NCBI GenBank assembly: GCA_965283725.1
Contig: CBDIPT010000001.1
Location: 799,154-863,153 of the forward strand
Direction of reading: 5' to 3'
Origin: Limisphaerales bacterium
Lineage (GTDB): Bacteria > Verrucomicrobiota > Verrucomicrobiia > Limisphaerales > JAEYXS01
DNA: 64,000 bases
Numbering within the stretch: position 1 is the first letter of the stretch; every line of letters begins with the position of its first letter. Shown here piece after piece: positions 1-64,000 of this stretch. Made by a program: the position numbers and the translations under genes. The notes beneath the pieces were generated by a model. It saw nothing but the letters and a program-made list of their open reading frames with translations. It ran no database searches and was not told where the DNA came from.

Positions 1-16
1 GGCGAGTGCGCTGGCG

Positions 17-1273
17 GTGGTGGTGGTGGGTTCACCTTTCGGCGAAACGCCGGCCCACACCTTGTTGCACGCGTTGTTGCGGAAGGAATATGAGCTGCCG
101 CGTTGTGCGGATCAGTTCCTGAACACGAAGCTGATGGCGACGTTGTTCAATTGGACGGTGAAGCTCAAAGAGGAACGCTATTTTCTTGGCTATAGCACGT
201 ACGCGATTCTGTGGCTGGGGGTGACTTTCCGGCTGGCGAACCAGTTGATGGCCGAGCATGGACGTTTTGTGGTGCAGCAATTGCGCCAGCGGCGGCCGGA
301 TGAGGATACGTTGCTGCCGCTGATCATCTACTGGCTGCTGGCTATCGTGCTGCTTTCGATCGTCGCGTATCTTGTATGGCTGGTTTTACGCGGGGCATAT
401 CGGGAGCTGGCGCCCAAGTTATTTCACGCCGAGGAGCGCGTCCGGCAGGATGCCAGTTCAACGTCTGGCAAACCAGCCGAGCCGGAGTTGGTGCGGTTTT
501 TGGGCAATACCATGTTGTGTGGTGAGCTAAGCGAATCCGTGAAACTAGAGCTTGCCCGGGCCATGCAGTATGTGGTGGTGGAGGCTGGTAAAACGATCAT
601 CCGCGAGCGGGATTCAGGGGAAGCGATGTTTCTGGTGTTCGAGGGGAAAGTGGATGTGCTCAAGGAGGATGAATCCGGGCATAACCGGCATATCACCTAT
701 CTGGGTCGGGGTGATGCGTTCGGCGAGATCGCCCTGCTGGATAAAGTGCCACGGACGAGTTCGGTGAAAGCTGTAGGCAAGACGGCGTTGCTCGTGCTGG
801 CCCGGGAGGATTTTGAACGCATCCTGGTGAGCAACCTCGGTTCGACCCAGATCAAGACGCTGATCCAGATCTCGGCTTTCCTACGGCGCAATCCGTTGTT
901 CGCGCGCTGGCATCCGCAGGCGTTGATGCAAGTCTCACGCGAGTTTGTGCTGCAGGAGTGTGCGTTAGGCCAGGTGGTGCTGAAGCAAGGGCAGGTCAAT
1001 GAAGCCTTCTATATAGTTTATGATGGCGAGTTCGTGGTCAGCCAAGGGGGCAAAGCCGTCGCTAAACTGCAGCCGGGTGATTTCTGCGGGGAGATCAGCC
1101 TGTTGCGGAATATCCCGGCAACAGCGGATGTGGTGGCGACGGGGAAGGCGCGCTGCCTCAAGCTGGACAAGGGGAGCTTCCTCCGCTTGGTGAGTCATGA
1201 TTTCCTGACGGGTTTGACGATTGAATCAACCGTGGTGAAGCGGCACGCACATGAGAACAGGAGGGGGCTGTGA
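17..1273 (+). CDS. membrane-anchored protein with two cyclic-nucleotide-binding (CAP-effector type) domains; possibly 5'-truncated by the window edge
   Basis: 418-aa ORF. Hydrophobic stretches 'YAILWLGVTF' and 'LLPLIIYWLLAIVLLSIVAYLVWLVL' are followed by two cNMP-binding signatures, 'GRGDAFGEIALL..RTSSV' and 'PGDFCGEISLL..ATADV'. The frame stays open back to nt 2. Confidence 0.8.
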   Translation: MVVVGSPFGETPAHTLLHALLRKEYELPRCADQFLNTKLMATLFNWTVKLKEERYFLGYSTYAILWLGVTFRLANQLMAEHGRFVVQQLRQRRPDEDTLLPLIIYWLLAIVLLSIVAYLVWLVLRGAYRELAPKLFHAEERVRQDASSTSGKPAEPELVRFLGNTMLCGELSESVKLELARAMQYVVVEAGKTIIRERDSGEAMFLVFEGKVDVLKEDESGHNRHITYLGRGDAFGEIALLDKVPRTSSVKAVGKTALLVLAREDFERILVSNLGSTQIKTLIQISAFLRRNPLFARWHPQALMQVSREFVLQECALGQVVLKQGQVNEAFYIVYDGEFVVSQGGKAVAKLQPGDFCGEISLLRNIPATADVVATGKARCLKLDKGSFLRLVSHDFLTGLTIESTVVKRHAHENRRGL

Positions 1274-2127
1274 GTCTTTTCCGGATTTTGCCGATCATCG
1301 CGGTAGGGGTGGCTGTGTTTCTGGGCAAAGATGCGTTCAAGGAGAACCTGAACGTCGTGGGCAAGGTGCAGAATGCAGCGACTTCCGGGATCGAGGTGGA
1401 TGCCATCGCAGATATGGTGATGACGGAGTTTTTGGAGAACACACGACTGCCAGTGGATGATTTCAGCACCTTCCTGCGGGAAAACTCGCAAGTCGGCAAG
1501 GGTAACAAAGAGGGCCGTGACCGGACCAAAGACCCTTGGGGCACACCATACAAATTGAAGGTCGTACGGCAGGGGTATGAAGTATTGAGCGCGGGACCAG
1601 ATGCACAGTGGGGGACGGAAGACGATCTTAAGGCGGCGCGGTCGTTGAAAGAGGTGCCGGGCGGGCTGGCGGTGACGCCGGATTCCTATGACAAGAAGGC
1701 GAAGCCAGCGGCAGCGTTGAACCCGTCGAAACCAGTGGTCAGCACGAAGCCAGCCAATGGCTCACTGCCGCGGCAAACGGCGGAGGAGACAGAACGTAAG
1801 GTGCTGGAATTCCATATCCGGCAGGCAGAAAGCGGAGCACCGGCTTTTCAGTATGAATTGGGTTTGCGATACCTGGAGGGGCGGGGCGTGGAGCTGAATG
1901 CCGCCAAAGGCCGTGAGTGGCTGGAGAAGGCGGCGCAGGGGGGAATCAAGATGCCGTGCAAAAGCTCAAGGCGCTGGATGCAGGGAAGAAGTAAGGACGG
2001 TTTGTGTTTGCGACCGGCACAAAACTTATTTGGAATCCAGCAGGCGGCGATGGTGTGCGTAGGCTTCCAGGAATTTCACTTGAGGACGCGTTTCAATGGC
2101 GGCGGGCTCGATGGCGCGGACCTTTAG
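1270..2127 (+). CDS. GspG-globular-domain-like protein with Sel1 repeat; 3' end distorted by an apparent 1-nt deletion (probable true stop 1992-1994)
   Basis: GTG start overlaps the upstream stop (GTGA). N-terminal helix 'ILPIIAVGVAVFL'. 'DPWGTPYKLK..LSAGPDAQWGTEDDL' resembles the C-terminal domain of T2SS pseudopilin G. 'LGLRYLEGRGVELNAAKGREWLEKAAQGG' is a Sel1 repeat. After the G6 run (1938-1943) the neighbouring frame reads 'NQDAVQKLKALDAGKK*', while the called frame reads junk and overlaps the convergent gene. Confidence 0.65.
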   Translation: MSLFRILPIIAVGVAVFLGKDAFKENLNVVGKVQNAATSGIEVDAIADMVMTEFLENTRLPVDDFSTFLRENSQVGKGNKEGRDRTKDPWGTPYKLKVVRQGYEVLSAGPDAQWGTEDDLKAARSLKEVPGGLAVTPDSYDKKAKPAAALNPSKPVVSTKPANGSLPRQTAEETERKVLEFHIRQAESGAPAFQYELGLRYLEGRGVELNAAKGREWLEKAAQGGIKMPCKSSRRWMQGRSKDGLCLRPAQNLFGIQQAAMVCVGFQEFHLRTRFNGGGLDGADL

Positions 2128-2544
2128 CACGGCCGTGGGGGCATCCGTACCTTGCGCAATGAGATACGCGGCCAGCATCGTTCCGGTGCGCCCCAGCCCG
2201 GCGTAGCAATGAACAGCGACGGCATGTCCACCAGCGCGGTGTTGATCCACGAAACGCACTAGTTCATCCGCTTGAGCGAAATCGGGCGCGCAGCCATCCG
2301 GGATGGGCAAACAGAGATAGTCCAAGCCAGCCGAGGAGTATACGGAAGCATCGGACGGGACATTCAACAGACAAACAACGGCCCGGATACCGGCGTCATA
2401 CAACACCGGGAGCTCGTCGTCGTAAGCCCGTAAGGAGGCACCTGTTTCCAGTCGCCGCTCCGAATGCAGAAAAGGCATGGGCATACCAGCCAGGACACCC
2501 GGAATCAACCACCAGAGCAGGTCTTGTTCAGGCTCATCAGCCAT
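2026..2544 (-). CDS. Cys-based protein tyrosine / dual-specificity phosphatase
   Basis: 172-aa ORF with the CX5R(S/T) P-loop 'VHCYAGLGRTG' at the usual distance from the C-terminus. Confidence 0.85.
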   Translation of the reverse strand: MADEPEQDLLWWLIPGVLAGMPMPFLHSERRLETGASLRAYDDELPVLYDAGIRAVVCLLNVPSDASVYSSAGLDYLCLPIPDGCAPDFAQADELVRFVDQHRAGGHAVAVHCYAGLGRTGTMLAAYLIAQGTDAPTAVLKVRAIEPAAIETRPQVKFLEAYAHHRRLLDSK

Positions 2545-2660
2545 GGCTCAGTGTGTTCACCCGATGAAATTTCTGCAAGCAGCGGGTGCCGATTACACTT
2601 CGGGCGCGAGTTTCCAATGGGCATTTGCCGGCTGAAATCATAAAGTTGGCACCAGAGTTT

Positions 2661-4712
2661 ATGCCGGAACTGGTTGCGAAAGATTTCTTCCAGCGTCAGG
2701 AGGAGGCCCGGACGGCTTCGTTCAGGTTGATTCCCTTGTTCTTGCTGGCCGCTGCGGCGGTGATCGGTTCGGTTTATCTGGTCTATTCCCTGTGCGCCTT
2801 GTTCGTAGCCGGGTTCTTCCGCTTCTGGCGGGGAGCGCTGGCGGAGGAGGATAGCAGAGTTTTTCATTTCTGGGACTGGGAACGGTTGCTCTGGACAGCA
2901 TTGGTGGTGCTGGTGCTTTTTTTGGTGATAAGTGTATGGAAGACACTGCAACTGCGCGAAGGCGGACGGGCGGTGGCGCGTTTGCTGGGAGCCCAAAGGG
3001 TCAGCCCCGGCGCCACCGATCCGGACAAGCGGCGGTTGCTGAATGTGGTCGAGGAGATGTCGGTCGCTTCCGGGATTCCGGTGCCGGATGTCTATCTGCT
3101 GGAACGTGAGCCTTCCATCAATGCTTTCGTCGCCGGGCATGCGGTCGATGACATGATCGTGGGTGTCACGGGCGGGGCGGTGAAGTATCTGACGCGGGAT
3201 GAACTGCAAGGCGTGATCGCGCATGAGTACAGCCATATCTTCAATGGCGACATGGCGTTGAAGATGCGGCTGATGGGCTGGGTGCATGGTCTGTTTGGCG
3301 TGACGATCTTGGCGGAATGGCTGATGGACCGGCGCAACGCCCAGTTTGAACGGCAGATGAGCGCGGATGGGAAACCGACTTTCAACGGCGTTCAAGTGGC
3401 CGCGGATCTGGCACTTTTGGTGATCGGCTTCGCTTTAAGTTTCATCGGCTGGCACGGAGCGGTATTCGGGCGGATCATCAAGGCTTCAGTCTGCCGGCAA
3501 CGCGAGCACTTGGCGGATGCGGCAGCGGTACAATTCACGCGGTATCCGGAAGGGTTGGCGGGGGCATTGGAAAAGGTGCGCCAATGGCCGGATGGAGGCC
3601 AGGTGGTTTGTCCGCACGCGGAAGAGGCAAGTCACATGTTCTTTGCGGATGCCTTGCAGGAGGAGCGTTATGTGCTGCTGATGTCCACGCATCCGCCGGT
3701 GGCGGAACGCCTCGCGCGGATACAAAACATGATGGGGAGGTCTGCGCCGCGGGCAGAAGTGCAGGGGAAAGACTCGGTGGACGATGCTTCGGTGACGCAG
3801 CCAGTGGGGAAAACGCCTGCACCGGGGCGGAAAGAAGGCCAGCCGGCGATGCCGGTGGTGCAGCCGGAAAAAATTGTCGCAGCGACCGGCGGCGGTGTGG
3901 CAGTTGAACGGTCCATAGCGCAAGTGGGTTTGCCGGTGACGGAGCATCTGGCGTTTGCCACCAAGTTGCTGAATGAGCAGCCCGAGTCATTGAAGGAAGC
4001 GATGCGTGACAAGCTGCGAGCCCAGTGGTTGATCTGCGGATTGCTGCTAAGCAGCGCTCCTACGGTGCGGCAAGTTCAGGCAGAAATTATCACCCGGCAT
4101 TTGGGCGAGGCAGCGGCTGAAGCGGCCAAGGGTTACGATGAGGAAACAAGGAAACTGCCACCGCAAGCCAGAGTGCCGCTGGTGGAGCTTTCCCTGCCGG
4201 GTCTGCGGGAAATGACACCGGCGGAATATCGGCAGTTTGATCAATGCCTGCAAGAGTTGGTGGCGTGTGATCAGGAACTGGATGTGTTCGAGTTCGCCTT
4301 GCAGCACATCTTGCGGCGGCATCTGGGGGGCAAGTATCAGCTGCGATTGAAGCCGGAGCTGCGCTACTTTTCCGTGCAGGCGGTGGCCGGGGATGTCTCA
4401 GTGCTGCTTACGTTGCTGGCTTCCGCCGGGCAGGAAGGTGATGACGTGCGGGCGGCTTTCGCAGCCGGGGTAAAGAGTTTCAATTCGACCCAGCTTAATC
4501 TGCGTTGGCTTGGGAACGGTCAATGCACCTTGGCCACTTTGCAGGCGGCCTTGGAAAATCTCGCGGAAACGGGGCCATCAGTGAAACGAGCGGTATTGCA
4601 AGCGTGCGCGGCGACCGTGGCCGCAGATGGGCTGATCCAGGCGGCGGAAGGGGAGTTGCTCCGGGCTATAGCGGATGCGCTCGATTGTCCCATGCCGCCC
4701 TTGGTGAAATAG
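2661..4712 (+). CDS. M48-family Zn metallopeptidase (HtpX-like) with a long C-terminal TerB/DjlA-like helical extension
   Basis: ORF is open from 2586; the ATG at 2661 gives the family-typical N-terminus 'DFFQRQEEARTASFRL'. Two TM helices, HExxH 'IAHEYSHI', downstream 'HPPVAERL'. C-terminal 'AAEGELLRAIADAL' resembles TerB-type modules. Confidence 0.85.
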   Translation: MPELVAKDFFQRQEEARTASFRLIPLFLLAAAAVIGSVYLVYSLCALFVAGFFRFWRGALAEEDSRVFHFWDWERLLWTALVVLVLFLVISVWKTLQLREGGRAVARLLGAQRVSPGATDPDKRRLLNVVEEMSVASGIPVPDVYLLEREPSINAFVAGHAVDDMIVGVTGGAVKYLTRDELQGVIAHEYSHIFNGDMALKMRLMGWVHGLFGVTILAEWLMDRRNAQFERQMSADGKPTFNGVQVAADLALLVIGFALSFIGWHGAVFGRIIKASVCRQREHLADAAAVQFTRYPEGLAGALEKVRQWPDGGQVVCPHAEEASHMFFADALQEERYVLLMSTHPPVAERLARIQNMMGRSAPRAEVQGKDSVDDASVTQPVGKTPAPGRKEGQPAMPVVQPEKIVAATGGGVAVERSIAQVGLPVTEHLAFATKLLNEQPESLKEAMRDKLRAQWLICGLLLSSAPTVRQVQAEIITRHLGEAAAEAAKGYDEETRKLPPQARVPLVELSLPGLREMTPAEYRQFDQCLQELVACDQELDVFEFALQHILRRHLGGKYQLRLKPELRYFSVQAVAGDVSVLLTLLASAGQEGDDVRAAFAAGVKSFNSTQLNLRWLGNGQCTLATLQAALENLAETGPSVKRAVLQACAATVAADGLIQAAEGELLRAIADALDCPMPPLVK

Positions 4713-5027
4713 CTAGTCGAGCATCAGTCATAAACTGCGGCCCGCTTGAAACAGGACGAACCATAGCTGGTTACGGGAATGGATTCGTGCTGGTTTGTCT
4801 GGAAAAAGGTCATTAGTGACTTTGTTTTCTGGACACTCGCAGGACACGGTTTGCATCGGGATTATTTCATAGCGACATCGTGCGAAAGCATACGGCTGTA
4901 CGGTCTTAGCATGGGAGGGGATGATGCGGCTGATGGGCGGGGGAGGAGTTTAGGCGAACTCATTTTCAGGACATACGTTTAGGCTGCAAAGGGTTGGCAG
5001 CCTTCGTGCTAAATAGCAGACAAGCCT

Positions 5028-5975
5028 ATGCGAAACATAAATACAAAAATACATCTACTCTGCTTCGGTCTGGCGACCTTCATATCCACCCTGACGCTGC
5101 CGGCGGATACCGTGCAACATGTCATCAATGTGCCTTCCACCTCGTTGCTTTCCGGTGAGACGCCGCTGCCGTTCACGGTGCCGCAGTTCGATTCTACTTT
5201 GGGATCGCTGGTGGCGGTGCATGTCAGCGCCAAGTCCACGCTGGATTATAACTCTTTCGTGCTGAACTTTGGTTCACCGGCGAGTGTGACGGTGGATTAC
5301 AACGTGGCCGTGAATCTTTACCGGCCGGATGCCAGCGTGATGCTGGGGGGCAATGTCACGAAACAGGAACAAACCTTCGTAGACACTTTTGGCGAAGCGG
5401 TCATTTTGGGAGCTGCCGAGACGACGACGGCGGGCGTATTTGCAGGTGCGGCCGATTTGGGCTTGTTCACCGGTACGGGCAACGTCGCGCTCAACTTGGG
5501 GGCGACGGATCTGACCTCGGTTTCCAATCCGTTCAATTTCATGGTCATGTCGGACCTTCATCTCGCGGCTGAAGTGACAGTGACGTATGAATATGAAGTG
5601 GTCAGTACCACGCAGGAAGTCGTCTTGGAGATCCAGCCGTCGGTGAATCTCAAGAGCCAAGGGGTGTTGCCGGTGGCGATACTCTCCACGGCGGATTTCT
5701 CCGCATTGGATATTGATGTGAGCACGCTGCTGCTGGGCGATCCCGCCCTCACGGGCACAGTGGCTCCGCTACGCGCGGCGGTGGAAGATGTGAATGGCGA
5801 TGGCCTGGCGGATTTGGTGGTGCACTTCAGCACACCCGCGCTGGTGTCAGCCGGGGCAGTAGGACCGTCATCGGTGGAACTGGCTTTGAGCGGGACCACG
5901 ACCAGCGGTGGAAGCATCACTGGAGCAGACGCCATCCGCATTGTGCCTGGTTCTTCCAAGGGCAAGGGTAAATAA
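5028..5975 (+). CDS. secreted hypothetical protein (choice-of-anchor-like beta domain plus Ca-binding-like 'DVNGDGLADLVV' loop)
   Basis: 315-aa ORF with signal peptide 'MRNINTKIHLLCFGLATFISTLTLPA'. Thr/Val/Ser-rich beta-type composition. FG-GAP/VCBS-like Asp loop near the C-terminus. A strong terminator follows. Confidence 0.55.
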   Translation: MRNINTKIHLLCFGLATFISTLTLPADTVQHVINVPSTSLLSGETPLPFTVPQFDSTLGSLVAVHVSAKSTLDYNSFVLNFGSPASVTVDYNVAVNLYRPDASVMLGGNVTKQEQTFVDTFGEAVILGAAETTTAGVFAGAADLGLFTGTGNVALNLGATDLTSVSNPFNFMVMSDLHLAAEVTVTYEYEVVSTTQEVVLEIQPSVNLKSQGVLPVAILSTADFSALDIDVSTLLLGDPALTGTVAPLRAAVEDVNGDGLADLVVHFSTPALVSAGAVGPSSVELALSGTTTSGGSITGADAIRIVPGSSKGKGK

Positions 5976-6004
5976 GCGGATAGTGCACTGAGTTTAGCAG
6001 GCAG

Positions 6005-6040
6005 AACGCCGGACGGGGAGGTCCGGCGTTTTTGCTTTTT
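6005..6040 (+). terminator. rho-independent terminator
   Basis: Perfect 10-bp stem aacgccggac (6005-6014) / gtccggcgtt (6021-6030), 6-nt loop, then tttgcttttt. Confidence 0.75.
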
Positions 6041-6177
6041 GTGGGGTGTTATCCAGAGGCGGCGAAGGGCTAGAAAACCTACCAAGGACGAAATCATTAT
6101 CACCCGGTCATGATCACAGCCAGACGGCTCGGCGGTTGCATTCTGGCGTGGTGAACCGGTAATCTCGGGCGCAAGCC

Positions 6178-7623
6178 ATGAAACTATTTTCTACGCTGGC
6201 CCGGGTGCTTGTGTTGCTCGCGGTCAGTTGCACGGCGGTATCTCGTAGCGAGGCGGCCCAAGCCAAGCCCAATATCCTTGTCATCCTGACGGATGATCAG
6301 CGGGCGGATTCACTGAGTTGTGCGGGCAACAAACTGGTAGCCACGCCGAATATCGACCGGCTGGCGCAGGAAGGCGCGCGGTTCAGGAATGTGTTTGTCA
6401 CCACGTCGCTCTGTTCACCGAGCCGGGCATCCATGTTGAGCGGGCAGTATGCACGGCAGCACGGGGTGCAGAACAATTTCACGGAATACCCGGTGGATCT
6501 GCCGAGCTACCCGCGCAGCCTGAAGAACGCAGGTTACCAGACGGCCTATATCGGCAAGTGGCATATGGGGGAGGATAATGACGAGCAGCGTCCGGGCTTC
6601 GATCACTGGTTCAGCCATCGCGGGCAGGGGAATTACTTCGACAACGAATTCAACAACGACGGCGTGCGAAAGAAGATCCCCGGCTACTACACCACGGTGG
6701 TGACGGAGCATGCTTTGGACTGGTTAAAGCAGAAACGGGACAAGCCGTTCCTCCTCATCCTTGGGCAGAAAGCACCGCATGGGGGACCCATCCAGCCGGA
6801 ACCGCGCTTTGAGCATGCGTTAGACCACGTGCCGGTGCCCAAGCCGATGAATGCGGATGATTACGTCGCGCCCGACAAGCCGGCCTGGCTGAAGGAGAGC
6901 TACCCGACGTGGCATGGCGGTGGCGGTCCGCTGTATGGTTTGCAGACGCATGAACGCTTTGTGCGGACGTATCTGGCCACGCTCCTCTCGGTAGATGAAA
7001 GTGTGGGGCGCATCTACGAGGCGCTGAAGGCGGCCGGACAGCTGGACAACACCGTTATCATCTATACGAGCGATAATGGCTTTGTGCTGGGCGAGCATGG
7101 GCGGGTGGATAAACGGACGATGTATGAGGAGAGCCTGCGCATTCCTTTGCTGGTACGGTATCCGCCCGTGGTGAAGCCGGGGACGGTGGTGGACAAGATG
7201 GTGCTGAGCCTCGATATGGCTCCGAGCATCGTGGAGTTCGGCGGTGGTAAGCCGCTGAAAGGGATCGATGGGCTTTCGTGGAAACCCTTGGTGGAGGGCA
7301 AGCAGGTGAAATGGCGAGAGGCTTTTCTGTACGAATACAACTTCGAGAAACAGTTCCCTTATACGCCCAATGTGCGGGGAATCCGGACGGACGAGTGGAA
7401 GCTGATCCGGTATCCGCACGGAGATGGCAGCCCGGACCGGTTCACGGCAGAACTATATCATCTGAGCGAGGATCCATTGGAGCAAAAGAATCTCATCAAT
7501 GAGCCGCGCTGGGCGGCGCAACGGCAGAAACTGGAGCGCGATTTGGAGAAGCTTTCCAAGCGGATCGGGCCGGACAAGATGCCTCTGTATGAGGGCATCA
7601 CCAATGTGCTGCCGAAGTATTAG
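6178..7623 (+). CDS. formylglycine-dependent sulfatase (arylsulfatase / N-acetylglucosamine-6-sulfatase-like)
   Basis: 481 aa with a signal peptide. 'LTDDQRADS' metal-site motif and the sulfatase signature 'CSPSRASMLSGQY' (C-x-P-x-R). 'YTSDNGF..GEHG' in the C-terminal part. Confidence 0.9.
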   Translation: MKLFSTLARVLVLLAVSCTAVSRSEAAQAKPNILVILTDDQRADSLSCAGNKLVATPNIDRLAQEGARFRNVFVTTSLCSPSRASMLSGQYARQHGVQNNFTEYPVDLPSYPRSLKNAGYQTAYIGKWHMGEDNDEQRPGFDHWFSHRGQGNYFDNEFNNDGVRKKIPGYYTTVVTEHALDWLKQKRDKPFLLILGQKAPHGGPIQPEPRFEHALDHVPVPKPMNADDYVAPDKPAWLKESYPTWHGGGGPLYGLQTHERFVRTYLATLLSVDESVGRIYEALKAAGQLDNTVIIYTSDNGFVLGEHGRVDKRTMYEESLRIPLLVRYPPVVKPGTVVDKMVLSLDMAPSIVEFGGGKPLKGIDGLSWKPLVEGKQVKWREAFLYEYNFEKQFPYTPNVRGIRTDEWKLIRYPHGDGSPDRFTAELYHLSEDPLEQKNLINEPRWAAQRQKLERDLEKLSKRIGPDKMPLYEGITNVLPKY

Positions 7624-7745
7624 TTACCGAGGTGTAAGCGGTGTTTAAGTGTGAATTTAATCGGTGTAAGTGTGTGGTGGAGTTATATTTGTGCTTAGAT
7701 TAAATATAAATTTGATTTAATGTGCTTTTAGTGCGAGATTCTCCT
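7624..7745. other. AT-rich spacer with short direct repeats
   Basis: Sharp drop in GC relative to the flanks. GGTGTAAG at 7631-7638 and 7663-7670, with variant GTGTTTAAGTG at 7642-7652. 'aatttaat' / 'gatttaat' motifs occur further on. Confidence 0.5.
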
Positions 7746-7891
7746 CGCCATGAACAAGGAGATGGCAACGGAGGCGAAGTGGGTAAGCGCTTGGGGACCG
7801 GCGCCGTCGTCCGGCTGTTTTCCAAGGTGGTGCCAAAGCCCGGCTAAGATCGCCCGGCCGGCGGGAGGAAAAGTTTACAAATATCGTCTAA

Positions 7892-7917
7892 GGAATGTGC
7901 TCCGGGTGTGTCGTATA
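7892..7917 (+). promoter_or_regulatory. candidate ECF-type promoter (GGAAT-N15-CGTA)
   Basis: 'ggaat' at 7892-7896 and 'cgtata' at 7912-7917, about 80 nt upstream of the ATG at 7995. The spacer is 1-2 nt shorter than the usual AAC-N16/17-CGT, so this call is weak. Confidence 0.25.
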
Positions 7918-7994
7918 GGTGTGATGACACCGATTATGGCCGGTCGAACCCGGAGCGAAACCGTGACCTGACACGCAATGTCACCCCAACTTCC

Positions 7995-8567
7995 ATGACC
8001 GTGGTGCAACCTGACGCTGCAGCCAGCGCGGAGAAGCCGCGTCCGGAAACGATCGAGGAGCTGTTCGCAGCGCTCGAATCGCCGTTGCTCAGTTATGCGC
8101 TGCGGTTGGTGGGGGAGCGGGCGCCGGCGGAGGATGTCGTCCAGGAAGCGTTTATGAAGTTACATGCCCAGTTTGCCGAAGTGCAGGAGCCGCGCAGGTG
8201 GCTCTACCGCACCGTGCATAATCTGGCGTTGAACCACCGGCGGCAGGCGGCCAAGACGGTCCCGATGGATACGGGCAGCGGAACGGACGGCGAAGAGCAG
8301 GCGGACAACAACCACAACGGGACGGACCCGGAGCCGTTGCCGGATGAGCAGATCATCCGCTGGGAAGGCATCGGGCTGGTGCGGCTGAGCCTGAGCACGC
8401 TGGATGAACGGAGCCGCGAGGTGGTGCGGCTGAAATTTGACGAAAACCTTTCCTATCAGGAGATCGCGCGGCGGACGGGGCTGAGCAACAGCAATGTGGG
8501 GTATCTCCTGCACCATGCCTTGAAGGCGATAGCGGCAGAACTTGCCAAGACGGGACTCGTGCCATGA
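7995..8567 (+). CDS. ECF-family RNA polymerase sigma-70 factor
   Basis: Region 2 'DVVQEAFMKL..RWLYRTVHNLALNHRR' and region 4 HTH 'LSYQEIARRTGLSNSNVGYLLHHALK'. ORF is open from 7908 (GTG); the ATG at 7995 gives a typical ~190-aa length. Its stop overlaps the next start (ATGA). Confidence 0.85.
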   Translation: MTVVQPDAAASAEKPRPETIEELFAALESPLLSYALRLVGERAPAEDVVQEAFMKLHAQFAEVQEPRRWLYRTVHNLALNHRRQAAKTVPMDTGSGTDGEEQADNNHNGTDPEPLPDEQIIRWEGIGLVRLSLSTLDERSREVVRLKFDENLSYQEIARRTGLSNSNVGYLLHHALKAIAAELAKTGLVP

Positions 8568-9922
8568 AACCCGAAGACTTAAATCCAGAGAACGACCCTG
8601 AAGTGCGGATCACCGCGCTGCTCCTGGGCGAGCTGACTCCCGAGGAGGAGATGGAGCTGCGTGCGGTGATGGCGCAGAACCCCGAGCTGATGCGTTTGCA
8701 TGACCGGCTGAAGGTGGTCATGGGGCTGGTGAAGGACGCGGTGCCGACCACGGAGCCGTTGACACAATCGCTCCCCGAACCGATGACGCTGGCGGAGGAA
8801 CGGCGCGCAGAGTTGCTGGCGGTGTTCAAAGGAGCAGCGCCGAAGCCGAAGGAGAAGAAGATCATCAAGGTGTCCTTCTGGCAGCGGCAGAAAGCGGATT
8901 TGCTGAAGCTGGCGGCGATGCTGGTGGGATTGTTGGCGGTGACGTGGATGATGGTGCCGAAGAGGGAGGAGGAATCGGAGTTTTTCACGATGCTAGGGAA
9001 GCAGATCAAAGGGGTAACGCCATTGCCGGCTGCAGCGCCGATGGCGGCGGATCCTTTTTATTCAATGCCAGCAAAATCAGAAGCGGAAGTGGCGTTAGTA
9101 AAGAGCGAATCACCGACAGCAGAGAAGCTGGTTACTACAGTTTTGAACGGGATGATGGTGACTAACGCAACTACCTTTAGTTCTTCCTTAAATGATGCTT
9201 CGACGAGGACAATTGCCGTGCCTACGGAGTCGGCAGGGAACTCTCTTGGCAATGTCGCTTCGACGGTGAAGCAGTTGATGACATCAAGTTCCACTGATGC
9301 TGTTCAAGATAATCGCACATTGAATTTTGGGGCGAGTTTTAAGCCGCAGGCGCAGAGTGTGGGCGGGGCGACGGTGGGAGTGCCGCTGACTGCGAGTGCG
9401 CCCAGGGTGGTCGCGCGGGAGGACTCGGTGGATCGGTGGGCTGGGACACGCGGGAGCCAGATCGCGTTACCGGCTTTGGCCGCAGCGGGTGGAGAGCAAG
9501 AAGTGACGCAGAAAGCGATGGCGGACCGGAGTGCGGGTATGACCGCGAATTTCTTTAGCTCATTCAAAAACGAGGGGGCAATCGTTTCGGATAATAGCTT
9601 GGCGCTAAACGAGGGCATTGCGGACAAGCCGATGGGGGCACCGGGACAGAGTGGTTCGGCCGGCGGCGGAGGTGTTGGAAGTGGTGTAGCAGTTGGGCAA
9701 ACGCACTGGGGATTCGGCACTCAGAATGGGCGCAGGGGGGGGAGTTGGCGAATGCGCCACAACGGAATCAAACGGGGGCTTGGACGGTGGCTCCTGAGAA
9801 CGACTTTGTGGCGTTGCCGCAGCGCCAGGTTACGCAACTTGGCCTGGCGGATAGTCGCAAGCTGGCGGAGGAGAACAAACCGCGCGAGATGGAGCGATTG
9901 GCGCGGACGGAGCCGACCCTGA
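8564..9922 (+). CDS. anti-sigma factor, N-terminal part (single TM); probably the 5' portion of one gene continuing in 9745..13572
   Basis: 'ITALLLGELTPEEEMELRAVMAQNPEL' is the usual PVC anti-sigma N-terminus. TM 'LLKLAAMLVGLLAVTWMMV'. After the G8 run (9735-9742) the translation becomes Arg/Trp-rich junk ('GSWRMRHNGIKRGLGRWLL..'). Confidence 0.7.
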   Translation: MKPEDLNPENDPEVRITALLLGELTPEEEMELRAVMAQNPELMRLHDRLKVVMGLVKDAVPTTEPLTQSLPEPMTLAEERRAELLAVFKGAAPKPKEKKIIKVSFWQRQKADLLKLAAMLVGLLAVTWMMVPKREEESEFFTMLGKQIKGVTPLPAAAPMAADPFYSMPAKSEAEVALVKSESPTAEKLVTTVLNGMMVTNATTFSSSLNDASTRTIAVPTESAGNSLGNVASTVKQLMTSSSTDAVQDNRTLNFGASFKPQAQSVGGATVGVPLTASAPRVVAREDSVDRWAGTRGSQIALPALAAAGGEQEVTQKAMADRSAGMTANFFSSFKNEGAIVSDNSLALNEGIADKPMGAPGQSGSAGGGGVGSGVAVGQTHWGFGTQNGRRGGSWRMRHNGIKRGLGRWLLRTTLWRCRSARLRNLAWRIVASWRRRTNRARWSDWRGRSRP

Positions 9923-12900
9923 CGGGGCAGGCTGGCAATAATGACATGTTCCTGGGTGGTGCGTTTAAGTCGGGTCTTGCGCCGGGTCAAATTGTTGGGA
10001 CGGGAGGGACGCAACCCACAGTGGCTACGAAGGAATATGCGGCGATGGGCAGGGCTGAACGGCCAGCAGTCGATGCTTATGATGTCGAGGCGAAGCGGAG
10101 AAGCGCCCCAGAACCGACGATGACCGGAAAGTATGTGGCGCTGGATGAGGGGCGGGGCAAGGCTTTGGCAGATCATGAATCTTTCGGTCTGGCTCCGGCC
10201 CAGCCAGCAGCAGCGCGACCGATGGCGGGTCCGGCACCCGTGGCGGTGGGTGACAAGGTCGATGCTTGGAGCAAGGCGCAGGAGGCGGATCGGCCCGAGG
10301 CTCGGGCAAAAGAGAAGGCACCCGTAGCGAATCAAACGGTCAACAGGCTGGTTACTGGGGGGCTCACTGTGGACCTCAATGGCGGAGCACGGCTGGATCA
10401 AAAAAATGAGGTGAAGGGGCAGAGCCAATTGAGAGCAGATGCGAGCGGGGTGACGTTGAATTATGCTGCTGCGCCAGAGATGCCGATGCCAGCCAAGCCT
10501 GATCGTGCAAAGGTTGCATCGTCCTTGGGGGATGCGCAGAAGAATGTTTGGTTTGATAGTCCAACTCCGACTCCAGTTCCCGCCGGTTTGCCGCAAAGCA
10601 ATGAGGGTGAGCTGAGGCTTAAGCTAAATAGGGGAATGACGTTGGCCGATACAGACGGGGACGGGACGAAGGTGATAAGCAAGAAACAGGATGGATTCAA
10701 TTTGGATGTGATTGATCTGCAAGTGGAAAGCAAGGTGCCTGCGGCGGGAGTTGTTTTAGATCCTCAACCTAAAAATTCTTATAGCATCCAAGATAATGCA
10801 ATGAGGCTGGGAGAGGTGTCACAAAAAGCGGAGAGTTTTGAATATAGAAAACAGCCTCTTTCCGAAGTACAGCGGGATGAGGTGGCGGCATTGGCAAAAG
10901 CAAAACTTTCGACCCTGCGCCGAGAAAACGAGGATGTGCTGGCGGAAGGATTGAAACGAGAAGGCAACGGCTCGTTACCTTCTCCGGCGGGAACGGTGAG
11001 TGCCCCAGCACCTGTAGTGGCGATGGATTTGGCGGCGGATGGCACGGTGGCGCTGAAAACTGACGCGTTAACTCTGCCGACGACGCCAAGCTCGGGGTCG
11101 GTTGATGCTTCTGCGAAAGGGAAGAAGCAGGAAGTTTCTGTAATGGTACAGGATGCCAAGCTGTTATATGAGCTTCGGAAGACGGACGAGGCGGAGGCGA
11201 AGTTGAAGGAGGCCATTAAGCAGGATCCGGCGAATACGGCGGCGTATTACGCCATGAACCAAATACAGGAGGCGCGATTTGGGGATGGCGCCCGCAAACG
11301 GGATTATGAGCAACAGTCAAGGATTGAAGGGGTTGAGAAGGCGTGGGAAGTGCCGGTAAAGCGGGAATTTTTACCGAATCCTTATACACGGACGAATTCG
11401 ACCGCAACTGCAACGACCAAGGACCGTCAGCGTATCTTGAGCAACTTGGATAAGACCGTGGTCAAGGATTTACATTTTGAGAACGCCCCGCTTTCACAAG
11501 TTGTCGAGAAGCTTAAGGCTGAAGCCAAGCAACAGGGGGTTGATCTCCCTATAGAAACAAAAACAGGTGCTGAATCGGCACGGGTGACAATCAATCCATC
11601 GCTTAAAAATCTGACATTGGCACAAGCCTTAGAGGCCGTCTCGCAAGTAGCCACCAGCGATGATGGGAAAAAGCTTGGTTTTCAGGTGAATGATTCAAAA
11701 GTGGTCATGGATCAGGTTGCTGTCGAACCGCAGCTTTTTGTCCGCAGATTCAAAGTGGACCCGCAACAGTTTATTAATGGGTTGGAAAGTGTGACTTCGC
11801 TGCCAGAAGGAGGAGGACAGGGTGGTGGCGGAGGAGTTCGCGGAAATGCAGTGCCTAGGGTCAGTATGGCGGAAAATTCAGGAGGGCTTGGTGGTCAGGC
11901 AACTATTTCAGGTAGCACAAAGCTGGTTCTAACTGAGCATATTCAAAACTTGGCACGGCAATTCTTTGCCGCTGCTGGAGTGGATATGAACTCCAATAAG
12001 ACGCAGGTCTTTTTCAATGATCGGACCGGGACGCTTTTGGTGCGAGGCACTCAAAAGGACTTGGAGGTTGTGGAGCAGGCAATTGAGGTGCTGGCGGTCG
12101 AGCCTCCAGAAGTTCTGGTGCAAGCGAAGCTCGCTGAGGTGGAGCAAGAGAAGCTGGCTAAGCTGAAGAATGAGGCCAAGCAGGTCGCCAAAGATGAACC
12201 GGCTCCGCAGCGTCCGCCAGCCGCTCCGCCCGGGATTCCGCAGCCGGAGGTCAGGACGGCGCTGAATGCGTTTTCGACGTTTTCGCTGAATGTGAGTGAT
12301 GTGTCGTTCAAGCTGGCGGCGGCGAGCCTGGAGAAGGGCTTGATGCCGGAGCCGGTCACGGTGCGCACGGAGGAGTTCATCAATGCATTCAACTATCACG
12401 ATCCCGAGCCGACGGGGAATGCGCGGGTGGCGTTTGCGTGGGAACGGGCGCGGTATCCCTTCGCGCATGATCGGGATTTGGTGCGGTTCGCGGTGAAGAC
12501 GGGCGCGGTTGGGCGTGAGCCAGGCAAGCCGCTGAACATCGTGTTGCTGCTGGATAACTCGGGCTCGATGGAACGGGCGGATCGGGTGCAAATCCGGCGC
12601 GAATGTCTCCGCGTGTTGGGCGGGCAATTGCAACCGCAGGACAAGGTGAGCGTAGTGGCGTTCGCGCGGACGGCGCGGCTCTGGGTGGATGGGCTGGCCG
12701 GAGCGCAAGCGCGTGAGCTGCCCTCACTGGTGGGGAATCTCACGCCAGAAGGCGGTACGAATCTGGAGGAAGCAATGAGCCTGGCGTATGCAACGGCACA
12801 AAAGCATTTTGTGCCGAACGGCGTGAATCGTGTGGTGTTGCTGACGGATGGCGCAGCGAACCTGGGCGATGTCTCACCGGATTCGTTGAAGAAGAAGGTG

Positions 12901-13572
12901 GTGTCCTATCGGCAGCAAGGCGTGGCGCTGGATTGCTTTGGCATCGGCTGGGAGGGTTACAACGATGATTTGCTGGAGGCGCTCTCGCGCAATGGCGACG
13001 GCCGTTACGGATTTGTGAATTCACCGGAAGCGGCTACGACGGAATTCGCGAGCCAATTGGCGGGTGCGCTGCAAGCGGCGGCCTCGGATGTAAAAGTGCA
13101 GGTGGAGTGGAATCCGAAGCGCGTGACGGTGTTCCGTCAGCTTGGTTATGCGAAGCATCAGCTTAAGAAAGAGGAGTTTCGCGATAACAAGGTGGATGCA
13201 GCAGAGATCGGTGCAGCGGAGGCGGGCAACGCGCTCTACACGGTGCAGGTTAATCCCGCAGGTGAAGGTCCGCTCGGCGTGGTGCGCGTGCGCTATCGCG
13301 TGCCGAACACAAACGATTATCGCGAGCACGAATGGACGCTGGCTTATGACGGGGCTTCCAAACCGATGGAGCTATCGAGTGCGCCGCTGCGATTGGCGGC
13401 GACGGCCTCGGCGTTCAGCGAGTGGCTGGTGGCGAGCCCGTTCGCGGGTGAAGTGACGGCGGAGGGATTGATCACGCAGTTGAGCGGCGTGCCGGAGGCG
13501 TATCCGGCAGACCCGCGACCGAAACAATTGGAATGGATGATACGGCAGGCGAAGAGTCTTTCAGGAAGATAA
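9745..13572 (+). CDS. von Willebrand factor A domain protein, YfbK-like (TPR, STN/secretin-N-like modules, vWA, DUF3520-like tail)
   Basis: MIDAS 'LLLDNSGSMERAD', 'GGTNLEEAM', 'VVLLTDGAANLG'. C-terminal 'VEWNPKRVTVFRQLGYAKHQL..DAAEIGAAEAGNALYTV' is YfbK-like. 'FFNDRTGTLLVRGTQKDLEVVEQAIEVL' is secretin-N (NolW)-like. The called TTG start is probably an artefact of the frameshift at 9735-9742. Confidence 0.8.
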   Translation: MANAPQRNQTGAWTVAPENDFVALPQRQVTQLGLADSRKLAEENKPREMERLARTEPTLTGQAGNNDMFLGGAFKSGLAPGQIVGTGGTQPTVATKEYAAMGRAERPAVDAYDVEAKRRSAPEPTMTGKYVALDEGRGKALADHESFGLAPAQPAAARPMAGPAPVAVGDKVDAWSKAQEADRPEARAKEKAPVANQTVNRLVTGGLTVDLNGGARLDQKNEVKGQSQLRADASGVTLNYAAAPEMPMPAKPDRAKVASSLGDAQKNVWFDSPTPTPVPAGLPQSNEGELRLKLNRGMTLADTDGDGTKVISKKQDGFNLDVIDLQVESKVPAAGVVLDPQPKNSYSIQDNAMRLGEVSQKAESFEYRKQPLSEVQRDEVAALAKAKLSTLRRENEDVLAEGLKREGNGSLPSPAGTVSAPAPVVAMDLAADGTVALKTDALTLPTTPSSGSVDASAKGKKQEVSVMVQDAKLLYELRKTDEAEAKLKEAIKQDPANTAAYYAMNQIQEARFGDGARKRDYEQQSRIEGVEKAWEVPVKREFLPNPYTRTNSTATATTKDRQRILSNLDKTVVKDLHFENAPLSQVVEKLKAEAKQQGVDLPIETKTGAESARVTINPSLKNLTLAQALEAVSQVATSDDGKKLGFQVNDSKVVMDQVAVEPQLFVRRFKVDPQQFINGLESVTSLPEGGGQGGGGGVRGNAVPRVSMAENSGGLGGQATISGSTKLVLTEHIQNLARQFFAAAGVDMNSNKTQVFFNDRTGTLLVRGTQKDLEVVEQAIEVLAVEPPEVLVQAKLAEVEQEKLAKLKNEAKQVAKDEPAPQRPPAAPPGIPQPEVRTALNAFSTFSLNVSDVSFKLAAASLEKGLMPEPVTVRTEEFINAFNYHDPEPTGNARVAFAWERARYPFAHDRDLVRFAVKTGAVGREPGKPLNIVLLLDNSGSMERADRVQIRRECLRVLGGQLQPQDKVSVVAFARTARLWVDGLAGAQARELPSLVGNLTPEGGTNLEEAMSLAYATAQKHFVPNGVNRVVLLTDGAANLGDVSPDSLKKKVVSYRQQGVALDCFGIGWEGYNDDLLEALSRNGDGRYGFVNSPEAATTEFASQLAGALQAAASDVKVQVEWNPKRVTVFRQLGYAKHQLKKEEFRDNKVDAAEIGAAEAGNALYTVQVNPAGEGPLGVVRVRYRVPNTNDYREHEWTLAYDGASKPMELSSAPLRLAATASAFSEWLVASPFAGEVTAEGLITQLSGVPEAYPADPRPKQLEWMIRQAKSLSGR

Positions 13573-13590
13573 AGGAGATTATTATGGGAA

Positions 13591-13625
13591 ACATCGAACA
13601 TCGAACGTCCAACGTCCAACAGCCA
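13591..13625 (+). repeat. five tandem heptamers ACATCGA ACATCGA ACGTCCA ACGTCCA ACAGCCA
   Basis: Read directly from the sequence. Lies inside a 17-codon mini-ORF (13584-13637) that follows AAGGAG (13572-13577). Confidence 0.9.
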
Positions 13626-13657
13626 GGGCAAGGATAAGGCGGGAGCGGTTGGCGTTC

Positions 13658-13698
13658 TCACCCCTCACCCCGGCCCTCTCTCCGTTGAGGGGAGAGGG
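13658..13698. repeat. REP-like element: tandem TCACCCC x2 followed by a 10-bp hairpin
   Basis: tcacccc at 13658-13664 and 13665-13671. Stem ccctctctcc (13674-13683) / ggggagaggg (13689-13698) with one G.U pair, loop gttga. Confidence 0.75.
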
Positions 13699-13766
13699 AG
13701 AACGTTTGGACGCGCTTATTCCGGTGGATGGAGCGGACTGATGTTTGCAGCTTTCGTGAGCAACTT

Positions 13767-13883
13767 TGTAGCGCAGACCGGTGGTCTGCTGTATCGCCGA
13801 CTGGCAGTCGGCTGGCGCCATGACTATTTAACGGCTCGCAGATCACCGATCTGCGACACGGCAGGTTGCCAACCTGCGCTACA
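13767..13883. repeat. cluster of four perfect short palindromes (BIME/REP-like array) bracketed by a 10-nt inverted repeat
   Basis: Four hairpins: gcagacc-ggt-ggtctgc (13773-13789); gccgactg-g-cagtcggc (13796-13812); cgcagatc-acc-gatctgcg (13837-13855); gcaggttg-c-caacctgc (13861-13877). Outer inverted repeat tgtagcgcag (13767-13776) / ctgcgctaca (13874-13883). Confidence 0.85.
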
Positions 13884-13929
13884 GAAGCGGGCGGTTAAGT
13901 TTGGTCAGAGCCTCCTGACGTCAGCTGCT

Positions 13930-16900
13930 ATGCTCCTCAGTGCGCTCGTTATCGGGTTTATGCCGATGATAACCTCGGCGGCGCAGGTGGAGGGCAGAGA
14001 TGTCTCGATCAATGGCGGGGTGCAGGATGGAAAGGCGCGGATCGTGATCGAAGGGCAGTTCGGGCCGTTGATCGGCGAGAAGGAGAAGGTGCTGTTCGCG
14101 ACGGCGATCCAGCATTCGTTGCTCATCACGCGGGAAAAGCACACGCATACCATCAATGTGGTGCTCGATGTTTTGCGCGGTGAACCCACGGAGTTGCCGC
14201 TGATCATCAATGGCCAGGGTGAGATCAAAGAGGTGACGGGCGCGAATCTCCAGGACTGGAGTGTGCGACAGGAGAATGGGTCGCGCGTGCTGGTCTTGCG
14301 TCCACGCAAGACGGACAAGCCGTTGACGCAATTGATTGTGAGTATTCAAGCGGAGCAAACTACACGATTGCTGGGAACTGGTTTACAAACGTTGTCCCTG
14401 ACCTCGCCGCAAGCGTCGTTGATGAACGGTTATCTTAAAGTGGACGTGGCACCGGAATTGAGCGTGCAACCGATCAATGTGACGGGCTTGGTACCAATCG
14501 AGGCGAAGCTGTTGCCAGAAGGATTGCGTCCCGTGTTGAAGCCGGATCAGGAAGAACCACTGGCGTATCGTTTTCATGGCTCGGCGTATTCGTTCCCGGT
14601 GACGGTCACTGTGGCGGATCCGGAAGCGCGGCGTGTGGTGCTGCGTGATTTCAAACTGGAAGGCGCGCTCAGTGATCGCACGGCAGGCTTTACGTTAACG
14701 GCGACGGCGCGGGTGAAGAATCCAAAAGGCGGCTCAGTGCAGCTTCTGAGTGGCGAGGTGGCGTTGGCCGAGCTGGTGCCCAATGCGGACTGGCGGTTGA
14801 AGCTGGATAATGGGCGATTCGTGGCAGTCTTCGACAAGCCGGGTGAGTATCAACTGCGCATCAAGTTCAACGCGGCGGTGAAGCAAGCGGCGGGTTGGAG
14901 CAGTGTGGATTTCAAGGTGGCGAATGCGGCGTTGCAACCGGTGGTGTTCCAAGGCTTGGGCGCGGATACACAATTCAACTTTGAAGGTGCGGCGAAACCA
15001 GAGCGCAAGGGCAGCGAGTTCCAGAGTTTCTTGCCACCAGATGGTGCAGTAAAGCTGGCATGGAAAGAGATGCGGGCGGAGGCGGAAGGGAAACTTTTCT
15101 ATGCAGCGGAGATGCTGTCGCAGGTGAGCATCGGTTCCGGCATGATGCGGCAGGTGGCTTTGCTGGAAGGCAAGATCATGCAGGGCGAACTCAGCAAGGT
15201 GGTGCTGCAAGTGCGCGGGCAGGGCAGCGTGACGGCGGTGCAGGGCGCGAATGTGCTGGCGTGGAAAGTAGAGCCGGTGGCGGACTCGAAGGAACGCAAG
15301 CTGGTGGTGCAGTTCAACCAGCCGCAGAAAGATGCCTTCCTGCTGCAAGTGCAGATGCAGACGGAGTTGGGCGCGTTCCCGCAGGCGGTCGATGCGATGC
15401 AAATCCAGCCGGAAGGCGCGACGCGCTTCGCCGGGCATCTTCGCGTGGTGAATCAAGGCGCGGTGCGGCTCGAGGTGGTGCAATCGACGGGTCTCTCGCA
15501 AATCTCGCCGGAGCAATTCCCCGAGAATGACATGACGAAGTCTGTCCTTGGTGGACAAGGTGCTCAACGATTCGCGTTCCGTTTCTCCAGTGCCGATTTC
15601 TCGTTGCGCGTGCAGGCGGACAATGTGTTGCCAGAATTGAGCGTATCACAACTAATCTCATATCGCCTGGGCGAAACGGAGACGGTCATCGACGGGGAAT
15701 TTGAGTTGGATATCCGCGAGGCACCGTTGCGTGAGGTATTGTTGCGCGTGCCAAAAGGGTATGCGATCGCCGGTTTGTCAGCGGGCGGCTTGAGCGATTA
15801 TTTCTTGCAGGAACCGGCTGGGCAGGTGGATGCGGAATTGCGGTTGGTCTATGGCGCGCCAATCACGGGACGACAGATCATCCAACTGCGGTTGGAGCGC
15901 AACTCGGCGTTGGGTCAGGCGACGTGGGCGTTGCCGCGCATTGAAGTATTGAAAGCGAAGTCCACGCGGGGGCACATCGCGGTGGCAGCGGATGCGGGCT
16001 TCCGCCTCACGCCGGAACGCACCGTGGCGTTGACGGATATCGCCACGGCGTTCTTCCCGCGCAAGATCGAGGGTATTCAAGCGGCGTTCCGTTTGAGCGA
16101 GCCGGCTTGGGAAGCGTCTATGCGGGTTGAGCGTTTGCCTCAATCCATTCAAGCGGATGCGTTCCACCTGTTTTCCATCGGCGAGGGCATCGCATACGGC
16201 AGCAGCACGATCAACTTCGCGATCTCCGGCGCGCCGGTGTCATCGTTCCTCATCTCGTTGTCGGATGAATATTTCAACGTGGAGTTTACCGGCAAAGATT
16301 TGCGGAGCAATTGGCAGAAGACGACGAATGGTTACGTGGTGACGTTGAACACGCCGGTGTCGGGTGCTTACACCTTGCTGGTGACGTATGAGCGGCCCTT
16401 CAAGGCGCAGGGTGATACGCTGACTTTCACTGGTGCGCGGCCAATGGATGCACAGAGCGAACAGGGGCACACGCTGGTGGTGAGTGCGTATCAATTCCAG
16501 GTGAAGCCATCGAATGTCTCCGCAGGTTTGTTGCCGCTGGAAACCGCAGAGGTGCCCGCTGAGTATCGGCTGTTCTTCGATGCACCCATCCTCGCAGCTT
16601 ATCGCTACAATGCGCGGCCGTTCAATCTGCAACTCGCGCTGAGTCCGTTGGCGCAGGGCGAAACGGTGAGCCTGATCGTGGATCGGGCGGTGTTGTCCAC
16701 GCGCATCTCACAAGACGGCGAAGTGCTGACTGACGTGCGGTATTTCGTGAAGAACCGGGGCAATCCGCATTTCCGTTTGAAATTGCCGGAGGGTGTCACG
16801 TTGTGGTCTGCGACGGTTAATGGCGGAACCGTGGTGCCCGTGAAGGATGGCGATGCGAACCTGATTCCGCTGCCGCAACGGGCGGACCCGAGTGCGGTCC

Positions 16901-19900
16901 AGACGCTGGATCTGAAACTGGCTTCGCGGTCCAAGACGCCCTCGCGAGTACGGGTGGAAGCGCCCGTGGTGACGGCTCCGGTGTTGCTGGCGGAATGGCA
17001 GATCGAGCCGGATGCGGGATACAGTCTACTGTATCGTGGCGGATCGCTTGTGCCGACGACGGGTGTGGCGGATAACTCGGGCTTTGCTGGACTCGCCCGG
17101 ATGATGATGAGCGGTGACGCCAAACGGCATATGCTGCTGTTTGCGATTTCGATCATCTTTGTGGTGTTGATTTGGCGCTGGGCGTCGAAAGAAGGGGCAT
17201 ATCGGTTTGGACCGCGGCACTTTGGTGGTGGACTTGTAGGAGTCATCGCTTTGTTACTGGCGGGAACACACTTTCTTTCCTTGCAGGAAATGGCGAAGCG
17301 GCAGCAGGAGGTTCCTGAGGCCAAGCTGTCATTCCTCGCGCCGGTGCAGCAAAGCAACAGCGTGCTGAGCGTGGAGGTGGCGAATGTGACGGGCAGCCAG
17401 GCGGCAGGCACAAGTCTCGTGCACGCTTGGCCGGTGGCATTGGCATTGGTGATCTGGGGAGTTGCTTTATTGAGTCCGCGGGGGTTGAAGCAGTCCTTGG
17501 GAATAGCGTTTGGTTGGACCTTGATTGCTTGGACAACGCTGCGTTGGCCAAATGGAGCCGGGTTGTTTCTACTGCTACTCTTGGCGTTCTTGATTGTTCA
17601 TGTGCTGTGGCCGGGGTTGCGTCGGTTGGGGCGCGTTCCGCATCCGCCGGAACCGCCCGTGGAAGGCCAGGCAGCGACGACGGCGTTACTGCTGTGTGGG
17701 TTACTGTGGTTGAGCGCACTGCCTTTGAATGCTGCAGTGCCACCACAGACATCTGTGGCGGGTATTCCAGACATAGGCGTGGCGGAATCGGTGGTGCAAG
17801 ACATCCGCGTGGAAGAGAAGTTTGCCATGGCCACGGCGAAGATCCGCTGGGTAGCGATGAAGAACCAGACACTTCCCGTTGTGGCTGATCCGGCAGTGTT
17901 GACGGGAATCAACTATCCAACCAATAGCCTGACCTTGGTGCAGGTTTTTGCGAATGGAAAGCGAACGCAACAACTGCTTGCGCAGGCGGCGGGCACTTAT
18001 GACATCGAGGTGCAGTATCAACTGCATGTCACACAAAGGAATGCTGTGAACGGGTTTGAATTGCCGACACAGCAAGGCTTAATCAACCGGCTCACGCTGA
18101 CGTTGCCGGAGCAGGATGTGGAAATGGATGCACTGAATGCGGTTTCGGTGGTAAGCAACGTGGCGACGAATAATACGACGGTCTCGACGTTGGTGCTCAC
18201 GCCGACGGCGAATGCGTGGATCGGATGGAAACCGCGCAGCCGCGATGTGAAGCGTGAAAAGCCTGTGTTCTTCGTGGAGACGTTTCAACTGTATGCGCCC
18301 GCTGCCGGAGTGGTGGAAGGGGTGCATCGTGTGGAGGTGCGTCCGGCGCAAGGTGAACTGAGCGAGATGATTTTCACGATTCCGAAAGGAGCGACGATCA
18401 CGGATGTGCTTGATCCGATCACGGGGAAAGCATCTATCGTTTCACTGTGGCGCTTCGACCCAGATACGCGACAGTTGCGTGTGGGGTTGGCACCGGCCCA
18501 GTCGCGGCCGTTTGCTTTGGTCGTGCGTTCACAAGTGGCGACCGGTCCACTGCCGTTTGAGAAAAGTGTCGGTTTGCTGCAAGTGAATGGTGCGGCAGGG
18601 CAACTTGGTTCGGTAGGTGTTGCGACCGGTTCCGAGGTGCAGCTCGATAATGTGACGGCGGAGGCATTGTCGGCTATCAATCTGGAAGATTTTCCGGGAA
18701 GCACGTTGCAGCCTTTGCGTGGGCAGATCGTCGGGTTGACCTTGCGGCGCGCGTTCCGCTCCGCGGATGCGAAGGGCAATGTGAGCTTGAAGGTTTCTGC
18801 CGTGGAGCCGGATGTACGAGTGGAGACGCAGGAGACGTTGTCATTAGGCGAAGATCGCACGGTGTTGGCGGTCAAGGCGGTGATGGCCGTGAGCCGGGCG
18901 GGCATCTTCCGCGTAAGCTTCGTGTTGCCGACAGGACTGGACGTGGAGTCGATCAATGGTAACGCGATCTCGCACTGGACGGAATTGAAGGCGACGGAGG
19001 GACGCATCATCACGTTGCACTTGAAGGGGAAGACGGAAGGACAGGAGGAATTCAACGTGAACCTGACGGGCGTGGGCATCAAGGCGGCGAAGGGTGTTGT
19101 GGTGCCGCATGTCACGTTCCGCGAGGCGAGCAAGCAGCGTGGGCAACTAGTGATCGTGCCGGAGCAGGGGATGCGCTTGCAAGTTGGTGCGCGCGAGGGT
19201 GTGACGCAACTGGACCCGCAGAAATCGGGCATCCGGCAGAAAGGTGTGTTGGTGTTCCGCCTGTTGCAACCGCAGTGGACGTTGGGATTGGACATCGAGC
19301 AAGTGGACGCCTGGGTGCAGGTGACGGGTTTGCAGCATGTGACCATCAGCGAGGCGCAGGTGAAGGTGGCGGCGAACCTGCAATACCAGATCGAGAATAC
19401 GGGCTTGAAGGCGTTGCGGGTCCGCTTGCCAGCGAATGCAGAGAGCGTGCATTTCCGGGGCGATCAAGTGGCGGACTACTTGCCGGTTCCGGGTTTGGCG
19501 ACGAACCAATGGCAGACGTGGGATGTGAAGTTGCATCGCCGCGTTATTGGCAAGTATCTGCTGCAAGCAGCGTGGCAGACGCCCGTGGCGCAAGCGGCGA
19601 CGACTACGGTGGTGCAAGGAATTCAAGCAATGGATGCCAATCTGCAACGGGGTTTCGTGACAGTGCAATCGGGTGGGCGTTTGCAAGCGCGGGCGGATGT
19701 GATTCCGGCGGCGTTGCAGCCAGCCGAATGGCAGAGCATTCCCCGGGCGTTGTTGCAGGACATTCCGGCGGCAACGGCGAACCAAACCTATCGGCTGGTG
19801 GAGCCGAGCTATGCGTTGGCATTGACACTCGAGCGGCATGAAGCGACGAAGCTGCTGCCAGCGCGCGTGAACAGCGTGGTGTTGAGTTCGGTGATCTCGG

Positions 19901-20928
19901 ATGAGGGTGTGATGCTGACGCAGGTGCGCATCGATCTGGTGCCGGGTGATAAGCGGCTCCTCAACTTCACGCTGCCGCAAGATGCGCAATTCTGGTTTGC
20001 GTTTGTGAATCAGAAGGGCGTTTGGCCTTGGCGCGATAAGGACAAGATTCTGCTGCCGCTGGAGCAGCAATCGAAGGCGGATCAAGCCACGACGGTGGAG
20101 CTCTTCTACTCAAGCCGAATCGGTCAAAGCGGCGGGCGCAGTCTGGACTTGGCCTTGAACGGGCCGAAGTTTGATCTGCCGCTGGAGAACATCAGTTGGA
20201 AAGTGTATCTCAACGAGAAGTGGGAACTGAAGAGCTGGAAGGGGACACTACAGTTGCAGGAGGACACCAAGGTGGCGCAACCCGTCGCTGTGGATCAGCA
20301 ATCATATCTCGAAAATGAAGTGACCTTGAGCCGACAGAAGACGAAAGCGGCGGAGGACATGCTGAATCTCGGTAACAACCTGCTGGCGAATGGTGATCCG
20401 CAGCAGGCGCGTCGGGCATTCCAAAGCGCGTATGGCTTGAGCGGGCATGACAATGCCTTCAATGAAGACGCCCGGGTGCAGTTGCATAACCTGAAACTGC
20501 AACAGGCATTGGTGGGGTTGAACTTCCGCCAAGCGGCGGTGAATGGTGAAGCTGCGGCAAACGGCAATCTTAAGGAATTGCGGAATCGCAAGGACGTGGC
20601 CTATACGCAGCAGGAAGCGAAACAGATCATCGATGCGAACACGGCGGATGATAACGCGGTACTGATGCGGTTGGCGGAACGGATCATCCAGCAGCAGGAC
20701 GCCGCAGTGCCGAATCCAGCGGAGATCCGGGCGACCATCCCGCAACAGGGACGCATGCTGACCTTCCGGCGCACGGTGCAAGTGGATACGTGGACGGACC
20801 TAAACATCAAGCTGGAGGCGGGCGCGTTTCGGACGGCATCGAATGGGTTGCGCGTGGGCATCCTCGCCTCGTTACTCGTTGGGTTCATGGTTATCGTGTG
20901 GGCAATGGGGAAGCGGGAAAAAGTTTAA
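13930..20928 (+). CDS. giant (~2330 aa) envelope/membrane protein of unknown function, two homologous beta-rich halves separated by a 5-TM block; TPR-like tail and C-terminal TM anchor
   Basis: Uninterrupted ORF, open from 13741, but the first 63 codons are the palindrome array. The ATG at 13930 gives 'MLLSALVIGFMPMITSAAQ'. Hydrophobic helices are encoded at ~17128-17735. C-terminal 'GLRVGILASLLVGFMVIVWAM'. I recognised no catalytic motif. Confidence 0.8.
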   Translation: MLLSALVIGFMPMITSAAQVEGRDVSINGGVQDGKARIVIEGQFGPLIGEKEKVLFATAIQHSLLITREKHTHTINVVLDVLRGEPTELPLIINGQGEIKEVTGANLQDWSVRQENGSRVLVLRPRKTDKPLTQLIVSIQAEQTTRLLGTGLQTLSLTSPQASLMNGYLKVDVAPELSVQPINVTGLVPIEAKLLPEGLRPVLKPDQEEPLAYRFHGSAYSFPVTVTVADPEARRVVLRDFKLEGALSDRTAGFTLTATARVKNPKGGSVQLLSGEVALAELVPNADWRLKLDNGRFVAVFDKPGEYQLRIKFNAAVKQAAGWSSVDFKVANAALQPVVFQGLGADTQFNFEGAAKPERKGSEFQSFLPPDGAVKLAWKEMRAEAEGKLFYAAEMLSQVSIGSGMMRQVALLEGKIMQGELSKVVLQVRGQGSVTAVQGANVLAWKVEPVADSKERKLVVQFNQPQKDAFLLQVQMQTELGAFPQAVDAMQIQPEGATRFAGHLRVVNQGAVRLEVVQSTGLSQISPEQFPENDMTKSVLGGQGAQRFAFRFSSADFSLRVQADNVLPELSVSQLISYRLGETETVIDGEFELDIREAPLREVLLRVPKGYAIAGLSAGGLSDYFLQEPAGQVDAELRLVYGAPITGRQIIQLRLERNSALGQATWALPRIEVLKAKSTRGHIAVAADAGFRLTPERTVALTDIATAFFPRKIEGIQAAFRLSEPAWEASMRVERLPQSIQADAFHLFSIGEGIAYGSSTINFAISGAPVSSFLISLSDEYFNVEFTGKDLRSNWQKTTNGYVVTLNTPVSGAYTLLVTYERPFKAQGDTLTFTGARPMDAQSEQGHTLVVSAYQFQVKPSNVSAGLLPLETAEVPAEYRLFFDAPILAAYRYNARPFNLQLALSPLAQGETVSLIVDRAVLSTRISQDGEVLTDVRYFVKNRGNPHFRLKLPEGVTLWSATVNGGTVVPVKDGDANLIPLPQRADPSAVQTLDLKLASRSKTPSRVRVEAPVVTAPVLLAEWQIEPDAGYSLLYRGGSLVPTTGVADNSGFAGLARMMMSGDAKRHMLLFAISIIFVVLIWRWASKEGAYRFGPRHFGGGLVGVIALLLAGTHFLSLQEMAKRQQEVPEAKLSFLAPVQQSNSVLSVEVANVTGSQAAGTSLVHAWPVALALVIWGVALLSPRGLKQSLGIAFGWTLIAWTTLRWPNGAGLFLLLLLAFLIVHVLWPGLRRLGRVPHPPEPPVEGQAATTALLLCGLLWLSALPLNAAVPPQTSVAGIPDIGVAESVVQDIRVEEKFAMATAKIRWVAMKNQTLPVVADPAVLTGINYPTNSLTLVQVFANGKRTQQLLAQAAGTYDIEVQYQLHVTQRNAVNGFELPTQQGLINRLTLTLPEQDVEMDALNAVSVVSNVATNNTTVSTLVLTPTANAWIGWKPRSRDVKREKPVFFVETFQLYAPAAGVVEGVHRVEVRPAQGELSEMIFTIPKGATITDVLDPITGKASIVSLWRFDPDTRQLRVGLAPAQSRPFALVVRSQVATGPLPFEKSVGLLQVNGAAGQLGSVGVATGSEVQLDNVTAEALSAINLEDFPGSTLQPLRGQIVGLTLRRAFRSADAKGNVSLKVSAVEPDVRVETQETLSLGEDRTVLAVKAVMAVSRAGIFRVSFVLPTGLDVESINGNAISHWTELKATEGRIITLHLKGKTEGQEEFNVNLTGVGIKAAKGVVVPHVTFREASKQRGQLVIVPEQGMRLQVGAREGVTQLDPQKSGIRQKGVLVFRLLQPQWTLGLDIEQVDAWVQVTGLQHVTISEAQVKVAANLQYQIENTGLKALRVRLPANAESVHFRGDQVADYLPVPGLATNQWQTWDVKLHRRVIGKYLLQAAWQTPVAQAATTTVVQGIQAMDANLQRGFVTVQSGGRLQARADVIPAALQPAEWQSIPRALLQDIPAATANQTYRLVEPSYALALTLERHEATKLLPARVNSVVLSSVISDEGVMLTQVRIDLVPGDKRLLNFTLPQDAQFWFAFVNQKGVWPWRDKDKILLPLEQQSKADQATTVELFYSSRIGQSGGRSLDLALNGPKFDLPLENISWKVYLNEKWELKSWKGTLQLQEDTKVAQPVAVDQQSYLENEVTLSRQKTKAAEDMLNLGNNLLANGDPQQARRAFQSAYGLSGHDNAFNEDARVQLHNLKLQQALVGLNFRQAAVNGEAAANGNLKELRNRKDVAYTQQEAKQIIDANTADDNAVLMRLAERIIQQQDAAVPNPAEIRATIPQQGRMLTFRRTVQVDTWTDLNIKLEAGAFRTASNGLRVGILASLLVGFMVIVWAMGKREKV

Positions 20929-20936
20929 AGGGGGCT

Positions 20937-21007
20937 CTTGCTTGATTTTCAAGCAGGATGAAGAAACACAAAAGCCGCTCAGGTGTTGATCACGCTGAGC
21001 GGCTTTT
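20937..21007. terminator. bidirectional terminator region between convergent genes (two hairpins)
   Basis: Hairpin 1: tgcttga (20939-20945) / tcaagca (20949-20955). Hairpin 2: 13-bp perfect stem aaaagccgctcag (20970-20982) / ctgagcggctttt (20995-21007), whose A4/T4 ends give a U-tract in both directions. Confidence 0.75.
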
Positions 21008-21023
21008 GGTGTTTAAAGATGAC

Positions 21024-24000
21024 TTAAGAATCCATCAGCCGCCGGGCATCATCGGATTCACGGGCAAGGCTGACAGGGATATTGCGGATCTCGGTGCGTT
21101 TGCCGTTACGCCGTTCTTCTTTGGAGACGACCACGAGCCAGTCGCAGTGTTCGAACGCGTAAGGAATGTTGCCCGTGCTCATGGAGAACACGCCTTGCAG
21201 ATCGAAGGCTTTCAGGGCGGTAATACAGTCTTTGATGCGCTCGCCGCTGAGCTTGGAGAAGGCTTCATCGATCGGCACCAGACCAAGTGACGGCTCCTGT
21301 TTGCGCGTGGTGTTGTAACGGCGATAAGCACGCAGATAGCTGGCGAGAATGGCGATGAAGTAAGGTGATTGATTCTCACCACCGCTGAACTTGCCGGAAT
21401 GACGATCCACACTGGTCTTGCGGCCATCTGCTTCTACGACTTCCATGTCGTATTCGTAGTAATGGCGGTAATCCAGCAGGCGAGCGGCTTCGGAGCCGTC
21501 CGGTTCTTCAGTCAGCATTTTTAGGAAGTGCGCGATGGCTTCGCGGAATTTCTCGCTGGCAGAGGTGAAGAACAGGTCGTCCTCGGCCACCATGGCGCTG
21601 GCTTCGAGCAGTTCGTGGTACGTCTGGTAATCGGGATTGCGGCGGTAACGCAGCTCGTAAGTGTTGGTGCCGATGGGGCGTCGCTTGAGCGAGGTGTTCA
21701 ACAGCGTGACGAGATCTACGACTTCCTTCAGCGCACCGTATAGCTTTTCCAGAATTTGCGTTCGGAACAGGCGTTCCCAGTTCTTGCGTTCGCGTTCGGC
21801 TTTCTTGTGATAATCGGGAATATCGCTTTCCTTCAACTTGCCCCATTGCTTATCGAAAGCTTCATTCGACTCCGCATCGGCGGGCAGGTCGTCGAACTTC
21901 GGATACGCAGTGGCCAAGGCACGCCGTTGGGCTTTTAGTTCTTCCCAAGCGGCAGCGGCATCTTTATCGAAGGTGTGGTATTGCTGATTGAACTGAGCAG
22001 CAGCCACATTCTTGACGGGGAACTCGGCCAGCATGGCGCTTAACAGTGATTCCATGCGCTTCAACCAATGGGAGACATCCGTCTCGGCACGGACCTCCTC
22101 GAACTTATCAGCGAATACTCCTACTTCCTGGCGCAAGGTTTGGAGGTTGCGTTCCAGTTGGCGCAATTCTGAACGCTTCTCGCTCTTGTCGAGGGAACGC
22201 AGTTCTTCCTCGGAATCCTTCAGTTTCACTTCCAACTGAACTTGCTGCTTAGCGAGTTTGTCGAACTTGGCGCGGTCGATCGTGTTGAGCTTACTGATGT
22301 TATCCTGCAACTCATCCCGCAAGGAAGGCAGTTGGCGGATGCTTACCAGTTCATCGCTCAAGCTCGGCGCTTGTTCGAAGAGTTCGCGCCAGCCATCGCC
22401 CAAAGCGCGGATGGAACGCTCCAGCGGCATCAGCTTGCGCTCTTCCGCTTCGAGATCGGCGGCTTGCGATTGTTTCCAGGCGAGCTGTTGTTCGAGACCT
22501 TTTTGGCCCACGAAGGGATTGCCGTCGTAGAAGCGCGGGCGCTCGACGAAGGCGCCGCGAGACATGAAACCATCCGTCAGAATGCCGTTCTGTTCCGGGG
22601 GCAGAGCGCGGAGTTCGTTCAGCGAACCAACGCAAATGAGGTCGCCGAACAACTGGTTGACGATTGCCTCGGCGACGGGATGCGAGGTGCGCAGTTTTTC
22701 CGCGAGTGAACCGGGGCGAGCCTGCTTCTTGAGCTTGAGTGCTTTGCCGGGATTGATGAGCGATTCGCGGCCGGTCTCGTTCCCGAGTTCGGATGCCTTG
22801 AGACTGTGATAAATCTTCTCGGCCTGTTCGTAGTGCTCGCTAGAAACGACAATGGCGAACTTGCGGGCGAAAGCGATCTCCACGGCGGGACGCCAGCGTT
22901 CATCGGTCACTTCGCAAAGCTCGCGCAAGTGCCGGGCAGGCAGACCGGAGCCGTTGGATGGCAGCTTGTGGTTCAAAGAATCCAACAGGCGCGTAGGGAA
23001 CGGGAGCTTGCCGATTCTGAGGGCGGAAATCTCATCGCGAAGCTGGCCAAGCTGACGGCGCAGCTCGGCGAGGCGATCCAGTTGCGCTTTCGCTGCGCGA
23101 TTGGCCTCCGAAGCAGCGCGTTGAGATGTCTCGGTGAGCAGGCGCAGATTCTCGCTGGCTTTGGCGGTGCCTTCGGATTCGAGCGCATGGATGGCCAGTT
23201 CAAACGCGGCAGCGGGAGCCAGTTCCATGTCGAGCGGCAGAGCGCGCAGTTCTTTCAGCCAAGAGCGGGCGTTGCGCACGCGACTCGCCAGGGCTTGATC
23301 CAAGGTCGTGCCGACTTGCGTCAACTGGCCGATCTGAAACACGAGCTTCTCATTGCGCGATTTTAGCTCGTTGTAAAGGCGGCCATCAGGAGTTTCGTTG
23401 ATGCTGGCTTTGAGGCCATCAAGACGGGTGCGGAGTTCCGGGATGGTTTGTTCGAGTTGCTTGGTGCGCGCCTCTTCATCGGCGAATTCCCGTTTCAATC
23501 CCTGATAACGGGCCTCATCGGCCTGCAATTGCTCGGCCACATGTTCGTGGCGAAGACGGGCTTCCAGATAGCGGACCAAGGCGCGATCCCGGCGTAGATC
23601 GCCTAAACGCACGTGGGTCTTGTGGATGCCTTCGAGTTTCTCGAATTGGTCGTTTAACTCATTCAAATCGCGCTCGTATCTTTGGAACGTGCGATAGCTG
23701 GAGGTGACATCCGCCACGTCCAGCTTGTCCGCTGATAGAATGAACTGGCGGGCGAAGTCGTTGAAGCTCTTCAGGAACGTGAAGGACATCGCTGTGGGCA
23801 AAAGCGAGCGCAGCACATTACGGTCGTAGTTCAGGTGGCCCGGCTGCGCCATGTCGCGCAAATAGGCTTCGATACCTTCCGGATAGATGCGGCCGGATGT
23901 GCTTTCCGTCAGGGCCTTGAAGGCATGGTAATCTAGCGGACGTTTCTCGGCGTCGAGGAAATCGCTGCGGTTCAGAGATTCGGGAATGTAGAAAGGCGTG

Positions 24001-24386
24001 AGCTTGCCATGCGCTTCGGCGGCGCTGGTGAATTCGACCCGGAGGCCCCAAGTCTCAATCTTCTTGCCTGTGGGCCAAGTGAATTCGAGTGCCACATAGC
24101 TGATGGCACTCTGGCGCATGTATTGGGTGACACCGTTTTCCTCTTCCTTGGTATCGCCCAGGCAGTAGCCCTTCAGCGAGCGGTCGGAGCGGTCACCGGT
24201 GGCGGATTGATTGAAGCGGATGAGGCGTTGATCGCCGACAAGCACCAACTGGATCAAATCCATGAGAATGGATTTGCCGGAGCCGGTCACGCCGGCGAGG
24301 AGCAAGTTGCCATCGACGGTGATGGATTCCTTATAGCCGTACCAATTCAGCGCGTGGATGCGGGTCAGTTTGATGGTCCGTTTCAT
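21024..24386 (-). CDS. SMC-like ATPase of the MukB/MksB/JetC class
   Basis: 1120 aa. N-terminal Walker A 'LLAGVTGSGKS', very long charged coiled-coil middle, C-terminal signature-like 'FSGGENQ' and Walker B 'LGLVPIDEAF'. Its start overlaps the upstream stop (ATGA). Confidence 0.8.
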   Translation of the reverse strand: MKRTIKLTRIHALNWYGYKESITVDGNLLLAGVTGSGKSILMDLIQLVLVGDQRLIRFNQSATGDRSDRSLKGYCLGDTKEEENGVTQYMRQSAISYVALEFTWPTGKKIETWGLRVEFTSAAEAHGKLTPFYIPESLNRSDFLDAEKRPLDYHAFKALTESTSGRIYPEGIEAYLRDMAQPGHLNYDRNVLRSLLPTAMSFTFLKSFNDFARQFILSADKLDVADVTSSYRTFQRYERDLNELNDQFEKLEGIHKTHVRLGDLRRDRALVRYLEARLRHEHVAEQLQADEARYQGLKREFADEEARTKQLEQTIPELRTRLDGLKASINETPDGRLYNELKSRNEKLVFQIGQLTQVGTTLDQALASRVRNARSWLKELRALPLDMELAPAAAFELAIHALESEGTAKASENLRLLTETSQRAASEANRAAKAQLDRLAELRRQLGQLRDEISALRIGKLPFPTRLLDSLNHKLPSNGSGLPARHLRELCEVTDERWRPAVEIAFARKFAIVVSSEHYEQAEKIYHSLKASELGNETGRESLINPGKALKLKKQARPGSLAEKLRTSHPVAEAIVNQLFGDLICVGSLNELRALPPEQNGILTDGFMSRGAFVERPRFYDGNPFVGQKGLEQQLAWKQSQAADLEAEERKLMPLERSIRALGDGWRELFEQAPSLSDELVSIRQLPSLRDELQDNISKLNTIDRAKFDKLAKQQVQLEVKLKDSEEELRSLDKSEKRSELRQLERNLQTLRQEVGVFADKFEEVRAETDVSHWLKRMESLLSAMLAEFPVKNVAAAQFNQQYHTFDKDAAAAWEELKAQRRALATAYPKFDDLPADAESNEAFDKQWGKLKESDIPDYHKKAERERKNWERLFRTQILEKLYGALKEVVDLVTLLNTSLKRRPIGTNTYELRYRRNPDYQTYHELLEASAMVAEDDLFFTSASEKFREAIAHFLKMLTEEPDGSEAARLLDYRHYYEYDMEVVEADGRKTSVDRHSGKFSGGENQSPYFIAILASYLRAYRRYNTTRKQEPSLGLVPIDEAFSKLSGERIKDCITALKAFDLQGVFSMSTGNIPYAFEHCDWLVVVSKEERRNGKRTEIRNIPVSLARESDDARRLMDS

Positions 24387-25051
24387 TCGCCTTTTTCCTC
24401 TTCTGCCGATTCATCCACTTCCGCTTCCACCACGCCGGATTCTTTCACGGCGGCGAGATAACGCGCCGCGTTCTTGTTCCAATCCGCCAGATCTTGAAAG
24501 GGAATCACGCGTTTCAAGGTCGGGTAAATCTCAATCAACGAACGTTCCAAGGCCACGTCCGGCGTGAAGCTGACGAGATTCTTGCGCTGGGCCAGCGAAA
24601 GGATTTCGCGCAACCGCGAAGGACTCGGCAGATGTTTCCGTAGTGGTTCAAACTTCGTCATCAAAGAGTCGTTCAACTGTTGCGCGGTCAGGCGTACGGG
24701 CGGGGTTTCACCACGATCGCGGACAGCGGTGTCGAATTCATACCAGAGTGTGAGCAGCACCAAGGTGGCGTCCAGCTTGAGGCGCAGCAGGAAGGTGGCG
24801 GTCTGCGGGACGGCTTGCACGGTGCGATCTTGATGTTCCCAATGCACCTTGAGATCCAGCAATCCTGCGAATTCATCCACCCAGACACGATTTTGATGGC
24901 ACCAGTGGTAGAGATCCATCTGGGCGGGTTCGAGGCCGAGGATGGAACCGCTGGAGAGCAGGCGGCGCAGGGCTTCGCCGAGCCGTTCACGATCGTTCTC
25001 GGAAAGGCGCGACAAGAGGCCGCCAGAAGGTGAGGCAGATTCAGTGGTCAT
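24383..25051 (-). CDS. MukE/MksE/JetB-like (DUF4194-type) subunit
   Basis: 222 aa with an acidic tail 'EAEVDESAEEEKGE'. Sits between the kleisin-like and SMC-like genes and is translationally coupled on both sides. The family call rests on size, position and composition, not on a diagnostic motif. Confidence 0.6.
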   Translation of the reverse strand: MTTESASPSGGLLSRLSENDRERLGEALRRLLSSGSILGLEPAQMDLYHWCHQNRVWVDEFAGLLDLKVHWEHQDRTVQAVPQTATFLLRLKLDATLVLLTLWYEFDTAVRDRGETPPVRLTAQQLNDSLMTKFEPLRKHLPSPSRLREILSLAQRKNLVSFTPDVALERSLIEIYPTLKRVIPFQDLADWNKNAARYLAAVKESGVVEAEVDESAEEEKGE

Positions 25052-26487
25052 TTCTTTAGCAAAGTGAAGCGCTCGATGCGGTAGAGCAGTTTGGTGTCGA
25101 ACTCCCCGGCGTCCAGGTCGCCTTCACGCCGTGGCACCTTGATCTCATATTGGCAATCCGCGGAGCGCGCGTGTAGCAAACACGCAATGATGTTGGCGAT
25201 GTCTTCGTCATTGTGGACATGTTTGCGGAGCAGTTCGCCGGAATCGATGCTCGCCCCTTTTTCCAATGGCAGGGAGGAAATGAAATGATTGGCACGGCTC
25301 ACGGTGAGGGAATCGCGCATGGTGTTCTCCAACTGGGCCAGCGCACGGTCTTGTTGCCGCGTGTCGGAATCTTCCAGCGGTTCGATCTCGCCCGCGGCGC
25401 GGCGGAGGCGTGGCGTGTAGAGCGATTCCATGCCGCCGATGATACGGGTGTCATGCAGGCGCAACGTGGGGAACTCGATGCCGAGGTTGTCGAGTTCGCC
25501 CACGCGATAACCGGCGAAGTGCTGGTTCAGCGTCTCGAAGAAATCTTGCACGCGGGCGCGATTCTCGCTGGTGGTCTCTTGCAGGTAGCGAAAGCGGGCC
25601 TGCGAACGGCGGGCGAACTCGGCGGTGCGGCGGTCGATGACCATCGCGAGCGGTTCGATATGGCCGAGCAATTCCTCAAGCTCGTTCAAACGCAGCCGCA
25701 CGCGTGACATTGCGGACTCGGGCGACAGGGTGGAATCCCGGCGCATCACTTCGGTCTGCATCTTGCCCAGCAGATCGACGTCGTTGGCGAGTTCATCCAT
25801 CGCATACTGGGCTTCGGCCAACCTAGTGGGCAGTCGGGCATGAACAAGCTGGGTGTAGCAGGCACGGCCGATACGCTCGGCAAATTGATCGAAGATGACT
25901 TCCAGATTCTCCTTCAGCGTGGAGCTGGCGAGCTGATGCTTGGTGTGACGTTCGATGGAGCGCTGCATGCTGCGCAATTCCGTCAGTCCGGCTTCAAGGC
26001 TGGCGATGCATGTTTCGATCTGGCCCCAAGGCTGATCGGCCAGGGCGTTGCGATTCGAGAGCGTGAAGCAGACCGAGATCAGTTTGTCGGAAAAGACCGC
26101 GGCTTCGGGATAGGCGATCTTGCGCAAGGCGTGCAGCAAGAGGGTGCCGTTGGGATCAAAAAAGATAAGCTTCTGCCAATCGGTGCGTTCCTCCTCCTGC
26201 ACCCAACCGGTTTTGCGCAATGTATCCAGAATGACGCGGGCCTTGTCACGGATGGTGCTGGCTTGGGCGAGGGGATCGGTCTCTTCCGGCTTCAGATCTC
26301 CGTAGTCCTCCACGACCTGCTCGACGAGGGCGAGGGCTTCATCCCGTTCCAAACCTTGGTTGCGCTGGGCCGCTTCGTATTCCAAGGCATGCAGAGCATC
26401 TACATACAATCGCGCCAAAGGACCGGCCAGCAACCGGAAGAAATCCGGCCGGACCTCGCGAAATAAATGGCTGGCGAGAGCGGACAT
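25048..26487 (-). CDS. MukF/MksF/JetA-like kleisin-type subunit
   Basis: 479-aa helical protein, first gene of the three-gene operon. Size and order match MukF/MksF/JetA. I cannot verify any motif by eye. Confidence 0.55.
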   Translation of the reverse strand: MSALASHLFREVRPDFFRLLAGPLARLYVDALHALEYEAAQRNQGLERDEALALVEQVVEDYGDLKPEETDPLAQASTIRDKARVILDTLRKTGWVQEEERTDWQKLIFFDPNGTLLLHALRKIAYPEAAVFSDKLISVCFTLSNRNALADQPWGQIETCIASLEAGLTELRSMQRSIERHTKHQLASSTLKENLEVIFDQFAERIGRACYTQLVHARLPTRLAEAQYAMDELANDVDLLGKMQTEVMRRDSTLSPESAMSRVRLRLNELEELLGHIEPLAMVIDRRTAEFARRSQARFRYLQETTSENRARVQDFFETLNQHFAGYRVGELDNLGIEFPTLRLHDTRIIGGMESLYTPRLRRAAGEIEPLEDSDTRQQDRALAQLENTMRDSLTVSRANHFISSLPLEKGASIDSGELLRKHVHNDEDIANIIACLLHARSADCQYEIKVPRREGDLDAGEFDTKLLYRIERFTLLKK

Positions 26488-26666
26488 GTGCGGAAAAGCT
26501 AACGGGCGGACGATAATAAATACAGCCCAACTGACAGGAAAAACGAAGATTTTATGCGGGCGGAAAATGACGGTTTTCGGGTCTTTTTAGAGCCGGTTTT
26601 TAACGTGGAAAAACAGTAGCCGGTGGTGGATTCCCTACATGGCGTGGTGCGGGTTATGCCCCTAGC

Positions 26667-27854
26667 TTGGCTCCACTCCAGATGAAAAAACTGTTGATAC
26701 TATTGGTGGCAGCCTCTGCCGCTTGGCAGGCGCAGGCCAATCCTATCCGGGTCCTCCATATCGGCAAGGAAGGGACAGACTCGGCCAAACACGCCCATGT
26801 GTTGATGCGCGAATTCGGCCGGGACGCCATCTGGTTTGACTACCAGAACGACCCCAAAGCGGTGACCCCGGACTTCGCCCAAAAGTTTGACGTGGTGCTA
26901 TTCGACCCCACCCGTAATGACATGCCGGCGCTTAAAGATGTTCCGGCTAAGAAAGTCATCACCGCCAATTTTTCTGGCGATGAACGCCAGTGGGTGGAAC
27001 CGAAGTTTCTAAGCTCGCTCAAAGACCAGATTGTGGTGGCCGCGGGTGATGCGCGTCGGAAGCAGTGGGAGGAATTCCTTGCTCAGCGCGAACCCGAAAA
27101 GCGCGAAGCGAGCCCGACCATCGCGAATTATGAGCGGCGCGCCGAGCCGCTGACGTTGCAGCATCCATTCACCGTGAAGGGCAGCAAGGAGCGCACACAG
27201 GTGGCACCGGATATGCATCTGGAGCTGTTCGCAGCGGAGCCGGATATCGCCAAGCCGATCGCTTTTGCCTGGGACGAGCGGGGGCGTCTGTGGGTTTGCG
27301 AGACGCGGGATTATCCGCACGACGTTCAACCAGATGGCAAGGGGCATGACTCCATCAAGATTTGTGAAGACACGAACGGCGATGGCAAGGCGGACAAATT
27401 CACGGTATTCGCGGAAAACCTGAACATCCCCACGAGCATGGTATTCGTGAATGGGGGCGTGATCGTCTCGCAGCCGCCGCGTTTCATCTTTCTGAAAGAT
27501 ACAAACGGTGATGACAAGGCGGATGTGCGCGAGGAAATCCTAACGGGCTGGGGCATCGGGGATACGCATGCTCAGGCGAACAATCTGCATTACGGCTTTG
27601 ATAACTGGCTCTACGGTTGCGTGGGTTACTCGGGCTTCAATGGCAAGGTAGGCGGGCAGGATATGCGCTTTGCGCAAGGCACCTATCGTTTCAAGGCGGA
27701 TGGATCGGCTTTGGAATTCTTGCATCAGTTCAGCAACAACTCGTGGGGCCAGAGCGTGAACGAGGCGGGGATCAATTCGGCGGCACGGCGAACAATGCGC
27801 CGATTTTCTTCGGTGGCATACCGGCGTCCCTCGTGCCGAAAGGTCTGCGGGTGA
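26667..27854 (+). CDS. PVC-type membrane-bound-dehydrogenase-domain / heme-binding protein, N-terminal fragment (frameshifted)
   Basis: Signal peptide 'MKKLLILLVAASAAWQAQA'. 'FAAEPDIAKPIAFAWDERGRLWVCETRDYP..EDTNGDGKADK..KDTNGDDKAD' is the family hallmark. Junk translation follows 27770. Confidence 0.75.
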   Translation: MAPLQMKKLLILLVAASAAWQAQANPIRVLHIGKEGTDSAKHAHVLMREFGRDAIWFDYQNDPKAVTPDFAQKFDVVLFDPTRNDMPALKDVPAKKVITANFSGDERQWVEPKFLSSLKDQIVVAAGDARRKQWEEFLAQREPEKREASPTIANYERRAEPLTLQHPFTVKGSKERTQVAPDMHLELFAAEPDIAKPIAFAWDERGRLWVCETRDYPHDVQPDGKGHDSIKICEDTNGDGKADKFTVFAENLNIPTSMVFVNGGVIVSQPPRFIFLKDTNGDDKADVREEILTGWGIGDTHAQANNLHYGFDNWLYGCVGYSGFNGKVGGQDMRFAQGTYRFKADGSALEFLHQFSNNSWGQSVNEAGINSAARRTMRRFSSVAYRRPSCRKVCG

Positions 27855-29623
27855 TGACAGCCAAGAAGATCAATGTGGAAGACAAGGTGCATACCATCAC
27901 GCCGAATTTCCGTCAGGTAGATGTGTTTGGCGGTTACACGGCAGCGGCGGGCAGCGCGTTCATCAATTCCGGCAATCTCCCGGCACGATTCCAAGGCAAG
28001 GCGATGGTTTGCGAGCCGACGATGAAAACCATTTCGTTGATGGATGTGCAGCCGGACGGTGCGGGTTACGTGGCGAAGGATGGTTTCAATCTGGTGGCAA
28101 GCACGGATGAATGGATGTCGCCGGTATTCTCCGAGGTTGGTCCGGATGGTGCGATCTGGTTCTCCGACTGGCAGAACTACATCATCCAGCATAATCCGAC
28201 GCCGAGCTATGAGCGGGGTGGTTATGCAGCGAAGACGGGTGTGGGCGGGGCGCATGAGAATCCATTGCGCGATCATGCGCGTGGGCGCATCTATCGCGTG
28301 GTGTGGGACAAGGCGACCAAGCCGGCCATCACTTCGCTCAAGGGCGCGAGCACAGCGCAATTGACGGCGGCTTTGGGTGATGACAACCAGTTCTGGCGGT
28401 TGACGGCGCAACGGTTGCTGGTGGAAGGCAAGCGCGTGGAAGCCGCGCCGGAATTGAAACAGGCGGTGACGAATGGTCCGGCGATCAAGGCGATCCATTC
28501 GCTGTGGGCATTGCAGGGCTTGGGCAAGCTGGACGATGACACGCATCGGGCGGCGTTGCTGCATAAGGATGCGATGGTGCGCCGTAATGCGACGCGGGCT
28601 TTGGGCAGTGACGACCGCGCCCAGAAGCTGTTCTTCAGCGCCGGTGTGGTGAGCGATCCGAATCCGAACACGAAGCTTGCCGGTCTGGTGAAGCTGGCGG
28701 AGTTCACGACGACGAAGAACATCCAGACGGTAGTGGGCAGTCTGGCAAAGAACACATCGTTGAAATCCGATGAATGGTTGAGTGATGCTGTGCGGTTGCT
28801 GGCGAAGAAGCACCACACGGAGGTGTATCGTGAAGGGCCGAACTTGCTGCCGAATCCGGGTTTTGAGGAATTGGGCACGGATGGTTTCCCGGTGGGCTGG
28901 AAGCGGCGTGATTACGGGAACCAAGCCAAAGCCGGGGAAGCGGAATGGGCCGTGGTGAAGGGAAGCGATCAGAAGCATGGGGGTGAGGCGGCCATGCGGG
29001 TCATCGCACGCACGAAGAGCAACGGCCCGGTGGATACAAGCTTCTTCGCGGATGTGGTCTTGAAGCCGAACACGGATTACCGCCTAAGCGCCTGGATCAA
29101 AGGCCATGCCTTGCGGAATGGCAAAGTCAGTCTGAACGACCATATTGGTCGCGCGGAGACGGACAAGGTCACGAGGGAATCCGACTGGGTGGAAGTCGAG
29201 ACCATCTTCAACAGCCGTGACCGGAAAACGGCCAGCATCAACATCTTGTTCGTAGCACAGGGCGGCGATGGCTATTTCGATGATGTGAAGCTGGCAGAAT
29301 TGTTGCCCCTGGAAGATTCAACCAAGGTGTTGGTCGGTGATGCCAAACGGGGTGACGAGATCTTCCATCATCATGCGGCGGCTTGTATCCTGTGCCATTC
29401 ATTGAAGGGCGAGGGCAGCACGGTGGGGCCGGCGTTGGATGGCATCGCGACGCGCAAGGACGCGGCTTATATCAAGCAGAGTTTGCTGGAGCCGAGCGCC
29501 GTGCTAGCGCAGGGCTTCGAGAATCTGGGTGTTTCCCCGATGCCGCCGATGGGCGATATCTTCAATGCGCAGGAACTCCTGGATATCGGCGTATCTCCAG
29601 ACATTGAAATAAGCGGGTGCTGA
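27617..29623 (+). CDS. same dehydrogenase/heme-binding protein, C-terminal part (HEAT-like repeats, CBM-like domain, cytochrome c domain)
   Basis: The meaningful sequence starts at 'DQFGGTANNAPIFFGG'. HEAT-like 'MVRRNATRALG'. 'NPGFEELG..GWKRRDYG..DYRLSAWIKG' is a CBM4/9-like sandwich. Heme site 'CILCH'. Confidence 0.8.
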   Translation: MRGLLGLQWQGRRAGYALCARHLSFQGGWIGFGILASVQQQLVGPERERGGDQFGGTANNAPIFFGGIPASLVPKGLRVMTAKKINVEDKVHTITPNFRQVDVFGGYTAAAGSAFINSGNLPARFQGKAMVCEPTMKTISLMDVQPDGAGYVAKDGFNLVASTDEWMSPVFSEVGPDGAIWFSDWQNYIIQHNPTPSYERGGYAAKTGVGGAHENPLRDHARGRIYRVVWDKATKPAITSLKGASTAQLTAALGDDNQFWRLTAQRLLVEGKRVEAAPELKQAVTNGPAIKAIHSLWALQGLGKLDDDTHRAALLHKDAMVRRNATRALGSDDRAQKLFFSAGVVSDPNPNTKLAGLVKLAEFTTTKNIQTVVGSLAKNTSLKSDEWLSDAVRLLAKKHHTEVYREGPNLLPNPGFEELGTDGFPVGWKRRDYGNQAKAGEAEWAVVKGSDQKHGGEAAMRVIARTKSNGPVDTSFFADVVLKPNTDYRLSAWIKGHALRNGKVSLNDHIGRAETDKVTRESDWVEVETIFNSRDRKTASINILFVAQGGDGYFDDVKLAELLPLEDSTKVLVGDAKRGDEIFHHHAAACILCHSLKGEGSTVGPALDGIATRKDAAYIKQSLLEPSAVLAQGFENLGVSPMPPMGDIFNAQELLDIGVSPDIEISGC

Positions 29624-30928
29624 CTAGCTGAAAAGTGCCGTCACCGGTTTGCCCCCATCGGTGATCGGCACGGGGCGGGTGCCATCGTAGAGTTCCTTGC
29701 CCGGATTGATGCCGAGCGCGGCGCAGATGGTCGCGTGGAAATCCGGCATGGTCACGGGGTTCGTGACCACTTTCTTGGAAAGCTCATCGGATTCGCCATA
29801 GGCACGGCCGTGCTTCAATCCACCCCCGGCCATCACCAAGGTGAAGCACTTGGATTGATGGCCACGGCCGCCGCCGGAATCGAATTCAGGCGGGCGACCG
29901 AACTCAGTGCCGACTACGACCAAGGTCTTATCCAGCATCTTCCGTTGCTCCAGATCGAGGACCAAAGTGGACAGGGCATGGTCCAGTTCCTGGATGAGCA
30001 TGTACTGCTTGAGCTGGCCGGCGTTATGGGTGTCCCAACCGGTGCCGTTGATGAAATTCAAATTGTGCGAGACTTCTACGAAGCGGACGCCTGCTTCCAC
30101 CAACCGGCGGGCCAGCAAGCAACGCTGACCGAACTCGCCACCGTAGCGATTGCGCAGGTCGGCGGGCTCTTGCTTGAGCTGGAAGAGGTGCATGAAATCA
30201 GGGCCGGCGAGTTTCAGGCTTTGCTCGATGACTTCATTGTATTGGCGGGTGGCGGCGTCATCAGGTGTGGATTGCCGGACTTCAGCGAGCAGTTGTTCGC
30301 GGCGGGCCTGGCGGACATTATCCACCCCGGAGTGACGCACGAAACCATTGGGTCCAGCTTCGGTATCGGTGAGGTAGAGATAGCCGTGTTTGGGACCGAG
30401 GAACCCGGGATCGCGTGAGGCACTGGGGTAACCGACCACGACATACGCCGGGGCAGTGGGAGAGCGCTGTCCCAATTCATGCGCCACGATGCTGCCGATG
30501 CTGGGGTAACGGATGGTCTCGCTGAACTGCCGGGCCGTGTGCACGAAGTGCGTGGCCGTGGCGTGTTCATCCACGGTAGAATGTGTGCAGGAGCGGAGGA
30601 GCGTGAGGCGGCCCATCACCTTCGCCACGTTTGGCAGATGCTCGGTCACATTCACACCCGGAACGGCTGTGGGGATGACGTCGTAATAGGTGCCCGCCTG
30701 CTTGGTCTTGGGGTTGCCGCGTTTCTTGGGGTCGAAGGTATCGACCTGCGCCATGCCACCGCCGAGCCACATGAAGATGCATTGCTCCGCCTTGCCTTTG
30801 GGGAAGTTCTCGGAGGACGAGGCGAAGGCGCCTGGTAGCAGATTCATCGCGGCAGCCATCGCCGCACTGCGGCCGCCAAGGGAAAGGAATTGGCGGCGGG
30901 ACAGGTGATTGTTCAGGTGGGGCAACAT
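29624..30928 (-). CDS. DUF1501 family protein (sulfatase/alkaline-phosphatase-like, Tat-exported)
   Basis: 434 aa. Tat signal 'SRRQFLSLGGRSAAMAAAM'. 'FMWLGGGMAQVDTFDPK' and 'GWDTH', 'GTEFGR', 'GRGH' blocks are typical of DUF1501. Confidence 0.85.
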   Translation of the reverse strand: MLPHLNNHLSRRQFLSLGGRSAAMAAAMNLLPGAFASSSENFPKGKAEQCIFMWLGGGMAQVDTFDPKKRGNPKTKQAGTYYDVIPTAVPGVNVTEHLPNVAKVMGRLTLLRSCTHSTVDEHATATHFVHTARQFSETIRYPSIGSIVAHELGQRSPTAPAYVVVGYPSASRDPGFLGPKHGYLYLTDTEAGPNGFVRHSGVDNVRQARREQLLAEVRQSTPDDAATRQYNEVIEQSLKLAGPDFMHLFQLKQEPADLRNRYGGEFGQRCLLARRLVEAGVRFVEVSHNLNFINGTGWDTHNAGQLKQYMLIQELDHALSTLVLDLEQRKMLDKTLVVVGTEFGRPPEFDSGGGRGHQSKCFTLVMAGGGLKHGRAYGESDELSKKVVTNPVTMPDFHATICAALGINPGKELYDGTRPVPITDGGKPVTALFS

Positions 30929-30932
30929 AGTG

Positions 30933-33827
30933 CTAAGGGGCGTAAATGGTTTCCGGCGCGTTCAGCAAGGCCCAGAGAAAATCCTCCATACGCATGCGCC
31001 AATCGGCCGCGAGGCGGACCGTGGGCGCGGGGCCTTGGCGGGCTTCGACTTCTTCGATTTGCCGCAGTACATTGGCTTCGGATACCACATGATTGGCCCA
31101 GCTCACGTAAGGGCGCGGGGCGTGCGCGATGAGCGGGGCGGTCCGGCTCAGGACGCGTTGATCGTAGCCAGGTTGCAGCAAGGCAATGAATTTCTCGCGT
31201 TCTGTTTTTGTGGGGGAACGCCCCAAGATACGCAGGAAGACTTCTGCCACGAGCTGCTCGACGGGTTGCTTTTGTAACGTGAGCTCGGTCAAACCGGAGT
31301 CTTCAGAGAGACGTGTGAGCCAGAGGCTGGCGGTGCCGTTGGCGAGCAGGGCAGGTTGCAAGGGGTTCGGCTCGTTCTTGCGCACGGAGATGGGTTCCTG
31401 ACGGTTGCCTTCCCAACCGAAGGCGGCCATCAACTCGGTGATGACCTGGGCGCGCGGGAGGTTCAGGCTGGGACGATCGCGATCGTTGGAGGTGTAAACG
31501 AACTGCCAAGCGCGGCGAGGTTCACCGAAATTCAAAGCCAGCTTGGGGGTGCGACCGCTATCGACATCGATGCACAACAGGCCGGTGTCGAAGTCTTTGC
31601 CATAAGCGGTGAAGAGCGAATCCACCAATTGCTCGGCGCTCAACCGGCGGCGGATCGGCGCGGCGAAGAGGCGGTTGGCATCGGCATCCGTGCGGGATTG
31701 GCGCTGGTATGCCTGAGAATTCAAGATAAGACGCGCCAGGTGTTTGAGATCGTAGTCGTTACGGATGAATTCGCGCGCCAGCCATTTCAGGAGGTCAGGA
31801 TGCGAAATCTTGGTTTTCTCCCAATCATTCAACGGTTCCGCCAGGCCACGGCCGAAGTAACGGTGCCACACGCGGTTCACCAGCACCTCGGCGAAGCGTT
31901 CGTTTTGCGGCGCGGTGATGAGGGCGGCGAGATGCGTCCGGGAATCGGCCTCAGCAGGCAGGAAGCCCGGGGGAAGTTCATCGCGCATCAGGTTCTTGAG
32001 CGTCCATTCCGGCGTGAGCTTGTCACCGGGCTTGAGGGTGACTTGGATGAGCGATTTGCGACCGGCGAGTTTGTCCAAGGACACACTGCTGGTCTTGGGG
32101 ACTTCCACCGGTTGCTGGGCGAGCATGGCGGCGAGGTGGAAGAGGTCCGCCTGTTTGCTCTGATGATAGGGGGCATCGTGGCAACGGGCGCACTTCATCT
32201 CGGTGGCGAGGAGGGCGGAGCTGATGATGCCGGCCTTGGCGGCCATCGGTGAATCGTTCAACGCGGCGAGCGAGAAACCGGCGGGACCGCCATCATACAC
32301 CCCGCCTTCCATGCGGATAAGCTCGGTGATGAACATGTCCATTGGTTTGTTGTCGCGGAAGGATTCGTAGATCCACCAGCGAAACGGACCGGTGTTGTTC
32401 AGGGTGGCGTTGACGAGGTTGGGATTTTCCGCGAGCAAATCTTGCCAGAAACCGACCCAATGATCCGCCCAGCGCGGGTCTGCCAGCAGGCGGTCGATGA
32501 GTTTGGCGCGTTTATCCGGGTGCTGGTCAGCCGCGAACGCGCGGACTTCAGCCGCCGTGGGGAAGAGGCCGATGGTATCCAGGGTGACGCGACGGATGAA
32601 TTCGCCATCCGTGGTTGGCGGCGTGACGGTAAGATTTGAGACGGGCTGTTCTTCCGGCCAGACGGCACCTTCTTTGACCCAGCGGGTGAGCAGTTCGATC
32701 TGCGCAGTGGTCAACCGTTCCCCTTTGGGGGGCATGACGTCATCCGGATTCGCCGGGTTGAGTCGTTCGATCAAAGGACTTTTTTCCGGATGACCGGCGA
32801 CGAGAGCGGGTTTTTCCGAATCACCACCCTTAAGGGTGGTGGCCAAGGTATCGAGCATCAGACCGCCTTTGGGTTTGCCACTATGGCAGGAGAGACAATT
32901 CTTTTCGAGGATGGGCAGAACGTCGCGGTGGAACTCCACTGTGCCGTGCGCTTGCTTGCCGCTGGCCAAGGCGCGTTCGATGCGGGCATAGACGAATTGA
33001 TCCAGCGGGTTAGCCGCAGGCTGGCTGACGGCGGGCGGTTGGGGCGGCGGGTTCTGCTGCGCGAACGATTTCGCCGCCGCGTGGCGCATAGCCCAATAGT
33101 CCGCATGCTGGGCACGAGTGGTCGCGCGCCGGGCGGATTCAAGCTGGTCGTAGGCCGCTTCACGGGCGAGGCGGTAATTGGCCCAGCCGGCATCCGTCAG
33201 CGGGGCATCCAGCTTGGGAGCCAGCAGATGAAATTGATTGGCCCCAGCACGGGAAACCGCGAGCAAGGTCTCGCCGGGTTCCACACGGATGAGGTCTTTG
33301 GCCCGTTTGCCGCCGAGCAAGGTCTCAAACGTGAACGACTGCGTTTTGCCAGTGGCGGTGAACGGGACAAGGGTCTCGTAATCACCCGGTGCGCGTTGGC
33401 GCGTGAAATCGCCGAGCGCGAGGAAGTTTGTGCGGACGGCGTCGTGGCCGTCCTCGATCGGTTTGGGGAAAGGCAATTCCGCGACCAAGCGGCCATCCAC
33501 GTTCAGGCGCGCACCACTGCGGGCGCGGAGCAGGAGATCGTATTTGCCGGCCGGGAGTTTAAAGGTGGCGGTGGCGCGCACCAGCAAGGGACCGCTGCGG
33601 TCCGTGCGGACACCCGTGGAGGTGTATTGCCAGGGGAGATGAAAGAAAGCAAAGGCCGGTTCGGAATAGGTATCGGCGACTTGGGTAAGTTCATTCGTCG
33701 GCCAAGTGCGGTTATCCGGCACCCCGGCGGTGAGGATTTGCACGTGGACGGGTTCAACCGTCGCAGCTGGGGCAGAAGAGCAGACGAGCACGCCCAGCAA
33801 AGTGAGCAGGGACAAGGCGCGAAGCAT
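30933..33827 (-). CDS. PSCyt/PSD1 protein (planctomycete cytochrome-c-like domain + DUF1549 + DUF1553)
   Basis: ORF is open to 33986. The ATG at 33827 gives the signal peptide 'MLRALSLLTLLGVLVCSSAPA' (alternative ATG at 33878). 'CLSCHSGKPKGGLMLD' is the heme-like site. 'RRVTLDTIGLFPTAAEVRAF' and 'CARCHDAPY' mark DUF1549. C-terminal 'FLWALLNAPETIY' marks DUF1553. Confidence 0.85.
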   Translation of the reverse strand: MLRALSLLTLLGVLVCSSAPAATVEPVHVQILTAGVPDNRTWPTNELTQVADTYSEPAFAFFHLPWQYTSTGVRTDRSGPLLVRATATFKLPAGKYDLLLRARSGARLNVDGRLVAELPFPKPIEDGHDAVRTNFLALGDFTRQRAPGDYETLVPFTATGKTQSFTFETLLGGKRAKDLIRVEPGETLLAVSRAGANQFHLLAPKLDAPLTDAGWANYRLAREAAYDQLESARRATTRAQHADYWAMRHAAAKSFAQQNPPPQPPAVSQPAANPLDQFVYARIERALASGKQAHGTVEFHRDVLPILEKNCLSCHSGKPKGGLMLDTLATTLKGGDSEKPALVAGHPEKSPLIERLNPANPDDVMPPKGERLTTAQIELLTRWVKEGAVWPEEQPVSNLTVTPPTTDGEFIRRVTLDTIGLFPTAAEVRAFAADQHPDKRAKLIDRLLADPRWADHWVGFWQDLLAENPNLVNATLNNTGPFRWWIYESFRDNKPMDMFITELIRMEGGVYDGGPAGFSLAALNDSPMAAKAGIISSALLATEMKCARCHDAPYHQSKQADLFHLAAMLAQQPVEVPKTSSVSLDKLAGRKSLIQVTLKPGDKLTPEWTLKNLMRDELPPGFLPAEADSRTHLAALITAPQNERFAEVLVNRVWHRYFGRGLAEPLNDWEKTKISHPDLLKWLAREFIRNDYDLKHLARLILNSQAYQRQSRTDADANRLFAAPIRRRLSAEQLVDSLFTAYGKDFDTGLLCIDVDSGRTPKLALNFGEPRRAWQFVYTSNDRDRPSLNLPRAQVITELMAAFGWEGNRQEPISVRKNEPNPLQPALLANGTASLWLTRLSEDSGLTELTLQKQPVEQLVAEVFLRILGRSPTKTEREKFIALLQPGYDQRVLSRTAPLIAHAPRPYVSWANHVVSEANVLRQIEEVEARQGPAPTVRLAADWRMRMEDFLWALLNAPETIYAP

Positions 33828-34005
33828 CCGCCCGCAGGCTGGGGTAACGGTCGTTTGACTGATGATATGGCGTTCCATGTAATCCGGTGACAGCCATAGT
33901 GTAGTGCCGGAACATGAATCGTCACGAACGCAGTGGTGGGAGGTGGGACTACCACTTTCGGGTGAGAGCCGCCAGCGAATGCCCAAAAAGGCAGCTTAAC
34001 GTTGG

Positions 34006-35886
34006 TCAGTTAGCTTGGTCCGGTTCGGCAGGCGGGTTCGCCTTCTCTTCATGGTGTTTTTTAGACGTCAGGTGGCGGCTGTAATACTTCTCGAGTGTCT
34101 GGATGAAATCAGCGCCCTCTTTCTTGAAATCCATGAATTTGATTTTGCGATTGTACGTCTTCGTGTCGCCTTCGAGCTTGTAATCAATCGTCAACACTTT
34201 GCCGCCGAGCGCATCGTCAACCCGGCAGGTGGCGATGGTGGAGTAAAGCAGCGGAGCGTCCCAATCCGATAAATGGAGTTTTTCGTAATCAAAGGTGGCG
34301 GTCACCGCCTTGCTATTGGTGAATTGGATTTCCGGGAAGAACTTCACCACGTGTTTGATCTCGTTTTCACCTTCGGGCTTGAAACGCCAGGCGAGGGTCT
34401 CTTGATGAACTTTTTGGAAGTTATCCTCGAAAGCTTTCCATTGAGCTTCTTCGATAGCGGCTGCGCCTTCAATAGCTGCAAACCAGGTCTCGCTGAGAGC
34501 GGGGATGGGGTCGTCCGGTTGCACGACCTTGGTGTCGAGACCGATGCTGGCCAAGCGGCTGTCCAGCGGCGGGTGGGAATCGAATGGGTGGGGGGTGCCA
34601 GATTCGGCGAGTTCGGTGCCTTGGACACTGGAACTCATGAATTGCGGAAAGCCCTTTTCCACCCGCTCAAAGACATTCATCGTTTCAAAGCTGGCATCCG
34701 TCTCGAACAAGGTGCTTTGGACTTTTTCACGATACTTGCAATAAGCGGTGATTTTTACCAATGAGCGGGCGATGTCCCGGGGAGAGGTGAGTTCAGCTCC
34801 GATGCGGTCGGCGCGGAACTCCCGTTCGCGGCGGATTTTATTCAGCGCGAATTGGTACAAGTTCCAGAAAAAGAACATGAAGTGAAAGACGGGCCGGGAG
34901 AGGCCGCCTTGGTACAGGGCTTGAAGGTAATGAAAGTATTTGCCCAGCAGCGGCGAAATGCGCTTCGAGTAAACGGTGTCCTCGCCGCTGAAATGAGCCA
35001 ATTCATGGGCCAAAACGGCATCGGCCTCACTACGGGACAGGGCCTTGAGCAGGGAGATGCTGGCAAAGAGCGTCCGCCCGTTATAGAGCTCGCCGCCGAC
35101 CTTTACCGGGTGTTCGGTCACAAAGAAATTATCGTCGATCCCCACGAAAATCTGATCCGGCGGGGCGATGCCCAGCTTTTGAGCCATCTCCGAGACGCGT
35201 TGCCAGAGTTCGGGAGCCGCCTCCTTTTTCACGAGTGTGCCTTCAAACTCTGTGAAGGTCGGGAGCTTGCGGAAAATCGCTGCAACCAACAGGCCGATGG
35301 CACAAATCGCAAAAATGCCGATCAGGGCGATCAGCTTGATCACGTAAATCTCCATCCAAAACGCTGTTATCCAGAAAGAAAGCGCGACGGCGAGGACACC
35401 TTGGCCGACTACTTGGACGACGGCGAATACTCGTAGGATGTTCCAGCCTACGCGCAGGTTCCAATACAAGGCATTTTGTGAACGGGTGGAAAAGCGCAGA
35501 CCGATTCCGGCGGCGATCAAGGCAACGAGTGCGGTGCCCAGGCAAAGGAGCGCTGTCCGCTTCATCCAACGGAAAGTCGCGTAGCGGAACTGCAGGTCGC
35601 TAAAAGAATCCTGCATCTTTTTCACTTCCGGATCGTTGGAAGCAAGGAGTTTGGAGAGGGGGACGGATTCGAAAAACTGGAGGGCTTTCTGACGTTTCTC
35701 CGCGGTCAACTCATTGTCATTACGGATCTGGGTCAGGGCTGATTCGCGGATCTGGCGGTCGTAGTAAGCTTCGACGTGGTCGAAAAACCAAAGGCTGAAA
35801 CCAGGGATGAGAAAGATGACAAGCAAGGGGAGCACGTAGGATTTGATGAACCCGGTTTGAGAGAAATCGTTTTTCGCGGCGGCCAT
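34006..35886 (-). CDS. M48-family Zn metallopeptidase, polytopic membrane protein with a C-terminal soluble domain
   Basis: 626 aa with several TM helices. HExxH 'LAHELAHFSGED', distal 'HPFDSHPPLDSRL'. Lies 20 nt upstream of the PSD1 gene on the same strand. Confidence 0.85.
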   Translation of the reverse strand: MAAAKNDFSQTGFIKSYVLPLLVIFLIPGFSLWFFDHVEAYYDRQIRESALTQIRNDNELTAEKRQKALQFFESVPLSKLLASNDPEVKKMQDSFSDLQFRYATFRWMKRTALLCLGTALVALIAAGIGLRFSTRSQNALYWNLRVGWNILRVFAVVQVVGQGVLAVALSFWITAFWMEIYVIKLIALIGIFAICAIGLLVAAIFRKLPTFTEFEGTLVKKEAAPELWQRVSEMAQKLGIAPPDQIFVGIDDNFFVTEHPVKVGGELYNGRTLFASISLLKALSRSEADAVLAHELAHFSGEDTVYSKRISPLLGKYFHYLQALYQGGLSRPVFHFMFFFWNLYQFALNKIRREREFRADRIGAELTSPRDIARSLVKITAYCKYREKVQSTLFETDASFETMNVFERVEKGFPQFMSSSVQGTELAESGTPHPFDSHPPLDSRLASIGLDTKVVQPDDPIPALSETWFAAIEGAAAIEEAQWKAFEDNFQKVHQETLAWRFKPEGENEIKHVVKFFPEIQFTNSKAVTATFDYEKLHLSDWDAPLLYSTIATCRVDDALGGKVLTIDYKLEGDTKTYNRKIKFMDFKKEGADFIQTLEKYYSRHLTSKKHHEEKANPPAEPDQAN

Positions 35887-36174
35887 AAATACTCCTTGTT
35901 TTGACGGCCAAGCACGGCTTGGCAGCTTGCTGCTTGCAACCCAAGGTTCATCCTTGGATCAGCACCGTAGGAAAATGGTATTTTTGGCATGCCAGGACGG
36001 CAAGCCTACAATTTAAGGGTGCTTTGGCCGAAGTATTCCTTGCGCAGTCTTGACCGCCTCTTTCGGACTATGAGATTAAAGTTCTGATCCAATTGTTTGG
36101 CCGTAAGGCTGCAACCACTGTCCAAGGTGTTTTTGGTGAATTATTTGGGCGGTGGTTTCGTCTAAGAAACTCGC

Positions 36175-38640
36175 ATGGAGAGCTGGCGTACCATACTCGG
36201 GGTGGCCATGAGCGGGATGCTCGTGGCGGGGAGTCTTTTGGCCGCGGAAATCAAGCCGCTGGGCAAGGGTAAAACCATAGATATCGAGCAAGGTCGCAAG
36301 CACTGGGCTTATCAGCCGGTATTGAATCCCGCTCTGCCAGGAGTGAAGAACAAACGCTGGGCGCAGGCGGATATGGATCGTTTCATTCTGGCCCGCTTGG
36401 AAAAAGAAGGGTTGAAGCCCAGTTTGCCGGCGGAGAAACGGGTGCTGATCCGGCGGGTGTATTTTGACCTCATCGGATTGCCGCCGACGTATGAGGAAGT
36501 GGAGGCGTTCGCGGCCGACAGATCGCCGAAAGCATTAGAGCAATTGGTGGATAAGCTGCTGGCGCGACCAGAATATGGACAACGCTGGGGACGACATTGG
36601 CTGGATGTGGCCCGTTACGCGGATACGATCGAGCAATCCGTAGATGGTGAGCGGCGGATTCCGTTTGCGCATACCTACCGGGATTACGTCATCGATTCAC
36701 TCAATGCGGACAAGCCGTTCAACCGCTTCATCCTGGAACAAGTGGCGGCGGATCGTTTGCCTGCGACGGACAAGGCGGATTTGCGGGGATTGGGTTTCCT
36801 AACTGTAGGGCGGCAATTCCGGGCGAACGAGGACGGGCCGAATCTGGTGATTGATGACCGCATCGATGTCATCACACGTGGTTTTCTAGGGCTGACGGTG
36901 TCTTGTGCCCGGTGTCATGATCATAAATTCGATCCAGTTCCAACGGCGGATTATTATTCCTTGTTCGGCATCTTGGGCAGTGTGCAGGAGCCTTTGGATC
37001 TGCCGGAATTGAGCCGTTCCGGTGAGGCAACGGCGATCGAGAAATATCAAACTGAGCGGACGAGAATCCTCAAAGAGTATGACGCGCATGTGGATGCTTG
37101 CATGGCGAAGGCGAACCAGCATTTCCGCGATTTGGTGACGGAGTATTTGCAAGTCATCGTGCGCAGTTCTCCGAATCACCGGACCACCGAGGGGTATGTG
37201 CCGCTGGATACCCCGCGTGGGTTGCTCTTCTACAAGGCACCCGGCCGGTGGGAGGCTTTGCTGGCGCAGAGCAAGGCGAGCGGAGAGCCGTTCTTCAAGC
37301 TCTGGCATGAGCTGATGGCCTTGTCCAAAGAAGGTTTCGGCGCGAAAGCCCAGGCGGTCATCGGGGAGATGAGCAAGCAACCGACGGCGTATCACCCGGC
37401 GATCAGCGCGGCGTTCCGGGAACAGAAGCCGGCGACGATGCTTGATGTGGCGGGGATTTACGGAAAGGTGATCCAAGAGGCGTTGAAGGCGCCGACGGAG
37501 GAAGCGCGTTATGTCACAAATCTGGTTTACGGACCGAAATCCCCGGTGCCGCCGCATGACCGGCAGGAGATGATCGATGACATTCATCGGTTCCTGACCG
37601 AGAAGGAGCTGGTGAATCGCGGAGATGGCGAGCGCGGGGATGGTTTACGCACGCAGTTGAGCGTGCTGGAAGCGACCGCGCCGGTGGAGCGGCCCATGGC
37701 GGTGCGCGCTACGCCGAAACCGGTGGACCCGCATATCCTGATCCGCGGCGAAGCGAAGGCCGTGGGCGCGGCGGTGCCCCGGCGTTTTCTGCAAGTGCTC
37801 GCCAAGGTGGATGGGCGTAACTATGCGGATGATGGGCGTCTGCAATTGGCCGAGGCAATCGCCAGCCCGGAGAATCCGCTGGTGGCACGGGTCATCGTGA
37901 ACCGGGTCTGGCAGCAGCACTTTGGCGTGGGTTTGGTGGCCTCGGCGGATAACTTTGGTATGATGGGGCAGGAGCCATCGCATCCAGAGTTGCTGGATCA
38001 TCTGGCGGCTTGGTTCATGCAGCACCGGTGGTCGTTGAAGGCGTTGCATCGCTACATCCTGAATTCGGCGACGTGGCAGCAAAGCAGCGCCACGAACGAG
38101 CGGGCCATGGTGAAAGACCCGGCGAATCATCTGCTCTGGCGGAATTCACCCCGGCGGCTGGAATTCGAGCCGTTGCGGGATTCGTTGCTGTATGTGGCGG
38201 GTCGCCTCGATACCAAGTTGGGTGGACGGAGCGCTCCCTTGGAGGACAAGAATCTACGGCGGGCCGTGTATGGTTACACCGATCGTTTCCGCATCCCGTC
38301 CCTGCTGCGGAATTTCGACGTGGCAAACCCCGATACCTCCATCGCCCGGCGAAGCGAGACGACGGTGCCATTGCAGGCCTTGTATCTGATGAACAGCAGC
38401 TTTGCGCGGCAACAAGCCGAGGCGTTGATGAAGCGGCCCGAGATGGCCAAAACCAAAGGCACGGAGGAGCGCATCCAGACGGCCTTCCGGCTGGTCTATT
38501 CACGGCAGCCGACGAAGGATGAACTGAAGCTGGCGCGCGAGTATGTGAGTGTGCCGGGGAACGAAGAAACGGTGAACCGCCAGTGGGCGAACTTCGTGCA
38601 AGGATTGTTGATCGCGAATGAGTTTGTCTTTGTGGATTAA
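36175..38640 (+). CDS. DUF1549/DUF1553 (PSD1) protein
   Basis: 821 aa with a signal peptide. 'RRVYFDLIGLPPTYEEVEAF', 'CARCHDHKFDP', C-terminal 'FVQGLLIANEFVFVD'. Confidence 0.85.
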   Translation: MESWRTILGVAMSGMLVAGSLLAAEIKPLGKGKTIDIEQGRKHWAYQPVLNPALPGVKNKRWAQADMDRFILARLEKEGLKPSLPAEKRVLIRRVYFDLIGLPPTYEEVEAFAADRSPKALEQLVDKLLARPEYGQRWGRHWLDVARYADTIEQSVDGERRIPFAHTYRDYVIDSLNADKPFNRFILEQVAADRLPATDKADLRGLGFLTVGRQFRANEDGPNLVIDDRIDVITRGFLGLTVSCARCHDHKFDPVPTADYYSLFGILGSVQEPLDLPELSRSGEATAIEKYQTERTRILKEYDAHVDACMAKANQHFRDLVTEYLQVIVRSSPNHRTTEGYVPLDTPRGLLFYKAPGRWEALLAQSKASGEPFFKLWHELMALSKEGFGAKAQAVIGEMSKQPTAYHPAISAAFREQKPATMLDVAGIYGKVIQEALKAPTEEARYVTNLVYGPKSPVPPHDRQEMIDDIHRFLTEKELVNRGDGERGDGLRTQLSVLEATAPVERPMAVRATPKPVDPHILIRGEAKAVGAAVPRRFLQVLAKVDGRNYADDGRLQLAEAIASPENPLVARVIVNRVWQQHFGVGLVASADNFGMMGQEPSHPELLDHLAAWFMQHRWSLKALHRYILNSATWQQSSATNERAMVKDPANHLLWRNSPRRLEFEPLRDSLLYVAGRLDTKLGGRSAPLEDKNLRRAVYGYTDRFRIPSLLRNFDVANPDTSIARRSETTVPLQALYLMNSSFARQQAEALMKRPEMAKTKGTEERIQTAFRLVYSRQPTKDELKLAREYVSVPGNEETVNRQWANFVQGLLIANEFVFVD

Positions 38641-38643
38641 GCT

Positions 38644-38904
38644 ATGAACCGACTGCCAAACCCATTGCTGAAGCCGCAGGCGTTTATGACCCGCCGGGAG
38701 ATGTTACGACGTTGCGGGGCGGGTTTCGGCCTGGTGGGCCTGGCGGCGATGTGGGGCAAGGATGTGCTCGCGGGAGAAGCCGGGGGGGCGCATCCGCTGG
38801 AGGTGAAGGCGTCGCATTATCCCGCCAAAGCGAATACGTCATCCAGATCCTGGCGAATGGTGGGCCTTCGCAGATGGATACCTTCGATCCGAAGCCGATG
38901 CTGA
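38644..38904 (+). CDS. DUF1501 protein, N-terminal fragment (Tat signal); frameshifted
   Basis: 'TRREMLRRCGAGFGLVGLAAM' is a Tat signal and 'SHYPAKA' is the start of the conserved DUF1501 block. Junk translation follows ~38833. Confidence 0.7.
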   Translation: MNRLPNPLLKPQAFMTRREMLRRCGAGFGLVGLAAMWGKDVLAGEAGGAHPLEVKASHYPAKANTSSRSWRMVGLRRWIPSIRSRC

Positions 38905-40085
38905 ACAAGTATCACGGGCAACGGCTGCCGTTGCACTTCGCCACGGAACGTCCGACCGGGGCGGCCTTGGGATCGCCCTTTAAATTCAAGAAGTACGGGC
39001 AAAGCGGTCTGGAAGTCAGCGAGATATTCGGTTCGCTTGCCGAGCAGCACGCGGACAAGTTGTGTGTCATCCGCTCGATGCATACGGATGTGCCGATCCA
39101 CGAGAGTTCGCTGCGGTTGATGAATTGCGGGGCGAGCATCATGGCGCGACCGAGCATCGGGGCTTGGGTGACGTATGGTCTGGGCACGGAGAACCAGAAT
39201 CTGCCGGGCTTTGTGGTGCTGGTGCCGAAGGGGATGCCGGTGGCCGGGGCAGATAATTGGCAATCGTCTTTCCTGCCGGGAGCGTATCAGGGCACATACA
39301 TCGAGACGCAGGACAAAAAACCGCAGGAGTTGATCGAGAATTTGCGCAATCCGTATCTCTCGGCCACCGAGCAGGAGGCGCAACTGTCATTTGTCGAGAA
39401 ATTGAACCAACGGCATCAGGCGACGCGGCACGAGGCTGCGTTGGATGCGCGCATCCATTCGTTTGAGATGGCTTTTCGCATGCAGAACGCAGCGACGGAC
39501 GCTTTTGATATCGATCGTGAACCCGCGCATATCCGGGCGATGTACGGCAACACGGCACAGGCGAAGCAGATGCTCATCGCCCGGCGGTTGGTGGAACGCG
39601 GAGTGCGTTATGTGCAGGTGTGGCACGGGACTTTGCAGCCGTGGGACAGCCATAACAACATCGAGCAAGACCACCGGCGGTTGGCCAATGATTGCAGCCA
39701 AGGCATCACGGCGTTGCTGACGGATTTGGAGGCGCGCGGACTGTTGGAAGAGACGTTGGTGATTTGGGGTGGTGAATTTGGGCGGACTCCCACGGTGGAA
39801 TTGACCCAAGATGCCGCCTTAAAGCCTACGGCCGGGCGGGATCACAATAACCATGGTTTCACGATGTGGCTGGCGGGTGGGGGAACCAAAGGCGGTGTGG
39901 TGCATGGGGCGACGGATGATTTCGGGTTTGGTGCCGTGCAGAACCGGGTGCATGTGCATGATTTGCAAGCCACAGTGCTGCATCTGCTGGGGATTGATCA
40001 CGAGAAGCTGGTGTACCGTCATTCCGGGCGGGATTTCCGGCTGACGGATGTGCACGGGCACGTGGTCCGGGAGTTGTTAGCCTGA
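38712..40085 (+). CDS. DUF1501 protein, main body
   Basis: The meaningful sequence begins 'YVIQILANGGPSQMDTFDPKP', then 'WDSH', 'GGEFGRTP', 'GRDHN'. The first ~40 called codons are Gly/Arg junk. Confidence 0.85.
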   Translation: MRGGFRPGGPGGDVGQGCARGRSRGGASAGGEGVALSRQSEYVIQILANGGPSQMDTFDPKPMLNKYHGQRLPLHFATERPTGAALGSPFKFKKYGQSGLEVSEIFGSLAEQHADKLCVIRSMHTDVPIHESSLRLMNCGASIMARPSIGAWVTYGLGTENQNLPGFVVLVPKGMPVAGADNWQSSFLPGAYQGTYIETQDKKPQELIENLRNPYLSATEQEAQLSFVEKLNQRHQATRHEAALDARIHSFEMAFRMQNAATDAFDIDREPAHIRAMYGNTAQAKQMLIARRLVERGVRYVQVWHGTLQPWDSHNNIEQDHRRLANDCSQGITALLTDLEARGLLEETLVIWGGEFGRTPTVELTQDAALKPTAGRDHNNHGFTMWLAGGGTKGGVVHGATDDFGFGAVQNRVHVHDLQATVLHLLGIDHEKLVYRHSGRDFRLTDVHGHVVRELLA

Positions 40086-40255
40086 CCACTTGAGGGGCTA
40101 TTAGGGGTAGTTTTAGGGTGTTTGGAGCAAGAAAAGGAGAGCGGAAAAGAGGGTTTTACACACCTGTGACAAAACTGATGGTGCATTTTGGGCGCTTCAG
40201 CCGATACATTGACGTGTAGCAAAAGAAACGTTGTCGTGCTGAGGGTCCAAACAGC

Positions 40256-42790
40256 TTGAAAAGAAACTTTGAAAAGGGTGAGTTGGTTCTTAAGGGTGAT
40301 CTGGTTTTTCTGATCACTTGGGAAAAGAAGAAGTTTGTCGGATTTATCCGCTTACTTTGCCTGTTGGTGTGCAGCGCCTTGCCGTTCGTGCAAGCCGTTG
40401 AAGCGCAGGAGACGAACGCCCCCATCAAACGCAAACTGATAGTCGGTTGCGAACTGGATTACCCGCCATTTTCCCTCATCAAGCCCGATCAATCACCGGA
40501 CGGTTTTACCGTCGACCTGTGGAATGCGGTCGCCAAGGAAGCGGGCCTCAACTACGAGATCAAGGTCGCCCCGTTTCATGAGATTCTGACCGGTTTCAAG
40601 GATGGCACGATTGACGTGATGATCAACCTGGCCCAATCCGAGGCGCGGAAGCAGTTCACTGATTTTGCGGTACCCCATGTCACGATGTATGGGGCGATTT
40701 TTGTGCGCAAAGGGGATCATCGGATCAAGACGGACAAGGATTTGACCGGGAAGTCGCTGATCGTGTTGAACAAGGATCTGGCCCATGATTATGCCGTTTC
40801 CCGCGGTTGGACGAATCTCGCCCTCGTGGATGACACTGCGAGTGGTCTGAAGTTGCTGGCGCAGGGGAACCATGACGCGATGTTGGTGGGCAAGCTGGTC
40901 GGCTTGAATGAAATCCGGGAGCACAAAATCAAAAACGTGGAGCCGGTGGACTATCGGCTGGAGTTCTTCCAGAAGTTTGCTTTCTGCGTCAAAAAAGACG
41001 TGCCGGGCAATACGGAATTGCTGGCGAAGATCAACGAAGGTCTGGCTTTGGTGAAGGCCAACGGAACCTATGATGTGCTGTATGAGAAATGGTTCGGCAT
41101 CCTGGAGCCGCGGAAAATCAGCCTCGCCCAAATCCTGAAGTATCTGATTCCCGCCGTGGTGCTGATTCTGCTGACTTCGTTTGCCTATGCGTTTGAGCGG
41201 CGCTTGCGGTTGCGGTTGAAGCAATCGGTATCCACGTTGAACGCCACGCTAGAGTCAACGGCGGACGGTATCCTGGTGGTGGATACCAAAGGGAATTTCA
41301 TCACCTATAACCGCAATTTCCTGGAGCTGTGGAAGCTCTCCGATGCGGTCATCAAAGCCGGGGACCGGGGCAAGGTTATCCAGTATATCGCGGATCAGAC
41401 CTTGAATCCGGAGGCGTTCATCGCCCGGATCGACAGTTTGTATCAACAGCCTGAAGCGCAGAGTTTCGAAATCGTCCACCTCAAGGATGGACGTTGTTTT
41501 GAGCGTTTTTCCAAACCCCAATATGTGGATGGTCGCAGCCACGGGCGGGTCTGGAGCTTGCGGGATGTGACGGAACGTGAACGGGCCGCCCAGCAGGCGC
41601 AACGGTTCAATCAGGAACTGGAGCAGCGGGTGCAGGAACGCACCCGGCAGTTGGAGATAGCGAGCCGCGACCTGGAGCGCCTTTCCTATGTGGCCTCTCG
41701 TACGAGCAACGTGGTCATCATTTCCGATGCGGAGGGCAAGATCGAATGGGTGAACAACGGGTTTGAACGGTTGACCGGTTGGTCCAGCCAGGAAGTCATG
41801 GGCCGCAAAGCGGGGCATTTCCTGCAAGGGCCGGAGACGGATCAGAATACGGTTCAACAGATCCGGGAAGCCATCAAAGCGGAGCGGCCGATCCATTTCG
41901 AGTTGTTGAATTACAGCCGGAGCGGGAAGCCTTATTGGATCGAAGCGGAGATCTGCCCGGTGTTCGACAAACAGGGGCGGGTGATCAATTTCATCGCGAT
42001 CGAATCGGATATCACCGAGCGCCGCCAATCGCATGAAGCATTGAAGCGGCAAGGCGAAGAGCTGACCGAGCTGAATGCCTATCTGCAAAAGGCGCTGAAA
42101 TCGCGGGATGAGTTTTTGGCGGCGATGAGCCACGAGTTGCGGACGCCACTGAATGGGATCCTGACGCTTTCGGAATTGCTGAATGAGCAGGCTTACGGAC
42201 CGTTGAATGAACGGCAGCAAAAGTATCTGGCCCAGATCAATGAAAGCGGCCAGCACCTGCTGGAGCTGATTAATGACATCCTGGATCTGGCCAAAATTGA
42301 AGCCGGCAACATCGTCCTCGAGCCGGGTTATTGCGATGTGGACAGCATGTGCCAAAGCAGCCTGCGGCTGATGCGCCAGACGGCGATGAAGAAGAATCAG
42401 CAGATCGCCTTCAGCCTAGAACCGGCGGACTTGAAGATCTGGGCTGATTCGCGCCGGCTGAAGCAGGTGCTTGTGAATCTGCTCGGCAACGCGGTGAAGT
42501 TCACGCCGGAAGGCGGCCAGATCGGCCTCGCGGTCACGGCGAACGAAAAAGAAGTGCGCTTTGAGGTGTCCGATAATGGGATCGGTATTTCGGCTGATAA
42601 ACTTGGCCGGCTGTTCATGCCGTTTGTGCAATTGGACAGCGGATTGTCTCGGCAGTATAACGGCACGGGATTAGGATTGGCGCTCGTTCGCCGTTTGCTT
42701 GAACAGCATGGTGGCCGCGTCGAAGTGACCAGTGAACTGGGCAAGGGCAGCCGCTTTGTGGCAATCGTGCCAAGGGGTTACAAAGGTTGA
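40256..42790 (+). CDS. sensor histidine kinase with periplasmic solute-binding (SBP family 3) domain, two PAS domains, HisKA and HATPase
   Basis: 'GCELDYPPFS..DGFTVDLW' is an SBP_bac_3-like domain. H-box 'SHELRTPLNGI'. G-boxes 'DNGIGI', 'GTGLGLALV'. The exact start is uncertain (called TTG). Confidence 0.85.
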   Translation: MKRNFEKGELVLKGDLVFLITWEKKKFVGFIRLLCLLVCSALPFVQAVEAQETNAPIKRKLIVGCELDYPPFSLIKPDQSPDGFTVDLWNAVAKEAGLNYEIKVAPFHEILTGFKDGTIDVMINLAQSEARKQFTDFAVPHVTMYGAIFVRKGDHRIKTDKDLTGKSLIVLNKDLAHDYAVSRGWTNLALVDDTASGLKLLAQGNHDAMLVGKLVGLNEIREHKIKNVEPVDYRLEFFQKFAFCVKKDVPGNTELLAKINEGLALVKANGTYDVLYEKWFGILEPRKISLAQILKYLIPAVVLILLTSFAYAFERRLRLRLKQSVSTLNATLESTADGILVVDTKGNFITYNRNFLELWKLSDAVIKAGDRGKVIQYIADQTLNPEAFIARIDSLYQQPEAQSFEIVHLKDGRCFERFSKPQYVDGRSHGRVWSLRDVTERERAAQQAQRFNQELEQRVQERTRQLEIASRDLERLSYVASRTSNVVIISDAEGKIEWVNNGFERLTGWSSQEVMGRKAGHFLQGPETDQNTVQQIREAIKAERPIHFELLNYSRSGKPYWIEAEICPVFDKQGRVINFIAIESDITERRQSHEALKRQGEELTELNAYLQKALKSRDEFLAAMSHELRTPLNGILTLSELLNEQAYGPLNERQQKYLAQINESGQHLLELINDILDLAKIEAGNIVLEPGYCDVDSMCQSSLRLMRQTAMKKNQQIAFSLEPADLKIWADSRRLKQVLVNLLGNAVKFTPEGGQIGLAVTANEKEVRFEVSDNGIGISADKLGRLFMPFVQLDSGLSRQYNGTGLGLALVRRLLEQHGGRVEVTSELGKGSRFVAIVPRGYKG

Positions 42791-42887
42791 TGCGAAAGTT
42801 CGCGGGAAGGCAACCTGCGGCTGGCGATAAATGCAAAGATGGGGGCTGTTAGTCTGTCTTCCTGCCAGTTTACTAAAACACCACCAA

Positions 42888-44228
42888 TCAAGGACGGTGC
42901 AAGAATTTGCCGATCAACGTCACGAGCTCTGACAGTCGTACGGGTTTGGTGAGATACTCGTTCACCCCGGCGGCCAGGCAGCGCTCGCGGTCGCCGGGCA
43001 TGGCGAGAGCGGTCAAAGCGACGATCGGCACGCGGTTAAGTTTTTTGTCGTTCAGCAAGCGAATCTGGCGCGTGGCCTCCAAGCCGTCCATCTTCGGCAT
43101 CTGGATATCCATCAAAACCAAGTCGGGCTGGCATTTCTGCACTTCCGCCACGCCGGCTTCACCGTTATCGGCTACGATCACTTCATACCCTTTGACTTCC
43201 AGATAATCCCGGACGGTGGTTACGTTCACAATGTTATCTTCGCACAACAAGATACGGCCTTTGCGCTGGGCTGGCGTGACCGAAGCAGCAGGCGCAGCCT
43301 CGACGGGCAGGGCCGAAACTTTCGGCACCGTGAGGGCTCCATCCCAAGGCAACAGGACGGAGAACCGGCTGCCTTTGCCCGGTTCGCTGGTCACTTCGAC
43401 ACGGCCACCGTGCAATTCCACCAGTTGTTTGACCAGCGCGAGGCCCAGCCCGGTTCCGTTGTATTGCCGGGATAGGCTGGAATCAAACTGGACGAAAGGT
43501 TGGAAAAGATTGGGCATCTGTTCCGGGGCAATGCCGATGCCGTGATCCCAAACTTCAAAGCGGATGGCTTCGTTCTCGCCTTTGACCAGCAAACCGAGTT
43601 CGCCGCCTTCGGGGGTGAACTTCACCGCATTGCCGAGCAGATTCACGAGTACCTGCTTCATCCGGCGGCTGTCCAGATGCACGCGCATACCGTGCGGCGT
43701 GGTCTGGACGTTGAAACGCTGGCGTTTGACGCCGACGGATTCCCGGACGAGCCGCACGCACGACTGGCAAAGTTCTTCGACATCGATCTGCGTGCGTTCC
43801 AAATGCACCCGGCCGCTTTGGATCTTGGCGACATCCAAGATGTCATTGATCAGCACGAGCAGGTGGCGGCCGCTTTCTTCCACCACTTTCAAATACTTTT
43901 CCTGCTTGGGATTCAGCGGGCCGTGGAGCTTCTCGAGCAACGCCTCGGACAGGGTGAGGATACCGGTCAAGGGAGTGCGGAGCTCATGACTCATTGAAGC
44001 GAGGAATTCATCCTTCAACTTGCCGGCTTTGGCCAATTGCGCATTGGCAAGCGCCAGTGCTTCGGCCTGGGCGCGCAGTTCCGCCTTCTTCTTTTTCAGG
44101 CTGGTGATGTCGTGAACGCTCGTACGATGGCCGATGTTTTTGCCCTCGTGGTCGTACATGGGCTGCCAGGATACGGCCACCCAGATCGCTTCGCCGTCTT
44201 TCCGCACGGCCCGGAGTTCCTCGTTCAA
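42888..44228 (-). CDS. hybrid histidine kinase, C-terminal part (end of PAS, HisKA, HATPase, REC); frameshifted from 44225..44899
   Basis: H-box 'SHELRTPLTGI', 'GTGLGLALV'. Receiver 'ILLCEDN..LVLMDIQMPKMDG..LTKP'. The called TTG start lies inside a PAS domain. Confidence 0.85.
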   Translation of the reverse strand: MNEELRAVRKDGEAIWVAVSWQPMYDHEGKNIGHRTSVHDITSLKKKKAELRAQAEALALANAQLAKAGKLKDEFLASMSHELRTPLTGILTLSEALLEKLHGPLNPKQEKYLKVVEESGRHLLVLINDILDVAKIQSGRVHLERTQIDVEELCQSCVRLVRESVGVKRQRFNVQTTPHGMRVHLDSRRMKQVLVNLLGNAVKFTPEGGELGLLVKGENEAIRFEVWDHGIGIAPEQMPNLFQPFVQFDSSLSRQYNGTGLGLALVKQLVELHGGRVEVTSEPGKGSRFSVLLPWDGALTVPKVSALPVEAAPAASVTPAQRKGRILLCEDNIVNVTTVRDYLEVKGYEVIVADNGEAGVAEVQKCQPDLVLMDIQMPKMDGLEATRQIRLLNDKKLNRVPIVALTALAMPGDRERCLAAGVNEYLTKPVRLSELVTLIGKFLHRP

Positions 44229-44899
44229 ACCGGAGGAACTGGCACTGCATTCCAGGAAAATTCACGCGCCCGCTGGCGATCATCGGGATGGATGATGGGC
44301 AGGGGATAATCCGGCATCAGGGAGCATTCTTCGGCAGTGTAACCGGTGACCTTGACGACGCCCGGATTCACCCAGAGCAGATGGCCATCTGGTCCCAACC
44401 AGCTTTCCCAATCGTTCGTGTAATCGGCGATGGCCCGGAAGCGATGTTCGGAATCTTCCAAGGCACGCGCCGTTTGCTTCCGTTCCGTCACATCCCGGAG
44501 GAAGACGCCCATGGCTGGAGCATCGGCACCCTCGGGAGTTAATTTGAAAATGGTGGCATCGATGGAAAACTCAGAACCATCCTGCCGGCGACCAGCCACT
44601 TCCCGGAAGCTGCTGGACATGTTCCGGGCGACATCGGACGAGGATTGAAACGAGTTGATATGCCTGGCGTGCAGTCCTTTGACAGAAACTGGCAGCAACA
44701 GCTCGAGCGGCTGGCCAAGCAGTTTTTCTTCCGGGTAACCAAACATCCGGAGTGCGGCGGGGTTGGCGTAAACAATCTGCTGGCGGCTGTTGATGAGAAT
44801 CACCGCGTCTGCCGCGCAGCTCAATACCTGCGGCCAAACGGATTGAGGCAAGGGTGTGGCCGTTCCTGATGAAACGTTGGACTCTGGGCCATGACTCAT
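44225..44899 (-). CDS. hybrid histidine kinase, N-terminal part (PAS-PAS)
   Basis: 'DAVILINSRQQIVYANPAALRMFGY' and 'GHLLWVNPGVVKVTGYTAEE' are PAS cores. The ORF ends in 'REFSWNAVPVPPV*' right after an A4/T4 run. Confidence 0.8.
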   Translation of the reverse strand: MSHGPESNVSSGTATPLPQSVWPQVLSCAADAVILINSRQQIVYANPAALRMFGYPEEKLLGQPLELLLPVSVKGLHARHINSFQSSSDVARNMSSSFREVAGRRQDGSEFSIDATIFKLTPEGADAPAMGVFLRDVTERKQTARALEDSEHRFRAIADYTNDWESWLGPDGHLLWVNPGVVKVTGYTAEECSLMPDYPLPIIHPDDRQRAREFSWNAVPVPPV

Positions 44900-45021
44900 A
44901 AATAGGTGGATTACGGGCTTAAATTACGCTGACGGGATTTCAAGCGCCACTCTTATCCCGACGCCATCCGGCCGGTTACTGATATTGAAGCGACCGTGGA
45001 CGCACTCGGTGAGGTCCTCGA

Positions 45022-46350
45022 TCAGGGCCAGCCCGAGTCCCCAGCAGGGACATTACCGGTCAGATGTTTCTCGGCCTGGGTGAATGGCAAAGTGATATCA
45101 GCCAGTTGTTTAGCGCTCAAGCTAACGCCGTCGTCCAAGACCTCCAGCCGGATGAATTTGTCTTCTGTCAGGCTGATGTTGACGTTCACCTGCGGCTTGC
45201 CGTGCGGATGAAACTTGAGCGAGTTGGAGAGCAATTCCTGCAACAGCAGGCTGCAGCCTGATTCATTGAAAGGCAGTTTCGTGCTGGAGATATGGGCGGC
45301 GGCGGTAAACGTCGGCGCGTTTTGATAGCCCAGAGCGGTGGCGGTCTTTTTCACCAGCGTGCCGAGCAACGCCGTGGGAAACTTGCCGGCAAAGCTGTGG
45401 CGCAAATTGGGGTCGATGTAGCGCAGGAGATCGTCGTTTAGCTCAATCAGACTGCGGATGGCATTGCCCATGTAAGTCCCATATTCGCTGCTGGCAAACT
45501 TGGGTTCCTCCATGGTCATGATCTCAAAAGAGCCGTTCAGGGCATTCAGCGGGGTGCGCAGTTTATGGGAAACCACGCTTTGGAAGATATTGCTCATGCG
45601 CCGGTGTTCCACGGCATCGGTGATATCCCGCAGCAGCGCGACCCGGCCAGATTCTCCTTCGATATAGGCTTGGCGCCAACGGACTTCGAGCACGTAGGAA
45701 GGGGCCGTGGGAGTTTCGCTGAAGGTCCAGTTCTCCAAGCTTTCTTGCTGGGGAGTGGAGCTGAGCAGGCTGCCGCGCAAGCGGTAATGCCTGTCCCGCA
45801 AATCGGACAGCTTGAGCTGGCGGATGTCCGTGCCAGGCGCCATGAACAGCCAGCGGCGGGCGGTGGCATTGGCGAAGCGGATGGTGCCATCCTCGGATTC
45901 CATCAGCACACCATCAGCCAGATTCTCGATCACCCATTCGAAGCGGGAACGCTCTTCTTGCAGGATGCGGAAACGATTCAAGCGGGTGAGGGTCCGCAGC
46001 CGGATGCGCAATTCCAGCTTGTCGAAAGGCTTTTCGAGAAACTCATCCGCCCCAGCTTCCAGCCCGCGCAGGCGGGAGCCGCGATCCGCCAGGGAACTCA
46101 TCATGACGATGGGGACGGCGGCGACTTCGGGCACATGACGCAAGAACTGGCAAACTTCGTAGCCGTCCTGGTCGGGCATCATCACGTCCAGCAGGATGAC
46201 GTCAGGCCGGATCCGGCGGACCAGCTCGATGCCTTCTTTGGCGGTGGCGGCAAAGAGGAGATCATATCCCTCGGCGGCCAAGATAGATTCCAAGGCGGCA
46301 TGGAGGATGATCTCATCGTCGATGATCAGGATTTTAGCGTTCTTTTCCAA
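45022..46350 (-). CDS. response-regulator / histidine-kinase hybrid (REC, PAS-like, HisKA-like, HATPase); 3' end frameshifted (probable true stop 44924-44926)
   Basis: REC 'ILIIDDE..VILLDVMMPDQDG..EKPF'. 'SHKLRTPLNAL' is the H-box. After the C4 run (45039-45042) the adjacent frame reads 'GLGLALIEDLTECVHGRFNISNRPDGVGIRVALEIPSA*', i.e. the missing G2 box. Confidence 0.8.
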   Translation of the reverse strand: MEKNAKILIIDDEIILHAALESILAAEGYDLLFAATAKEGIELVRRIRPDVILLDVMMPDQDGYEVCQFLRHVPEVAAVPIVMMSSLADRGSRLRGLEAGADEFLEKPFDKLELRIRLRTLTRLNRFRILQEERSRFEWVIENLADGVLMESEDGTIRFANATARRWLFMAPGTDIRQLKLSDLRDRHYRLRGSLLSSTPQQESLENWTFSETPTAPSYVLEVRWRQAYIEGESGRVALLRDITDAVEHRRMSNIFQSVVSHKLRTPLNALNGSFEIMTMEEPKFASSEYGTYMGNAIRSLIELNDDLLRYIDPNLRHSFAGKFPTALLGTLVKKTATALGYQNAPTFTAAAHISSTKLPFNESGCSLLLQELLSNSLKFHPHGKPQVNVNISLTEDKFIRLEVLDDGVSLSAKQLADITLPFTQAEKHLTGNVPAGDSGWP

Positions 46351-46627
46351 TGCTACTTTCTTATCGGCGATTTGGGACAGACATTGAACTTAAGTCTTGG
46401 GCTTAAAATGCCGTTTAATAGCCCAAAACTGTTTAGCAGCCGGTAATAGTTTGATTGCCAGAACCGGGTGTGGGACAGAAAGTGTGTCAATTTTAGTGAT
46501 CAAACATTCAAAGGTATCGTCTATGACCGATATACGGTTTAGCGGCAGAATGAGGGCAGGTTTAAGCGGAAGTTCGTCATGGATGTGTCAAAACAGAATT
46601 TGGTGAAGGCGGTAGCCGCGATTAATA

Positions 46628-47332
46628 ATGCAAACAGCTCCTAGAATCCTGTTGGTCGAGGATGATCCGAACCAGATGATGGTCTTGAAGGACTATCTTG
46701 TGGAGTTGGGCTATCATGTCTTGGAAGCCCGCAGCGGGGTGGAAGGGCTGGCCAGTGCCCGGCGAAATCTGCCTGATCTGGTCGTCGCCGACTGGTTGAT
46801 GCCCCAGATGACCGGGGTGGAATTGTGCGAACAATTGCGGGAATCGGGCTACACGGGTCCTTTGGTCTTGCTAACTTCCAAGAGCGATCTGGACAGTCAA
46901 TTAGGTGGATTGAAACGGGGAGCGGATGATTATTGGATCAAGCCGGTGCCGCTCAAGCTCATCCAAGCCAAGATCGAGGCGCTTCTACGGCGAAAACAGA
47001 CCGAGACGTTTGCTGAAGTGGCAGTGGATATCGGGGCCGCGAAATTTGATGCCGCCCGGGCCGTGCTGATCGCCGAGGGCAAGGAATTGGAACTGAATCC
47101 CAAGGAAGCGGGCATCTTGAAATTGCTGTTGCTGAAGGAAGGGGCGCCCGTCAGCCGGGATCGCTTGCTCGCCTCGGTCTGGGGTTATGACAATCTGCCG
47201 AACACGCGGACGGTGGATAATTACGTGATGTCGCTCCGGCGCAAGCTGGAGACGGCGGCGGGTGCCAAGGTCTCCATCGTCACCAAACGCAGTCTGGGCT
47301 ATTTGCTGGTTCGTGATGGTGGTGAAGCCTAG
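46628..47332 (+). CDS. OmpR/PhoB-family DNA-binding response regulator
   Basis: REC 'ILLVEDD..LVVADWLMPQMTG..IKP' plus winged helix 'LNPKEAGILKLLL..VSRDRLL..VWGY..RTVDNYVMSLRRKLE'. Confidence 0.9.
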   Translation: MQTAPRILLVEDDPNQMMVLKDYLVELGYHVLEARSGVEGLASARRNLPDLVVADWLMPQMTGVELCEQLRESGYTGPLVLLTSKSDLDSQLGGLKRGADDYWIKPVPLKLIQAKIEALLRRKQTETFAEVAVDIGAAKFDAARAVLIAEGKELELNPKEAGILKLLLLKEGAPVSRDRLLASVWGYDNLPNTRTVDNYVMSLRRKLETAAGAKVSIVTKRSLGYLLVRDGGEA

Positions 47333-47491
47333 AGGTTGAATTTTCAGGGATGGGTGAGTTTGCCGGAATGGCGGAAATGACGAAGCCATGACATTACTAG
47401 GGTTGACTCTTTGCGGCTGACGCCGTCTGTTAGCTGTAGATGAGTAAAGCTTTGCCGAAAGCGGCACGCTTGTTGCCTATTCGTTGAATAC

Positions 47492-48571
47492 ATGGAACCA
47501 GAGCCCAAAGTACTGATCGTAGATGATGATGAGTTTATCCAGACCTGTCTGGAGGCGGTCTTGTCCACAGAGGGGTTGCAGTTGGTGCAGGCGCACAACG
47601 GCGAAGAGGCTTTGGCGCTCTTTGACGCGCAAGAGTTCGATGTCGTTTTGCTGGACATCATGATGCCGGGCTTGAATGGGCTGGATGTTTGCGCGCTGCT
47701 GCAAAAGCGTAAAAAAGCCGTGCCGGTGCCGGTTATCCTGATGTCGGCAGCGGGCGAGGAAGACGTGGTCGTAAGCGGGTTGAACTTGGGGGCGGTCGAT
47801 TTTGTGCGCAAGCCGTTCCGGGCCTTTGAATTGCGGGCGCGGGTGAAGACGGCATTGCGGTTGCGCAATGCGTTCAAGAAACAGCATGAGGATGCGCTGA
47901 AAAAGCAAAGCCTGATCGGGATGATCGTGCATGATATCCGCGGGCCGTTGACAGTGTTCCAAAGCTATTCCGCGATGGTCACGGAAGGGTATCTCGGCCC
48001 GGATGAGATCTTGAATTTCAGCAAGACGGTGGAGCAGGAGTCCAAGCGCTTGTTCCATATGGTGGATGATTTGCTGATGCTCGCCAAATCCGACCGGAGC
48101 GAGATCGAACTCGTCAAAGAGCCACTAGATCTGGTTGCGACCGTCAACCGCATCACGAAGGCCTATAAGTTCTTTGCGCTGAACGCTAAAGTGAAGCTGG
48201 ATCTGGTTTGCGAGCCGGTTTCGGCCATCGTGCCGGTGGACCGGTTAATCATTGAGCGTTGTCTCGAAAACCTGCTGTTGAATGCCATCAAACATACGCG
48301 GCGCCCAGGTTTGGTGACGGTAGCGCTGGAGCGGGGCGAGGGGGAAGTGACCATCCATATCAGTGACAATGGCTATGGGGTGCCTGCGGAATTTCGCGAC
48401 AAGATTTTCGAGCTATACGAGACGGCGAATGCCCGGGCCAAGGGTATTCCAGGCCACGGTGTGGGGCTCGCCTTCTGCAAAATGGCCGTGGACAAGCATG
48501 GTGGCAGCATCAAAGTCGGGGACCGGGTCGGTGGCGGGGCCGTGTTCACCTTGCGTTTACCTGTGGCGTAA
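47492..48571 (+). CDS. hybrid REC-histidine kinase
   Basis: REC 'VLIVDDD..VVLLDIMMPGLNG..RKPF'. H-box 'VHDIRGPLT'. 'SDNGYGVP', 'GHGVGLAFC'. Confidence 0.85.
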   Translation: MEPEPKVLIVDDDEFIQTCLEAVLSTEGLQLVQAHNGEEALALFDAQEFDVVLLDIMMPGLNGLDVCALLQKRKKAVPVPVILMSAAGEEDVVVSGLNLGAVDFVRKPFRAFELRARVKTALRLRNAFKKQHEDALKKQSLIGMIVHDIRGPLTVFQSYSAMVTEGYLGPDEILNFSKTVEQESKRLFHMVDDLLMLAKSDRSEIELVKEPLDLVATVNRITKAYKFFALNAKVKLDLVCEPVSAIVPVDRLIIERCLENLLLNAIKHTRRPGLVTVALERGEGEVTIHISDNGYGVPAEFRDKIFELYETANARAKGIPGHGVGLAFCKMAVDKHGGSIKVGDRVGGGAVFTLRLPVA

Positions 48572-48606
48572 AGCTTGGTTGCTTTCAAAAGGGAGGATGG
48601 GTGAGG

Positions 48607-48710
48607 ATTTTGGTCTTTATCTAGTTATTCCGTTTGTTGTTTTGTTGTCTTAATTTATTATTTTTTGTTCTAATGCGTGTATTTTAGTTTCATTATTTTT
48701 TCTAATCATC
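48607..48710. other. very T/A-rich block with an imperfect direct repeat, upstream of the cco locus
   Basis: 'attattttttgttctaat' (48657-48674) and 'attattttttctaat' (48692-48706), plus 'ttgttgttttgttgtc'. Strong contrast with the GC-rich flanks. Confidence 0.5.
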
Positions 48711-48797
48711 TAAATACGCACATACCCAGACAAAATCGGGTAAGCCTAGTGAGGAGGATTTGCCGATATATAGGCCAGTCATAAAAGGACTGAGCAA

Positions 48798-51275
48798 ATG
48801 CCCTTAAACCTGACAGATAAAGCAACCGCTGAAAATGAGCGGCAACCGGCGTCTAGTGCGCTGAGCTGCTGCCATTGCGGTACGGCTTGTGGTCAGGCCC
48901 CGCTGATGAAAGCGGACAAGGCGTTCTGCTGCCAGGGCTGCCAATTGGTGTTCGAGTTGTTGACGGAGAACGGGTTAAGCGGTTTCTACGACCTGAGCGA
49001 GAACGCGGGTGTGCGGATCGGCGGACCGGCCAAGGCCGAACAATATCGGTATCTGGATGAGCCGGCAGTACGTGAGCGGTTGGTGAACTTCAGCAACGAG
49101 CAGATCACGCGTATCACCTTCCGTATCCCGGCCATCCATTGCATTGCGTGCGTGTGGTTGCTGGAAAATCTTTATCGCCTCAACCCCGGCATCATTGAAT
49201 CCCGGGTCAATTTCCCGCGCAAAGAGGTCGCGCTGGCCTTTAACCCCGGCAAAGTGAAGCTGAGTGAAGCTGTGACGTTGCTGGCCGCATTGGGTTATGA
49301 GCCGGAGCTGAAACTGGCCGACCTTGAAGCGCGGCCCAAGAGCGTCGTCAGCCGCAAACTGTGGCTGCAAGTGGGCATCGCGGGTTTTGCGTTCGGCAAC
49401 ACGATGCTCTTCAGCCTGGCTTCGTATCTGGGGCTGGACAGTGCAAGTGAGCCGTATTTCCACAAGATTTTTGGCTGGTTCAGTTTAGTGCTCGCACTGC
49501 CCGTGGTGATCTACAGTGCGCAAGATTACTGGCGCGCGGCGTGGGTGAGCTTGCGGCAGAGACTCCTGACCATCGAGGTGCCCATCGCGGCGGGCATTGT
49601 GGCCATCTTCCTGCAAAGCACCTTCGAAGTCATGAGCGGGACGGGGGAAGGCTATTTCGATTCGCTGGCGGGTTTGCTGTTCTTCCTGCTGTCCGGACGG
49701 GTATTCCAGCAAAAGACGTATGACCGGCTCGCGTTCGACCGGGATTACAAATCGTTCTTCCCGTTGTCGGTGGTGAGAAAACAGGGGACGGAAGAACGCA
49801 TCGCCCTTTCCCAGATCCAGTTGGGTGATCACCTTGTCTTGCGCAACGGCGAGTTGATCCCGGCGGATGCCCGGTTGGTCGCGGGACCGGCGGTGATCGA
49901 TTACAGCTTTGTGACCGGTGAATCTGAGCCCGTTGAGAAACAGGTAGGGGACTATCTTTATGCGGGCGGGCGCCAGATCGGCGGTGCCATCGAAGTGGAG
50001 ACGGTAAAGGCAGTTTCGCAAAGTTACCTGACTTCCCTGTGGAACCAGGAAGCGTTCCGCAAGGAAGATCGTGACAGCCTCGACAATCTGACGAACGAGT
50101 ACAGCCAGCGGTTCACGAAGCTGGTGCTGGCGATCGCTCTGGGGGCAGCGGCGTATTGGGCGGTCTTCAATCCGGCCTTGGCGCTGAAATCATTTACGGC
50201 GGTGCTCATCGTGGCCTGTCCTTGTGCGCTGGCACTGGCAGCGCCCTTCACCTTGGGGACGGCGCATCGCTGGCTGGCGAAGTGGAATGCGTTCCTGAAA
50301 AGTGCGAGCATCATCGAACGGCTGGCCCGGGTGGATACCATCGTTTTCGACAAGACGGGTACGTTGACGGCCGCGAACGCGGGTTTGGTGAAATTTCAAG
50401 GCACCCCGCTGACGGAAGCAGAAGAACGGGCGCTGTTCTCCATGACACGGCACAGCACGCATCCGCTGGCGGTGCGGTTGGGGCATGCCATCGCGGGCAA
50501 TCATTTTCCGGACACGGTGCGGTCCTTCCTTGAGACGGCGGGTTGCGGCATGGAAGGGCAGGTCAACCGGCAGGAGATCTGGATGGGCTCGGCGGCGTGG
50601 TTGCAAACGCGCGGACTGAAGCCGACGTCGGCGACGGTAGAAAGCGGCAGTGTCATCCACGTGGCTCTCAATGGCCAGTATCGCGGGTGCTATGTGCTGC
50701 AGAATGCGCTGCGCCCGGAGACGGACCGGCTCATAAAGAATCTCTCCGATCAATACGAACTCGCCCTGTTGAGCGGCGATAATGAACGGGAACGGGCGCG
50801 GTTCACCGAAATCTTTGGGGTGAAAGGCCATTTGCAATTCAACCAGAGCCCGCTGAACAAACTGGGTTTCATCCGCGAGCTGCAACAGCGCGGCAAGACG
50901 GTGATGATGGTAGGCGATGGATTGAATGACGCCGGGGCGTTGAAACAGAGCGATGTGGGCGTGGCGGTGGTGGAGGATATGAGCGCCTTCTCGCCAGCGA
51001 GCGACATGATCCTTTCGGCGCGGTTGGTGCCGCGCATCGACGCCATCCTGCGGTTTGCGAAGAGCGCAGTACGCGTCATCAAGACGAGCTTTATGGTGTC
51101 TGCCGCCTACAACGTCATCGGCCTGGTTCTGGCGGTGCAAGGGCTGCTCTCGCCGGTGGTGTGCGCGATTTTAATGCCGGTGAGTTCCATCACCGTGGTG
51201 GGCTTTGCCTGCCTGGCGACTGGCTGGCTGGCCAAGCGCGAGGGCATCGGTGCCGAACAGGAGGCCACCGTATGA
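48798..51275 (+). CDS. ccoI: heavy-metal (Cu) translocating P-type ATPase, cbb3 maturation type
   Basis: N-terminal Cys cluster 'CCHCGTAC..CCQGCQLVFELL' (FixI/CcoI type). 'CPC' in the TM helix, 'DKTGTLT', 'GDGLNDAGAL'. Stop overlaps the ccoS start. Confidence 0.85.
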   Translation: MPLNLTDKATAENERQPASSALSCCHCGTACGQAPLMKADKAFCCQGCQLVFELLTENGLSGFYDLSENAGVRIGGPAKAEQYRYLDEPAVRERLVNFSNEQITRITFRIPAIHCIACVWLLENLYRLNPGIIESRVNFPRKEVALAFNPGKVKLSEAVTLLAALGYEPELKLADLEARPKSVVSRKLWLQVGIAGFAFGNTMLFSLASYLGLDSASEPYFHKIFGWFSLVLALPVVIYSAQDYWRAAWVSLRQRLLTIEVPIAAGIVAIFLQSTFEVMSGTGEGYFDSLAGLLFFLLSGRVFQQKTYDRLAFDRDYKSFFPLSVVRKQGTEERIALSQIQLGDHLVLRNGELIPADARLVAGPAVIDYSFVTGESEPVEKQVGDYLYAGGRQIGGAIEVETVKAVSQSYLTSLWNQEAFRKEDRDSLDNLTNEYSQRFTKLVLAIALGAAAYWAVFNPALALKSFTAVLIVACPCALALAAPFTLGTAHRWLAKWNAFLKSASIIERLARVDTIVFDKTGTLTAANAGLVKFQGTPLTEAEERALFSMTRHSTHPLAVRLGHAIAGNHFPDTVRSFLETAGCGMEGQVNRQEIWMGSAAWLQTRGLKPTSATVESGSVIHVALNGQYRGCYVLQNALRPETDRLIKNLSDQYELALLSGDNERERARFTEIFGVKGHLQFNQSPLNKLGFIRELQQRGKTVMMVGDGLNDAGALKQSDVGVAVVEDMSAFSPASDMILSARLVPRIDAILRFAKSAVRVIKTSFMVSAAYNVIGLVLAVQGLLSPVVCAILMPVSSITVVGFACLATGWLAKREGIGAEQEATV

Positions 51276-51462
51276 GCGTCATCTTCCTGTTGATCCCTTT
51301 AAGCATCCTGGCCGCCTCGGGCTTTTTGTTCGCCTTCATCTGGGCAGTGCGGAGCGGCCAGTATGAGGACACAGCCACGCCGTCCATGCGCGTGCTGCTG
51401 GATGAACCCGCCAAGGCGGCCCAGAAAAACAATTTACCTCCCAACCCTGAAAAGACTGAACC

Positions 51463-51466
<4 letters not shown>
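51272..51466 (+). CDS. ccoS: cbb3 oxidase maturation protein CcoS
   Basis: 64 aa, 'MSVIFLLIPLSILAASGFLFAFIWAVRSGQYED'. ATGA overlaps with both neighbours. The longer ORF from 51161 is not needed. Confidence 0.8.
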
Positions 51467-53616
<2,150 letters not shown>

Positions 53617-53626
53617 CGAGGCCTAT

Positions 53627-53815
53627 ATGATAAAGAATGTACTAACTCACGTCGGTGGAGTGGAAAACTTCGGTATCATCTCCATCTGCCTGTTCTTCGC
53701 GGTCTTCACGGGCGCGATGATCTGGGCGGCAACCCTCAAGAAATCCTTATTGATAACGATGAGCCAGATTCCTTTGGAAGATGGCACCAAGAAGACGGAG
53801 GCCAGCCATGAATAA
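53627..53815 (+). CDS. CcoQ/FixQ-like small membrane subunit
   Basis: 62 aa with a single TM 'FGIISICLFFAVFTGAMIWAA', positioned between ccoNO and ccoP. Confidence 0.6.
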   Translation: MIKNVLTHVGGVENFGIISICLFFAVFTGAMIWAATLKKSLLITMSQIPLEDGTKKTEASHE

Positions 53816-54395
53816 TGATCCAAAACAGCCTTTGCTGCTCGAACATGAGGCAGACGGCATCAAGGAACTAGACAACCTCCTGCCGCGCTGGTGGGTGTGG
53901 CTGTTCTACATCTGCGTGGGCTTCGCTGTCTTCTACATGGTTTATTATCATGTGCTGAAGCTGGGCGATCTCCAGGCGGCGGCGTATGCGAAGGAGCAAA
54001 AGGCAGGCGAAGAGATCAAATCCGCCTCACTGGCGAAGTTTGAGTCGAACCTGTCCGCTTTGACGCCTTCCAAAGACGCCGTCAAACTGGCCCAAGGCCA
54101 GCAGGTCTTCGGCATCTACTGCGCACCTTGCCATCGGCCGGACGGCGGTGGTCTTGTGGGACCAAACCTGACGGATGACTTCTGGATCCACGGCTCGAAT
54201 TACGTGGACAACGTGAAGATCATCATCAATGGCGTTCCGGAGAAGGGTATGTTAACCTGGCGTGGAGTTTTAAAACCGAACGAGATCGAATCGGTGGCCA
54301 GTTATATCTATACCATGCGCGGGACCAAACCGCCGAATCCGAAGCCGCCGGAGAACCAGCCCGCTGGTCCAGAGAAACCGAGCGCGTTCGAATAA
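53808..54395 (+). CDS. ccoP: cbb3 oxidase subunit III (CcoP), mono-heme form
   Basis: 'HEADGIKELDNLLPRWWVWLFY' is the CcoP N-terminal domain. There is a single 'CAPCH' site. The ATG at 53808 overlaps the upstream stop; the ORF is open from 53781. Confidence 0.8.
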   Translation: MNNDPKQPLLLEHEADGIKELDNLLPRWWVWLFYICVGFAVFYMVYYHVLKLGDLQAAAYAKEQKAGEEIKSASLAKFESNLSALTPSKDAVKLAQGQQVFGIYCAPCHRPDGGGLVGPNLTDDFWIHGSNYVDNVKIIINGVPEKGMLTWRGVLKPNEIESVASYIYTMRGTKPPNPKPPENQPAGPEKPSAFE

Positions 54396-54536
54396 CCAAA
54401 AATTCCTGATGCACAGCTCCAAGCCCCAAAGAAGCACCGGACCAGTGAACGCCAGTCTGCCTGTGAGTGGTCATGGGGCGGTGTTCTTAGGCGGCTTGGA
54501 GCTGGCAGTTTGGGATGTCCCAGAAGGGCACGTAGT

Positions 54537-56021
54537 ATGAGTGCACCAGTAAAAGAGCCGGAAAAACACGATCCACTCGCGGCGCAGCAGACGGTGAATA
54601 TGGCGGACTTTCGCGACCATATCGCGACCGCCGATCTGAAGGGGTACCGCAAGTGGGTCTTCCCGAAGAAGGTCAATGGCAAGTGGTATCGCTGGCGCAC
54701 CTGGATGAGCTGGGTGCTGTTGACCATCATGTTCGTGGGGCCGTTTGTGCGGATCAACGGCAACCCGCTCCTGATGATCAACATCGTGCAACGGAAGTTT
54801 TCCATCTTGGGACAGATTTTCTGGCCGCAGGATACGATCATCTTTGCGGTGGCCATGCTGGTCTTCTTTGCCAGCATCATGATCTTCACCACGGCCTTTG
54901 GCCGCCTGTGGTGCGGGTGGACCTGTCCACAGACGGTGATGATGGAAATGGTGTTCCGGAAGATCGAATACTGGATCGAAGGGGATGCCCACGAGCAGAA
55001 GGAACTGGCGGCCTCGCCGTGGAATGCGCGCAAAATCTGGAAGCGGGTGAGCAAGCTGGGCATCTTTTTTGCCTTGTCCTTCGTGGTGGGGAATACACTG
55101 CTGAGCTACATCATCGGCAGTGATGAACTTTTTCACATCATCGCGGATGATCCGCGGAATCACGTCACGGGATTGACGTTCATGATCCTGTTCACGCTGT
55201 TATTCTTCGCCATCTTTGCTCGGTTCCGGGAGCAAGCATGCACATTCATCTGTCCTTATGGCCGTTTCCAATCGGCGTTGCTGGATGAGAACACGATGGT
55301 GGTGGCTTACGATTACAAGCGGGGTGAAGGTCGGGCGCCGTTGAAACGGGAGCAAAAGCCGGAGGAACGCAAGGCGGAAGGCAAGGGCGATTGTGTGAAC
55401 TGCCACCAATGCGTCGCCGTCTGCCCGACGGGTATTGATATCCGTAACGGGGTGCAGATGGAATGTGTGAATTGCACCGCATGTATCGATGCTTGTGACA
55501 GCGTGATGGAGAAAGTGGGCCTGCCGACGGGGCTGATCCGGTATGCGTCCTTGAACGGCATTGAAAAAGGGCAGGCGTTGAAATTCACGGCCCGCATGAA
55601 GTTGTATTCGGTCATTTTGACGGGCTTGGTGGTGCTGTTCCTGGTGCTGGTGTTCACACGGTCCGATGTGGAGACGGCTTTGCTGCGCGCTCCGGGAACG
55701 CTGTTCCAGGAAACGGCGGAGGGGAAGATCAGCAACATCTATACATTGCGCGTGGTGAACAAGACGGCGCATGATATCACGGTGGATCTGCGGCTGCTGA
55801 AGGGAAAGGGGAAGATCAAGGTGCTGGGGGCGAGCGTATTCACAGCGCTCAAGGAAAGCTCGGCGCAAACCTCGGTGCTGATCGAGATCGAAAAAGAGCA
55901 TTTGAAAAACGGAACAACGCCGCTGGAGATCGGGGTGTATTCCAAGGGCAAACTCTTGGAGACAGTGGAAACGGCGTTCGTAGGTCCGCGGAAAGAACAT
56001 CATGAACACGACAAAGACTGA
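54537..56021 (+). CDS. ccoG: cbb3 oxidase accessory 4Fe-4S protein CcoG
   Basis: Polytopic N-terminal part with 'CGWTCPQT'. Ferredoxin motifs 'CVNCHQCVAVCP' and 'CVNCTACIDAC'. ATG at 54537 (ORF open from the TTG at 54510). Confidence 0.85.
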   Translation: MSAPVKEPEKHDPLAAQQTVNMADFRDHIATADLKGYRKWVFPKKVNGKWYRWRTWMSWVLLTIMFVGPFVRINGNPLLMINIVQRKFSILGQIFWPQDTIIFAVAMLVFFASIMIFTTAFGRLWCGWTCPQTVMMEMVFRKIEYWIEGDAHEQKELAASPWNARKIWKRVSKLGIFFALSFVVGNTLLSYIIGSDELFHIIADDPRNHVTGLTFMILFTLLFFAIFARFREQACTFICPYGRFQSALLDENTMVVAYDYKRGEGRAPLKREQKPEERKAEGKGDCVNCHQCVAVCPTGIDIRNGVQMECVNCTACIDACDSVMEKVGLPTGLIRYASLNGIEKGQALKFTARMKLYSVILTGLVVLFLVLVFTRSDVETALLRAPGTLFQETAEGKISNIYTLRVVNKTAHDITVDLRLLKGKGKIKVLGASVFTALKESSAQTSVLIEIEKEHLKNGTTPLEIGVYSKGKLLETVETAFVGPRKEHHEHDKD

Positions 56022-56066
56022 ACACAAATCCAGGAATCCTGGCCCTATGTCATCATCGGGTGGTTT

Positions 56067-56486
56067 GTGATCTTTATCACGGCGATGGTTTCGTGGGCGG
56101 TGGTCGCCACGCACAACAACATGGATCTGGTGCGCAAGGATTATTATGAAGAGGAGCTGCGCTTTCAGAAGCAGATCGAGCGGGTGAACCGCACGGCACA
56201 ATTGCGGAAAGATATCACGGTGACGAGCGATGCGGCGGCGCAGAGCTTGATGTTGCGGTTGCCGGCGGAGCACAACGGGGCCAAACCAACTGGCGAGATC
56301 CATCTCTACCGGCCTTCGGATGCCAGCCTGGACCGGACCATCACCTTGCAAGTCAATGAGAGCGGCCTGCAAAGGATCGATACTTCCAAGCTCCGCAACG
56401 GGTTGTGGAAGCTGCGGGCCACGTGGAAGGTGAACAACGAGGAATATTATTTCGATCAATCGGTGGTCATCGGCGGCAAGTCATAA
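56067..56486 (+). CDS. FixH-family protein (5' end probably lost to a 1-nt deletion; likely start 56002)
   Basis: The called GTG start lies inside a TM helix ('SWPYVIIGWFVIFITAMVSWAVV' is readable upstream in the same frame, directly after the ccoG stop). 'DYYEEELRFQ' and the beta-rich remainder fit FixH. Position after ccoG also fits. Confidence 0.65.
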   Translation: MIFITAMVSWAVVATHNNMDLVRKDYYEEELRFQKQIERVNRTAQLRKDITVTSDAAAQSLMLRLPAEHNGAKPTGEIHLYRPSDASLDRTITLQVNESGLQRIDTSKLRNGLWKLRATWKVNNEEYYFDQSVVIGGKS

Positions 56487-56496
56487 CCGGTAAAGT

Positions 56497-57180
56497 ATGG
56501 AACTCTGGACGGCATTGATGCTCGGATTGGTCGGCAGCCTGCATTGCGCGGGCATGTGCGGACCGCTGGCATTGGCTTTGCCGATGGCGGGAAATACGCG
56601 GAGTGCTTTCGTGACGGGCAGATTGCTCTATAACGTCGGCAGGGTACTGACGTATTGCCTGCTGGGGGTGCTGTTCGGTCTGGTGGGGCAAAGTTTGGCA
56701 CTGGCCGGTTTTCAGAAATGGGTATCGCTGGCGGCCGGGACGTTCATCTTGCTGGGGTTGGTGGCTACTTCAAAAATCGGTCTGGGCCTGCCCATCACCA
56801 AGAGCGTGGTATGGCTGAAGGCGAGCGTGGGGCGGTTGTTGCAGCAAAGGACGTTCGGTTCGCTCTTCCTGCTGGGCATGTTGAACGGGTTATTGCCGTG
56901 CGGTCTGGTCTATGTGGCGTGCGCGGCGGCGGCGGCGACGGGCAGCTTGCAGACCGGGGTGTTATCAATGGCCGCATTTGGTCTGGGGACTTTGCCAGTG
57001 ATGTTGGGGTTGGGGCTGGCAGGGCGGAAATTGCAAGGGGTGTTCCAGATCCGCTGGCAAAACTTGGTGCCGATCAGCCTGGCGGTGGTCGGTGTTTTGC
57101 TGGTCTTGCGCGGCATGGAACTGGGCATTCCCTACATCAGCCCGGTGCTTTCTGGGGGCGGATGCCCGCACTGTCACTGA
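56497..57180 (+). CDS. TauE/SafE-like (DsbD_2-type) membrane protein with Cys motifs
   Basis: 227 aa, 6 TM helices. 'GSLHCAGMCGPLALAL' and C-terminal 'GGGCPHCH'. Commonly found next to cco maturation genes. Confidence 0.65.
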   Translation: MELWTALMLGLVGSLHCAGMCGPLALALPMAGNTRSAFVTGRLLYNVGRVLTYCLLGVLFGLVGQSLALAGFQKWVSLAAGTFILLGLVATSKIGLGLPITKSVVWLKASVGRLLQQRTFGSLFLLGMLNGLLPCGLVYVACAAAAATGSLQTGVLSMAAFGLGTLPVMLGLGLAGRKLQGVFQIRWQNLVPISLAVVGVLLVLRGMELGIPYISPVLSGGGCPHCH

Positions 57181-57316
57181 GCGGTATCCAGTGGATTATC
57201 AAGAGGTTATCTTGATCGTTTGACGGTCTTCTAGGGGATATCCCCCGAATTCCATGATTGCTTTTGGCCCGTAAGTGGCTTTTTTTGGCAGCGCGCAACA
57301 CATCCAGAGATAACGC

Positions 57317-57589
57317 ATGCAAAGCAACGCCGAACTAAAGCAACGAATCAAACAGCTCATGGTGGAGAACCTGATGCTCCAAGTCACAGTCGAGGAAATC
57401 GGGGATGATCAGCCGCTGTTCGGGCCGAACAGTGTGGGGTTGGATTCGGTGGACGCGTTGCAACTGGTGGTGGCCCTCGACAAGAATTTCGGGCTGAAAA
57501 TCGCCGACCAAGCGGCGGCCAAGCAGATATTGACGAGCGTCAGTGCGATGGCCGAAGCGGTCGAAAAACATCTCGCCGCCAAAGGTTGA
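57317..57589 (+). CDS. acyl carrier protein (phosphopantetheine-binding)
   Basis: 90 aa. 'GLDSVDALQLVVALD' contains the DSxxxL attachment motif at the usual position. Confidence 0.8.
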   Translation: MQSNAELKQRIKQLMVENLMLQVTVEEIGDDQPLFGPNSVGLDSVDALQLVVALDKNFGLKIADQAAAKQILTSVSAMAEAVEKHLAAKG

Positions 57590-57614
57590 ATCGGTTTAAG
57601 TCTTTCGCCAGCCC

Positions 57615-58700
57615 ATGAACGCCAATTCTGAATCCATGCCGCGTCGCGATTTTATCAAACAAGCTGCCTTGGCCGGTGCCGCCGTGGCGCTGGCTGCGCC
57701 AGCGCTCACTAAAGCGGCAGATGAAGCGAAGCCCAAACTGAAACTGGGCTTTGATAATTTCTCCGTGCGCGATGCCAAGTGGAAAGCCGGGAAACTGCTG
57801 GAGCACGCGGCTGCGTTGAAGGTAGATTCGATCTTGTTCTCCGACTTGGACGTCTATGAGAACCACTCGGACGCCTACCTCAAGGATTTGAAGAAGAAGG
57901 CGGATGATTTGGGTATAGAAATTTTGGCGGGCACGGGCTGCATCTGTCCGTCCTCGACGTCCTATGATTCGGTCAAGAAATGGGGGACATCAGAGGAACA
58001 CCTCAAGCTCACGATCAAGATCGCGAAGACGTTGGGTTCCAACGTGGCGCGGTGCTATCAGGGCACGGGCAAGGATCGTTCCACGCCCGGCGGCATTGTG
58101 GCGCGGAACAAGGATACGGTGAAGGTCTGCAAAGCGGTGAAGAGCTACGCGCTGGACAACGGCGTGAAGATCGCCATCGAAAATCACGCGGGCGATATGC
58201 AGGCGTGGGAATTGCAGCGGCTGATCGAAGAAGCGGGCAAAGAGTACGTGGGGGCGACGATTGATTCGGGCAACGCCACGTGGACGCTGGAAGATCCGCT
58301 GGTGAATCTGGAGATTTTGGCGCCCTACGCGGCGTGCGCGGGCATCCGGGATTCCATCGTGTGGGAAACGCCGAATGGCGCGGCGGTGAAGTGGGCGGCC
58401 ATGGGCGAGGGCGTGGCGGATATGAAGGGCTACGTGAAGCGCTGGGCTGAGCTGTGCCCGCACGTGCCGCTGACGCTGGAGATCATCTCGGAATTTGTGA
58501 AGCCGCAGGATTATCTTAAGGCGGATTTCTGGAAGATTTACCCGGAAGTGCGGCCTTATGAATTCGCCAAGTTCTCGGCGCTGGCGCGCAAAGGCAAGCC
58601 GGCCGAAGGCGTCAAGCCGACGGCGGAGTTCCAATTGGCGGAGCTGGAACGCAGTGTGAAGTACTGCCGTGAGGTGTTGGGTGTGGGGCGGAAGGCGTAA
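57615..58700 (+). CDS. Tat-exported xylose-isomerase-like TIM-barrel protein (sugar phosphate isomerase/epimerase family)
   Basis: Tat signal '[23 protein letters not shown]'. '[10 protein letters not shown]' and 'IDSGNA' are typical AP-endonuclease-2/TIM family blocks. Confidence 0.7.
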
Positions 58701-58720
58701 GGCTTTTGAGCTGGTTCGCT

Positions 58721-59140
58721 ATGGCGCAGCAGGTTTTCACGCATACTCATCGGGTCACCTACGCGGAATGCACCGTGGGCAATCACGTGTATTATGCGCG
58801 GTATCTGGATTTCTTGGAGGAAGCGCGGGGCGAGTTCTTTCGTTCGCTGGAAATACCCTTGTCAGAACTGGATGTGCAGGGGGTAAAGTTCCCGGTGATC
58901 GAGGTGCAGGTGCGTTATCGGGGCATGGCGCGGTATGATGATGTGGTGCGGATCGAGGTGTGGTTGAGCGAGCTGCGCGGGGTGAAGATGGCGTTTGCAT
59001 ACCGGGTGGTGACGGCGGAGGACAAGGTTTTGTTGGAGGGAACTACCATCCACGGCTGCTTGAACGCAGAAGAGAAACCGATACGGATACCGGCGGAGGT
59101 GGTGGCGAAGCTGGAGGCGTTTGTGGTGAAGAATGGTTAA
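58721..59140 (+). CDS. 4HBT/YbgC-type acyl-CoA thioesterase
   Basis: 'RVTYAECTVGNHVYYARYLDFLEEARGEFF' is the hot-dog fold N-terminal pattern. ATG at 58721 (ORF open from the TTG at 58706). Confidence 0.75.
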   Translation: MAQQVFTHTHRVTYAECTVGNHVYYARYLDFLEEARGEFFRSLEIPLSELDVQGVKFPVIEVQVRYRGMARYDDVVRIEVWLSELRGVKMAFAYRVVTAEDKVLLEGTTIHGCLNAEEKPIRIPAEVVAKLEAFVVKNG

Positions 59141-59180
59141 CCACTAAATACGCGAAATACACGAAACGGAAGTAGAGGAA

Positions 59181-59702
59181 TCAGCCGTCTTGTGGTTTTG
59201 CGGGCGTCGAAAGAATCAGTTGGTAGAAGACGAGGTCGAGCCAGCGGTTGAATTTGAAGCCGGCTTGTTGAATCCCGCCAGAGTGGGTGAACCCGAACTT
59301 TTGATGGAGGCGGATGCTGACTTCATTCTGAGAATCAATGGCCGCGACCAAGACGTGGTAGTTTTGGGCTTGAGCGCGCGTGATGACTTCTTGCAGCAGA
59401 ATCCGGCCAAGACCGCGTCCACGACAATCATGGCGGACATAGAGGGAGTGTTCCACGGTGTATTTATAAGCGGGAAAATTCCGGAATGGACCGTAACTGC
59501 CAAAGCCCAGGAGTGTGCCATCGTTTTCATCGATCGCACCAATGATCGGGTAGTTGCCAGCGCGCTTGTTCTGGAACCAGGTGGTCATCATCTCCGGCGT
59601 GCGAGCGCGGTAATCGTAGAGCGCGGTGGTGTGAAGGATGGCGTGATTGTAGATGGCCAGGATCTGCGGGGCGTAAGATTCGTCGCAGTCAATGAGCTTC
59701 AT
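59181..59702 (-). CDS. GNAT N-acetyltransferase (phosphinothricin-acetyltransferase-like)
   Basis: 173 aa from the ATG at 59702. 'RGRGLGRILLQEVITRAQ' is the acetyl-CoA-binding motif A, with 'LHQKFGF' downstream. The ORF extension to 60296 is antisense to the next gene. Confidence 0.85.
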   Translation of the reverse strand: MKLIDCDESYAPQILAIYNHAILHTTALYDYRARTPEMMTTWFQNKRAGNYPIIGAIDENDGTLLGFGSYGPFRNFPAYKYTVEHSLYVRHDCRGRGLGRILLQEVITRAQAQNYHVLVAAIDSQNEVSIRLHQKFGFTHSGGIQQAGFKFNRWLDLVFYQLILSTPAKPQDG

Positions 59703-59804
59703 GGCGGAGACGAGAACAAACTGCGTGGAGCGCGGCAAGGGTAAAGGAGGGCGCAGGAAAAGATTGGAACTGGGGCCGGTTTGCCGCTTAATTCCCGGCA
59801 TCCT

Positions 59805-60965
59805 ATGAAAACGTCTCTCTTGCCTGTCGTCATCAGCGCCTTGGCCGCTTCGTCTTTGTTTGCCGCAGAACCGCCCTTGCCAAAGTTCCGTGCGGTGGAT
59901 GTGGATACGAAGGTGGAAATCGGTTACGGCATCGCGATCGCGGACGTGGACGGGGATAAGAAGCCGGACATCCTCCTGGCGGACAAAAATACGATTCAAT
60001 GGTATCGCAACCCGACGTGGGAGAAGTTTGTGATCGCGGAGAAATTGACGGACAAGGATCACGTGTGCATCGCGGCGGCGGATATCGATGGGGACGGCAA
60101 GGCGGAGATCGCGGTGGGGGCGGGGTGGAATCCGGGCGATACGGAAACCAGCGGGGCGGTGTTCTATCTTATCCCGCCGAAAGATCGCACGCAGAAGTGG
60201 GAGCCGGTGGCGTTGCATCATGAGCCGACGGTGCATCGCATGCATTGGGTGAAGAATGCGGCGGGGAAGTTTGAACTCATCGTGAAGCCGCTGCATGGTC
60301 GCGGCAACAAAGGCGGCGAAGGCGTGGGTGGCAAGGTGCTGGCCTATACGGTGCCCGGGAATCCCAAGGACGAATGGAAAGTCAATGTGGTCAGCGACAA
60401 GTTACACATGAGCCATAATTTCCAAGGAGTGAACTGGGACAAAGATGCGGAACCGGAATTGATCTTGGGCAGCAAGGAAGGCGTGTTTGAGTTTGATCGC
60501 AGCGGCAGTGAATGGAAACGCACGCAATTGACGGACCAGCCGACGGGTGAGATCCGCGATGGCAAGCTGCCCGGCGGGAAGCGGTTCATCGCGACGATCG
60601 AGCCGATGCACGGGACGACGGTGGCGGCGTATGTGGCACCAGCGGCGGATGGGTTGTGGGTGCGAGCGCAAATCGATGACACGTTGAAGGATGGGCATGG
60701 GTTGGCAATCGCTGATGTGCTGGGGTTGGGCAGCGACCAGATCATCGCGGGGTGGCGCGGGATGACGCCGAAGGGCGTACCGGGCGTGCGGCTCTTCACG
60801 CCGCTGGACAAGGACGGCAAGCAGTGGCGCATGACGCCGATCTCAGCCGAGGAAGTTGCGATCGAGGATTTGAAGGTCGCGGACCTGAACGGGGACGGAA
60901 AGCTGGATATCATCCTCGCTGGGCGGCAGACGAAGAATTTGCGGGTGCTTTTTAACGAGAGATAA
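59805..60965 (+). CDS. secreted FG-GAP/VCBS repeat protein
   Basis: Signal peptide 'MKTSLLPVVISALAASSLFA'. Repeated 'DVDGDKKPDILLAD', 'DIDGDGKAEIAVG' and 'DLNGDGKLDIILAG' loops. Confidence 0.8.
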   Translation: MKTSLLPVVISALAASSLFAAEPPLPKFRAVDVDTKVEIGYGIAIADVDGDKKPDILLADKNTIQWYRNPTWEKFVIAEKLTDKDHVCIAAADIDGDGKAEIAVGAGWNPGDTETSGAVFYLIPPKDRTQKWEPVALHHEPTVHRMHWVKNAAGKFELIVKPLHGRGNKGGEGVGGKVLAYTVPGNPKDEWKVNVVSDKLHMSHNFQGVNWDKDAEPELILGSKEGVFEFDRSGSEWKRTQLTDQPTGEIRDGKLPGGKRFIATIEPMHGTTVAAYVAPAADGLWVRAQIDDTLKDGHGLAIADVLGLGSDQIIAGWRGMTPKGVPGVRLFTPLDKDGKQWRMTPISAEEVAIEDLKVADLNGDGKLDIILAGRQTKNLRVLFNER

Positions 60966-61024
60966 GTCCGAAAGCCTCTAAAACCGCTCGTATATTGCCA
61001 TTTCGATGGCGGGAGTTTGACCCT

Positions 61025-61064
61025 GAGCCGGAATGAGTTCATCATTCCGGCTCGGGTGTTTTTA
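61025..61064 (+). terminator. rho-independent terminator
   Basis: 12-bp perfect stem gagccggaatga (61025-61036) / tcattccggctc (61042-61053), then gggtgttttta. Confidence 0.75.
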
Positions 61065-61072
61065 TCTCTCAT

Positions 61073-64000
61073 ATGGCAAACGAGAAGTTCAACGAATTTA
61101 AGAAGACGAAGTGGTTCCGGCGGCTGATCTGGTCGGCCGTGGTGCTGGTGATCTACACGATCGTGGGTTTTCTGGTGCTACCGGCGGTGATCAAGTCGCA
61201 GCTTATCAAGCGGCTGCCGGAGTTCACGAAGCGGCAGGTGGCTATCGCTGAGGTGAAACTCAATCCGTATGCGTTCTCGTATACGATGCGTGGGTTTTCT
61301 CTGACGGAGACGAATGGGGAGACGTTTGCATCCTTGGGCGAGCTGTATGTGAATTTTGAGTTGGGGTCGTCCATCTTTAATGGGGCGTGGACGTTGGGCG
61401 AGGTGTCGGTGAAGGAGCCGTTTGGCCAGGTAACGCGCAAGGCGGATGGGACGTTCAATTTCGACAATCTCATCCCAGCGGCGAATACCAACGAGGTGAA
61501 GGAAGTGAAACCGTTGCCCGCCGTGTTGGTGGAGTTGCTGAGCATTGAGGGGGGAACGGTGGCGTTTACGGATGAGACGCGTCCGGGGCCGTTCAAGACC
61601 AAGATCGCGCCGATCAAGTTTGACCTGACGCAGTTGACGACGCGACCAGACAGGAACAGTCCGTATGCGTTCACGGCGAGTGATGATGCTGGGATGAAGC
61701 TATCCTGGAGCGGACGCGTGGCGGTGCAGCCACCGGCATCGAGCGGCACGCTGAAGATCGAGGGCGTTTCGCTGCCGAAATATGCGGGGTATGTGTCGGA
61801 GTTCTTTGCGGGAGAAATCGCGCAGGGAACGGTGAATGTCTCCGGGCAATATGGTTTCTCGCTCGCGGGCAAGACGCCAGCGGTGACGTTGACGAATGGT
61901 TTGGTGCAGGTGCGCAACCTAAAGGTGTCAGCGAAGGGCGAGACGTTGGTGACATTGGCGACGGTGGACGTGCGGTCGATTGTGGCGTCGCTGGAAGAAC
62001 GGTCCATCAAGGTGGCGGAGCTGGCGACGAGCGGTTTGGAGGCGAAGGTGGTGCGCGAGAAGGATGGAAGCATCAATCTGCTGAATCTCATCAAGTCGCA
62101 GCCGGTGAAGACGAATGAAGTGGTGGTGGTCGCGACGACGAGCACGAATGCGGTGGTGCCGTGGAAGGTATCGTTGGATTCGCTGCAAGTGACAAACTAC
62201 GGCGTGAGTGTGGAAGATCAGACGCTGACGAAACCGGCGAAGCTCAAGGTGGATCAAATCGCGGTGCGCGTAGATGGCTTTCAACTGACGACGAACGCGA
62301 CGTTGGCGACGAAGATCTCTGCCCGTTTGAACGAAGCGGGATCGGTGGAGGTGTCCGGGCCGGTGCGTGTGTTCCCGCCGGATGGGGAATTGATGCTGGC
62401 ACTGAAGGAGATGGATTTGCGGCCGTTCCAACCGTTCGCGGCACCGTTTGTGAATGTGGCGATACGGAGCGGGTTGCTCTCGACGAGCGGCAAGACGACG
62501 TTTGTTTTGCCTGCGGGTGGCGTGCCAAAATTCCAATTCAACGGTGAGGTGAAGCTGGACAAGTTTGATACGGCGGATGGGACGGAGTTCAAGGATTTCG
62601 TGAAATGGGAATCGTTGGCGATCAACGGCATTCAGCTCAAGAGCGAGCCGCAGGATTTGCAGGTGCAGGAAGTGAATCTCAAGGGGTTGCAGACGAGTTT
62701 GATCATCGGGACGAACAAGAAATCGAACATTGAGACGGTGCTGATGCTCAAGCCAGCGGCGACGAATGAAGTGGCCACAACGGCGGTGACGAACAAGACG
62801 GTTGCCGCAAGTGGTGCGAACACGAATGTGGTGCCGGTGAAGCTCACGAAGCTGGTGCTCGAGAATGCGTCGCTGAAGTATGCGGATCATTCCATCCTGC
62901 CGCATTGCAACTTCGCGGTGCAGAAGTTTGATGTGAGCATCGATGGGCTTTCGACGATCGGTGAGCAACCCGCGACGGTCAATGTGAGTGGGCGGGTTGA
63001 TGAATTGGCACCGTTCTCAGTGACGGGAAGGGTGAGGCCGGTGTTGGGGAATCTGTTGCTTGATCTGGTGGTGAGCAATCGTAATACGGACCTGACGGCG
63101 TTCACGCCCTACATGGAGAAGTTTGGCGGGTATCCCATCGTGAAGGGCAAGGTGAGCATCGCCTTGAAGTATGACATCCAAGGGATGGCGTTGAAGTCAG
63201 AGAACAGCGTGGTGGTGGATCAGTTCACGCTGGGGTCCAAGAACAACAGCCCGGATGCGATCAACCTGCCGTTGAAACTGGGCGTGGCGTTGTTGAAAGA
63301 CCGCCATGGCAAGATCGAACTGGATCTGCCGGTGAGCGGTCGGCTGGACGATCCACAGTTCCGCGTGTTCCCGGTCGTGATGAAGGTGCTGGTGAATCTG
63401 GTGACGAAGGCGGTGGCATCCCCGTTCGCGTTGTTGGGCAAGTTGGTGGGTGGTGGTGAGGAGATGAGCTTTGTGGCGTTCGAGCCGGGTTCGGGGGAGA
63501 TCTCGGCGGCGGAGCAGGATAAGATGCAGAAGCTCGCGAAGGCGTTGTATGAACGGCCGGGTTTGAATCTGGAGATCGCCGGGGCGGTGGAGCCGAAGAC
63601 GGACAAGCAGGCGCTGGTGCAATTGAAGTTCGAGCAGCAATTGAAGACGGCGCGGCTGAAAGAGATCGCAGCGACAGGTGTGGTGCCGCCAGCGATCGGG
63701 GAAGTGAAATTGGAAACGGCGGACCGAGAGCGGTTGGTGACGACGGCGTATGTGGCGGCGTTTGGGCCCTTGCCCGTGGCGACGAATGCCGTGGTGTCGG
63801 TGCAGACGAATGGGCCGGTAGCGGTGATCCCGGTGGTCACCAACGCGCCGATGGCAAAGGTGCCGGTCAAGTTGGCGAAAGCCGTTGAGGCCAAAAAGGC
63901 AACCAAGTTTTCATCGGCGGCGGCGAAGAGTGGTGGTGCCGTGCAGTTGGCTTTGGCGGAGCGGCGGAAGCAGGTGCTAGAGTCTAAGGCCAAAGAGGAG
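61073..64000 (+). CDS. DUF748 / AsmA-like large envelope protein, 3'-truncated by the window end
   Basis: My own translation from the ATG at 61073: 'MANEKFNEFKKTKWFRRLIWSAVVLVIYTIVGFLVLPAVIKSQL..'. I spot-checked the frame at 62101-62220, 62881-62940 and 63961-64000 and found no stop. It is absent from the ORF track, presumably because no stop is reached. Confidence 0.65.
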   Translation, partial: MANEKFNEFKKTKWFRRLIWSAVVLVIYTIVGFLVLPAVIKSQLIKRLPEFTKRQVAIAEVKLNPYAFSYTMRGFSLTETNGETFASLGELYVNFELGSSIFNGAWTLGEVSVKEPFGQVTRKADGTFNFDNLIPAANTNEVKEVKPLPAVLVELLSIEGGTVAFTDETRPGPFKTKIAPIKFDLTQLTTRPDRNSPYAFTASDDAGMKLSWSGRVAVQPPASSGTLKIEGVSLPKYAGYVSEFFAGEIAQGTVNVSGQYGFSLAGKTPAVTLTNGLVQVRNLKVSAKGETLVTLATVDVRSIVASLEERSIKVAELATSGLEAKVVREKDGSINLLNLIKSQPVKTNEVVVVATTSTNAVVPWKVSLDSLQVTNYGVSVEDQTLTKPAKLKVDQIAVRVDGFQLTTNATLATKISARLNEAGSVEVSGPVRVFPPDGELMLALKEMDLRPFQPFAAPFVNVAIRSGLLSTSGKTTFVLPAGGVPKFQFNGEVKLDKFDTADGTEFKDFVKWESLAINGIQLKSEPQDLQVQEVNLKGLQTSLIIGTNKKSNIETVLMLKPAATNEVATTAVTNKTVAASGANTNVVPVKLTKLVLENASLKYADHSILPHCNFAVQKFDVSIDGLSTIGEQPATVNVSGRVDELAPFSVTGRVRPVLGNLLLDLVVSNRNTDLTAFTPYMEKFGGYPIVKGKVSIALKYDIQGMALKSENSVVVDQFTLGSKNNSPDAINLPLKLGVALLKDRHGKIELDLPVSGRLDDPQFRVFPVVMKVLVNLVTKAVASPFALLGKLVGGGEEMSFVAFEPGSGEISAAEQDKMQKLAKALYERPGLNLEIAGAVEPKTDKQALVQLKFEQQLKTARLKEIAATGVVPPAIGEVKLETADRERLVTTAYVAAFGPLPVATNAVVSVQTNGPVAVIPVVTNAPMAKVPVKLAKAVEAKKATKFSSAAAKSGGAVQLALAERRKQVLESKAKEE

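What the first reader, a model, noticed from the sequence alone, without database searches (positions are those of the whole stretch)
21024..26487. JetABC/MksFEB-like SMC operon with no JetD/MksG nuclease gene
Seen: three translationally coupled minus-strand genes (ATGA overlaps at 25048-25051 and 24383-24386) of 479, 222 and 1120 aa. The last has Walker A 'GVTGSGKS', a long coiled coil, 'SGGENQ' and 'PIDEAF'. The order and sizes are those of kleisin / MukE-like / SMC-ATPase modules (MukFEB, MksFEB, Wadjet JetABC). Established: Wadjet and MksBEFG plasmid restriction require the Toprim-type JetD/MksG subunit, normally the fourth gene. Seen: the operon ends 16 nt before a strong bidirectional terminator and converges on the giant gene. 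Its upstream neighbour is a divergent dehydrogenase gene, and no Toprim-like ORF is evident anywhere in the 64 kb. I also see no integrase, tRNA or compositional break suggesting a defence island. Inference: either a nuclease-free MksBEF-type condensin in a PVC bacterium, or a DNA-sensing JetABC that uses an unlinked or non-canonical effector. This is the best candidate in the window for an unusual system.
Basis: partly seen in the sequence, partly recalled or inferred. Interest (0 to 1): 0.7.

Follow-up and report, generated by a model that had tools for sequence, protein, structure and literature searches.

The report
Wadjet SMC operon without its nuclease
This is a type I Wadjet anti-plasmid operon (jetA, jetB, jetC) that has lost its DNA-cutting subunit jetD yet is still strongly conserved by selection, so it may be a defence motor turning into a nuclease-free condensin.

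Summary
Three translationally coupled minus-strand genes (479, 222 and 1120 aa) match Wadjet type I JetA, JetB and JetC. No jetD or jetD remnant exists anywhere in the 64 kb.

What the follow-up added:
- **jetD loss is derived and rare.** In 36 of 38 related lineages (53-76% JetC identity) a 376-408 aa jetD lies 3-170 nt after jetC. Only the window lineage and one Chthoniobacteraceae MAG (L036) lack it, and these are independent losses.
- **It is not an assembly artefact.** A separate metagenome contig (L004, 95% nucleotide identity) has the same junction and terminator.
- **The operon is not decaying.** Between the window and L004, jetABC carries about 173 synonymous and 17 non-synonymous changes (dN/dS 0.009-0.036). 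That is at least as constrained as intact jetABCD pairs (0.03-0.125). All ATPase motifs are intact.
- **It is a lineage-specific insertion** beside a conserved chromosomal operon, in ordinary core DNA.

Best reading (confidence 0.55): a functional nuclease-free JetABC loop-extruding motor, a recent parallel to P. aeruginosa MksBEF.

Main rival: a JetD or another effector supplied in trans. No cognate jetD lies on the same 1.19-Mb contig, but the rest of the genome could not be searched.

Verdict: new variant of a known kind, moderate interest.

The parts
25048..26487 (-). jetA, the kleisin subunit (479 aa), Wadjet type I
   Evidence: Pfam PF18982 JetA at 1.4e-38, covering 4-416 of 434 profile positions. 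PADLOC JetA1 at 3.5e-34. dN/dS against L004 is 0.009.
24383..25051 (-). jetB, the KITE / MukE-like subunit (222 aa). It overlaps jetA and jetC by ATGA.
   Evidence: Pfam DUF4194 at 7.9e-14. PADLOC JetB1 at 1.6e-13. ATGA overlaps verified. dN/dS is 0.017.
21024..24386 (-). jetC, the SMC-type ATPase (1120 aa)
   Evidence: PADLOC JetC1 at 6.9e-170 over residues 5-1092. Pfam AAA_29, SbcC_Walker_B and a weak SMC_hinge match. dN/dS is 0.036.
24270..24293 (-). JetC Walker A motif, GVTGSGKS (aa 32-39)
   Evidence: Conserved across 31 family members.
21258..21278 (-). JetC Walker B motif, VPIDEAF (aa 1037-1043), with catalytic E1041
   Evidence: Invariant in 31 of 31 family members. It corresponds to E. 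coli JetC E1022 (10.1101/2022.10.04.510915).
21369..21386 (-). JetC ABC signature motif, SGGENQ (aa 1001-1006)
   Evidence: Invariant in 31 of 31 family members.
21531..21608 (-). JetC aa 927-952 around the invariant DDLFF. Probable 'larynx' JetD-docking site, carrying the densest cluster of window-lineage-unique substitutions.
   Evidence: By offset, E. coli F919 lies 103 residues before Walker B E1022, and window E1041 - 103 = 938, which is L938-F939-F940. Unique changes are A933V, R934A, A941T, E944S and R946K. The cluster is not significant after comparison with controls.
20964..21014 (.). Bidirectional intrinsic terminator shared by jetC and the convergent 2395-aa gene. It sits where jetD begins in relatives.
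   Evidence: dG -31.8 kcal/mol with flanking A and T tracts. Conserved in L004.
26488..26666 (.). Divergent intergenic region upstream of jetA; presumed promoter region, not identified
   Evidence: No sigma-70 consensus match. Inference only.

Best explanation
The locus is a type I Wadjet operon that descends from a four-gene jetABCD cassette and has lost the Toprim nuclease gene jetD. What remains is a complete and functional JetA (kleisin), JetB (KITE) and JetC (SMC ATPase) complex. By homology, this complex should assemble as a dimer of motor units, load on DNA, hydrolyse ATP and extrude DNA loops. Without JetD it cannot cut the DNA it has scanned. Selection has kept the three genes intact since the loss, so the motor must do something useful without cleavage. 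Most likely it acts as an accessory condensin that helps fold or segregate the chromosome, as P. aeruginosa MksBEF does. Less likely, it holds or mis-segregates small circular DNA without cutting it. Shown here: the identity of the genes, the absence of jetD, the derived nature of the loss, and purifying selection. Inferred: loop extrusion and the cellular role.
For: **Identity.** The three proteins match JetA1, JetB1 and JetC1 models.

**Absence of jetD.** tblastn and a JetD profile HMM over all six frames find nothing in the window, L004 or L036.

**The loss is derived.**
- jetD lies directly after jetC in 31 of the genome loci. The other four are jetD-less L036, contig ends L022 and L039, and L026, whose jetC is broken.
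- jetD is also present in L001, L002 and L101-L103.
- In an NJ tree of JetA+B+C, the window plus L004 nests inside jetD-bearing clades. L036 nests separately with jetD-bearing L023 and L035.

**Real, not an artefact.** L004 comes from a separate JGI metagenome, is 95% identical over 22 kb, and has the same junction and terminator.

**Function is retained.**
- dN/dS between the window and L004 is 0.009, 0.017 and 0.036 for jetA, jetB and jetC (about 173 synonymous against 17 non-synonymous changes, dS 0.10-0.24).
- Flanking housekeeping genes give 0.04-0.08. Intact jetABCD pairs give 0.03-0.125.
- All ATPase motifs are invariant.
- The window proteins break only 6 of 168, 1 of 91 and 10 of 427 family-invariant columns, which is typical of jetD-bearing members.

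**Published biochemistry.** JetABC without JetD hydrolyses ATP and extrudes loops but does not cleave (10.1101/2024.02.17.580791).

**Context.** The operon sits in core chromosomal DNA with no integrase or tRNA. Relatives sit beside integrases, a TrwC relaxase, or WYL and SLFN genes.

**No cognate jetD on the same contig.** None of the top 120 JetD relatives (at least 624 bits) lies on a 1,188,532-bp contig.

**Weak hint.** R934 is Arg or His in 28 of 28 jetD-bearing members. It lies next to the probable JetD-docking Phe and is replaced in both jetD-less lineages.
Against: - The rest of the genome could not be searched, so a jetD or another effector in trans is not excluded.
- The probable JetD-docking phenylalanines (F939, F940) and most of the head surface remain conserved. 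That would also fit continued JetD binding.
- The substitution cluster around them is no more extreme than clusters seen elsewhere in jetD-bearing controls.
- In C. glutamicum, MksBEFG has no detectable role in chromosome folding (PMC7083940). In E. coli, JetABC with a nuclease-dead JetD does not remove plasmids (10.1101/2022.10.04.510915). A useful nuclease-free activity for a type I complex has therefore not been demonstrated.
- No expression data exist, and no promoter was identified.
Confidence: 0.55

Rival explanations
1. The system is still a working plasmid-restriction Wadjet. JetD is encoded elsewhere in the genome, either relocated or borrowed from a second Wadjet operon, and is recruited in trans to the JetC larynx.
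For: Strong purifying selection on jetABC fits a complete defence system equally well. The probable docking Phe-Phe (F939, F940) and the C-terminal head are conserved. JetD behaves as a separable, exchangeable module: between L002 and L020, jetD dS is 0.02 while jetABC dS is about 0.3.
Against: - jetD is contiguous with jetC in 36 of 36 jetD-bearing lineages examined.
- No unlinked arrangement was seen.
- No cognate-level JetD (at least 624 bits) lies on the same 1.19-Mb contig.
- R934, which flanks the docking site, is lost in both jetD-less lineages.
- A dedicated terminator sits where jetD should start.
Confidence: 0.17
2. JetABC has been rewired to a different, non-homologous effector encoded elsewhere. 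It would act as a DNA-shape sensor that signals to, or recruits, another nuclease or toxin.
For: Purifying selection without jetD. A cluster of lineage-specific substitutions on the presumed effector-docking surface. Mild acceleration of JetA and JetC evolution on the stem branch.
Against: No candidate effector is adjacent or anywhere in the 64 kb. No precedent was found in the literature searched. The cluster is not statistically exceptional.
Confidence: 0.1
3. The locus is a disabled defence system, a remnant left after jetD was deleted (perhaps selected to allow plasmid uptake), and is on its way to decay.
For: Defence systems are often inactivated by deletion. Published examples are the M. 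smegmatis eptC mutation and the C. cellulovorans deletions (PMC10586767, PMC12287153). Degraded relatives exist: L031 has a 5'-truncated jetC plus jetD with no jetA or jetB detected.
Against: With dS about 0.15 and about 4,180 non-synonymous sites, neutrality predicts several hundred replacements plus frameshifts. Only 17 replacements and no disruption are seen over 5.4 kb in two genomes. The ATPase motifs are intact.
Confidence: 0.06
4. The absence of jetD is an assembly or binning artefact.
For: The window shows a probable homopolymer indel in the neighbouring gene, so the assembly is not error-free.
Against: Two independent assemblies share the same 95-nt junction with a terminator and the same flanking genes. 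There is no room for a 1.1-kb gene.
Confidence: 0.02

Closest known systems
Wadjet type I (JetABCD; also called MksBEFG or EptABCD), e.g. E. coli GF4-3 and P. aeruginosa PA14 JetABCD
   Same: JetA, JetB and JetC all match type I models. Gene order, sizes and translational coupling are the same. The ATPase motifs, the hinge and the probable larynx Phe are present. The closest relatives (up to 76% JetC identity) are complete jetABCD operons.
   Different: There is no jetD. A terminator replaces it. The locus sits in core chromosomal DNA rather than a mobile or defence-island context. Plasmid cleavage, the defining activity of Wadjet, is impossible with these three genes alone.
MksBEF of Pseudomonas aeruginosa (nuclease-free MukBEF-like condensin)
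   Same: It is a three-gene kleisin/KITE/SMC operon without MksG/JetD. The literature proposes that it arose from JetABCD by JetD loss (PMC10586767). It is maintained in the chromosome.
   Different: The window proteins are still unmistakable type I Jet proteins only about 24% diverged from jetD-bearing sisters, so the loss is evolutionarily recent. Sequence relatedness to P. aeruginosa MksBEF was not tested here. No chromosome phenotype is known for the window operon.
MukBEF of gamma-proteobacteria
   Same: Same architecture (kleisin MukF, KITE MukE, SMC MukB) and a dimer-of-motors geometry. It is hypothesised to descend from a Wadjet-like ancestor.
   Different: No sequence-level match was seen to MukF, MukE or MukB families in Pfam or NCBIfam. 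MukBEF is the sole condensin of its hosts, whereas Verrucomicrobia normally carry Smc-ScpAB (from general knowledge, not tested here).

Membership tests
Wadjet type I (JetABCD) | JetA kleisin (PF18982 / DUF5716) | tested here: met
   PF18982 at 1.4e-38 and PADLOC JetA1 at 3.5e-34.
Wadjet type I (JetABCD) | JetB KITE subunit (DUF4194) | tested here: met
   PF13835 at 7.9e-14 and PADLOC JetB1 at 1.6e-13.
Wadjet type I (JetABCD) | JetC SMC-like ATPase with intact Walker A, Walker B and signature motifs and a hinge | tested here: met
   PADLOC JetC1 at 6.9e-170. Motifs are invariant against 30 relatives. SMC_hinge matches at 1.3e-4.
Wadjet type I (JetABCD) | JetD Toprim/aCAP nuclease encoded in the operon | tested here: not met
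   No JetD in the 64 kb by tblastn or profile HMM. A terminator lies 16 nt after jetC. In 36 of 38 related lineages jetD follows jetC.
Wadjet type I (JetABCD) | ATP-dependent cleavage of small circular DNA / plasmid restriction | not testable with these tools
   This needs a transformation or in vitro cleavage assay.
MksBEF-type nuclease-free condensin | Kleisin/KITE/SMC three-gene operon with no MksG/JetD in the operon | tested here: met
MksBEF-type nuclease-free condensin | No MksG/JetD anywhere in the genome | tested here: inconclusive
   Only the 64-kb window was searched directly. Indirectly, none of the top 120 JetD relatives lies on the 1,188,532-bp contig.
MksBEF-type nuclease-free condensin | Genes maintained by selection in the nuclease-free state | tested here: met
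   dN/dS 0.009-0.036 between two jetD-less genomes at dS 0.10-0.24.
MksBEF-type nuclease-free condensin | Contribution to chromosome organisation or segregation | not testable with these tools
   This needs Hi-C and genetics, for example a synthetic phenotype with smc.

The most novel reading that the evidence does not exclude
A type I Wadjet motor caught shortly after losing its nuclease, already fixed and held under stronger purifying selection than intact sister systems. It would be a natural intermediate in the proposed route from plasmid-restriction JetABCD to chromosomal MksBEF/MukBEF-type condensins. Alternatively it could be a non-cleaving, Smc5/6-like silencer of small circular DNA. 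With L036 as a second, independent case, this would give paired jetD-bearing and jetD-less sister systems for testing what changes when a defence SMC is domesticated.
Probability: 0.4. Interest if true: 0.65.

Novelty: new variant of a known kind. Interest (0 to 1): 0.48.

Why it matters
How chromosome-folding SMC complexes and plasmid-restricting SMC complexes evolved from one another is an open question. Reviews propose that MksBEF and MukBEF arose from Wadjet by loss of JetD, but the known nuclease-free complexes are ancient and highly diverged. This locus is about 76% identical to complete jetABCD sisters, has demonstrably lost jetD, and is still under strong selection. That gives a closely matched natural pair for experiments: what does JetABC do on its own in vivo, which surfaces change after nuclease loss (for example the segment around F939/F940 and R934), and can adding back a sister JetD restore plasmid restriction? 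It also matters for annotation. Defence-system finders discard 'incomplete' Wadjet loci, some of which may be functional systems of a different kind.

Tried and rejected
- **Exact-sequence look-up** of the window JetC and of P0090 found no indexed contig. The source genome could not be retrieved, so a whole-genome JetD or Smc-ScpAB search was impossible.
- **Source genome identity.** The genome-contig scan did not find the window's own genome. The best hit was 76%.
- **Mapping E. coli F919 by sequence.**
  - phmmer of JetC against the PDB found nothing.
  - A family profile found only a weak match to P. aeruginosa JetC head 8dk1_C, covering profile positions 945-1084, and no E. coli JetC.
  - I fell back on the residue-number offset from the Walker B glutamate, which is an inference.
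- **Empty site or jetD-containing allele at the same chromosomal position.** 61 metagenome loci with the neighbouring giant gene carried no jet genes. The nearest (L040, 81%) has an unrelated gene downstream, so the insertion boundaries were not recoverable.
- **Clustering test of lineage-unique substitutions in JetC 927-952.** It is the top window in the protein (uncorrected P about 0.003), but jetD-bearing controls reach similar or lower minima elsewhere. I keep it only as a hint.
- **Relative-rate tests.** The window lineage is faster than most sisters in JetA and JetC, but not faster than L008. This is not a clear signature.
- **Terminator scanner.** It missed the real hairpin because of its loop-length limit, so I folded the sequence directly.
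- **Paper look-ups.** Four failed on term syntax.
- **Structure prediction** was not used. The HMM matches were decisive, and the tool returns no coordinates for surface mapping.
Full report
**Observation**

The window carries three minus-strand ORFs of 479, 222 and 1120 aa at 25048-26487, 24383-25051 and 21024-24386. Consecutive genes overlap by ATGA.

The 1120-aa protein has the following features:
- Walker A GVTGSGKS
- Q-loop NQSATG
- a weak SMC hinge match at aa 487-591
- signature SGGENQ
- Walker B VPIDEAF

Sixteen nucleotides after its stop codon lies a strong hairpin with an A-tract and a T-tract (dG -31.8 kcal/mol). The hairpin also terminates the convergent 2395-aa gene.

**Identity**

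Profile searches place all three proteins in Wadjet type I:
- JetA: PF18982 at 1.4e-38; PADLOC JetA1 at 3.5e-34
- JetB: DUF4194 at 7.9e-14; PADLOC JetB1 at 1.6e-13
- JetC: PADLOC JetC1 at 6.9e-170 over almost the full length

NCBIfam has no specific model for them.

**Is jetD really absent?**

- tblastn with two JetD proteins taken from relatives found only noise in the 64 kb.
- A JetD profile HMM run with all filters off against every six-frame segment of the window, L004 and L036 found nothing below E = 4. The positive control scored 694 bits.
- Pfam scans of the 32 main ORFs of the window show core genes and no nuclease, Toprim domain or integrase. The core genes include cbb3 oxidase, two-component systems, PSCyt/PSD1/DUF1501 pairs, an ECF sigma factor, and a VWA protein next to a giant membrane protein.
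- There are no tRNAs and no compositional break.
- A contig from an independent JGI metagenome (L004) is 95% identical over 22 kb. It has the same genes, the same 95-nt jetC-to-giant-gene spacer and the same terminator. The absence is therefore not an assembly artefact.

**The loss is derived and rare**

- JetC has hundreds of relatives at 60-76% identity and constant length, mostly labelled Verrucomicrobia (Pedosphaera, Limisphaerales, Chthoniobacteraceae).
- I examined 38 independent lineages: 35 species-representative genome loci plus metagenome contigs. In 36 of them a 376-408 aa jetD (PF09983) starts 3-170 nt after jetC.
- Loci that end at a contig edge were set aside.
- The exceptions are the window/L004 lineage and L036, a Chthoniobacteraceae MAG at 60% identity. 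In L036, jetC is followed by an unrelated 168-aa ORF and an M48 peptidase.
- In a neighbour-joining tree of concatenated JetA+B+C, the window lineage nests inside jetD-bearing clades. L036 nests separately with jetD-bearing L023 and L035. These are two independent losses.
- Relatives often sit next to integrases, a TrwC relaxase, or WYL and SLFN genes, so the four-gene cassette is mobile.

**Chromosomal setting**

- The giant gene next to jetC is conserved at 54-81% identity in 61 metagenome loci. Many of them also keep the upstream VWA gene. None has jet genes downstream.
- jetABC is therefore a lineage-specific insertion at a variable point beside a conserved operon.
- I could not recover an empty site or a jetD-containing allele at this position.

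**The remnant is functional**

Both the window and L004 lack jetD at an identical junction. All divergence between them therefore accumulated in the jetD-less state. Constraint (dN/dS):

| Comparison | dN/dS |
|---|---|
| jetA, window vs L004 | 0.009 |
| jetB, window vs L004 | 0.017 |
| jetC, window vs L004 | 0.036 |
| Flanking housekeeping genes, window vs L004 | 0.04-0.08 |
| jetA/B/C in nine close pairs of intact jetABCD operons | 0.03-0.125 |
| jetD in the same nine pairs | 0.09-0.26 |

- The window vs L004 figures rest on about 173 synonymous and 17 non-synonymous changes at dS 0.10-0.24.
- Under neutrality, several hundred replacements and some frameshifts would be expected over the 5.4 kb. 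None of the three genes is disrupted in either genome.
- The window proteins break only 6 of 168, 1 of 91 and 10 of 427 family-invariant columns, mostly conservatively. That is typical of jetD-bearing members.
- Relative-rate tests show at most a mild acceleration of JetA and JetC on the stem branch, and not against every sister.

**Possible footprint on the JetD-docking surface**

- In E. coli, the JetD aCAP domain docks on the JetC 'larynx', with F919 inserting into a JetD pocket. The F919E mutation abolishes restriction (10.1101/2023.11.03.565488).
- The E. coli Walker B glutamate is E1022 (10.1101/2022.10.04.510915), 103 residues after F919.
- The window Walker B glutamate is E1041, and 1041 - 103 = 938. 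That lands on L938-F939-F940 of an invariant DDLFF motif. This mapping rests on offset only, because the solved E. coli JetC could not be reached by sequence from this family.
- Both phenylalanines are retained.
- The densest cluster of window-unique residues in JetC flanks them: A933V, R934A, A941T, E944S and R946K. Residues 966-1093 of the head carry one unique change in the per-site test and none in the listing.
- R934 is Arg or His in all 28 jetD-bearing members. It is Ala in the window lineage and Ser in L036.
- After correcting for per-site variability, the cluster is the top window in the protein (uncorrected P about 0.003). However, jetD-bearing controls show equally extreme clusters elsewhere. 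L019, whose JetD is of a divergent type, has its own top cluster in this same segment.
- I treat this as a lead, not as evidence.

**An unlinked jetD?**

- A JetD family profile searched against 5.8 billion proteins returned 565 hits. None of the top 120 (at least 624 bits, the range where a relocated cognate JetD would fall) lies on a contig of 1,188,532 bp. That is the length of the contig that carries the window's JetC.
- This excludes a cognate jetD on the same 1.19 Mb only. The window's genome is not in the exact-match index or among the species representatives, so other contigs are untested.

**Mechanism**

- Published single-molecule work shows that JetABC without JetD hydrolyses ATP, extrudes loops and stalls on fully extruded plasmids. 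Cleavage needs an active JetD.
- P. aeruginosa MksBEF lacks the nuclease and contributes to chromosome organisation. It is proposed to have arisen from JetABCD by JetD loss.
- The best-supported reading is therefore a functional, nuclease-free loop-extruding JetABC retained for a non-cleaving role, most plausibly as an accessory condensin (confidence 0.55).
- Rivals:
  - JetD in trans (0.17)
  - a rewired non-homologous effector (0.10)
  - a decaying remnant (0.06, contradicted by dN/dS)
  - an assembly artefact (0.02, contradicted by L004)

**Comparison with known systems, and novelty**

- As a Wadjet system, the locus fails the defining jetD criterion, so it should not be filed as a canonical defence Wadjet.
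- It has the architecture of MksBEF, but by sequence it is a recently derived type I JetABC.
- Nuclease-free Mks complexes and their proposed origin are already in the literature. The new points are:
  - the recency of the loss
  - the demonstrable selection after it
  - a second independent case
- I rate it a new variant of a known kind with moderate interest (0.48).

Noticed in passing
window 26667-29623 (+), frameshift at about 27766: The DUF7133 / CBM_4_9 / cytochrome c gene divergent from jetA is split into 395-aa and 668-aa ORFs by a 1-nt deletion in a G-run (G5 to G4), compared with the intact 977-aa gene in L004. A 2-nt deletion near 29587 also alters the C-terminus. This is either a homopolymer sequencing error or a real pseudogene.
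   Followed up: partly
L002/L020, L006/L033, L016/L025 (jetD compared with jetABC): jetD evolves faster than jetABC (dN/dS 0.09-0.26 against 0.03-0.125), and its dS is decoupled from the rest of the operon. For example, L002-L020 jetD dS is 0.02 against about 0.3 for jetABC, and L006-L033 is 0.87 against about 0.4. This suggests the nuclease module is exchanged between operons by recombination.
   Followed up: partly
L036 10001-13366 and downstream 13424-15017: A second, independent jetD-less jetABC in a Chthoniobacteraceae MAG (RYN_612). jetC is followed by a 168-aa ORF of unidentified function and a convergent M48 peptidase. All three jet genes are intact.
   Followed up: partly
L031 10001-13849: A 5'-truncated jetC (matching query residues 245-1118 only) followed by a divergent jetD. 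No jetA or jetB was detected in 10 kb upstream. This looks like a degraded Wadjet locus and shows what real decay looks like in this family.
   Followed up: no
window 7908-20928 (+): A conserved gene string: an ECF sigma factor (219 aa), a 452-aa protein with no Pfam hit, a 1275-aa VWA/YfbK_C protein, and a 2395-aa multi-pass membrane protein with no Pfam match. The VWA-giant pair is syntenic in many metagenome relatives at 54-81% identity. Function unknown.
   Followed up: partly
window 20929-20963 (+): A second hairpin (CTCTTGCTTGATTTTCAAGCAGGATG) lies directly after the giant gene's stop codon and before the shared terminator. Together the 95-nt spacer folds at -45.4 kcal/mol.
   Followed up: no
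window 29624-33986 (-) and 36175-40085 (+): Two separate PSCyt/PSD1 (DUF1549/DUF1553) plus DUF1501 gene pairs, and two M48 peptidase paralogues (2586-4712 and 34006-35886). These families are typical of Planctomycetes-Verrucomicrobia genomes and support a PVC origin for the window.
   Followed up: no
(PDB search): The family profile of this JetC clade reaches only the P. aeruginosa JetC head (8dk1_C, 9.4e-10) and no E. coli or C. glutamicum JetC/MksB chain. This verrucomicrobial type I clade is therefore distant from every structurally characterised Wadjet.
   Followed up: no
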